Of a DNA stretch of 34,591 nt, positions 1 through 34,591 are shown one piece after another. Both the position numbers and the translations under genes were made by a program. This stretch comes from a virus (taxonomy: Duplodnaviria > Caudoviricetes). The stretch covers positions 1 through 34,591 of the IMG/VR virus record IMGVR_UViG_3300032277_000037; one strand, 5' to 3'. Numbering within the stretch: position 1 is the stretch's first letter; every line of letters begins with the position of its first letter. A model generated the notes under the pieces. That model was not told the DNA's origin. It made no database searches and saw only the letters and a list, made by a program, of their open reading frames with translations.

Positions 1-986
1 CCGTTGGCGAACATACCCTGCGCTTCTTTGTCGAGGCGTGGCATGTAGTCCATCCATGCGTTGAGCCAGTCTTTCTCCAAACTTGCCAGCGTCCGATACA
101 CCACCATGCACACAGCTGCGGCAGAGTCAGGCACCTTGGCGTTCATCGGGTCGTCCTTGATTGATTGCAGGGACGGTAGCTGGTCGGACAGTTTGACGAA
201 CGCCATCAGGTCCATCGCACCACGATCCCCGATTGTACCCATCAACGCAGCGGTCAGTGTTACATCGTCAAACTTGTCACGCTCCTTGAGTATGTCAGAC
301 GCAGAATGCAATGAACGTGAAGTTACAAACGCGGCGCGTTGTTGTTTAGGGTGGAAGATGTATGGGTTCTCGTCGGGGTCTTTCACATCCTCGAACGATG
401 CACACAGCTGCGGGTTGTCTTTGATCCAACCCAACATACTGTGGTCCCAACCATCATTGATACCAAACTCAATCAACGCCATGTGGTCGGTCTTCTTGAT
501 CTGCACCACAGTCATACGGTTCCGTGCGTGTGGTGGTAGTAGGTCGCCAACTCCCTCGCTGCCCTTGTTCGTAGTGGCAAACACTAAGCTGTCAGGGTGT
601 AGTGAGTAACTACCAACTTTTCGCTCCAACATCAGACGCAGCATGGCGTTCTTAACAGCGGGGTTCGCCTTGCCATACTCGTCAAGCATCAGGATGATCG
701 GCCCTTCGATATGCAGACCGAGCTCCTCGTGGGGGATCATACGTACACAGCCATCTGTTTCGATAGACTGCATGGACGGGATCATGATGTCGCCAAGGTC
801 TTTGGTCGTACCATCAAAGTAGATGGGTCGATGCGTGGGGAGTTGTTCTGCTAAGGTGGTGAGCATCGACGACTTGCCGTTACCCATGTCACCCTGTGCT
901 AGGACGGTACGTTTACTGCCCACTGCTTTGATAAGATCGACACACTGGTCGAGTGTAAGTGCGTACATTTGTTGTGCATTGCTCAT
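1..986 (-). CDS. AAA+ ATPase, MoxR/dynein-related (AAA_5-like); 3' end runs off the window (>328 aa)
   Basis: Not in the ORF track because there is no stop in the window. Hand translation from ATG 986 (SD GGAG upstream): MSNAQQMYALTLDQCVDLIKAVGSKRTVLAQGDMGNGKSS (Walker A), IILMLDEYGKA (Walker B), VFATTN (sensor 1), HARNR (Arg finger). Confidence 0.9.
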   Translation of the reverse strand, partial: MSNAQQMYALTLDQCVDLIKAVGSKRTVLAQGDMGNGKSSMLTTLAEQLPTHRPIYFDGTTKDLGDIMIPSMQSIETDGCVRMIPHEELGLHIEGPIILMLDEYGKANPAVKNAMLRLMLERKVGSYSLHPDSLVFATTNKGSEGVGDLLPPHARNRMTVVQIKKTDHMALIEFGINDGWDHSMLGWIKDNPQLCASFEDVKDPDENPYIFHPKQQRAAFVTSRSLHSASDILKERDKFDDVTLTAALMGTIGDRGAMDLMAFVKLSDQLPSLQSIKDDPMNAKVPDSAAAVCMVVYRTLASLEKDWLNAWMDYMPRLDKEAQGMFAN

Positions 987-1000
987 TGTATTCTCCGTTT

Positions 1001-1018
1001 GTTAGTGGCGGCACTAAC
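1001..1018. promoter_or_regulatory. Early-arm palindrome GTTAGTG-gcgg-CACTAAC (4-nt spacer variant)
   Basis: Perfect 7-bp inverted repeat ending 14 nt upstream of the ATPase start, directly 5' of its SD; one of 8 copies. Confidence 0.7.
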
Positions 1019-1038
1019 GCCGCCTGTGAGGTTATTGT

Positions 1039-1944
1039 TTATATGTCCAGTGACGGTAGCGATTTGATCGCCTCATCCACTGTGCGTTTAGTCTCGGCGC
1101 GCAGGTAGCTGTCTTCGCGTAGTGCATCAGGTGTGACACCTTGCAGTGCACAGTCTAACTTGTCAGCCATTGCTGTCATCTGTGTGGACTTGGTGACGTT
1201 ACACACCCGCAGCAGCTCAACCATCTCGGACACGTTCTCGACGAGTGAGTCGCGGAACACTTTCTTCTTCTCGTGGTCGGCGTAGTCGAGCCGCTCACTC
1301 ATACGCGTCAGCGCATCGTATGTCCTGTGCCACACGTCGTTCATGGCTGTGTTGAGTTGAGTGCTGTAGTAGTTGTTATAGTGTGTCTTGATCTCCTCTG
1401 CTGCCTCGTTGCCGATGTCGATACGGAAGTCCCCCGCGTCTGGTAGCGGTATGTATGTCAGACGGAACCGAAACTTGGAGCGTAGCGAGTCCAACGTGGG
1501 GTAGTCATCGCGGTTGAACAGGTCGCCCAGCTTGGCCTCTGCCTGCACGATCTCCCAGTCGTATGCGTCGAGGAATAACTGCACGAGCCGATGAAACTCG
1601 TTCTCGATGTCGGTCATGGTTTGGTGATACTTGAAATACTGCGCTGTGGGTAACAGTCGCAGGCCTGTGTCGGACCATGGCATTGTCATGCCGTAGTGAA
1701 TGTTGCGTGAGTTGCCAGTGAATTTCTGTAGGGCGGTGAGTTCGGCGCAGTCACCGAGCAGCTTCTTGTTGACGTTGGCAACACCTGATGCAGCTTCGTT
1801 CTGCGTGGTGACTTCTTTGGATGCGCGCTTGTCTAGCTTGCGCCCTGTCCATGTGCTGATGCTGAGTTCGCACAGCATGGATGATGAAGAGATAGAGGGT
1901 GCGTTGCTTTCTGGTGTGGATGCGTGTTGTTGTGCCGTTGTCAT
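1039..1944 (-). CDS. DUF3150-like phage early protein (~301 aa)
   Basis: Track ORF 1039..1992. Start moved to ATG 1944 (MTTAQQ), which has a GGGGA SD and the palindrome upstream. The motifs MLCELSISTWTGRKLDK and TMPWSDTGLRLLP match a family usually found beside MoxR ATPases in phages (family name from memory). Confidence 0.7.
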   Translation of the reverse strand: MTTAQQHASTPESNAPSISSSSMLCELSISTWTGRKLDKRASKEVTTQNEAASGVANVNKKLLGDCAELTALQKFTGNSRNIHYGMTMPWSDTGLRLLPTAQYFKYHQTMTDIENEFHRLVQLFLDAYDWEIVQAEAKLGDLFNRDDYPTLDSLRSKFRFRLTYIPLPDAGDFRIDIGNEAAEEIKTHYNNYYSTQLNTAMNDVWHRTYDALTRMSERLDYADHEKKKVFRDSLVENVSEMVELLRVCNVTKSTQMTAMADKLDCALQGVTPDALREDSYLRAETKRTVDEAIKSLPSLDI

Positions 1945-1957
1945 GATGTTCCCCGTT

Positions 1958-1974
1958 GTTAGTGTGTCACTAAC
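1958..1974. promoter_or_regulatory. Early-arm palindrome GTTAGTG-tgt-CACTAAC
   Basis: Perfect inverted repeat 13 nt upstream of ATG 1944. Confidence 0.7.
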
Positions 1975-1993
1975 TTTTGTTTGAATGTTCATC

Positions 1994-2212
1994 TTAGTTC
2001 TCCGTCTTGTTGAGGCCGCGCAGTTGGGCCTTGTTAGTTATTAAGGTTGCGCCCTGCTTGTGGGCGATAGGTGCGATGCACCATGAGGTGCGCATAGCGA
2101 CAGCGGCTTCGGCGCCGCAGTCCATGCAGGTTTGGTAGCCGAGTTGTCGGCGGCGTGGGTCGAAGGTGACGCCGCAGGTTAGGCAGTGGCAGGGTTCAGT
2201 ATAATTAGTCAC
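1994..2212 (-). CDS. Small C4 zinc-finger protein (DksA/TraR-type finger-like), 72 aa
   Basis: CLTC ... RRRQLGYQTCMDC; GTG start with a GGAGG SD. Confidence 0.75.
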   Translation of the reverse strand: MTNYTEPCHCLTCGVTFDPRRRQLGYQTCMDCGAEAAVAMRTSWCIAPIAHKQGATLITNKAQLRGLNKTEN

Positions 2213-2224
2213 AGTGTCCTCCTC

Positions 2225-2425
2225 TCAGCTGTTCTCGTATGAGGACCAACGGCGCTTGATATGCGGGTTGGTCTTGTTGTAGCTGCCGAAGATAGCGCGG
2301 TGTTCGTAGGCAGGATCGTTGTCCTTGCACCATCGAATTGTTTTGTGCCCCTGCCGTACGCGGTGTAAATAGTTACCGTCACGCAGGTAATTCTCGACGA
2401 GGGTGGCAACTTCTGAATCTGTCAT
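2225..2425 (-). CDS. Hypothetical early protein, 66 aa
   Basis: ATG with an AGGAG SD; first gene after the leftward promoter. Confidence 0.7.
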   Translation of the reverse strand: MTDSEVATLVENYLRDGNYLHRVRQGHKTIRWCKDNDPAYEHRAIFGSYNKTNPHIKRRWSSYENS

Positions 2426-2440
2426 GTCTTGGTCTCCTGT

Positions 2441-2457
2441 GTTAGTGCGTCACTAAC
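2441..2457. promoter_or_regulatory. Early-arm palindrome GTTAGTG-cgt-CACTAAC
   Basis: Perfect inverted repeat (8 bp with the flanking T/A) 15 nt upstream of ATG 2425. Confidence 0.7.
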
Positions 2458-2511
2458 AGTGTCGCGGGGTGGTGGTTGGTGATGTATGGCTGTATTTGTT
2501 ACCATACTTTT

Positions 2512-2540
2512 ATAATAGCATAGGTTGTAGCTTATGTCAA
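2512..2540 (-). promoter_or_regulatory. Strong sigma70-type leftward early promoter
   Basis: Minus strand reads TTGACA-17 nt-TATTAT with an extended -10 TG (TGC TATTAT). Confidence 0.85.
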
Positions 2541-2575
2541 ATGATGTGGTTTAGTGGTAAGAGATTGTAGGCGTG

Positions 2576-2858
2576 ATAATGTTCTGAAATGTTCTAACAC
2601 GTGACGCTGTAAGTAGTTGAAAACTCAGCAATGTTCGAAAGTTCTCATTATATATAAATATATATATATCTCTTTAAAACGTCCTAAATGGCGTGGGGGC
2701 AGCGGATTACATCTGCGAGAGGGGGCCCGACAGTCTCGGGGATATATACTTCAAAAGTGCGAACATTTGGAACATTACTGGGTTTTCAATAACTTAACCA
2801 AGAACATTAGCTAAAAATTTGCGAACATTTGGAACATTACTGGGTTTTCAATAACTTA
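2576..2858. repeat. Putative replication origin: opposed GAACATT iterons and 39-bp repeats around an AT-rich core
   Basis: Identical 39-mer TGCGAACATTTGGAACATTACTGGGTTTTCAATAACTTA at 2758-2796 and 2820-2858. A degenerate inverted copy lies at 2610-2647, extra AATGTTC at 2578 and 2588, and a (TA)n tract at ~2647-2669. Confidence 0.6.
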
Positions 2859-2870
2859 GCTGTTTTGGTT

Positions 2871-2887
2871 GTTAGTGCGCCACTAAC
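2871..2887. promoter_or_regulatory. Early-arm palindrome GTTAGTG-cgc-CACTAAC
   Basis: Perfect inverted repeat at the right edge of the putative origin. Confidence 0.65.
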
Positions 2888-2906
2888 ACTGACTTGTCAG
2901 GCGTTA

Positions 2907-3194
2907 CGCTACTCTAAGAACTGGCATCATTTGTTAGTGTGTAACTAACAAAAAAGCCCCGCCGTGAGGCGGGGCAGTAGGCGGTATTGAGCAATGTGTA
3001 TACGTATAGCAGAACGTGAGGCGCAGCGCAACTCTAAGAACTGGCATCATTTGTTAGTGTGTCACTAACACCACAGGTAACACGTTGTGGTGAGTGTAAT
3101 GTTCTCTAGTGTCTTAACTTCTGAACGTATCCCTGACACGCGACCCGCGCCGCTACTCTAAGAACTGGCATCAAATGTTAGTGTGTCACTAACA
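2907..3194. repeat. Three 44-bp direct repeats (2907-2950, 3027-3070, 3151-3194), each ending in the palindrome
   Basis: Consensus CGCWACTCTAAGAACTGGCATCAWWTGTTAGTGTGTMACTAACA with unique 76- and 80-bp spacers. Confidence 0.9.
2950..2975 (-). terminator. Rho-independent terminator
   Basis: Minus strand: GCCCCGCC-UCAC-GGCGGGGC-UUUUUU. Confidence 0.8.
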
Positions 3195-3216
3195 AAAACC
3201 ACCAAACGGAAGACAC

Positions 3217-3247
3217 AAAAAAAGCCCCAAACCTTGCGGCTTGGGGC
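3217..3247 (-). terminator. Rho-independent terminator
   Basis: Minus strand: GCCCCAAGCC-GCAA-GGUUUGGGGC-U7, 6 nt after the stop of the 23-aa ORF. Confidence 0.85.
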
Positions 3248-3253
3248 GAGATG

Positions 3254-3325
3254 TTAGGGCGTGAAAAGTAAGAGTAAGTAGAGGGTGGCGAAGATCGCCA
3301 CCACCCCGATGATATCGCGAATCAT
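3254..3325 (-). CDS. 23-aa single-pass membrane peptide MIRDIIGVVAIFATLYLLLLFTP
   Basis: Hand translated. ATGA overlap with the stop of 3322..3840; exactly fills the gap to the terminator; one hydrophobic helix. Confidence 0.6.
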   Translation of the reverse strand: MIRDIIGVVAIFATLYLLLLFTP

Positions 3326-3840
3326 TTGACCAAACGATTCAGGCTGCGTAGTGCAGTCTGGAAGTCGGCAGCGTCGAAATCCCAAGCGTCGTGGCCTTGC
3401 ACGATCTTCTCAACAGTCTCGAGCGCAGCGCGCAGTTTCTCAACTGGCGATTTTGGTTGTCGCGCTGCGCGGCTAGCATCCGCGCCTTCACGCTTGGCAA
3501 GGCCTGTTTCGAAATCGTTGCGCTTGGCGCCAATCTGCTGCTGCCAGTACCGCTTTTCCGCCTTGTCAGCATCTTCCAGTGACTTGGTCGGCTTGGCCAG
3601 CAATTGCTGCGCGGCTTTGGTAAACCCCGCGACGATCGCAGCGTTGATTTGCTCGAACATCTCCGGAGACGCGGTAGAGGTTTTGGATTTGGATTTGGGC
3701 GATACGAAATCGGTTGATACCATCTTTTCTGATGCCATCAAATCAATGGTAGAGCCTAGCTTGCGATCCGCCTGGCCCGAAAGCGATACGGTTTCAGTGA
3801 TTGCTTTCGCGATAGCGGCGTTCAAAGTAATGTTAGACAT
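3322..3840 (-). CDS. Hypothetical helical protein, 172 aa; first gene of the leftward arm
   Basis: ATG with an AAGGGA SD; natural Ala/Lys-rich composition; hairpin in the leader at 3866-3890. Confidence 0.8.
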   Translation of the reverse strand: MSNITLNAAIAKAITETVSLSGQADRKLGSTIDLMASEKMVSTDFVSPKSKSKTSTASPEMFEQINAAIVAGFTKAAQQLLAKPTKSLEDADKAEKRYWQQQIGAKRNDFETGLAKREGADASRAARQPKSPVEKLRAALETVEKIVQGHDAWDFDAADFQTALRSLNRLVK

Positions 3841-3979
3841 AGTGTTTCCCTTTCAAGGATAAATTATCGGAGGCGGTATTGCCTGCCGATGACTAAGTAA
3901 TGACACGTTACGGTGTGGCATACAATAGATAACGCCCAGAAACCAACGGTTGATAACGTAACGCATTACTTGATAGGCT

Positions 3980-3996
3980 GTTAGTGAGCCACTAAC
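3980..3996. promoter_or_regulatory. Early-arm palindrome GTTAGTG-agc-CACTAAC
   Basis: Perfect inverted repeat upstream of the 172-aa gene; rightmost copy seen. Confidence 0.65.
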
Positions 3997-4013
3997 AAAA
4001 CGTCAGAACGCGA

Positions 4014-4034
4014 CCCATACCCTACCCCCACCCC
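4014..4034 (-). other. Potential G-quadruplex motif
   Basis: Minus strand GGGG-T-GGGGG-TA-GGG-TAT-GGG fits the four-tract G3+N1-7 pattern. Confidence 0.4.
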
Positions 4035-4245
4035 GCGCTTCACAGCTTAGGATTCCTGTACTTCCTATGTAATACTAATCCAGAAGAATAAATAGCTCTC
4101 AAAACTCTCAGGCACAGTAAGCTACTAATAAAAACAAGTACTTAGCCTTTTTCTACCCCGCCACTTCCGGCGGCGCTCACAGGGAACACCCCCCATGCAA
4201 AAAAATAAGTCCCCCACGTAAAAAATTTCGGTGCGCTACGGAGTC

Positions 4246-4274
4246 TTGCGAAATCATACTTTAACAACTACACT
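4246..4274 (+). promoter_or_regulatory. Candidate rightward promoter for the packaging/structural operon
   Basis: TTGCGA-17 nt-TACACT, 31 nt upstream of the TerS ATG. Confidence 0.55.
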
Positions 4275-4305
4275 CGTGTTATCGGCCAACAGCCTGCGAT
4301 AAGAG

Positions 4306-4905
4306 ATGACATTGTATATAACGCCTGAGACAGGGGTGCCGTTGAGTAAACGAGCACCAAAACTTGACTTAAAGGACCGCGCGGCTGCGTGCGCGAAGAC
4401 TGTTGCGTTGTTATCCGGGCATGGGCTCGACGTAGACCTCACCTCCGAAGATAAAGAAGTGGCTGCAGCCCTCGCCGTGTCCTACGCCGCCAATCCTGAT
4501 AAGACATCAAACACCGTAACAACTAAACGCGCTGCGCAATTAACCCCTGCGGTGCTGCGGGAGACGGACCACATCCTCAGCGAGTGGGGCCGGAGCGTCG
4601 TGGACTCCGCAGTGACTGTTAGGCATTTGGTCACTAATAAACTTATCACCGAGACGGAGAACCCGGACCCTCGGGTGCGTCTGAAGGCATTGGAGCTGCT
4701 CGGTAAGATCAGCGACGTGGGGCTGTTTGTTGAGAAGTCTGAGGTGACGATCACCCACCAGACGACCGACGACCTTAAAGAGAAGCTACGGAGTAAACTT
4801 CAAAAACTTACCCGTGCCCACGCCGAAGCACCTATAGAAGATGCAGTTCTGATAGAGGGCCAGACCATCGACGTCGATAAGGAGCTTGGCTTCGACGATG
4901 AATAA
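4306..4905 (+). CDS. terS: Probable terminase small subunit, 199 aa
   Basis: Directly upstream of and overlapping TerL; RLKALELLGK helix typical of TerS oligomerisation regions. Confidence 0.7.
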   Translation: MTLYITPETGVPLSKRAPKLDLKDRAAACAKTVALLSGHGLDVDLTSEDKEVAAALAVSYAANPDKTSNTVTTKRAAQLTPAVLRETDHILSEWGRSVVDSAVTVRHLVTNKLITETENPDPRVRLKALELLGKISDVGLFVEKSEVTITHQTTDDLKEKLRSKLQKLTRAHAEAPIEDAVLIEGQTIDVDKELGFDDE

Positions 4906-6448
4906 GATGGTCGACATAGACGACGCAGAGATCGAGGCGTTGCTCGCCAACCTAGATGATCTGTCGCCAGAAGAAATTGCCGAAATTGACCAGATGGTGG
5001 ACGAGTTAGCGAGCCGGAAGGCTAATCAGACCGCGTACGACGACCTGCTGGGGTTCTGCAAGAAGATGGACCCTAACTATATTGTAGGGCGCCACCACCG
5101 CATCCTTGCTACTATGCTCATGGCTATCGAGCGCGGAGACAAAGACCGTATCTGTGTTAACATGCCACCACGTCATGGCAAGTCGCAGCTCGTGTCTATA
5201 TTCTATCCTGCGTGGTTCTTGGGGCGTAACCCGGACAAGAAGGTCATGATGGTATCGCACACCACTGATCTGGCGGTAGACTTCGGTCGTAAGGTCCGTA
5301 ACTTGATCTCTACCGATGCCTACAAAGCTGTGTTCCCCACAGTATCTCTTGCGATCGACTCGAAGTCTGCGGGGCGTTGGAACACCAACCATAAGGGGGA
5401 GTACTTCGCCTGTGGTATCGGGTCGTCAATCGCGGGGCGCGGTGCTGATTTGCTGCTGGTAGATGACCCGCACTCGGAACAAGACGTGCTGAGCGGTAAC
5501 TTCGAGGTGTTTGAACGGGCGTACGAGTGGTTCACCTTCGGTGCGCGTACGCGTCTGATGCCCGGAGGCCGGGTAGCTATCGTGCAGACCAGATGGCACC
5601 TAGATGACCTGACAGGCCGTGTAACACGTGACATGGCAAAGAACGACAAGTCGGACCAGTACGAGGTCGTTGAGTTTCCAGCTATCTTGGAAGTTACGAA
5701 CAAGAAGACCAAGAAGGTAGAGCAGAAGCCGCTATGGCCTGAGTTCTTTGATATGGCGGCGCTGGAGCGCACCAAGGCGTCTATGCCGGTGTTTCAGTGG
5801 AACGCACAATTTCAACAACAGCCCACAGCTGAGGAAGCCGCGCTTATCAAGCGGGAGTGGTGGCAGTCATGGGAGTGGGAAGACCCACCCCGCTGTGAGT
5901 ATATTATCATGACACTTGACGCCGCGGCGGAGACCCACAACCGTGCTGACTTTACTGCTATAACAACTTGGGGTGTGTTCCTCAACGAAGAGACGAACGC
6001 GCACAACATCATACTACTAAATAGTATTAAGGAGCGTCTAGAGTTTCCTGAGCTGAAACGGGTGGCTATGGAGACATATCAGGAGTGGGAGCCGGATTCG
6101 TTTATCGTGGAGAAGAAGAGTGCGGGCACTGCGCTCTATCAAGAACTGCGGCGCACAGGTATGCCTGTGCAGGAGTTTACCCCGCACCGTGGGTCAGGGG
6201 ATAAGCTGGCGCGACTAAATTCAGTTGCAGATATCGTAGCATCAGGTATCTGTTGGGTACCACAGACCCGCTGGGCAGAGGAAGTCGTGGAGGAGATCGC
6301 TGGGTTCCCGTTTATGTCGCATGATGACCTCGTTGATGCTACAGTGATGGCGTTGATGCGGTTTCGCAACGGTGGGTTTATTCGGCTCCCGTCTGATGAA
6401 CCGGAAGAGGTTCAATATTTTAAACACCGCCGGGGCGGTTTCTACTGA
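4898..6448 (+). CDS. terL: Terminase large subunit (Terminase_6-like ATPase plus RNase H-like nuclease)
   Basis: Walker A MPPRHGKS, Walker B LLLVDDP, coupling motif VQTRWH, nuclease motifs LDAA and HDDLVDA. Start taken as ATG 4898 (track uses TTG 4886). Confidence 0.97.
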   Translation: MNKMVDIDDAEIEALLANLDDLSPEEIAEIDQMVDELASRKANQTAYDDLLGFCKKMDPNYIVGRHHRILATMLMAIERGDKDRICVNMPPRHGKSQLVSIFYPAWFLGRNPDKKVMMVSHTTDLAVDFGRKVRNLISTDAYKAVFPTVSLAIDSKSAGRWNTNHKGEYFACGIGSSIAGRGADLLLVDDPHSEQDVLSGNFEVFERAYEWFTFGARTRLMPGGRVAIVQTRWHLDDLTGRVTRDMAKNDKSDQYEVVEFPAILEVTNKKTKKVEQKPLWPEFFDMAALERTKASMPVFQWNAQFQQQPTAEEAALIKREWWQSWEWEDPPRCEYIIMTLDAAAETHNRADFTAITTWGVFLNEETNAHNIILLNSIKERLEFPELKRVAMETYQEWEPDSFIVEKKSAGTALYQELRRTGMPVQEFTPHRGSGDKLARLNSVADIVASGICWVPQTRWAEEVVEEIAGFPFMSHDDLVDATVMALMRFRNGGFIRLPSDEPEEVQYFKHRRGGFY

Positions 6449-6458
6449 GGATTAGGCT

Positions 6459-8927
6459 ATGGCTATCGAAAAAGGAATGTATTCCGCCCCAATGGGTTTG
6501 GAAGACGAAGAAATGGAAGTAGAAGGTCAAGAACTTGACCTAGAGATCGAGATTGTGGACCCAGAGTCCGTGACTCTTGCGAACGGGGACATGGAGATCA
6601 CTCTGATACCCGACGCCGACGAGACCGACATAGTGGAGTTTGACGCTAACCTCGCGGACGTCATGGAAGAAGGTGACCTGCAGGAGCTGTCTGACGACCT
6701 CGTGGGTCTAATCGAGGCCGATATGGACAGTCGGAAGGACTGGGTGGACTCATACGTACAGGGTCTGGACGTGCTTGGGTTCAAATATGAGGAACGTACG
6801 CAGCCGTGGGAAGGTGCCTGTGGGGTGTTCTCCACAATTCTCGCTGAAGCAGCCATACGGTTCCAAGCTGAGGCCATGTCAGAGACGTTTCCAGCCGCAG
6901 GACCAGTGAAAGTTAAGATTCTCGGCAGCGAGAATAAAGAGAAGATCGAGGCAGCGCAGCGCGTCAAGGCCGATATGAACTACGAGATCACCGAGCGGAT
7001 GGTCGAGTATCGGTCTGAACACGAGCGGATGCTCTACAGCCTTGGTTTGGCCGGTTCCGCGTTCAAAAAAGTGTACTTCGACCCGAATATGGGCCGTCAA
7101 GTGTCTATCTACATCCCCGCAGAGGACGTGATTGTGCCGTATGGCGCCAGTCACCTAGAGACAGCCGAGCGCGTTACGCATGTTATGCGTAAAACTAAGA
7201 ACGAGATGGCTAAACTGCAGGCTGGTGGGTTCTACCGCGACGTAGATTTGGGTGATCCTGCCCCTTACCACTCCGATATTGAAGAGAAGAAGGCTGAAGA
7301 GGGTGGATTTAACCTAACTGACGACAATCGGTACGCTCTATACGAGTGTCATGTGGAGATGAACGTCCCCGGAGTCGACGATGAGGACGAATTGCCTAAG
7401 CCGTACGTCGTTACGATTGAGCGCGGGTCAGGTGAGGTCCTCGCGGTACGCCGTAACTATGACGAAGAAGACACACTACGCCTAAAAAACCAATTCTTCG
7501 TGCATTATCCCTATGTTCCGGGCTTTGGCTTCTATGGTTTGGGCCTGATTCACATCATCGGGGGGTATTCTCGCGCAGGAACAGCCCTTATCCGCCAGTT
7601 GGTGGACGCAGGCACACTGTCGAACCTACCGGGAGGCTTGAAAACACGTGGCTTGCGCATCAAAGGCGATGATTCGCCTATCGAGCCGGGTGAGTTTAAG
7701 GATGTAGACGTTCCATCTGGTAGCATTCGTGATAATATCATGACGCTGCCGTACAAAGAGCCGTCCCAAACACTCCTTACGTTGTTAGACCGTATTACAC
7801 AGGAAGGACGCCGCCTCGGGGCTATCTCTGACCTGAATATCTCGGATATGTCGGCAAACGCGCCTGTTGGCACCACACTGGCACTGCTCGAGCGTACCCT
7901 GAAGCCGATGGCAGCGGTCCAAGCACGCGTCCACTACGCGATGAAGCAGGAGTTTAAGCTCCTCAAGGCTATTATCGCCGAGCACGCCCCCACAGAGTAC
8001 TCCTACGTGCCTGAGAGAGGCGAGGTGACTGCTCGTCAAATGGACTATATGATGGTGGATGTAATCCCTGTCAGCGATCCTAACAGCTCTACAATGGCGC
8101 AGCGGGTGGTCCAGTACCAAGCAGTGCTTCAGATGGCTCAGCAGGCGCCTCAGATTTATGATCTGCCTATGCTGCATCGTGAGATGATGGAGGTCTTGGG
8201 GATCAAGAACGCGGATAAGATTGTCCCAACCCGCGAAGATGCGAAGCCTACAGACCCAATCAGCGAGAACATGGACGCGTTGATCGGCAAGCCGATGAAA
8301 GCGTTTATCTATCAGGACCACGAAGCGCACATTGCTACGCACACAGCGTTCTTGCAGGACCCCATGATCGCCCAGATGATCGGGCAAAACCCGCAGGCAA
8401 AGCAGATTCTGGCGTCTCTACAGGCCCACATCGCCGAGCACCTTGGCTTCCAGTATCGCCAACAGATCGAAGAACGTCTTGGCGCACCGCTACCAGCACC
8501 AAACGAAGAGATGCCGGAAGAAGTCGAAGTTCAACTGTCACGTCTGGTTGCTGATGCTGGTAAACAGCTTACGCAGGCACATCAGCAGCAAGCTGCGCAG
8601 AAAAAGGCGCAAGAGCAGGCTAAAGACCCACTCATCCAGATGCAGCAGGCTGAGCTCCAGATCAAAGCGCAGGAAGTACAGCGTAAGTCCCAGAAAGACC
8701 AAACAGACGCTGCGTTGCGCAATGAGCAACTTAAACTACAGAAAGCGAAAGCCGCCGCAGATGCTATGATTAAGGCTGAAGAGCTTAACGTAGACAAAAC
8801 TGAACTCGCCATCGACGCCGAAGTAAAAGGTGTGGAGATGGACCGGGCGCGCCGCGAGGCGCAAGTCAAGACCGCCGTAGAAATGGCGAAATTGACACAG
8901 CAAAAACCTAGAGGAGAGGGTAAATAA
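6459..8927 (+). CDS. Portal protein with long Gln-rich helical C-terminus (P22-like barrel), 822 aa
   Basis: Position after TerL, size, GSAFKKVYFD and PGFGFYGLG motifs, coiled-coil tail. Confidence 0.9.
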   Translation: MAIEKGMYSAPMGLEDEEMEVEGQELDLEIEIVDPESVTLANGDMEITLIPDADETDIVEFDANLADVMEEGDLQELSDDLVGLIEADMDSRKDWVDSYVQGLDVLGFKYEERTQPWEGACGVFSTILAEAAIRFQAEAMSETFPAAGPVKVKILGSENKEKIEAAQRVKADMNYEITERMVEYRSEHERMLYSLGLAGSAFKKVYFDPNMGRQVSIYIPAEDVIVPYGASHLETAERVTHVMRKTKNEMAKLQAGGFYRDVDLGDPAPYHSDIEEKKAEEGGFNLTDDNRYALYECHVEMNVPGVDDEDELPKPYVVTIERGSGEVLAVRRNYDEEDTLRLKNQFFVHYPYVPGFGFYGLGLIHIIGGYSRAGTALIRQLVDAGTLSNLPGGLKTRGLRIKGDDSPIEPGEFKDVDVPSGSIRDNIMTLPYKEPSQTLLTLLDRITQEGRRLGAISDLNISDMSANAPVGTTLALLERTLKPMAAVQARVHYAMKQEFKLLKAIIAEHAPTEYSYVPERGEVTARQMDYMMVDVIPVSDPNSSTMAQRVVQYQAVLQMAQQAPQIYDLPMLHREMMEVLGIKNADKIVPTREDAKPTDPISENMDALIGKPMKAFIYQDHEAHIATHTAFLQDPMIAQMIGQNPQAKQILASLQAHIAEHLGFQYRQQIEERLGAPLPAPNEEMPEEVEVQLSRLVADAGKQLTQAHQQQAAQKKAQEQAKDPLIQMQQAELQIKAQEVQRKSQKDQTDAALRNEQLKLQKAKAAADAMIKAEELNVDKTELAIDAEVKGVEMDRARREAQVKTAVEMAKLTQQKPRGEGK

Positions 8928-8930
8928 CCT

Positions 8931-9128
8931 ATGGCAAAAACCGTCTTTGACGTGCTTACAAATAACATCGACGAGCAAATCTCGTCTGCACAGCGTTTTC
9001 TATCCGGGGGGTCTCCTAAAGACTACGCCGAGTATAGGGAAGTTGTTGGCTTAATTCGGGGTCTCGAAGCCAGCAAATCTTACATCGAAGACCTCTCGCG
9101 CAACTATATGGATGACAACGATGACTAA
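8931..9128 (+). CDS. Small helical protein, 65 aa
   Basis: GAGG SD; fills the gap between portal and GroES; helical hairpin YAEYREVVGLIRGL. Confidence 0.75.
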   Translation: MAKTVFDVLTNNIDEQISSAQRFLSGGSPKDYAEYREVVGLIRGLEASKSYIEDLSRNYMDDNDD

Positions 9129-9498
9129 AGCAGCAGTTAAAATCAACGAAGAACAAGAGTTTGAACAACAACTCCCTAAACCAGTAGGCTACCGCCTGCT
9201 CATCGCTTTGCCGCAGGTCGCGGACACTTATGAGGGGACAAGTATCCTCAAAACCGACTCTGAACGTGGCAGAGACCACATCATGTCTATCATTGGTTTG
9301 GTCGTGGATATGGGTAATGATGCCTATGGGGATGAAGCACGGTTCCCTGATGGCCCTTGGTGTAAACAAGGTGATTATGTGATGTTCCGCATGAACTCAG
9401 GCACTCGGTTTACTATTGGGGGTACTGAGTATCGTTTGATGAATGACGATTCGATTGAGGCAGTCGTGGCTGATCCTCGGGGTATCACACGCGCATAG
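9121..9498 (+). CDS. groES: GroES/Cpn10-like co-chaperonin
   Basis: LPKPVGYRLLI, GLVVDMG, KQGDYVMF and EYRLMNDDSIEAVV follow the Cpn10 strand pattern; start 9112 or 9121. Confidence 0.85.
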   Translation: MTKAAVKINEEQEFEQQLPKPVGYRLLIALPQVADTYEGTSILKTDSERGRDHIMSIIGLVVDMGNDAYGDEARFPDGPWCKQGDYVMFRMNSGTRFTIGGTEYRLMNDDSIEAVVADPRGITRA

Positions 9499-9509
9499 GG
9501 AGATGCACA

Positions 9510-10574
9510 ATGCCGTTTCAAAAAGTAGAATACGAATTTCCTGATGATAAGGAAGAAACAGTGGACATTGAGATTGAACCCTCGTCCGCTGAACCAATGA
9601 ACCGTTCTGGCAAAGCTAAAAAGAACGAAGTCGAAGTAGACGTGGAAGATACGCCAAAGACAAAGGCTAAGAAGCCCGCTGACGACGATGATGACTTTGA
9701 CGTAGACATCGTTGACGATACGCCGAAAGCAGATCGTGGCCGGAAGCCGTCTGACCCACCTGAAGAAGTTACTGATGAGGAACTGGAAGATTATTCCGAC
9801 AAGGTTCGTAAACGCATCAAGCACTTCAGCAAGGGGTACCACGACGAGCGTCGGGCAAAAGAAGAAGCGTTCCGTGCCAGAGAAGAGTTAGAGCGGGTAA
9901 CTCAGCAGTTACTTGAAGAGAATAAAAAGCTCAAAACAAGTAGCACAAAGAGTCAAACGGCTCTTATCTCACAGGCAAAGAAAAATGCAGAGACGCAGCT
10001 AAGTTCTGCTAAAACCGCCTATAAAACCGCCTATGACTCTGGAGACGCAGATGCTGTGCTCGAAGCGCAAGAAAAGCTCTCCGATGCTAAGTCTAAACTC
10101 GATAGGTTAGCAAACATCAAGGTACCAACTTTACAGGAAGACGAAACGCCTGTACAATCGGCACCAGAAGCATCTACACCCGCCCCGGCTCCACAGGTCG
10201 ATAAGCGTGCCATGGATTGGAAAGACGCCAACCCTTGGTTCGGTTCAGACGATGAGATGACGAGTTTTGCGCTGGGGCTGCATAATAAACTCGTCAAAGA
10301 GGGCATCAGCCCTCAAGAGAGTCAATACTACGAGAAGATTAATTCTCGTATGCGTCAGGTCTTCCCAGATCAGTTCGAGGGGGACGAAACAGAAGTCGAG
10401 GTGGCCCCGGAGCCGAAGCGTAAAGCACAGGTTGTGGCATCAGCAACGCGCAGTACTGCGCCGAAGAAGGTGACACTAACTAGAACCCAAGTGCAGATCG
10501 CGAAGAGGCTTGGACTTACCCCGCAACAGTACGCCAAACAGGTTGCATTAGACATGAGGAAACAAAATGGCTGA
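9510..10574 (+). CDS. Probable capsid scaffolding protein, 354 aa
   Basis: Acidic N-terminus, central coiled coil, NPWFG motif and C-terminal QIAKRLGLTPQQYAK helix; lies between portal and capsid genes. Confidence 0.75.
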   Translation: MPFQKVEYEFPDDKEETVDIEIEPSSAEPMNRSGKAKKNEVEVDVEDTPKTKAKKPADDDDDFDVDIVDDTPKADRGRKPSDPPEEVTDEELEDYSDKVRKRIKHFSKGYHDERRAKEEAFRAREELERVTQQLLEENKKLKTSSTKSQTALISQAKKNAETQLSSAKTAYKTAYDSGDADAVLEAQEKLSDAKSKLDRLANIKVPTLQEDETPVQSAPEASTPAPAPQVDKRAMDWKDANPWFGSDDEMTSFALGLHNKLVKEGISPQESQYYEKINSRMRQVFPDQFEGDETEVEVAPEPKRKAQVVASATRSTAPKKVTLTRTQVQIAKRLGLTPQQYAKQVALDMRKQNG

Positions 10575-11016
10575 GAATCGTATCAACCGTGAGCTTGAGA
10601 CTCGCGATAAAAACGTCCGTAAACGGAGCTGGCAGCGCCCGGAAACACTTCCATCGCCGACTCCTGAAGATGGGTACGCATATCACTGGGTTCGCGTAAG
10701 CACCCAAGGTCAAGCCGACGCCACTAACGTTTCTTCAAAATTGCGTGAAGGTTGGGAACCCGTGAAAGCGGCAGATCACCCAGAAATTACCATGGTTACA
10801 ATCGAAAACGAACGGTTTGCTGATAACGTGGTGATTGGTGGGCTTATGCTGTGTAAGGCACCTACAGAGTTGGTTGAGGAGCGTACGGAATACTACGATA
10901 CTCAAACTAAGTCTCAGATGCACTCGGTGGACAACAACTTCATGCGTGAGAACGATCCTCGTATGCCGCTCTTTAACGAGCGTAAGACGAAGGTCACATT
11001 TGGTAACGGAACTTAA
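10567..11016 (+). CDS. Conserved head-module protein, 149 aa
   Basis: GAGG SD; overlaps the scaffold stop; YHWVR...LREGWEPV...GGLMLCK motifs. Confidence 0.75.
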   Translation: MAENRINRELETRDKNVRKRSWQRPETLPSPTPEDGYAYHWVRVSTQGQADATNVSSKLREGWEPVKAADHPEITMVTIENERFADNVVIGGLMLCKAPTELVEERTEYYDTQTKSQMHSVDNNFMRENDPRMPLFNERKTKVTFGNGT

Positions 11017-11028
11017 TAGGAGCTGAAG

Positions 11029-11625
11029 ATGGCTTATCCTACTGTTAGCGGACCTTACGGTCTGGTTCCGGTGAAACTGTTGAGCGGGACCCCTTTTGTA
11101 GGGGGTGTATATCGTTCGATGAAGATTGCTAGTGGTTATAACACTACGATTTTCTTCGGGGATGCCGTGAAAATTGTCACCGGTGGTACTGTCGAGCGTG
11201 ATACGTTTGACGCCGCAATGACACCTGTTGGTGTCTTCATGGGCTGCAAATACACTGATCCAAACTTGGGTTATGAATTGTACAGCCAGCAATTCCCAGC
11301 GAACACTGCAGCAGACGACATCGTCGCCTACGTTGCAGACGCAACTGACCTGTTGTTCAAAGCCGCCGTCGTATCTTCGGGTACAACAATCGGTGACTTG
11401 GCTCTGACAGACATCGGTGCGAACGTCGCTGGCGTAGACAACACAGGTGATTCTACTTCGGGTAACTCCCGTGGCGCGATCTCCGATACGTCTGCAACAA
11501 CAAACACTCTGCCTTTCCGCATCGTTGGTCTGGTCGAGGAAACGAAAAACAGCTCGGGTGGTTACACTGAGGCCTACGTTAAATGGAACGCAGGTCACCA
11601 GTATAACAACACGACTGGCGTATAA
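11029..11625 (+). CDS. Probable capsid decoration/cement protein, 198 aa
   Basis: AGGAG SD; beta-rich and Gly/Thr-rich; PYGLVPV and IFFGDAV motifs; immediately before the MCP. Confidence 0.65.
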   Translation: MAYPTVSGPYGLVPVKLLSGTPFVGGVYRSMKIASGYNTTIFFGDAVKIVTGGTVERDTFDAAMTPVGVFMGCKYTDPNLGYELYSQQFPANTAADDIVAYVADATDLLFKAAVVSSGTTIGDLALTDIGANVAGVDNTGDSTSGNSRGAISDTSATTNTLPFRIVGLVEETKNSSGGYTEAYVKWNAGHQYNNTTGV

Positions 11626-11638
11626 GGAGTGATGTAAC

Positions 11639-12547
11639 ATGGCTATTTCACGCGCCCAGCTACTTAAAGAACTCCTTCCCGGACTGAACGCTCTGTTCGG
11701 CATGGAGTACGCAAAATATGGCGAAGAGCACGCTGAAATCTTCGAAACCGAGTCGTCAGACCGGTCATTTGAAGAGGAAACCAAATTATCCGGTTTCTCA
11801 GCAGCGCCTGTTAAAGGTGAAGGTTCTGCGATTGAGTATGACAATGCTCAAGAAGCATGGACTGCTCGCTATACACACGAAACCGTCGCGATGGGCTTCT
11901 CAATCACTGAGGAAGCTATCGAGGATAACCTGTATGACTCTCTGTCAGCTCGTTATACGAAAGCGTTGGCTCGTGCTATGGCGTATACCAAGCAGGTTAA
12001 AGCCGCTTCGATCCTGAACAATGCGTTTGCTGCCGGTACCACATACGGTGACGGTAAAGCGCTTTGTGCAACGGACCACCCACTCGTGTCTGGCGGAACT
12101 AACTCGAACCGCCCAACAGTCGCTTCTGACCTTAACGAGACTTCGCTTGAAGCCGCCGTTATTCAGATCAGCCAGTGGACTGACGAGCGTGGCTTGCTTA
12201 TCGCTGCTCAGCCGCGTAAGTTGGTTATTCCGCCTGCACTGCAGTTCGTGGCAACACGCTTGTTGGAGACAGAAGGCCGTGTCGGTACCGCCGATAACGA
12301 CCTGAACGCACTCCGCAGCAACGGGTCGATCCCTGAAGGCTACACCGTTAATCACTATCTGACAGACACCAATGCTTGGTTCTTGATGACAGATATTCCT
12401 AACGGTCTGAAGCACTTCACACGTGCTCCAATGGCTACTTCAATGGACGCAGACTTCGACACAGGTAACAGCCGCTATAAAGCGCGCGAACGTTACTCGT
12501 TTGGTGTCTCTGATCCATTGGGTATCTTCGGGTCACCGGGGGCCTAA
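11639..12547 (+). CDS. Major capsid protein (HK97 fold, Mu gpT-like family), 302 aa
   Basis: AAGGAG SD; MAISRAQLLKELLPGL, PRKLVIPPAL and RYKARERYSFG motifs; followed by a terminator. Confidence 0.92.
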   Translation: MAISRAQLLKELLPGLNALFGMEYAKYGEEHAEIFETESSDRSFEEETKLSGFSAAPVKGEGSAIEYDNAQEAWTARYTHETVAMGFSITEEAIEDNLYDSLSARYTKALARAMAYTKQVKAASILNNAFAAGTTYGDGKALCATDHPLVSGGTNSNRPTVASDLNETSLEAAVIQISQWTDERGLLIAAQPRKLVIPPALQFVATRLLETEGRVGTADNDLNALRSNGSIPEGYTVNHYLTDTNAWFLMTDIPNGLKHFTRAPMATSMDADFDTGNSRYKARERYSFGVSDPLGIFGSPGA

Positions 12548-12578
12548 CGTGCTCCCTCATGCGGCCTCCGCGTGAGCT

Positions 12579-12611
12579 GAAAGGGGTTACTTCGGTGACC
12601 CCTTTCTTTTT
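12579..12611 (+). terminator. Rho-independent terminator after the MCP
   Basis: GAAAGGGGUUAC-UUCG-GUGACCCCUUUC-UUUUU with a cUUCGg tetraloop. Confidence 0.9.
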
Positions 12612-12637
12612 GTTTATTGCTGGTGTATTCTGTTGGC

Positions 12638-12721
12638 ACTAGGGCAAACATCAGCTTTGTAGACAGGTTACCGCCCTCCTGACGTTGCATAGACTACAAA
12701 GCGAATCCTTATGCAAAGGGT
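12638..12721 (+). ncRNA. Structured RNA element, candidate Mu-gpT-DE-like motif
   Basis: 9-bp stem 12654-62/12694-702, inner stem 12664-67/12678-81, pseudoknot pairings 12685-91/12710-16 and 12641-45/12673-77; directly downstream of a Mu gpT-like capsid gene. Confidence 0.55.
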
Positions 12722-12727
12722 ACTAAA

Positions 12728-12952
12728 ATGGCTTCTACTACATTTTCAGGTCCAGTGACCTCAACCGCTGGTTTTATTGGCGATATCAAAGTTCCAACAT
12801 ACACAGTTGCAAGCGCCCCATCCGCTTCCGATGCTGGTGCTGGTACGCTTGTGTACGTTTCAAATGGCGCTGCTGGCGCTGCAATCTTGGCCTTCTCTAA
12901 TGGCACAGACTGGAAGCGTTCGGACACAGGTGCCACAATCGCAGCAGCGTAA
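12728..12952 (+). CDS. Small virion protein (head fibre/decoration-like), 74 aa
   Basis: MASTTFSGPV start; PSAS...GTLVYVSNG...LAFSNGTDW is a typical small trimeric fibre module. Confidence 0.7.
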   Translation: MASTTFSGPVTSTAGFIGDIKVPTYTVASAPSASDAGAGTLVYVSNGAAGAAILAFSNGTDWKRSDTGATIAAA

Positions 12953-12963
12953 GGAGCTAGGTT

Positions 12964-13170
12964 ATGAGTAGATTCAAACCAGCTTCTGCGGAAGAGCTAG
13001 CACGTCGCGGACTCAACGCTGATGGTTCTCCCATCAAAACAACTCCTGTCCGTGCTCGAAATGATGATGGTACGCTTAAAGCAGACGACCCTTCTACGCC
13101 TAATGTAAATGAGGCGTGGGAAACAAAACCTGCTAAGAAGCGTAGCCGTCCTTCAAAAAAGAAGGGATAA
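12964..13170 (+). CDS. Small basic protein, 68 aa
   Basis: AAGGAG SD; RARNDDGTLKADDPSTPNVNEAW motif seen in marine phage small proteins. Confidence 0.75.
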   Translation: MSRFKPASAEELARRGLNADGSPIKTTPVRARNDDGTLKADDPSTPNVNEAWETKPAKKRSRPSKKKG

Positions 13171-13173
13171 CGG

Positions 13174-13452
13174 ATGTCTAATTCAGACGTACAGTCGAAA
13201 CGAGTTACCGCGGCAGCATCCTTGGGTGTAGGTCCAGCACGTATCCGGCAGGTTCAGGTGCTGACTACAGCAGGTGGCGCGGGTCGTCTTACCATCACCG
13301 ATGGTTCTGGTGGCCGTACTGTGCTTGATCTTGACTTCCTAGCTTCAGATTCTCACTCCGTTAACATCCCAGATTGGGGTCTTCGGTGTCAGGATGATGT
13401 ACTTATCACGGCGATGACTAACATCAGCGCCATGACAGTATTCTATAGCTAG
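13174..13452 (+). CDS. Small beta-sandwich virion protein, 92 aa
   Basis: Alternating beta-strand pattern; tightly packed in the head module. Confidence 0.7.
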   Translation: MSNSDVQSKRVTAAASLGVGPARIRQVQVLTTAGGAGRLTITDGSGGRTVLDLDFLASDSHSVNIPDWGLRCQDDVLITAMTNISAMTVFYS

Positions 13453-13461
13453 GGTGGCGCT

Positions 13462-13770
13462 ATGCGGTGTTACTACAAAAAAGGCGGGGGCGTAAAATCT
13501 CCCGCTTGGCAGCGTAAAGAGGGTAAGAGCGAGTCTGGTGGCTTGAACAAAAAGGGTGTGGAAAGCTACCGAAAAGCCAACCCCGGAAGCAAGCTGAAGA
13601 CCGCTGTTACTACCAAGCCGAGTAAGCTCAAGAAGGGTTCCAAGGCCGCTAACCGTCGGAAGTCTTTTTGCGCCCGTATGAAGGGCATGAAGAAGCGCAA
13701 TACAAGCGCAAAAACCGCGAACGATCCCGATAGTCGTATAAATAAGAGCTTACGGAAGTGGAATTGTTAG
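13462..13770 (+). CDS. Very basic protein (KSFCARM family, DUF6321-like), 102 aa
   Basis: GGLNKKG...RRKSFCARMKG...SLRKWNC; N-terminal YYKKGG; family label from memory. Confidence 0.75.
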   Translation: MRCYYKKGGGVKSPAWQRKEGKSESGGLNKKGVESYRKANPGSKLKTAVTTKPSKLKKGSKAANRRKSFCARMKGMKKRNTSAKTANDPDSRINKSLRKWNC

Positions 13771-13896
13771 ATGGCTATTAGTCGTACGCAGATGAAGAAA
13801 CAAATCCAATCGCCTCCTTCTAAGCTATCGCAGCAGCGAAAAAAGGCGGCAGCGAAAAAACGAAAAAAGGAACTTAATGCCTTATCTAACAAGTAG
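13771..13896 (+). CDS. 41-aa basic peptide MAISRTQMKKQIQSPPSKLSQQRKKAAAKKRKKELNALSNK
   Basis: Hand translated. Starts on the base after the previous stop and fills the gap; N-terminus resembles the MCP N-terminus. Confidence 0.65.
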   Translation: MAISRTQMKKQIQSPPSKLSQQRKKAAAKKRKKELNALSNK

Positions 13897-14566
13897 TATT
13901 CCGTATTTCAAAGCATGGGTGCGGAGGGAGTATACGAAAAATTTAGAAGGTTATCACGGGGAGTTTTTACACGCCATGGTCGTCGCCGTAACTACAATGC
14001 CTAATCGGACGTTGAGCTTCCAAGTGATATTCACTGGGTGCGAGTCTGATGACACAGATGAACCTAATGTTCATGGTGGGGCCATGTGGGCACGTCTACC
14101 GCTTACGGCGCTTGTTGCCGATACTCCGCTTGAAGAATGGCCTACAGAGCTTCCAGCCTATCTAGCGCAGCCTTGGGACTGCATGTCTCATACTCACAGT
14201 GTGTATAAGATAGAACGCGCGTCTCCTGCGCCGTGGATAGCTAAAGTAGATGGTGAGTTTTACCCCGCCAAGTATTATTTTACCGTAGATTACACTGATA
14301 ATGAAGTGGCTGACGACCCAGCGCAGCATAAGCAAAGCCACGTGCTTGAACTGCTAGATGCTGGAGAGTATACAGGTAACATAGTAGCACTACCAAATAA
14401 CCGGGTTCGCGTTACGCACCCTGCGTGGTTTGAAACAGGCCAAGGTGCCCCAGACTTCAAGCCAAACCAACATTCGTACGGTTCTAAAGAAGACGTAGAT
14501 TACGTCTGGGATACAGACCGCGTATTTAACAACCTATATAAGGATGCCAACAATGATGAGACCTAG
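13877..14566 (+). CDS. Conserved phage protein of unknown function, 229 aa
   Basis: AAGGA SD; globular and aromatic-rich (GGAMWARLP, QPWDC, HKQSHV, ALPNNRVR). Confidence 0.8.
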   Translation: MPYLTSSIPYFKAWVRREYTKNLEGYHGEFLHAMVVAVTTMPNRTLSFQVIFTGCESDDTDEPNVHGGAMWARLPLTALVADTPLEEWPTELPAYLAQPWDCMSHTHSVYKIERASPAPWIAKVDGEFYPAKYYFTVDYTDNEVADDPAQHKQSHVLELLDAGEYTGNIVALPNNRVRVTHPAWFETGQGAPDFKPNQHSYGSKEDVDYVWDTDRVFNNLYKDANNDET

Positions 14567-14894
14567 AGCACGCCCCGAGGATATGATGAAGAAAAAGAAA
14601 AAGAAAACCGCTGCACCCGAAAAGTCCATACGCCCTAGAGCACGTCCTGAGATGATTGGTAATACTCCCGGTAGCCAAGGCACCCGTGGCATTGACCCCA
14701 AAGAAAATTATAGCCCTGAAGACTTTGAGCGCCTCACAGGCGGCATGAAAGCTGGCGGCATGATGAAGAAAAAAGGCTATGCCAAAGGTGGCATGATGAA
14801 GAAGGGCTACAAAAAAGGCGGTAAGGTTCGCGGCGCAGGCATGGCGAAGCAAGGTGTTCGCGCTGCCAAAATGGTAACAATGAAAGGCGCGTAA
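14553..14894 (+). CDS. Basic Lys/Gly/Met-rich protein with repeated (M/Y)(K/A)(A/K)GG motifs
   Basis: Start ATG 14553 (AGGA SD; track uses 14544); RPRARPE twice; ends KKGGKVRGAGMAKQGVRAAKMVTMKGA. Confidence 0.75.
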   Translation: MMRPRARPEDMMKKKKKKTAAPEKSIRPRARPEMIGNTPGSQGTRGIDPKENYSPEDFERLTGGMKAGGMMKKKGYAKGGMMKKGYKKGGKVRGAGMAKQGVRAAKMVTMKGA

Positions 14895-15230
14895 TATGGC
14901 AAAACGTCCTAATAGAAATAAAAAGGTTGATACATCATCAACCCTTGATCAAGGTGGGGTAACCCCCCTTAGAGCCTTGGCCGTAGCTTTGTACAATCGA
15001 GGCGAGAGGAAAGAAGACCGTAAGTATCAGGAATCTCTTGAAGACATGGGTATGTTTGAGGAGGGTGGCGGAAGAGCCAATGTCTCATCGTCTAAAGATA
15101 AAATGTATATGGCCCCACCAAAGGACATGCGTAAGAAGTCTGGTGGCATGGTGAAGAAGGGCTACAAAAAAGGCGGTAAGGTTCGCGGCGCAGGCATCGC
15201 TCGTAAGGGTGTTCGCGCAGCTAAAATGGT
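14787..15230 (+). repeat. 89-bp duplication shared by the 3' ends of two adjacent genes (14787-14875 and 15142-15230)
   Basis: The first ~56 bp are nearly identical (GGTGGCATG[A/G]TGAAGAAGGGCTACAAAAAAGGCGGTAAGGTTCGCGGCGCAGGCAT). Confidence 0.85.
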
Positions 15231-15234
15231 GTAA
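14896..15234 (+). CDS. Basic protein sharing the KKGGKVRGAG C-terminus, 112 aa
   Basis: Starts 1 nt after the previous stop; paralogous C-terminal 30 aa. Confidence 0.75.
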   Translation: MAKRPNRNKKVDTSSTLDQGGVTPLRALAVALYNRGERKEDRKYQESLEDMGMFEEGGGRANVSSSKDKMYMAPPKDMRKKSGGMVKKGYKKGGKVRGAGIARKGVRAAKMV

Positions 15235-15236
15235 TC

Positions 15237-15404
15237 GTGCGTAGATATTACAAATCAGGCGGGAAGATATGCGCAAAAGGTAAGTCGTGGGCTAAACGCA
15301 CTTTTGACACCTACCCGTCTGCCTATGCGAATATGGCCGCGTCTAAGTATTGTAAAGACCCAAACTATGCTAAGGGTAGCAAAGGTAAGAAGGCGAAATC
15401 GTAA
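15237..15404 (+). CDS. 55-aa basic protein MRRYYKSGGKICAKGKSWAKRTFDTYPSAYANMAASKYCKDPNYAKGSKGKKAKS
   Basis: Hand translated, GTG start, TAATG overlap with the next gene; FDTYPSAYAN resembles the N-terminal half of DUF5872-like viral proteins (from memory). Confidence 0.75.
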   Translation: MRRYYKSGGKICAKGKSWAKRTFDTYPSAYANMAASKYCKDPNYAKGSKGKKAKS

Positions 15405-15733
15405 TGGGTGAGCTGAAGAAGTGGCGGGATCAAGAGTGGGTTCGCATCGGTACCGATGGGAAAATCAAGGGCGAGTGCGGCACTTCTAAAGACAAGAAGA
15501 ACCCAGATCGTTGTTTGCCTCGCAGTAAAGCGCAAAGCCTTTCACAAAAGGAGCGATCTTCTACAGCTAAAAAGAAGAAGGCCGCTGGGGCTAAAGGCAA
15601 GACTGTAGTAAAAAACACGAAAGCTGCTACAGTCAAGCTGGCAGGTGGCGGACTAGCTCGCCGCAAACGTGATATTGCTCGTGGGTGTGGGGCTGTCATG
15701 GAAGATAGACGTAAAGCTACGTTGTACACTTAG
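15404..15733 (+). CDS. Basic protein (DUF5872-like C-terminal half), 109 aa
   Basis: LKKWRDQEWV...CG...PDRCLP...KKKAAG; ends LAGGGLA...RGCGAV. Confidence 0.75.
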   Translation: MGELKKWRDQEWVRIGTDGKIKGECGTSKDKKNPDRCLPRSKAQSLSQKERSSTAKKKKAAGAKGKTVVKNTKAATVKLAGGGLARRKRDIARGCGAVMEDRRKATLYT

Positions 15734-15742
15734 GAGATTGTT

Positions 15743-16426
15743 ATGACCACATCAGGCACTACAGCGTTCAACATGGACTTCACCGAGATTGCGGAAGAAG
15801 CATGGGAACGCGCGGGCCGTGAGATGCGGTCTGGGTACGACCTACGTACCGCGCGTCGCTCTATGAACTTGATGACCATCGAATGGCAAAACCGTGGTAT
15901 CAACCTGTGGACCATTGATGAAGGTACTGTGAGCTTAACCCAAGGTGTGGGGCAGTACGACTTACCGGCGGACACTATTGATCTACTTGAGCAGGTCGTA
16001 CGTACAGGAAGTGGTACAACACAACAGGACCTGACCATATCGCGGATCAGTGTTAGTACGTACGCTTCTATCCCAAACAAGACAAACACTGGGCGCCCTA
16101 TCCAGCTCTGGATCGAACGCCTGCGTGACAACCCGCGTGTCAATGTATGGCCTGTCCCGGAAAGCGATGATTACACGCTAGTTTACTGGCGTTTGCGCCG
16201 TGTAGAAGATGCTGGCGCCGGTGCTCAGACGGCAGATATGAACTTCCGTTTCCTCCCCTGTCTTGTGGCTGGGTTGGCATACAACATCGCTATGAAGGTT
16301 CCAGAGTTGGCGCCTCGCATTGAAATGCTGAAGGCCACGTATGAAGAACAGTTTAGACTCGCCGCGGAAGAAGACCGGGAGAAAGCGCCGGTACGTTTCG
16401 TACCCCGTGTAGGGGTCATTAGATGA
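15743..16426 (+). CDS. Probable head-tail adaptor (P22 gp4/tail tubular A-like), 227 aa
   Basis: GGAG SD; helix-beta sandwich-helix pattern (ARRSMNLM...YDLP...GRP...VWPVP...LVAGLAY). Confidence 0.7.
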   Translation: MTTSGTTAFNMDFTEIAEEAWERAGREMRSGYDLRTARRSMNLMTIEWQNRGINLWTIDEGTVSLTQGVGQYDLPADTIDLLEQVVRTGSGTTQQDLTISRISVSTYASIPNKTNTGRPIQLWIERLRDNPRVNVWPVPESDDYTLVYWRLRRVEDAGAGAQTADMNFRFLPCLVAGLAYNIAMKVPELAPRIEMLKATYEEQFRLAAEEDREKAPVRFVPRVGVIR

Positions 16427-16773
16427 GCACTCGGTTCGCCTCAGCAAAGAAGGCCCTTGGCATATGCGATGTATGCGGGTTTTCTTACAAACTGAAGGAG
16501 CTGAAGGCCCTGTACGTCAAAGGCCGTAACACTAACGTGCTTGCATGCACAGACTGCTGGAGCCCTGACCACCCACAACTCAAACTAGGGGAGTTCCCGG
16601 TGGACGACCCGCAGGCGTTACGAAACCCACGTCCTGACACGGCAGAATTACCCGCATCGCGGGATACTCAGTATGGGTGGAATCCTGTCGGGCTGCAAGA
16701 CCCTTTTAACTTGGTGGATGACAACTTGGTTGGCACTGGCTTTGCGGGGCAAATTACGGTAATAGTATCTTAG
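16423..16773 (+). CDS. Zinc-ribbon protein, 116 aa
   Basis: CDVC...CTDC, then DHPQL and DPQALRNPRPD; ATGA overlap. Confidence 0.8.
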   Translation: MSTRFASAKKALGICDVCGFSYKLKELKALYVKGRNTNVLACTDCWSPDHPQLKLGEFPVDDPQALRNPRPDTAELPASRDTQYGWNPVGLQDPFNLVDDNLVGTGFAGQITVIVS

Positions 16774-16784
16774 GAGGCGATAAC

Positions 16785-16934
16785 ATGGCGAACCGCGATA
16801 TGAAGAAGATGAAGAAGAATGGCAAAGTGACGACACCTAAAAAAATAACTAAAGCCGCAAAGACTAACGGCGTAAAAATCCGTGGCACAGGCGCGGCTAC
16901 TAAAGGCCTATATGCTCGCGGGCCTATGGGGTAA
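16785..16934 (+). CDS. 49-aa basic peptide MANRDMKKMKKNGKVTTPKKITKAAKTNGVKIRGTGAATKGLYARGPMG
   Basis: Hand translated. Strong AGGAGG SD; fills the gap; RGxGxAxKG motif shared with upstream basic proteins. Confidence 0.75.
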   Translation: MANRDMKKMKKNGKVTTPKKITKAAKTNGVKIRGTGAATKGLYARGPMG

Positions 16935-16937
16935 CTG

Positions 16938-17567
16938 ATGAATTACGCTGAGCTGAAAACCAATATACAAGACATATGTGAGGATACGTTCACAGATGAC
17001 CAGCTTGCTATGTTCACTCAGCAGGCTGAGCAGAAGATATATAGCACCGTCCAAATACCCGCGTTACGTAAGAATGTCACCGCAAACCTTACAGCTAGTA
17101 ATAAGTATTTGGATGTACCCGCTGACTATCTGTATACGTACAGCCTTGCTATAGAAAACACGTCTGGAAATTATGTATTTCTGCTGGATAAGGACGTGAA
17201 TTTTATCCGAGAAGCCTACCCTGACGCCTCGGTAACCGGTACGCCAGTGCATTATGCTAATTTTGACGATACGGCGTTTATCTTAGGCCCCACCCCAGAT
17301 ACGGCTTATTTTACAGAACTGCACTACGGGTACTACCCGGAATCTATTGTAACCGCGGGCACTACGTGGTTAGGAGAAGAGTTCGATTCTGCGTTGTTAA
17401 ACGGCGCCCTTGTAGAGGCTATTCGGTTTATGAAGGGTGAGCAGGATATGGTAGATATGTATAACAAGATGTTTACACTATCTATCGGGCTACTTAAAAA
17501 CCTCGGTGACGGCAAACTGCGGGGGGATACATATCGCTCCGGGCAACCTAAAATCCCAGTAAGTTGA
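16938..17567 (+). CDS. Second adaptor/tail tubular A-like protein, 209 aa
   Basis: MNYAELKTNIQD...AEQKIY...GTPVHYA...LGPTPD...ALLNGALVEA; same fold pattern as 15743..16426. Confidence 0.7.
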   Translation: MNYAELKTNIQDICEDTFTDDQLAMFTQQAEQKIYSTVQIPALRKNVTANLTASNKYLDVPADYLYTYSLAIENTSGNYVFLLDKDVNFIREAYPDASVTGTPVHYANFDDTAFILGPTPDTAYFTELHYGYYPESIVTAGTTWLGEEFDSALLNGALVEAIRFMKGEQDMVDMYNKMFTLSIGLLKNLGDGKLRGDTYRSGQPKIPVS

Positions 17568-17577
17568 GGGCACTACA

Positions 17578-17874
17578 ATGTCACTAGGAAGCATGGATAT
17601 CCCCCAACACAAACAACTTGTTGAGGTTCGGACAACGCAAAACAGGGGCTTTACGCCGGAGGAAGTGGCGCAGGTGTGTGTGCAAAAAATCGTGTCTGTA
17701 TCAGACACAGCGCCCCCCGCCATTCGAGAGCAAGCCAAAGCGTTTGCGGACAATATTGAGGAGGTGGTTACTTTCTATATGAAAAGAGCTATCGAAAGTG
17801 ATCGCACATCCGTGTATAACGCTCTCAATGAAGCGGGGAAACCCGATTTGGCTGAACTTATAAGGAGACTTTAA
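17578..17874 (+). CDS. Conserved hypothetical protein, 98 aa
   Basis: GAGG SD; tight operon packing. Confidence 0.75.
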   Translation: MSLGSMDIPQHKQLVEVRTTQNRGFTPEEVAQVCVQKIVSVSDTAPPAIREQAKAFADNIEEVVTFYMKRAIESDRTSVYNALNEAGKPDLAELIRRL

Positions 17875-17875
17875 C

Positions 17876-18325
17876 ATGGCCTTTACTGGTAACTTTATGT
17901 GTACTTCCTTCAAGCAGCAGTTGCTTGAGGCTAAACACAACTTTTTGCTTTCTGGAGGGGACACCTTCAAGATTGCATTGTACGACAACAGCGCCTCATT
18001 CACTGCGGCGACTACGGACTACACGGCGACTAACGAAGTAGGGGCGTCCGGTTCGTACTCAGCGGGTGGCGGTACGCTAACTCGTATTGATCCTGCTACA
18101 TCTGGGACAACGGCATTCACAGACTTTGCAGACATTACGTTTACGTCTGCGACTATCACTGCTCGCGGTGCGTTGATCTACAACACCACAACAGGTGCTG
18201 GAACCGGAACAACGGACACAGTTGTTGTACTGGACTTTGGATCAGACAAGACCTCGACTTCGGGGGACTTTGAGATTGTTTTCCCAGCGGCTGACGCGAG
18301 TAACGCTATCATTCGCATTGCCTAA
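17876..18325 (+). CDS. Beta-rich virion protein (fibre bead/subunit-like), 149 aa
   Basis: AAGGAG SD; FKIALY, YSAGGGTL, TITARGALIYN and VLDFGSDKT motifs of a widespread phage structural family. Confidence 0.75.
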   Translation: MAFTGNFMCTSFKQQLLEAKHNFLLSGGDTFKIALYDNSASFTAATTDYTATNEVGASGSYSAGGGTLTRIDPATSGTTAFTDFADITFTSATITARGALIYNTTTGAGTGTTDTVVVLDFGSDKTSTSGDFEIVFPAADASNAIIRIA

Positions 18326-18340
18326 GTGTAGGGCAGCGTT

Positions 18341-20008
18341 ATGGCTATATCGTTCACACTAAACAGCGCATCTAGCGGTGGACGACAGGCTGACATAACG
18401 CTGCCTGCCACAGTGTCGGCTGGCGACCTTTTGGTTGCCATGCACTATGATATTAGCAACGAAACCATTCCGGCAACTCCCTCTGGCTGGACGTTAATAA
18501 ACAGTTTTACCAGTGGGGCGGCTGCAGGCACTCTTGGCATTATTGCAAAGATCGCAGATGGCACGGAGGACGGCGCAAGCCTGTCTTGGTTCTCAGGCAC
18601 TGACAATAACTACGCAGCTTTTTCCCTTACGCCAGACGCAACGATAACATCACTTGGATCGGTAACTGGCACTGATGGTGTAAGTGGCAATGCTGCTTCG
18701 GGGCTTTCTCTTACCGCAACGCCCTCTGCGGGCACTCTGCCTCTCATGCTTGTTTACGCAGGTGGGTCTAATGGATCAATAGACGTTACTCCAAACGGGG
18801 ACTTCACAGAAAGGTTTTCAGGGCTAGACGGAGTAGAGTTAAACGCAACTTTTTACGATACCACAGACCCCACCACGGACCTGACCACTAATACTGGGGA
18901 TACTGGCCGTCAGACACTTGTACTTGGTAATCTTAATTTAAATTTTGCTGTTAGTGTTGTTGTTAATGTTACGGGCGTAACTTCTACCGGGGCGGTTGGC
19001 AGCGTCACTGTAACAGGCGGCTCCACAGTAACAGGCACAGGCTCTACTGCAACAGGGCAGGTTGGCAGCGTCACTGTCACTGGAGCTTCTTCGGTAACAG
19101 GAACAGGTTCTGAAGGTACGGGGCAGCTTGGCTCTGTAACGATATCAGGTGATTCTACTGTCACTGCCACAGGTTCTGAAGGTACGGGGCAGGTCGGCAC
19201 TGTTACCGCAAAAGCCAATATCTCTGTAACTCTTACGGGTTCTGAAGGAACGGGGCAGGTTGATTCTGTTACTGCAACAGGTAGTTCTTCTGTTACCGCA
19301 ACGGGTTCTGAAGGAACGGGGCAGGTTGGCTCTGTAACAACGACAGGTTCTGCGTCGATAGCTCTGACAGGTGTGTCCGCAACGGGTGAAGTTGGTGAGA
19401 TAAACTTCCCTGATGTTACTGTGGATGTTACTGGGGTTGAAGGCACAGGGGCGGTCGGAGACGTATCTGTCAATGCTCAACAAAACGTAAGTGTCCCAGT
19501 CACGGGTGTGGCGGCACTTGGCGAGGTTGGCTCTGTAACTGTAGTCTCCTCTGAAGATGTAAGTGTCCCTGTTACAGGTTCTGAAGCCACTGGAAACGTC
19601 GGCTCCGTCACAATAGCGAGTGGCACTGGAGTTAGTGTTACGATTACAGGGTTGGCCTCTACTGGTGGGGTTGGCAGTGTAGTCGCTAAGGCCGGAGCAG
19701 GGGTGTCTGCTACAGGCGTATCTGCCACCGGACAAGTTGGATCAGTTACAGTAACTGTAGGAAGCACCAGAGTTACAGTCACGGGTGTATCTGCTATTGG
19801 TCAAGTAGGTTCTCCCTTAGTTTGGGGCCGAATTGTCCCTGACGCCGGAACAAGCTATACGCCTATATCACCTAGTGCCGGAACAAGTTATAGTGAAATA
19901 CAGCCGAATCCGGGGACAAGTTACACGGGTATAGCGCCGAACCCTGAAACGAGTTATACTGACATCGAACCTAGCCCCGGTACAAGTTGGGAAGAAGTCG
20001 CAGCGTAA
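18341..20008 (+). CDS. Repetitive fibre/scaffold protein, 555 aa: N-terminal beta domain, 13 x ~22-aa TGxxxTGxVGxV repeats, 5 x 11-aa IxPxxGTSY repeats
   Basis: Repeats read directly from the translation; 66-bp DNA periodicity at 19106, 19172, 19238 and 19304; 33-bp units at 19832-19996. Confidence 0.8.
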   Translation: MAISFTLNSASSGGRQADITLPATVSAGDLLVAMHYDISNETIPATPSGWTLINSFTSGAAAGTLGIIAKIADGTEDGASLSWFSGTDNNYAAFSLTPDATITSLGSVTGTDGVSGNAASGLSLTATPSAGTLPLMLVYAGGSNGSIDVTPNGDFTERFSGLDGVELNATFYDTTDPTTDLTTNTGDTGRQTLVLGNLNLNFAVSVVVNVTGVTSTGAVGSVTVTGGSTVTGTGSTATGQVGSVTVTGASSVTGTGSEGTGQLGSVTISGDSTVTATGSEGTGQVGTVTAKANISVTLTGSEGTGQVDSVTATGSSSVTATGSEGTGQVGSVTTTGSASIALTGVSATGEVGEINFPDVTVDVTGVEGTGAVGDVSVNAQQNVSVPVTGVAALGEVGSVTVVSSEDVSVPVTGSEATGNVGSVTIASGTGVSVTITGLASTGGVGSVVAKAGAGVSATGVSATGQVGSVTVTVGSTRVTVTGVSAIGQVGSPLVWGRIVPDAGTSYTPISPSAGTSYSEIQPNPGTSYTGIAPNPETSYTDIEPSPGTSWEEVAA

Positions 20009-20017
20009 GGATTTATC

Positions 20018-21130
20018 ATGCCTAGTACATACACAGCTAACGGTGGCATAGAAAAAATTGCCACAGGTGAACAGTCCGGCACATGGGGCGACACCACCAA
20101 TACGAACTTGGACATCCTTGATCGTATTACTAATGGTGTGGGAACCATAACTCTGTCAGGTACAACCCACACCCTAGATACTACTAACGGCACTTTGTCG
20201 GATGGTATGTACAAAGTTCTTGTTTTGAGCGGCTCGCCTAGTGGAACAAACACGATCACGGTTACACCCTCAAATGCTCAGAAGCTGTATTTTGTGTACA
20301 ATAATTCAGGGCAAGATGCTGTTTTCTCGCAAGGCGGCGGTGCAAACGTCACCGTAGCCAATGGCGACAGCAAGGTTTTGTACCTTGACGGCGGAGAAGC
20401 GTCTGCGGCTGTATTCGACTTAACCGCTAACTTTGCGATGAGCAGTGTTAACATTACAGGCGGTTCTGTTACGGGGATCACCGATCTTGACATTGCGGAT
20501 GGCGGAACGGGAGCTTCTTCGGCGTCTGCTGCTAGAACCAACCTCGGTCTGGCGATTGGTTCTGACGTTCAAGCCTTTGATACCTTGTTGCAGGACATAT
20601 CGGCGTTAGCCGCGACTTTAGGCCATGCTATTGTTGGGGACGGAACTAATCTTATTAGCACCGCGAGTTCTACTGACGCGATGATCATGCCAGCGGGGAC
20701 CACAGGACAGCGCCCTACCGCTGTAAATGGTATGATCCGGTACAACTCAAGCGAGGCTAAGTTTGAGGGTTACGCCAACGGTGCGTGGGGTACGATTGGT
20801 GGCGGCGGTTTCGATACGCAGGAGACTACGACAACTTCCGTGTCTCAGGTTGCAGTAGGTACATACGATGCGGCTACGGTCTTGGGCCTAAAGGTTTTAA
20901 TCCAAGTCACCGACACGGTTGCTACAGAGCGTTACATCACAGAGCTTTTGGTTACGCATGACGGTGTGACGGCGGTCGCTACCGAGTACGGCCAAGTTGC
21001 TACGGACACGGCTTTGTCTACTTTTGATGTTGATATAGATACCGGAAACATACGGATACTTGCGACTCCTGCGAGTACGAACTCTACGACATTTCTTGTT
21101 CGTGGAGCGGAGATGTCTGCTGTAGTATAA
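20018..21130 (+). CDS. Tail fibre protein, 370 aa
   Basis: GEQSGTWGDTTNTN anchor; DGGTGASSASAARTNLGL and PAGTTGQRP...GMIRYN...FEGY fibre motifs. Confidence 0.85.
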   Translation: MPSTYTANGGIEKIATGEQSGTWGDTTNTNLDILDRITNGVGTITLSGTTHTLDTTNGTLSDGMYKVLVLSGSPSGTNTITVTPSNAQKLYFVYNNSGQDAVFSQGGGANVTVANGDSKVLYLDGGEASAAVFDLTANFAMSSVNITGGSVTGITDLDIADGGTGASSASAARTNLGLAIGSDVQAFDTLLQDISALAATLGHAIVGDGTNLISTASSTDAMIMPAGTTGQRPTAVNGMIRYNSSEAKFEGYANGAWGTIGGGGFDTQETTTTSVSQVAVGTYDAATVLGLKVLIQVTDTVATERYITELLVTHDGVTAVATEYGQVATDTALSTFDVDIDTGNIRILATPASTNSTTFLVRGAEMSAVV

Positions 21131-21161
21131 GAATATTCATTTTAGGGGAAAGGGAACCTAA

Positions 21162-21530
21162 ATGGCAAATGACAAAGACTTCAAGGCCAAGAACCGAGTA
21201 ACGGCTTTAGCGTTTTACGAAAAGGTAACGGCACTAACATCCTCCTCTGGAGCGATGACAGCCGACCTGTCCACTGCTTCAGTCTTTACGTCTACGTTAA
21301 CCGAGGACACCTTAGTGACTTTGTCTAATGCTCCGGCTTCTGGGTCACGCGGCTACGCAACTTTTGTGCTGAAAGCCGATAGCGGAACGCATAAGATATA
21401 CTTCGATAAAGGCGTTAGCTACGACACTGAAATTTACGATATAAGTACGGCTCAATGGGTCATCACCCTCCAGACATCAGACGGCGGTGATACTTACTCT
21501 GGTTCTTATGCCGTTCAGGGGGCAGCGTAA
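21162..21530 (+). CDS. Tail fibre tip adaptor-like protein, 122 aa
   Basis: KDFK N-terminus; DLSTASVF...SNAPASG...TSDGGDTYSG domain. Confidence 0.7.
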   Translation: MANDKDFKAKNRVTALAFYEKVTALTSSSGAMTADLSTASVFTSTLTEDTLVTLSNAPASGSRGYATFVLKADSGTHKIYFDKGVSYDTEIYDISTAQWVITLQTSDGGDTYSGSYAVQGAA

Positions 21531-23434
21531 TGTCTAATACAAAAGATTTTAAGGTCGCAGACATTGTACAGGTAGCAGGGCAAACCACCCTGAAGACAGG
21601 TACGACCTCCACTTCTCAAGAGAATTACCGGGTAATTGACCTAGACAACGAGGCGGTTTCCTCCACAATTGCAGGCCTTAGCACTCCATCTAACATCTTT
21701 TTTAAAGCAGATGGCTTGCAAGTTTTTCTTCTGGACGGGGGAGCCGATAGGGTTGAGAGGTTGTCTTTATCTACGGCGTGGGACGTTACAAGCACCCTGA
21801 CTCCAGTGGACAGTAAATCTGTGTCTTCTCAAACGACTACTCCGGCATGGGTGCAGCTTTCCGACACGGGGCGGCATATGTTTGTTTTGTCCACAAGTGC
21901 CGACACGGTGTATGAGTATGACGTTGATCCAGCGTATGACATTTCTGCGGCAACATTTACTCAGTCTCAATCGTTTGTTCCCGGTGGCGGTGGGGGGTTT
22001 ACTTCTTTTGCGTTTAACGATGACGGCACTAAAATCTTCTTCACAGAGGGCAGCAACACTACGATGTCCTTCTATACCCTAAGTACTCCGTATGACATCT
22101 CTAGTGTGGGGGCGGAAAGTACGCAGGCAATTTCTGGGGCGACTGGAAACGGACAAATAAGTTTTGCGGACAACGGCTCTTTGATGCTGTGGCTTGATAT
22201 AACAAACAACAACCTCCTGCTTTTCACTTTGTCTACGGCGTATGATCTCAGCACTGCAACGCTGAAGGAGACCAAAACGAGTATTGATACAGACCTGCGA
22301 TCTCCTGTGTTTGGAGACTCTGGGAACAATGTGATTTTTGTAAATAGAATTGATGATAATCTGTACGCTTATGATGCCGAAGTAGATGTGTTGTCTGTAG
22401 ACTTGTCTACAGGGAATTACTTTGAAATAAACACTTCCGGCTATGAAGAGTTTTCTTTTACAAATCCCCCTGTTTCTCAGACGTTTCAAGTACTTCAGAA
22501 GGTTGGAACAGGTTTTGGGTTAGATGTCGGTGCGACTGCAAACTTTACGTCAGGTACAGACCCTATACCCTACTATCAAGACACAGGGACGTTTGAGTTC
22601 ACTCTTACACCTGATGGCAGACACGCACTTAGTTTTGAGAACAATCAAGTCCGCTTGATGGAGTTGGATAAGCCCTTCGATTTAAGGGCAATGTCTCTAG
22701 TTAACTATGTCACCACGCCAAGTGCTAATTCGAAGGGCCGGTATCTTAGAAATGACGGCAGGTACGCTTATATCACAACAGCAACTTCCCTACGTCAGTA
22801 CGAGATAGACCCTCCGTTTACGGGGACGATCACGCAAGAATACAGTGTTACGGGTCTGGTTAATCCGCAAAGGCTTTGGTTCAAACCAGATGGAACTCGG
22901 TTCTTCTTATCTGGCCCAGTTAGCAATGGGACCATATCTACGTTTGACTTAACCACCCCGTGGGATATTTCTACTGCTTCAGACGCTTCAAAGAACTTAA
23001 CTTTAGTAGCGGATGTTACCAACATCGGTTTTATATTGTCGGAGGACGGCACACACCTGTACTACGGGACAGATACTGCCCCGGATAAAATCTACAACTA
23101 CGTTCTTACAACCCCTTGGGATGTTACATCTGCCTCGCTTGTCGGTTCTATAGACCTTCCATCTGGAATCGCAACGGGCTGGGTACTAGCAGGGATGTAC
23201 CCGTCCGAAAATAAATTTGTGTTAACAGAGGACAGTGTCGTAGATACGTTTTACCAATCTCTTTTCGAGTTCTACACTAGCGGAGTTACCTACTATGCCC
23301 CAGTGTATCGGGATACAGTTAACTTTACGGGGGGCGTTGCGCCCACATACAACGAGGACAGCAACAGTAAGCTGATTACCTTCTCGACCAATGACGGCGG
23401 CGCTACTTACTACGCGGGGTACTCTGATGTCTAA
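21530..23434 (+). CDS. Probable receptor-binding protein with two beta-propeller regions, 634 aa
   Basis: Repeated F(K/N)xDGT...LSTxWD(V/I)S blades in two blocks, within an adaptor domain (DLSTGNYF...TNDGGATY); TAATG overlap. Confidence 0.8.
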   Translation: MSNTKDFKVADIVQVAGQTTLKTGTTSTSQENYRVIDLDNEAVSSTIAGLSTPSNIFFKADGLQVFLLDGGADRVERLSLSTAWDVTSTLTPVDSKSVSSQTTTPAWVQLSDTGRHMFVLSTSADTVYEYDVDPAYDISAATFTQSQSFVPGGGGGFTSFAFNDDGTKIFFTEGSNTTMSFYTLSTPYDISSVGAESTQAISGATGNGQISFADNGSLMLWLDITNNNLLLFTLSTAYDLSTATLKETKTSIDTDLRSPVFGDSGNNVIFVNRIDDNLYAYDAEVDVLSVDLSTGNYFEINTSGYEEFSFTNPPVSQTFQVLQKVGTGFGLDVGATANFTSGTDPIPYYQDTGTFEFTLTPDGRHALSFENNQVRLMELDKPFDLRAMSLVNYVTTPSANSKGRYLRNDGRYAYITTATSLRQYEIDPPFTGTITQEYSVTGLVNPQRLWFKPDGTRFFLSGPVSNGTISTFDLTTPWDISTASDASKNLTLVADVTNIGFILSEDGTHLYYGTDTAPDKIYNYVLTTPWDVTSASLVGSIDLPSGIATGWVLAGMYPSENKFVLTEDSVVDTFYQSLFEFYTSGVTYYAPVYRDTVNFTGGVAPTYNEDSNSKLITFSTNDGGATYYAGYSDV

Positions 23435-23777
23435 CTTCAAGATAAAGCACGGCTTACAGGCTAAATCCCTTGGTCAGGGAGCGGTAAGTGTTTCAGGAAC
23501 AGACGTAGATTTAAATCTTGGAACTTACTTCTCCAAGACAATAAGCGGAGCGACTACGTTAACATTTAGTAATCCTCCCCCTTCAGGGTTTGGGCAAGCG
23601 TTTCAACTTGAAATTACTGGGGATGGTAGCGCCATAACGTGGCCGACCTCAATTGACTGGGACCGCGCCACAACTCCTCCTGTTACGGCGAGCGGAAAGG
23701 TGGATGTCTTTAATTTCTTGACGGTAGACAACGGGACTTCTTACATTGGTAAAAAGACAATAGAGGGGGCTTCTTAA
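23427..23777 (+). CDS. Tail fibre tip adaptor-like protein, 116 aa
   Basis: Start moved to ATG 23427 (MSNFKIK); DLNLGTYF...SNPPPSG...ITWP...TVDNGTSYIG. Confidence 0.75.
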   Translation: MSNFKIKHGLQAKSLGQGAVSVSGTDVDLNLGTYFSKTISGATTLTFSNPPPSGFGQAFQLEITGDGSAITWPTSIDWDRATTPPVTASGKVDVFNFLTVDNGTSYIGKKTIEGAS

Positions 23778-24556
23778 TGTCTCTTGCAGCAACCCTTTTT
23801 AATTCAAACACTACATTTGGGCCGGGGATAGAGGTCTTAGGTTTTATAGCTGAGTCTGGAAGTAGTAGTGCTAATATCACAGAGTCCTTTACTAATGGGT
23901 CACTGCCAAGGACTCTACAGGAAAACGATCTTGCAGTTGCTATAATGGTTAATACCGATCTCACAGCAAACGCTGGAGAATCGGACATGGTCGTAGAAAG
24001 TTCTTCTGGTGCAGGTGACTATACAGGCTCGACTTATGCGAGTTCTGAGAATACTGCGACTACAGATCGGTGTCAGGTTAAGATATTTTACAAGTTTATG
24101 GGGTCAACACCCGACACTCAGGTGTATGTCCCTCTTGTTTATAACGGCGACAATGACGGGCATAACAGTGTTATTGTGTACTTTCTAAGGAACGTCGACA
24201 CATCGACTCCTTTTGATGTCACAACTACTACTGCCACTGCAAACAACGTAGGTACGATAACTGCGCCGTCTTTGACGATATCCACTCAAGGCTCGTTGGT
24301 TATTCAAACAGGAAACGCGGGGGGCAACAATATGGAAGATTTGTCTATGGATAACTTTGGCACATCTACAAGCGTCCCCGTTGGTTTTTACACGCAACTT
24401 AGTGATAGTGGTAATGAAGCCTTATCAAGTATAGCTGTTGTAAACTACGATAAGTCTGGCACCCCTGCCCTCCCTGTTTTCCGTGAAGCCACCACCACTG
24501 GTGCGCTCGTTTCGATGTCGATGGCCCTACGCCCTGCAAATCCGCCGATTTACTAA
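23777..24556 (+). CDS. Beta-sandwich putative receptor-binding protein, 259 aa
   Basis: TAATG overlap; LQENDLAVA...KIFYKFMGSTPDT resembles the N-domain of the 555-aa protein (VSAGDLLVA...IIAKIADG). Confidence 0.7.
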   Translation: MSLAATLFNSNTTFGPGIEVLGFIAESGSSSANITESFTNGSLPRTLQENDLAVAIMVNTDLTANAGESDMVVESSSGAGDYTGSTYASSENTATTDRCQVKIFYKFMGSTPDTQVYVPLVYNGDNDGHNSVIVYFLRNVDTSTPFDVTTTTATANNVGTITAPSLTISTQGSLVIQTGNAGGNNMEDLSMDNFGTSTSVPVGFYTQLSDSGNEALSSIAVVNYDKSGTPALPVFREATTTGALVSMSMALRPANPPIY

Positions 24557-24578
24557 GTGTAAAAACTTAGTGTATACT
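24549..24578 (+). promoter_or_regulatory. Possible internal promoter overlapped by an ACTAAGT-N6-ACTTAGT inverted repeat
   Basis: TATACT -10 at 24573-78 with a weak -35; inverted repeat at 24552-24571. Confidence 0.3.
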
Positions 24579-24597
24579 ATGCTTAGAGGAACAAGAG

Positions 24598-26814
24598 ATG
24601 CCACTATCAAAGCTACAGTTTAAGCCCGGCGTGAACAGGGAAATGACCTCGTATGCAAATGAAGGCGGGTGGTTTGACTGTGACATGGTGCGCTTCCGCG
24701 AGGGTATGCCTGAAAAGATTGGTGGCTGGACGAAGGTGGGTTCCAATTCGTTTCTTGGCTCGTGCCGTGCCTTGCATTCTTGGAGAACGATTAACCTGAA
24801 CAACTATCTCGGTGTTGGGACTAACATAAAGTACTACATCGAAGAGGGAGAGGGCTACTCAGATATAACACCCCTCCGTGCGGTTACTCCTTTGGACCGT
24901 AACATCTCTGTGTCTATATACGGCGCGTCTGCGACGGGTGAAGTGGGAGAAGTCTCCGCTCCTATGGAAAATGTTTCCATAACTTTGACCGGGGTTACGG
25001 CGTTTAGCCAAATCAATTATGTCGATGCGCAGAGCGAAGGTGGGGATATTGTTTACCTTACAGGTGTTTCGGCTTCTGGAGAAGTTGGGGACGGAACTTT
25101 TATTAATACGCTGCCCGTAGAAGTTAATGGTTTGGAAGCAACGGGCGATGTGGGATCAGTAAATGTTGTTACGACAACAGTAGATTTTGACAGTGAGATT
25201 TTGTTTTCTGCGACGGATGGTTCCTCCACAGTTTCTGTGAACGACATAAATCACGGCGCGGTAACAGGGGACTTTGTAACCTTTACAGACGCCATCGGTT
25301 TGGGCGGAAACATAACCGCTGAAATCCTGAATCAAGAGTATCAAGTCGCTTTAGTTGTGGATGAGGACAACTACACGATTGTCGCCAGAACGGTGGCTAG
25401 TGTGAACTCCATAACGATCGACGGGACGTATACGCCTACTCCTGTTGTAGCCAATGCGTCAGACACGGGAGAAGGTGGCGGGTCTACTATTGGGGCGTAT
25501 CAAATCAACGTGGGCGTTGATACTAGCATTTCAGGAAACGGTTGGGGCGCGGGAACGTGGGGCCGAGGAACGTGGGGCTCTGCTGCGGAAATCAGTACAG
25601 AATCGGATACTCTTCGTATTTGGTCGCATGATAACTTTGGTGAAGACTTAATCTTTAACGTGTCCAACGGCCCAGTGTATTATTGGGATGCGTCTGGAAC
25701 CAACCCGAAAACAAAACGTGGCGTGCTTTTGACTAGCTTAACAGGAGCAAGCAACGCACCTACAGTAGCTACTCAAATTATGGTGTCCGACCGAGACCGT
25801 CACGTTATCGCGTTTGGCGCTAATCCTTTAGGTAGTTCAACGCAAGACCCGCTTCTTATACGATTTTCTTCTCAAGAAAATGCAACGGAGTGGACTCCTA
25901 CCCCTACAAACACCGCTGGCGACCTAAGAGTAGGTTTAGGCTCTAAGATTGTATGTGCGGTCGAAACCCGGCAACAGACATTGGTGTTCACGGATGCTTC
26001 CGTGCACGGGATGCAGTTTCTAGGTCCACCTTCGACGTTCGGGCTTAATCTTTTATCGGACAACATTTCTATCATTGGGATTAATGCGGCGGCGAGTGCG
26101 CAAGACCGCGTGTTCTGGATGGGTCGCGATGAGTTCTATATGTTTGACGGAACGGTGCGAAAACTACCTTGTACGGTTAAAGATTACGTCTTTAGCGATT
26201 TTAACGAGTCTCAGGCTGATAAGGTGTATTGTTCTACCAATACTTCTTTTAACGAGATTTGGTGGTTTTACCCCTCAAGCTCCAGCGCAAATGTAGATCG
26301 TTATGTTGTCTACAACTATGTTTTAAATTTGTGGACTTACGGAACATTGGCTCGAACCGCTTGGACTGATGTTGGGATCATGGAGAACCCCATTGCTGCA
26401 GGAGCGGATGGGTACTTGTATTACCATGAAGACGGCTTTGATGATGGTAGCACTACTCCAGCTAGTGCATTGACTGCGTATATAGAATCTTCTCAATTAG
26501 ATATAGGTGAGGGCAACAATTTTAGTTTCATACGTCGGTTACTGCCGGACATTACTTTTAGAAACAGCACCGCTATTAGTCCTTTGGTCATATTTACGTT
26601 AAAGGCGCGAAACTTTCCCGGTGGGCCATATTTACAAACAGAGGATAGTTCGGTTGTTAAGACCGCGTCTGTTCCTGTTGAACAGTTTACTCAGCAGAAC
26701 TTCGTTCGGCTTAGGGGCCGGTCCATAGCTTTGCGCGTTGAGTCAGACACAACTGGAGTGGGTTGGAGACTTGGAACGCCGAGGATTGATATTAGACCAG
26801 ATGGGAGGCGTTAA
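24598..26814 (+). CDS. Tail nozzle/DNA stabilisation protein (P22 gp10/tail tubular B-like), 738 aa
   Basis: GAGGA SD; size and position; propeller-like strands (WSHDNFGEDL, LLIRFSSQE, FNEIWWFYP); C-terminal RLRGR...WRLG...DGRR. Confidence 0.8.
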   Translation: MPLSKLQFKPGVNREMTSYANEGGWFDCDMVRFREGMPEKIGGWTKVGSNSFLGSCRALHSWRTINLNNYLGVGTNIKYYIEEGEGYSDITPLRAVTPLDRNISVSIYGASATGEVGEVSAPMENVSITLTGVTAFSQINYVDAQSEGGDIVYLTGVSASGEVGDGTFINTLPVEVNGLEATGDVGSVNVVTTTVDFDSEILFSATDGSSTVSVNDINHGAVTGDFVTFTDAIGLGGNITAEILNQEYQVALVVDEDNYTIVARTVASVNSITIDGTYTPTPVVANASDTGEGGGSTIGAYQINVGVDTSISGNGWGAGTWGRGTWGSAAEISTESDTLRIWSHDNFGEDLIFNVSNGPVYYWDASGTNPKTKRGVLLTSLTGASNAPTVATQIMVSDRDRHVIAFGANPLGSSTQDPLLIRFSSQENATEWTPTPTNTAGDLRVGLGSKIVCAVETRQQTLVFTDASVHGMQFLGPPSTFGLNLLSDNISIIGINAAASAQDRVFWMGRDEFYMFDGTVRKLPCTVKDYVFSDFNESQADKVYCSTNTSFNEIWWFYPSSSSANVDRYVVYNYVLNLWTYGTLARTAWTDVGIMENPIAAGADGYLYYHEDGFDDGSTTPASALTAYIESSQLDIGEGNNFSFIRRLLPDITFRNSTAISPLVIFTLKARNFPGGPYLQTEDSSVVKTASVPVEQFTQQNFVRLRGRSIALRVESDTTGVGWRLGTPRIDIRPDGRR

Positions 26815-27113
26815 TGGCAGATCGTTTAGTCCCAGTACCGTTTTTCCCGCTTCCACCGCAGGAGTATAATCAACAATACTTTGCAGAAGTAGTTCGGGCG
26901 ATATCGTTTTACTTTGAGCAGAATGCAAACCCCGGCGAGGGTCGAAATACTTTTAGCGTATTTACTAACTTACAGACAAACGATGTAGGTCTGGAGCCGG
27001 GGGCTATCTTTAACTATGGTGGCTATGTTAAGATCACTCAACTAAACTCGACACACCCTATTGGCACTAGCGCTTTGGGACAGGTAGGCGCAGTGGGGGT
27101 GGCAACAACATGA
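26814..27113 (+). CDS. Tail-associated protein, 99 aa
   Basis: TAATG overlap; PLPPQEY helix; C-terminal GTSALGQVGAV repeat-like motif. Confidence 0.7.
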   Translation: MADRLVPVPFFPLPPQEYNQQYFAEVVRAISFYFEQNANPGEGRNTFSVFTNLQTNDVGLEPGAIFNYGGYVKITQLNSTHPIGTSALGQVGAVGVATT

Positions 27114-27349
27114 GCGAAATAGACCTTACAATTTGGAATTTAATTCTTACAGGCGCGCTAGGGCTTGTGACATGGTTTGCACGGACGGTATGGGCTGAGC
27201 AGCAGCGCCTTTCCATACTGTTGAACCGCACCCGTGAAGAAATGGCGAAGGAATACGTTACTAAGAGCGACAGTTCTGAAGTGCTCTCTCAAATTATGAA
27301 CAAGTTTGACCGCCTAGAAGAAAAAATAGATCGACTTATGGAGAGGTAG
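27110..27349 (+). CDS. Membrane protein (one TM plus coiled coil), lysis-cassette associated, 79 aa
   Basis: IWNLILTGALGLVTWF TM followed by heptads (FDRLEEKIDRL); ATGA overlap. Confidence 0.75.
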   Translation: MSEIDLTIWNLILTGALGLVTWFARTVWAEQQRLSILLNRTREEMAKEYVTKSDSSEVLSQIMNKFDRLEEKIDRLMER

Positions 27350-27350
27350 G

Positions 27351-27524
27351 ATGTTGTGCGTTCTTGTTTTTGTGTCTTTCGGACATGCTTGGGCGCGAGG
27401 CGGCAGCCAGCTGTTTCAATACTGTTACTACGACTGTGGCACCGCAACCAACGGCTTATGGTACGACAGGGTCTTTCGCGTTAACTATCTCTACGTTTGT
27501 CCCGCGAGGTTTGTCGAAACATGA
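27351..27524 (+). CDS. 57-aa Cys/aromatic-rich peptide MLCVLVFVSFGHAWARGGSQLFQYCYYDCGTATNGLWYDRVFRVNYLYVCPARFVET
   Basis: Hand translated. GAGG SD; starts 1 nt after the previous stop; ATGA overlap with the next gene; 4 Cys. Confidence 0.7.
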   Translation: MLCVLVFVSFGHAWARGGSQLFQYCYYDCGTATNGLWYDRVFRVNYLYVCPARFVET

Positions 27525-27988
27525 TTGATCCTATCTCAGCCCTTTCAATTGCAGCCTCCGCTGTATCTAGCGCCAAGACTTTACTAGCTGCTGGCCGGGA
27601 TGCTTCAGGCGCATTAAGTAAATTTGCTGGTGCGGTGAGTGACGTAAATTACGCCGCTGAGAAGGCGAAGAACCCAAGCATCTTTGCATCACTGACTGGC
27701 TCTGCTGAACAAGCAGCTATTGAGGCCTTTTCTGCGCAAAAGCGTATACAGGCTATGCGTAAGGAAATTGAAACAATCATTCAGTTTCAATACGGGCCAA
27801 CTGGCTTAAAAGAATACAAGGACACACTTCGCAAGGTCCGGGAGCAACGCAAGAAAACCGAGTACCGCAAGGCTGAGATCAAGGAGGCTTTGATAATGTG
27901 GGTTGTAGGTGGTATTATCGTGATGGCTGGCATTGCTGGCCTTGCAGTAGTTTTGTATTTCTTGGGTAAGCAGCAGGGGAAGTGGTAA
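27521..27988 (+). CDS. Helical protein with C-terminal TM segment, 155 aa
   Basis: Start moved to ATG 27521 (MIDPISALSIA); TM ALIMWVVGGIIVMAGIAGLAVVLYFL. Confidence 0.8.
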   Translation: MIDPISALSIAASAVSSAKTLLAAGRDASGALSKFAGAVSDVNYAAEKAKNPSIFASLTGSAEQAAIEAFSAQKRIQAMRKEIETIIQFQYGPTGLKEYKDTLRKVREQRKKTEYRKAEIKEALIMWVVGGIIVMAGIAGLAVVLYFLGKQQGKW

Positions 27989-28233
27989 TGGCACACACAA
28001 TACTGGATGATTGGAAGATCCTACCACGTTTGATGATGTTGGTTACGACGATCATGTACATACGTTGCTTAGAGTGGGCGATGTCGCAACCGGACTTGTC
28101 TGTTAGTCAGGCTGGACTGATTTCAGTTGTAACAGGGGCTTTCACGGGAGCCTTCGGCATTTGGATGGGCAAAGAGTCCACGACCACGGTGACTCCAAAC
28201 AAGATTGTTCACAAAGAGAGCTATGACAAATGA
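27988..28233 (+). CDS. Two-TM holin-like protein, 81 aa
   Basis: TAATG overlap; two hydrophobic helices (ILPRLMMLVTTIMY; AGLISVVTGAFTGAFGIWM). Confidence 0.7.
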   Translation: MAHTILDDWKILPRLMMLVTTIMYIRCLEWAMSQPDLSVSQAGLISVVTGAFTGAFGIWMGKESTTTVTPNKIVHKESYDK

Positions 28234-28691
28234 TTACATTACTTGGAAGTTTGCTTGGTTTTGGTACTTCTTTTCTGCCGGAGGTTCTTAATTTCTTTCG
28301 AGCGGGTCAGGAGCACAAGCACAGTCTTGAGCGCATGCAGCTAGAGATGGACATGATGGCTCGGCGCAATGAGTTGAAGCTGGACATTTTGGACAAGCAG
28401 GCTGAGATCAAAGAGACGGAGGGGTTGTATAAACATGATAGCATGGATGCTGGAGGTTTTATCAACGCATTACGAGGTAGCGTCCGGCCTGTCATCACTT
28501 ATGTTTTTTTCGGCCTTTTCGTTGCCATCAAGGTGACGGCTATAATCGCGCTGATGGGTCAAGGGAACGATCTTGGAAGGTCTCTTTCTTTGATTTGGGA
28601 TGATGCTACATCTGGTTTGTTTGCTGCCATAATATCGTTTTGGTTCGGTGGCCGCGCTGTATCAAAGTACATGAAAGGTGGTATGAAATGA
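28230..28691 (+). CDS. Holin, GTA 3TM-holin-like, 153 aa
   Basis: RGSVRPVITY and IISFWFGGR signatures; directly upstream of the endolysin. Confidence 0.8.
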   Translation: MITLLGSLLGFGTSFLPEVLNFFRAGQEHKHSLERMQLEMDMMARRNELKLDILDKQAEIKETEGLYKHDSMDAGGFINALRGSVRPVITYVFFGLFVAIKVTAIIALMGQGNDLGRSLSLIWDDATSGLFAAIISFWFGGRAVSKYMKGGMK

Positions 28692-29140
28692 CATACAAAC
28701 TGGGAAACCGTAGTAACGAACGCCTTGAGGGGGTTGACCCCTCGTTGCAAACAGTTGTCCGCATGGCTATTGGGATTAGTGAGCAAGACTTTAGTGTGAT
28801 CTGCGGACTAAGAACCCGCAAGGAGCAGGAAGCCTTGGTCGCCAAAGGTGCTTCGCAGACCATGAAGAGTAAACATCTGGGCGGCTATGCCGTTGATTTA
28901 ATGGCATATATTGACGGGGGCAGGTGGGAACTGAATCTTTACGATGAGATTGCAGACGCCATGAAAGCTGCCGCTAAGGACTGCGGTGTTAAGATTCGTT
29001 GGGGTGCGGCTTGGCACATAGATGACTTTGGGGCCTATGAAGGCACGGCGGAAGAGGCTATGAATGAGTATGTAGATTTACGCCGTTCACAGGGCCGTCG
29101 TCCATTTATAGACGCACCTCACTTTGAGATCATGGAGTAG
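28688..29140 (+). CDS. Endolysin, peptidase M15 (L-Ala-D-Glu peptidase-like), 150 aa
   Basis: Start ATG 28688 (ATGA overlap); GLRTxxEQ, SKHLGGYAVD (SxHxxGxAxD zinc motif), IRWG and DAPHFE. Confidence 0.92.
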   Translation: MTYKLGNRSNERLEGVDPSLQTVVRMAIGISEQDFSVICGLRTRKEQEALVAKGASQTMKSKHLGGYAVDLMAYIDGGRWELNLYDEIADAMKAAAKDCGVKIRWGAAWHIDDFGAYEGTAEEAMNEYVDLRRSQGRRPFIDAPHFEIME

Positions 29141-29158
29141 TCTATAGGAGGGAAGACT

Positions 29159-29440
29159 ATGGAGTTTTTAGATGTATTTAACGCAGCAGCCCAAAATGCT
29201 GTATACCGCGCGGACGATATAAAAGATGCAACAAACTATGACCAAGAGCCAGTAGACCTTGGGATAGACAGCTTAGATATGATTATGGTGGTCGCAATTT
29301 TGTCTGACGCGTATGGCATACCAGATGACCTAGAGTTCGACAATGTGAACAAGTTCACTGTCGGCACGGTACGAGATTTTGTTGATGAGCATAAAACTCA
29401 AGAACCAGAATCCCTAGAAGAAGTTAGGGAGGCTGCGTGA
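29159..29440 (+). CDS. Acyl carrier protein, 93 aa
   Basis: DLGIDSLD phosphopantetheine attachment motif (Ser38), helix II, YGIP, TVGTVRDFV; very acidic; strong GGAGG SD. Confidence 0.88.
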   Translation: MEFLDVFNAAAQNAVYRADDIKDATNYDQEPVDLGIDSLDMIMVVAILSDAYGIPDDLEFDNVNKFTVGTVRDFVDEHKTQEPESLEEVREAA

Positions 29441-29913
29441 TGGTTACCGTCGTCGATAGCAAACAGACTCCCCTACCGGCCCCTGAGATAATTATGACCG
29501 CCGCGTCGGAGCTGAATAACACAGATCAACCCGTGACGAAAGTTATCACCGCGCTCGCGGGGGAGTTGTCACTGCCTAACACTGACCAAGTGCAGATGGG
29601 CAATACGGTGTTTATAGGGCACCGGGGCAAAGGCAAGTACAAGAACGTGATGGAGGGCCGTGCACTTAACTTAGACACCGCGCAGAACTTTGTTCGCAAC
29701 GGTTTGAAATACCTAGCCTATCTACAGAAAAAGAAGGTTGAGCTATACCGCACAGACTTCGACGCACAGGAGTATTTGTCAGCGTTTCAGTTTTGGTATA
29801 ATAAAACAAAAGATACTGACACAGAAGTAGATGTGGTACAGTTAAATACCGGTGGCTACCGTGCGTTCATCAAAATTGGGAAAGACTCTCTAGAAGAGTT
29901 CTGGAGGCTGTAA
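29437..29913 (+). CDS. Hypothetical protein, possible GNAT-fold acyltransferase, 157-158 aa
   Basis: Overlaps the ACP stop (GTGATG). The helix/strand order matches GNAT topology by eye; no canonical CoA motif A. The CDS is secure, the function is inferred. Confidence 0.55.
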   Translation: MMVTVVDSKQTPLPAPEIIMTAASELNNTDQPVTKVITALAGELSLPNTDQVQMGNTVFIGHRGKGKYKNVMEGRALNLDTAQNFVRNGLKYLAYLQKKKVELYRTDFDAQEYLSAFQFWYNKTKDTDTEVDVVQLNTGGYRAFIKIGKDSLEEFWRL

Positions 29914-32900
29914 TGCCAGTATTAGTACCCATTCTTATAGGGGGCGGCGCGGCGGCAGTTGCTGTAACCGCTGGCGTCTCGGTTGGCACTGCTATCATCA
30001 TTGGTGGCGGCGCAGCTATACTTGCACACGAAACCGGTGCGGCGGATTGGGTATACGACGAGATCATAAAGCCTGTTGGGGACCTTGTCGTTGACGTTTT
30101 CGAGTCTGAACTAGGACAAGCGGTACTGAAAATAGCCGCAGTAGCTACTGGAAATGCGTGGGCCGTGCCTTTGATTGAAGGGGCAGGCACATTAGCTCAA
30201 GGTGGGGACCTCGGCGACGCGCTCAAAGCCGCGGCTATCTCTTATGTAGCACAAGGTGTAGGCGATGTAGTTGGTGAGGTCGCAGGAGACGTCGTGCTTG
30301 ACGCCACTGGTAACGCCTTCGCTGCTACTGTTATCGGTACAGGTTCTGGGGCTGCAGCGAAAGCTATTGTGTATGGGCAAGACCCTGTACAAGCATTTGT
30401 AACTGGTGGGATCGGCGCGGCTCTCCCCGCGCTGAATGGGTACATCGACGAGCAAACCGGTGGAGCGTTTGCTGAACTGCCAGATGTCGCGAGAAACGTA
30501 CTTACCAGCACTATGGTCCGTGCTTTGTCTGGGCAAGATATTACGCCAGAGGCTATCCTAAACGCTGCGCTGAGCGCGGAATCAGTTACCAACGCCCTAA
30601 AAGGGTTTGTTGGAGACGTCACTGGATATACTGACGGGCAGATTGCGGCGATTACTTCGGCTGTGCAGCGCACCGCTTCGGCTGCGTTTGGTGGTGGGGA
30701 TATTGATGCGGCCCTTGCGAGCAGTTTAAACAATTACGCCAATAGTGAATTTAAAGAGTGGTTTAATACCACAGCTGCAGGTGTTGCGGTCACTGAGACA
30801 ATGGACAAACTCACTGGGGATTACCAGCGAGTTGAAGAGCAGGCACGTACTCTAGAGGAAAAAGTAAAGGCACACGACGGCGCAGTCGCACGGTATAATA
30901 CTCTTGCGTCTGGACTCACCGCAACAGGTGAACAGCTAACCGAACTAGAGACCGCGTATGAGCGCGCACTGCAGAACTTCCAAGCTAACCAGTCAGAAGA
31001 AAACGCCATTGCTTTGGAAGAGGCGGTAGCCGCGTATAACGCAGTATCAGAGCCGTTTAACGAGACGTACGAAGACGTCATTGCGGAGATGAATAGCATT
31101 GAGGCGAGCCTACCCGGACTCGAAGCTGCGTACGAAGCAGAGAACGAAAAATATAACGTGTTTCTAGAAGACCTTACTACTAATGTCGAACTTGCGAATG
31201 AAGAACTTAAACCGCTCTACGACGAGTTGGATCAGTCCTTTGTTAAGTTCATGGACCCCAACTTTGACGAAGAAGCATACCGCCGTATTGCAGGTCTAGA
31301 CGCAGATGATGACGCCTACTACCACTGGCTGACCGAAGGTAAAGAGGCGGGGCTACCCACCAACCAAGCAGCATACGACGAAGAATACGACGCACGATTC
31401 CAAGGTGTACTAAAAAACGCCGCGGAGTATCTCGGAGTAGATGTAACAGAACTAAATGACGTACAGCGTCAGGCCCTAATTGATTTGGTGGATGCGAGCG
31501 CAGGTGGGGATATAACCGCACTACGCAATACGGGGTTTGCTGAGATTGCAGAAGACTTTGCGGCTAGTGATGTTGGGTCGCCAGTGCTTAATCTTAGTGC
31601 AATCAACTCTATCAAGAGTGAGTTCGAGACGGGCGCTGATATCGTTATCGACGAAACCATCGCAGACCTGCTTACCCGTGCGGGGATTACAAATTTCTTC
31701 GAAGGCGAATCGCTGATTCAGTCTGACATAGATGCACTAGAAAAAACCTTCGGTGATCTGAGTGCTGGCGAAGCGCAAAGCGATGCGCTCAACGCCTCCC
31801 GAGAAAACGTCACCGACGAAGAAATCGCTAATGGAACTGCGGTTCTCAAGGTCCGGCAAGATGATGGGCTTCTAGAGTGGGGCAAGGTAACTTTTGAGAC
31901 TGCGTATTGGAGCAAGACGCATAACACTTTGGTTAAACGTATTTATGTAGAGGATGAGATAGGGGCAGAAGGAGCCTTCGGTGGGCGCAGAATTGTTACT
32001 GTAAACGCGATAACAGGAGAGCCGGTTACAGACGCACTTGAAATCTTAATCACTATGCCTGTATTAACGACGTACGATGACCTCAAAGATTCCGATCCCG
32101 GACAGTGGGCAGCTATCGCTGCAAGTTTAGACGACACCGCGCAGGCTGCTCTAGCGACACAGGTCGGCCAAGATGTTGTTGATTTTATTAACAAATGGGA
32201 TGAAGCAGGAAAATTCGATACTGCACGAGATTACGGTGGGTTAGTAGCGAAAGCCGGTGGCGAACTGCTCGGCACCATGACTGCATTCGTAGATATTACA
32301 CTTGGGTTTGACCCCAACTCCAACCCGGTGGGGGCGTTTGCGGACGATGTTGTTGAGTTCGGTGCAGGTCTACAAACAGACGAGTGGACAGAGGCGTACG
32401 AGCGCGTAAACGCTAAGCTCGCTGAAGGCGAGGGTTGGGAAAAGCTAGGTAGTATATGGGGCGCGTTCCAAGAAGCGCCGGAGCAGTTTGTAGCAGAGAT
32501 TATTGGTAAAGAGATAATCCAAGAACTACCGTGGCTCATTATTTCAAAGGGCGCTATGACGGGCTCAAAAGAAATATTCCGTGCCATGGGCAAAGAACTG
32601 TCGGATCGAGCGGCACTAAAAGTAGGTATCGGCACATCTGCTAGCTTAGACATCGCCGAATCTTTCGGCGGTGCAGCAGACAGTGCGTACAACGAAGCTC
32701 TAAATACTTATCTCGCTGCAGGCATGTCGCAAGAAGAAGCCGAATCCGCGGCCATGGAGCTGGCACAAAGTGCGGGTATGATTAGTGCTGTAGTTACAAT
32801 GGCTAGCTTCGGCATTGGCGGTAACGATTTCGAAAAAGCCATCTTAGGTAGAGACTCTACAGGTACCACCGCAGAAGCGTTTGACTGGCTAACCGATAAA

Positions 32901-34591
32901 ATTACGACTGGTGCGCAGGTTACTTGGAACGAGGGCGTGCAGGAGGCCATAGAAGAAGGCCTTCCAACCCTATTTGTCGAGACTATCCTCACGCAGGTTG
33001 ACCCTGACCGAGATGTGCTTGGTACTGTTGTACAAAACGCTGCGCTAGGCGCTCTCGCTGGTGCGGGCACTGCGGGGGGTATATACACAGGCTCTACATT
33101 GACAGACCTTCTTATTCGTACAGACCCCCGTGCAAGTAAGATCATTAACGACGCGAAGTCTGGAGGTCCCGACGGTACTGGTGGTATGAGCACTACGGAA
33201 GCCGTAACGGCTTTGACTGATTATCTAGATAGCGTTGTAGAAGGCACTGAGTTTGCAGAAGGCGTCGCATATGAAGACCTGCGTAATAACCTGCTGAGCA
33301 CCGTAGACGACAGCTACAACAGTACCGGACAGGTGCTCAATCAGCTCGCCAAGTTCCCCGGTTTTGCTACGACAGAAGAGGAACTCCTAAACCTGACACT
33401 CAATAGTGCTGGGGAAGACGTAATTACATACGTCAACACCTATGTTGACTCCCGCTATTTGAGCGAGGTGGAAGTTCGTGCGGCGGCAGAGGCACAAGGA
33501 CTAGAACTAAGCGACGAAGAGATATTTGAGCGGGTGGGCCGTGTCGAAGACAAAAACGCTGCCAACGAGTACCTAGTAACACAGTTTGATGGCATGAGTG
33601 TTACGAATGATGAGGTGCGTGAAACGTTTGAATCTGAAGGTTATACAGGTTCTGACGACGATCTTGCACAGTTTGCGGGGCAATTCGACGAAGCGGAACA
33701 ACTTGAACTTGCTAGACTCTTCGCGGACTCCAACGTGTTTAATGAAGATGAGGCCATGCAGGCTCTCCTAGATGCGGGGCTTGAATACGATACCGACTCG
33801 CTCGGTAACTTCCTCGGACAACGTGACGAATCTACGGCGATGGCGGAGCTATTGGCAGAAGCCGAAAGCCTAGCCGCAGAACAAACAGCGCTCGAAGCTG
33901 AAAAAGCCAGACTAGCTGAAGAAGCCAGACTAGCTGAGGAAGCCAGACTAGCTGCAGAAGTTGAAAGACTAGCCGCAGAACAAGCAGCTGCGGAACAAGC
34001 AGCTGCCGAAGCAGCTGCCGAAGCAGAAAGACTAGCTGCGGAACAAGCAACTGAAGAAGCGCAGGCCGCTGCCGCTGCCGAAGCTGAACGCCTAGAAGCA
34101 GAAGCGGAAGCCGCGCGCCAAGCAGCCGCAGACGCACAAGCAGCCGCACAAGCAGCCGCAGACGCACAAGCAGCCGCAGAAGCACAAGCAGCCGCAGAAG
34201 CACAAGCAGCCGCAGAAGCGCAAGCAGCCGCAGAAGCGCAAGCAGCCGCAGACGCACAAGCAGCCGCAGAAGCAGCCGCAGCCGCAGAAGCAGCCGCAGC
34301 CGCAGAAGCAGCCGCAGCCGCAGAAACTGGAATCGACGAGACAGTTGATGAGACAGTTGACGAGACAGTTGATGAGACAGTTGACGAGACCACTGACGTA
34401 GACACCGCCATTAATGAGGCCACTGACGTAGACACCGTCATTAATGAGGCCACTGACGTAGACACCGCCATTAATGAGGCCACTGACGTAGGCACCGTCA
34501 TTAATGAGGCCACTGACGTAGACACCGTCATTAATGAGGCCACTGACGTAGACACCGTCATTAATGAGGCCACTGACGTAGACACCGTCAT
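29913..34591 (+). CDS. Giant acidic protein (>1559 aa), probable internal virion/DNA ejection protein; runs off the window
   Basis: Not in the ORF track (no stop). TAATG overlap; begins MPVLVPILIGGGAAAVAVTAGVSVGTAIIIGGGAAILA. The frame is open in the stretches I translated and is in phase with the terminal repeats. Contains Gly/Ala hydrophobic segments, a coiled coil and an EGVQEAIEEG motif. Confidence 0.88.
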   Translation, partial: MPVLVPILIGGGAAAVAVTAGVSVGTAIIIGGGAAILAHETGAADWVYDEIIKPVGDLVVDVFESELGQAVLKIAAVATGNAWAVPLIEGAGTLAQGGDLGDALKAAAISYVAQGVGDVVGEVAGDVVLDATGNAFAATVIGTGSGAAAKAIVYGQDPVQAFVTGGIGAALPALNGYIDEQTGGAFAELPDVARNVLTSTMVRALSGQDITPEAILNAALSAESVTNALKGFVGDVTGYTDGQIAAITSAVQRTASAAFGGGDIDAALASSLNNYANSEFKEWFNTTAAGVAVTETMDKLTGDYQRVEEQARTLEEKVKAHDGAVARYNTLASGLTATGEQLTELETAYERALQNFQANQSEENAIALEEAVAAYNAVSEPFNETYEDVIAEMNSIEASLPGLEAAYEAENEKYNVFLEDLTTNVELANEELKPLYDELDQSFVKFMDPNFDEEAYRRIAGLDADDDAYYHWLTEGKEAGLPTNQAAYDEEYDARFQGVLKNAAEYLGVDVTELNDVQRQALIDLVDASAGGDITALRNTGFAEIAEDFAASDVGSPVLNLSAINSIKSEFETGADIVIDETIADLLTRAGITNFFEGESLIQSDIDALEKTFGDLSAGEAQSDALNASRENVTDEEIANGTAVLKVRQDDGLLEWGKVTFETAYWSKTHNTLVKRIYVEDEIGAEGAFGGRRIVTVNAITGEPVTDALEILITMPVLTTYDDLKDSDPGQWAAIAASLDDTAQAALATQVGQDVVDFINKWDEAGKFDTARDYGGLVAKAGGELLGTMTAFVDITLGFDPNSNPVGAFADDVVEFGAGLQTDEWTEAYERVNAKLAEGEGWEKLGSIWGAFQEAPEQFVAEIIGKEIIQELPWLIISKGAMTGSKEIFRAMGKELSDRAALKVGIGTSASLDIAESFGGAADSAYNEALNTYLAAGMSQEEAESAAMELAQSAGMISAVVTMASFGIGGNDFEKAILGRDSTGTTAEAFDWLTDKITTGAQVTWNEGVQEAIEEGLPTLFVETILTQVDPDRDVLGTVVQNAALGALAGAGTAGGIYTGSTLTDLLIRTDPRASKIINDAKSGGPDGTGGMSTTEAVTALTDYLDSVVEGTEFAEGVAYEDLRNNLLSTVDDSYNSTGQVLNQLAKFPGFATTEEELLNLTLNSAGEDVITYVNTYVDSRYLSEVEVRAAAEAQGLELSDEEIFERVGRVEDKNAANEYLVTQFDGMSVTNDEVRETFESEGYTGSDDDLAQFAGQFDEAEQLELARLFADSNVFNEDEAMQALLDAGLEYDTDSLGNFLGQRDESTAMAELLAEAESLAAEQTALEAEKARLAEEARLAEEARLAAEVERLAAEQAAAEQAAAEAAAEAERLAAEQATEEAQAAAAAEAERLEAEAEAARQAAADAQAAAQAAADAQAAAEAQAAAEAQAAAEAQAAAEAQAAADAQAAAEAAAAAEAAAAAEAAAAAETGIDETVDETVDETVDETVDETTDVDTAINEATDVDTVINEATDVDTAINEATDVGTVINEATDVDTVINEATDVDTVINEATDVDTV
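33903..34591 (+). repeat. In-frame tandem repeat series in the giant ORF
   Basis: 18-bp EARLAE x3 (33903-33956); 18-bp QAAA(D/E)A and AAAAAE units (34119-34325); 12-bp DETV x5 (34335-34391); 30-bp TDVDT(A/V)INEA x6+ (34392-end). Confidence 0.95.

Follow-up and report, generated by a model that had tools for sequence, protein, structure and literature searches.

A widespread phage acyl carrier protein cassette in a ketosynthase-free version, ahead of candidate DNA-ejection genes

The window analysed here, a stretch of 34,591 nt, comes from an uncultured phage (Duplodnaviria; Caudoviricetes) and covers positions 1-34,591 of the IMG/VR record IMGVR_UViG_3300032277_000037. In its late arm we found, side by side, a gene for an acyl carrier protein (ACP), a gene for a 157-aa protein with a predicted GNAT fold and a giant, open-ended gene (Table 1), and comparison with related loci indicates that they represent the ketosynthase (KS)-free form of a widespread phage ACP-KS-GNAT cassette. 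The reading that we favour, and to which we give somewhat less than an even chance, is that the predicted GNAT acylates an ejection (internal virion) protein, with the phage ACP as a dedicated but dispensable source of the donor. By capsid, HTVC023P-type pelagiphages and the roseophages CRP-901/902 are relatives of this phage group.

Table 1. Features of the window around the ACP-GNAT cassette.
Feature	Position	Strand	Remarks
Tail hub/nozzle-type virion protein; marks the upstream side of the cassette in relatives	24598..26814	+	phrog_3287, E 8.6e-77
Lysis-type block with M15 endolysin at its end, between hub and ACP	27110..29140	+	phrog_465 endolysin, E 2.3e-49
Phage acyl carrier protein, 93 aa	29159..29440	+	DSL motif with Ser38; belongs to the KS-free ACP clade
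Predicted GNAT-fold protein, 157 aa, without CoA pyrophosphate loop, in the T7 gp13/P22 gp14 slot; candidate acyltransferase	29440..29913	+	
Giant acidic protein, >1559 aa, likely first ejection (internal virion) protein and candidate acyl acceptor; cut at record end	29913..34591	+	
Head of the giant protein (aa 1-39), hydrophobic and without charge; confined to the window's own GNAT clade	29913..30029	+	

Gene order and the states of the cassette

The frame of the second gene opens at GTG 29437, which gives the 158 residues of the initial annotation, but its close homologues are 157 aa long and align from ATG 29440, and we therefore take TGATG as the working ACP/GNAT overlap. The chaining of the three genes through stop and start codons had been noted at the outset. 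Such overlaps do exist, but 1- or 4-base overlaps occur at 9 of the 37 plus-strand junctions of the window, and for this reason we rejected them as special evidence.

The linkage itself proved tight in relatives, where ACP, GNAT and ejection gene stay together and where a ketoacyl synthase, which the initial annotation had left to be looked for, usually lies between ACP and GNAT. Among 80 related loci anchored on the GNAT, all three genes were present in 49 and the KS-free pair of the window type in 15, giving an ACP in 64 of 80, while the GNAT stood alone in 16. Anchored on the KS, an ACP was found upstream in 54 of 55 loci and a GNAT downstream in 49, with five of the six missing GNATs cut off by a contig end; anchored on the ACP, a GNAT was seen in 64 of 80, and 15 of the 16 misses fell on contigs that end early. 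No locus with room upstream carried a KS without an ACP, and two loci (L125, L213) carried ACP and KS without a GNAT. The KS, for which our homologue search returned 1393 matches, has intact catalytic motifs (Cys in 125/125, HGTGT in 124/125, GHT in 125/125); none was found in the window's own record, which is 56% complete. In the complete genome G001, profile search detected a GNAT but neither ACP nor KS, and such absences rest on profile searches with G007, G008, G011 and G012 as positive controls. The ACP is not essential to the GNAT, being absent from G001 and from 16 of the 80 loci.

We observed a nested pattern of loss. In the tree, ACP together with KS is the widespread state, with several losses; L074 has undergone a recent KS deletion that left a scar, and L008 and L009 represent the next step, in which the ACP has gone as well. 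In DNA reads, contigs bridged the ACP-to-GNAT junction without a KS in all three runs, from three studies, one of which may be the window's own sample, and a single RNA run yielded only short, divergent pieces matching the locus. The GTDB genome set contained one locus, in a Parvibaculum MAG; its contig is 12 kb long and may have been binned wrongly.

The lysis block separates the hub from the ACP in the window, whereas in four relatives (L001, L002, L004, L012) it precedes the hub. Although the block parts the window ACP from the hub, the ACP stays beside the GNAT. In MW202545.1, the gene at the hub position is annotated as 'phage stabilization protein'.

Selection on the acyl carrier protein and its exchange between lineages

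The ACP had been recognised from its DLGIDSLD motif, and this assignment held up. Ser is at position 38, D37 and S38 are invariant in 67 ACP sequences, and the 93 residues include 23 D/E versus 6 K/R. The match to PF00550 (E 6.6e-4, 20.3 bits) lies just below the gathering cut-off of 20.8, and for the host-type AcpP equivalog TIGR00517, whose cut-off is 70.45 bits, the score is 18.9. A search for a phosphopantetheinyl transferase, the other companion gene suggested initially, gave no match to PF01648 in 10 phage records.

Twelve of 13 distinct KS-free ACPs fall into one deep clade (support 92-98), whose members are 44-55% identical to the window ACP, all full length and with the DSL motif intact. 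We obtained dN/dS values of 0.11-0.14 between the window ACP and its close relatives and of 0.06-0.14 in the four closest-clade pairs, values that point to purifying selection on the KS-free clade and on which we rejected the ACP as a pseudogene. The several losses in the tree, with the scarred KS deletion in L074 and the further ACP loss in L008/L009, could also be read to mean that the window ACP is a decaying, non-functional remnant of a three-gene cassette after KS loss. We regard this as highly improbable and as largely refuted by the selection on a clade of full-length sequences that has, moreover, spread to other GNAT lineages.

That spread reflects swapping of the KS-free ACP clade between GNAT lineages, as the GNATs beside it are rejected as a single clade (AU p 2.7e-53). 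GNATs that are 79% identical are paired with ACPs only 32% identical, and judged by these trees and pairings the two proteins have not strictly co-evolved. L008 and L010 have GNATs that are 96% identical, yet in L008 a clean deletion has removed about 240 bases from the ACP gene. Both the GNAT invariants and low dN/dS are kept in loci without an ACP; the ACP can be lost cleanly while the conserved residues of the GNAT remain.

A predicted GNAT in the internal virion protein A slot

The AlphaFold (AF2) model of the 157-aa protein has a pLDDT of 95 and contains strands at 48-53, 56-62, 70-77, 102-107, 129-134 and 140-145 and helices at 81-97 and 112-123, in agreement with every element of the GNAT-like order that had been proposed from the sequence. 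Foldseek against the PDB, suggested as a check on this proposal, returned a GNAT fold (best E 1.8e-4, to a NAT), and the VIA comparison with RimI (5isv) gave Z 10.6 and rmsd 3.1 over 121 aligned residues, so that a GNAT fold is predicted with high confidence. The motif R/QxxGxG/A, which we take to be GNAT motif A, the CoA pyrophosphate loop, is absent from the window protein, as had been noted for RxxGxG; the pattern occurs somewhere, at any position, in 16 of 121 relatives, and the window model leaves only a three-residue link between strand 70-77 and the helix at 81. E42, G54, N55 and D79 are invariant in 137 GNAT homologues, and the polar conserved residues E42, N55, D79 and N83 suggest a putative active site. 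In sequence, the protein stands in a family apart, with 291 representatives at E<=0.001; searches of Pfam, PHROGs, NCBIfam and the PDB by sequence assigned it to no known family, and the ESM Atlas offered only unnamed clusters with low shared-feature counts. RtxC enzymes that use ACP are described, in the available text of PMC8339906, as having a GNAT fold without CoA-binding elements, and since the window model, itself a prediction, likewise lacks the CoA loop, we counted this for acyl-ACP as the donor. We consider the 157-aa protein a candidate acyltransferase.

The initial annotation had looked to HlyC, the activator of RTX toxins, as an analogue. The likeness extends to a GNAT fold without CoA-binding elements, a proposed acyl-ACP donor and a large membrane-targeting neighbour, as the available parts of PMC8339906 and PMC8510554 describe for HlyC (PF02794) and CdiC class IV. 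It does not extend to sequence: the 157-aa protein has no PF02794 match at E<=1. The best 50 PDB entries listed by Foldseek and by VIA contained no HlyC- or gp13-family structure, a listing too short to speak against either kinship. Furthermore, HlyC uses the acyl-ACP of the cell, whereas the phage system usually supplies an ACP, and in many loci a KS, of its own.

In position, the predicted GNAT occupies the same slot as podoviral internal virion protein A (T7 gp13, PF11090; P22 gp14/DUF2824; cobavirus pc40 GNAT; CRP-901 gp34), PF11039/DUF2824 being presumably the P22 gp14 family. A small GNAT-type protein between tail nozzle/hub and internal virion proteins is reported for podoviruses in the available text of PMC6775973 and the gene table of PMC4517105; in the window, lysis block and ACP intervene between hub and GNAT, and the position between hub and ejection genes is the same. 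The likeness to T7 gp13 holds for the slot. By sequence, neither PF11090 nor PF11039 was matched at E<=1 in the window's own record, and neither is among the Pfam families listed for 121 GNAT homologues (25 of 30 listed, one member each). In BFVD, the fold search reached 'internal virion protein A' with E 5.2e-4 and TM 0.45, and a DUF2824 protein with E 5.6e-3 and TM 0.50, values no better than for other GNATs. In most loci, an ACP gene, with a KS or without one, precedes the window GNAT family, an arrangement that our literature searches did not find described for gp13-type genes. In the literature covered, the gp13-type GNAT gene is described only as a likely morphogenesis factor; an own ACP, often with a KS, directly ahead of the slot suggests that the slot holds an acyltransferase.

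Phages that gave no ACP match, such as CRP-901 (gp34) and, in the available text of PMC6775973, cobaviruses, usually have a GNAT in this slot as well. This would suit a GNAT that helps the ejection proteins to assemble as a chaperone of the gp13 type, either without catalysis or with a minor modification fed by a host donor, and the ACP(-KS) as an accessory late gene for host lipid metabolism that uses the slot for expression. The clean loss of the ACP from close relatives with GNAT conservation unrelaxed, the swapping of ACPs across GNAT clades, the two loci with ACP and KS but no GNAT and the metabolic interpretation of published phage ACPs in the available parts of PMC11705849 and PMC8224337 all fit such a division. 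A free accessory unit would, however, not be expected almost always directly ahead of one gene, nor to remain with the GNAT in the rearranged order of the window; moreover, the phage ACP is far from host AcpP and the window GNAT lacks the CoA loop. On balance, we judge the chaperone explanation unlikely, although it carries real weight.

In accounts available in part, the ACP of Alteromonas phage R22Y (gp30) and roseobacter prophage acpP/fabF/fabG are reported as auxiliary metabolic genes with proposed support of host fatty-acid synthesis, the prophage cases in host fab-operon order (PMC8224337). The available text of these accounts is silent on virion-operon position. The R22Y gene, at 23789-24070 and with a DSL motif, has a virion structural gene on one side and, on the other, a small ORF that leads into large late genes. 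Two cultured Alteromonas phages, R22Y and PT11-V19, share this order of ACP, small ORF and large late genes, and for one of them the ACP is called metabolic in print. We saw no homology between the 167-aa ORF of R22Y and the window GNAT (E 0.086; hhalign probability 1.8%).

A candidate acceptor and the proposed acylation of ejection proteins

The giant protein with its Gly/Ala-rich hydrophobic N-terminus is present in the window, its frame still open after 1559 aa; the head is uncharged, with Kyte-Doolittle hydrophobic segments at 1-25 and 11-39. Size and head had been taken as key features of the system, an idea we abandoned because GNAT-adjacent partners span 312-2577 aa and mostly have acidic heads, the hydrophobic head being clade-specific (in 75 loci, 28 heads are uncharged and 47 charged). 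From its position, and from homologues that directly follow the GNAT in relatives, the giant protein is likely the first ejection protein. Complete relatives continue with GNAT, giant and proteins of ~220-260, ~275-290, ~575-770 and ~2300 aa, and in MW202545.1 an SLT protein is last; like the podoviral ejection proteins (T7 gp14-16, P22 gp7/20/16), these close the virion operon with helical, partly hydrophobic proteins. A model of giant residues 1-450 (mean pLDDT 50) shows a helical head, with residues 1-281 nearly all below 50, and, at 288-447, a long hairpin of helices modelled with confidence; with it, fold search gave no match at E<=0.001. The giant protein matched nothing in Pfam, and among PHROGs it matched virion RNA polymerase once and weakly (E 6.5e-5). 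Two genes beyond the giant one lies the gene for the ~285-aa protein, a homologue of HTVC023P gp81; in that phage, gp81 comes straight after a 152-aa gene, and the acyl target is therefore ambiguous.

In the acylation reading, a host phosphopantetheinyl transferase would prime Ser38, and the ACP would be loaded by the phage KS in most relatives and by host fatty-acid enzymes in the KS-free clade. The GNAT would draw the chain from acyl-ACP, in ACP-less relatives that of the host, and transfer it during particle assembly, most probably to the N-terminal head of the adjacent protein. An alpha-amine freed by Met removal seems a more plausible acceptor than an RTX-type internal lysine, and the chain would help the first-ejected protein to engage the host outer membrane, for which CdiC/CdiA class IV offers a precedent in the available text of PMC8510554.

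The RTX-type substrate originally envisaged found no support: the sequenced 1559 aa, which lack the C-terminus, contain no nonapeptide repeats, and no lysine is invariant within the first 450 residues across giant homologues (K105 75%, K73 60%). Nor is there a cysteine in the 1559 aa. In 128 of 130 distinct sequences, the downstream protein has S/G/A/P/T as its second residue. We counted this bias in favour of acylation, although it may stem from kinship and ordinary Met removal; Pro2, as in the window giant protein, would be a poor amine acceptor. Also in favour we counted the predicted fold, the linkage seen from three anchors, the intact KS motifs, the selection on the ACP clade and the invariant polar residues of the GNAT. 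We counted the want of a stand-out acceptor (no invariant Lys, no Cys, Pro2), the dispensable ACP, the loose GNAT-ACP pairing, the ambiguous target, the two loci with ACP and KS but no GNAT and the GNATs of phages that gave no ACP match against acylation of an ejection protein.

The same want of a conserved acceptor residue would be expected if a real ACP-fed acyltransferase pathway made a small molecule, lipid or host-envelope component (an N-acyl amino acid, a signal or a lipid-A-type target) instead of an acylated virion protein. NodF/NodE/NodA and FeeL/FeeM are dedicated ACP, ketosynthase and N-acyltransferase units that acylate sugars or amino acids in bacteria, and KS-keeping relatives share this three-part anatomy, here in a phage virion operon and in the window without the KS. 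The acyl-homoserine lactone synthase TofI is also among the structural matches (VIA Z 9.0), in the company of many tied GNATs. Against such a product, which we hold to be decidedly improbable, the GNAT sits in the gp13 slot against ejection genes and is kept after loss of ACP and KS, as fits a virion role.

Taking acylation of an ejection protein further, we sketch a tentative and rather doubtful picture in which tailed phages lipidate their DNA-ejection proteins, the GNAT of the gp13 slot depends on acyl-ACP, and a swappable ACP or ACP+KS sets the chain, tuning ejection to the host envelope. The window lineage would have dropped the KS, possibly as its hydrophobic head took over part of the anchor job, and the cultured ACP-bearing Alteromonas phages would use the same chemistry. 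Our searches of open-licence PMC and bioRxiv literature turned up no account of the cassette or of its lipidating virions; new here are the KS-free ACP clade under selection, its swapping, the clean ACP deletion and the two cultured Alteromonas phages with an ACP ahead of a small ORF. The three natural states, ACP with KS, ACP only and neither, provide built-in controls. If the acylation reading is true, tailed phages would attach fatty chains to the proteins that deliver their genomes, and of the phage ACP and FabF genes now counted as auxiliary metabolic some would serve morphogenesis.

Gene layout and predicted fold in the window

The window is a linear virus record of 34,591 bases, 56% complete by CheckV, which carries terminase, portal, capsid, tail and lysis genes, and its capsid protein is 62-64% identical to those of the pelagiphages HTVC023P/027P and 56% identical to those of the roseophages CRP-901/902. 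From its hub-type gene and its ejection-type operon (for such operons, see PMC8954989 and PMC4517105), we infer a short-tailed phage. The acyl carrier protein (ACP), middle and giant genes lie where the initial annotation had placed them, and the most probable start of the middle gene yields a length matching close homologues. The stop/start codon overlaps that had been taken as special evidence carry no particular weight, since 9/37 plus-strand junctions in the window show them. Contigs of three DNA runs from three studies (one run possibly being the source sample) span the ACP-GNAT junction, so that this junction, which lacks a ketosynthase (KS), is not an assembly slip.

Although the upstream genes in the window are a lysis block and a hub of another type, the ACP still adjoins the GNAT gene. 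The hub is longer and divergent, being 47-48% identical to the hubs of four relatives (L001, L002, L004 and L012) in which lysis genes lie upstream of the hub, and this difference in order indicates that the late operon of the window is recombinant. Read depth over the lysis block was far above that of its flanks, which suggests that the block is common to many phages.

Features of the window and of related loci
Feature	Record	Position	Strand	Remarks
GroES-like gene (phrog_3188)	window	9112-9498		soon after portal
phrog_3704 gene	window	13877-14566		among head-tail genes
Tail hub/nozzle-type gene	window	24598..26814	+	738 aa
Lysis-type block	window	26814-29140		between hub and ACP
ACP gene	window	29159..29440	+	Ser38 within DLGIDSLD; PF00550 score slightly below cut-off
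Predicted GNAT-fold (middle) gene	window	29440..29913	+	likeliest start ATG 29440; 157 aa
Giant gene	window	29913..34591	+	1559 aa, then off end of record
Cut end of giant	window	33900-34591		long Ala/Glu/Gln-rich run, then 10-residue Thr/Asp/Val repeats
639-aa protein after GNAT	L007 (MW202545.1)	16823-18742		giant head plus C-terminal domain of ~220-260-aa protein
HTVC023P gp80	L158	28727-29185		152 aa, unannotated; looks GNAT-like by eye, no Pfam match
Tail left by ACP deletion	L008	7963-8001		short, with ribosome-binding site; also in L009 (two contigs, versus L010)
Remnant of deleted KS	L074	2198-2284		28 aa, between ACP and GNAT
KS in two pieces	L027	266-1650		ACP end aberrant, perhaps sequencing error
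KS and GNAT	L161	5-734		12-kb contig of Parvibaculum MAG
ACP and KS	L125	2202 onward		then small non-structural-looking ORFs, no GNAT
ACP and KS	L213	6394 onward		then small non-structural-looking ORFs, no GNAT
ACP, 167-aa ORF, large late genes	L236 (PP212876.1)	23774-38292		cultured Alteromonas phage
ACP, 167-aa ORF, large late genes	L238 (OP751378.1)	8754-18498		cultured Alteromonas phage

No sequence library searched named a family for the middle protein. Its AlphaFold model, built on an alignment of 66 sequences, had a pLDDT of 95 and the same order of strands and helices as guessed in the initial annotation. Nearly all top structural matches in the PDB were GNATs (best Foldseek E 1.8e-4), and the VIA structural match (Z 10.6, rmsd 3.1, 121 residues) was tied among many GNATs, in agreement with the GNAT fold that had been predicted. 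Viral structure matches, which were at the generic GNAT level, included an internal virion protein A as well as a DUF2824 protein, and no profile match to PF11090 or PF11039 was found. The proposed membership of the HlyC family was not borne out, as there was no PF02794 profile match. R/QxxGxG/A is the CoA-loop motif of GNATs. The motif is absent from the middle protein of the window and the predicted model links strand 70-77 to helix 81-97 by three residues, so that the protein is predicted to lack the usual CoA loop. Among 137 distinct homologues, E42, G54, N55 and D79 are invariant and N83, S7, H61 and R74 nearly so.

ACP, ketosynthase and GNAT genes in relatives

We surveyed synteny from GNAT, KS and ACP anchors, counting loci, many of which are near-identical and do not represent independent genomes. 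Among the best 80 of 242 GNAT-anchored loci, 49 had ACP, KS and GNAT, 15 had ACP and GNAT and 16 had GNAT alone. All 55 KS-anchored loci were covered: an ACP lay upstream in 54 (the contig ends in the remaining one) and a GNAT downstream in 49, with five contig ends and one true miss. For the best 80 of 85 ACP-anchored loci, the ACP was followed by KS and GNAT in 47, by GNAT directly in 17 and by the contig end in 15, with one true miss. Complete genomes show each of the three states of the cassette: the full set in G011 and G012, ACP and GNAT without KS in G007 and G008, and GNAT without ACP or KS in G001. In the GenBank record MW202545.1 the order is hub, ACP, 3-oxoacyl-ACP synthase, GNAT homologue and four large genes, the last of which encodes a transglycosylase. 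The Cys-His-His motifs of KS are intact in 124-125/125 sequences. A search of 10 records, 7 of which are 90% complete or better, gave no PF01648 phosphopantetheinyl transferase; the missing 44% of the window record could hold further genes. The sole hit in the GTDB genome set was the Parvibaculum contig, possibly a host hint or mis-binning.

In ACP trees, which rest on only 94-97 columns and exclude L027, one clade including the window ACP holds 10/11 distinct KS-free ACPs (FastTree support 98) and, in a larger locus set, 12/13 (support 92); the one outside it, L074, has lost its KS by a recent deletion that left a scar. Within this clade dN/dS was 0.06-0.14 for four close pairs and 0.28 for a fifth, while two distant pairs near saturation gave 0.28 and 0.59. 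The single clade and the mostly low close-pair values make it very improbable that the state of the window reflects decay, and the KS-free state in general is mostly not decay. The GNATs beside the ACPs of this clade were rejected as one clade (AU p 2.7e-53; quick tree of 44 GNATs) and identities are mismatched: the window and L013 share 79% in GNAT and 32% in ACP, L013 and L047 46% and 72%, respectively. These comparisons argue that ACP, or ACP with KS, is an exchangeable cassette plugged in ahead of the GNAT gene. The ACP is also removable: the GNATs of L008 and L010 are 96% identical, yet ~240 bases of the ACP gene have been cleanly deleted from L008. The invariant GNAT residues are kept in 11/11 ACP-less sequences. 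That the middle protein is a chaperone, with the ACP as an accessory, seems to us rather unlikely.

The giant protein and candidate acyl acceptors

A homologue of the giant protein, the likely first ejection protein, directly follows GNAT wherever the contig is long enough, and four further genes follow it in complete relatives. Several features stressed in the initial annotation are not conserved: the homologues span 312 to 2577 aa and have the N-terminal region in common, and an uncharged Gly/Ala head occurs at only 28/75 scorable GNAT-anchored loci (5/80 being unscorable), most relatives having an acidic, valine-rich head. The 19 distinct uncharged heads all fall within the window's own GNAT clade; KS is missing from 19/28 loci with such a head versus 11/47 without, which amounts to one clade and one event. 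RTX-type repeats are absent from the sequenced 1559 aa, as is Cys, and no Lys is invariant within the first 450 aa of the homologues. At residue 2, 128/130 distinct sequences carry S, G, A, P or T, a bias compatible with, but weak evidence for, a freed N-terminal amine. The model of the giant protein is unreliable for residues 1-281. The ~285-aa ejection-type protein encoded downstream in relatives is an alternative candidate acceptor, because its homologue HTVC023P gp81 is encoded directly after the 152-aa gp80. The ~220-260-aa protein, part of which is fused to the giant head in L007, is a separate gene in closer relatives of the window.

In the cultured Alteromonas phage R22Y, gp30, described in PMC11705849 as an ACP serving host fatty-acid metabolism, has a virion structural gene on one side and a 167-aa ORF on the other, and after this ORF come genes of 919, 109, 457, 1008 and 2083 aa; PT11-V19 has the same order. 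A KS profile search of the R22Y record gave nothing convincing and comparison of its 167-aa ORF with the window GNAT did not establish a relationship. The resemblance is thus one of layout only.

A possible acyl-donor supply chain

KS needs ACP, ACP sits on GNAT and GNAT can stand alone. Our favoured, though tentative, reading of this nested series is an acyl-donor supply chain with host back-up, in which GNAT would acylate an ejection protein. The host would prime the ACP and, in the KS-free clade of the window, also load it; KS, where present, would tailor the acyl chain, and the GNAT without a CoA loop would pass the chain to the ejection protein. RtxC enzymes have a GNAT fold, lack CoA elements and use acyl-ACP as donor (PMC8339906), and the lipid added by CdiC aids binding of CdiA to the target outer membrane (PMC8510554). 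With these precedents, the middle protein may work like RtxC or CdiC without being a member of either. A small molecule or lipid as the product of the cassette is, in our estimate, improbable. In the open-access literature covered, phage ACPs are treated only as metabolic genes (PMC11705849; PMC8224337), and no description of an ACP-KS-GNAT cassette was found there. A GNAT in the slot ahead of virion proteins is already known from cobavirus pc40, likened to T7 gp13 in PMC6775973, and from CRP-901, where the gene for gp34, a canonical GNAT, separates the hub gene from those of virion proteins; the CRP-901 record has no PF00550 match. The window carries a variant of this gp13-slot GNAT with an ACP directly ahead of it and no KS.
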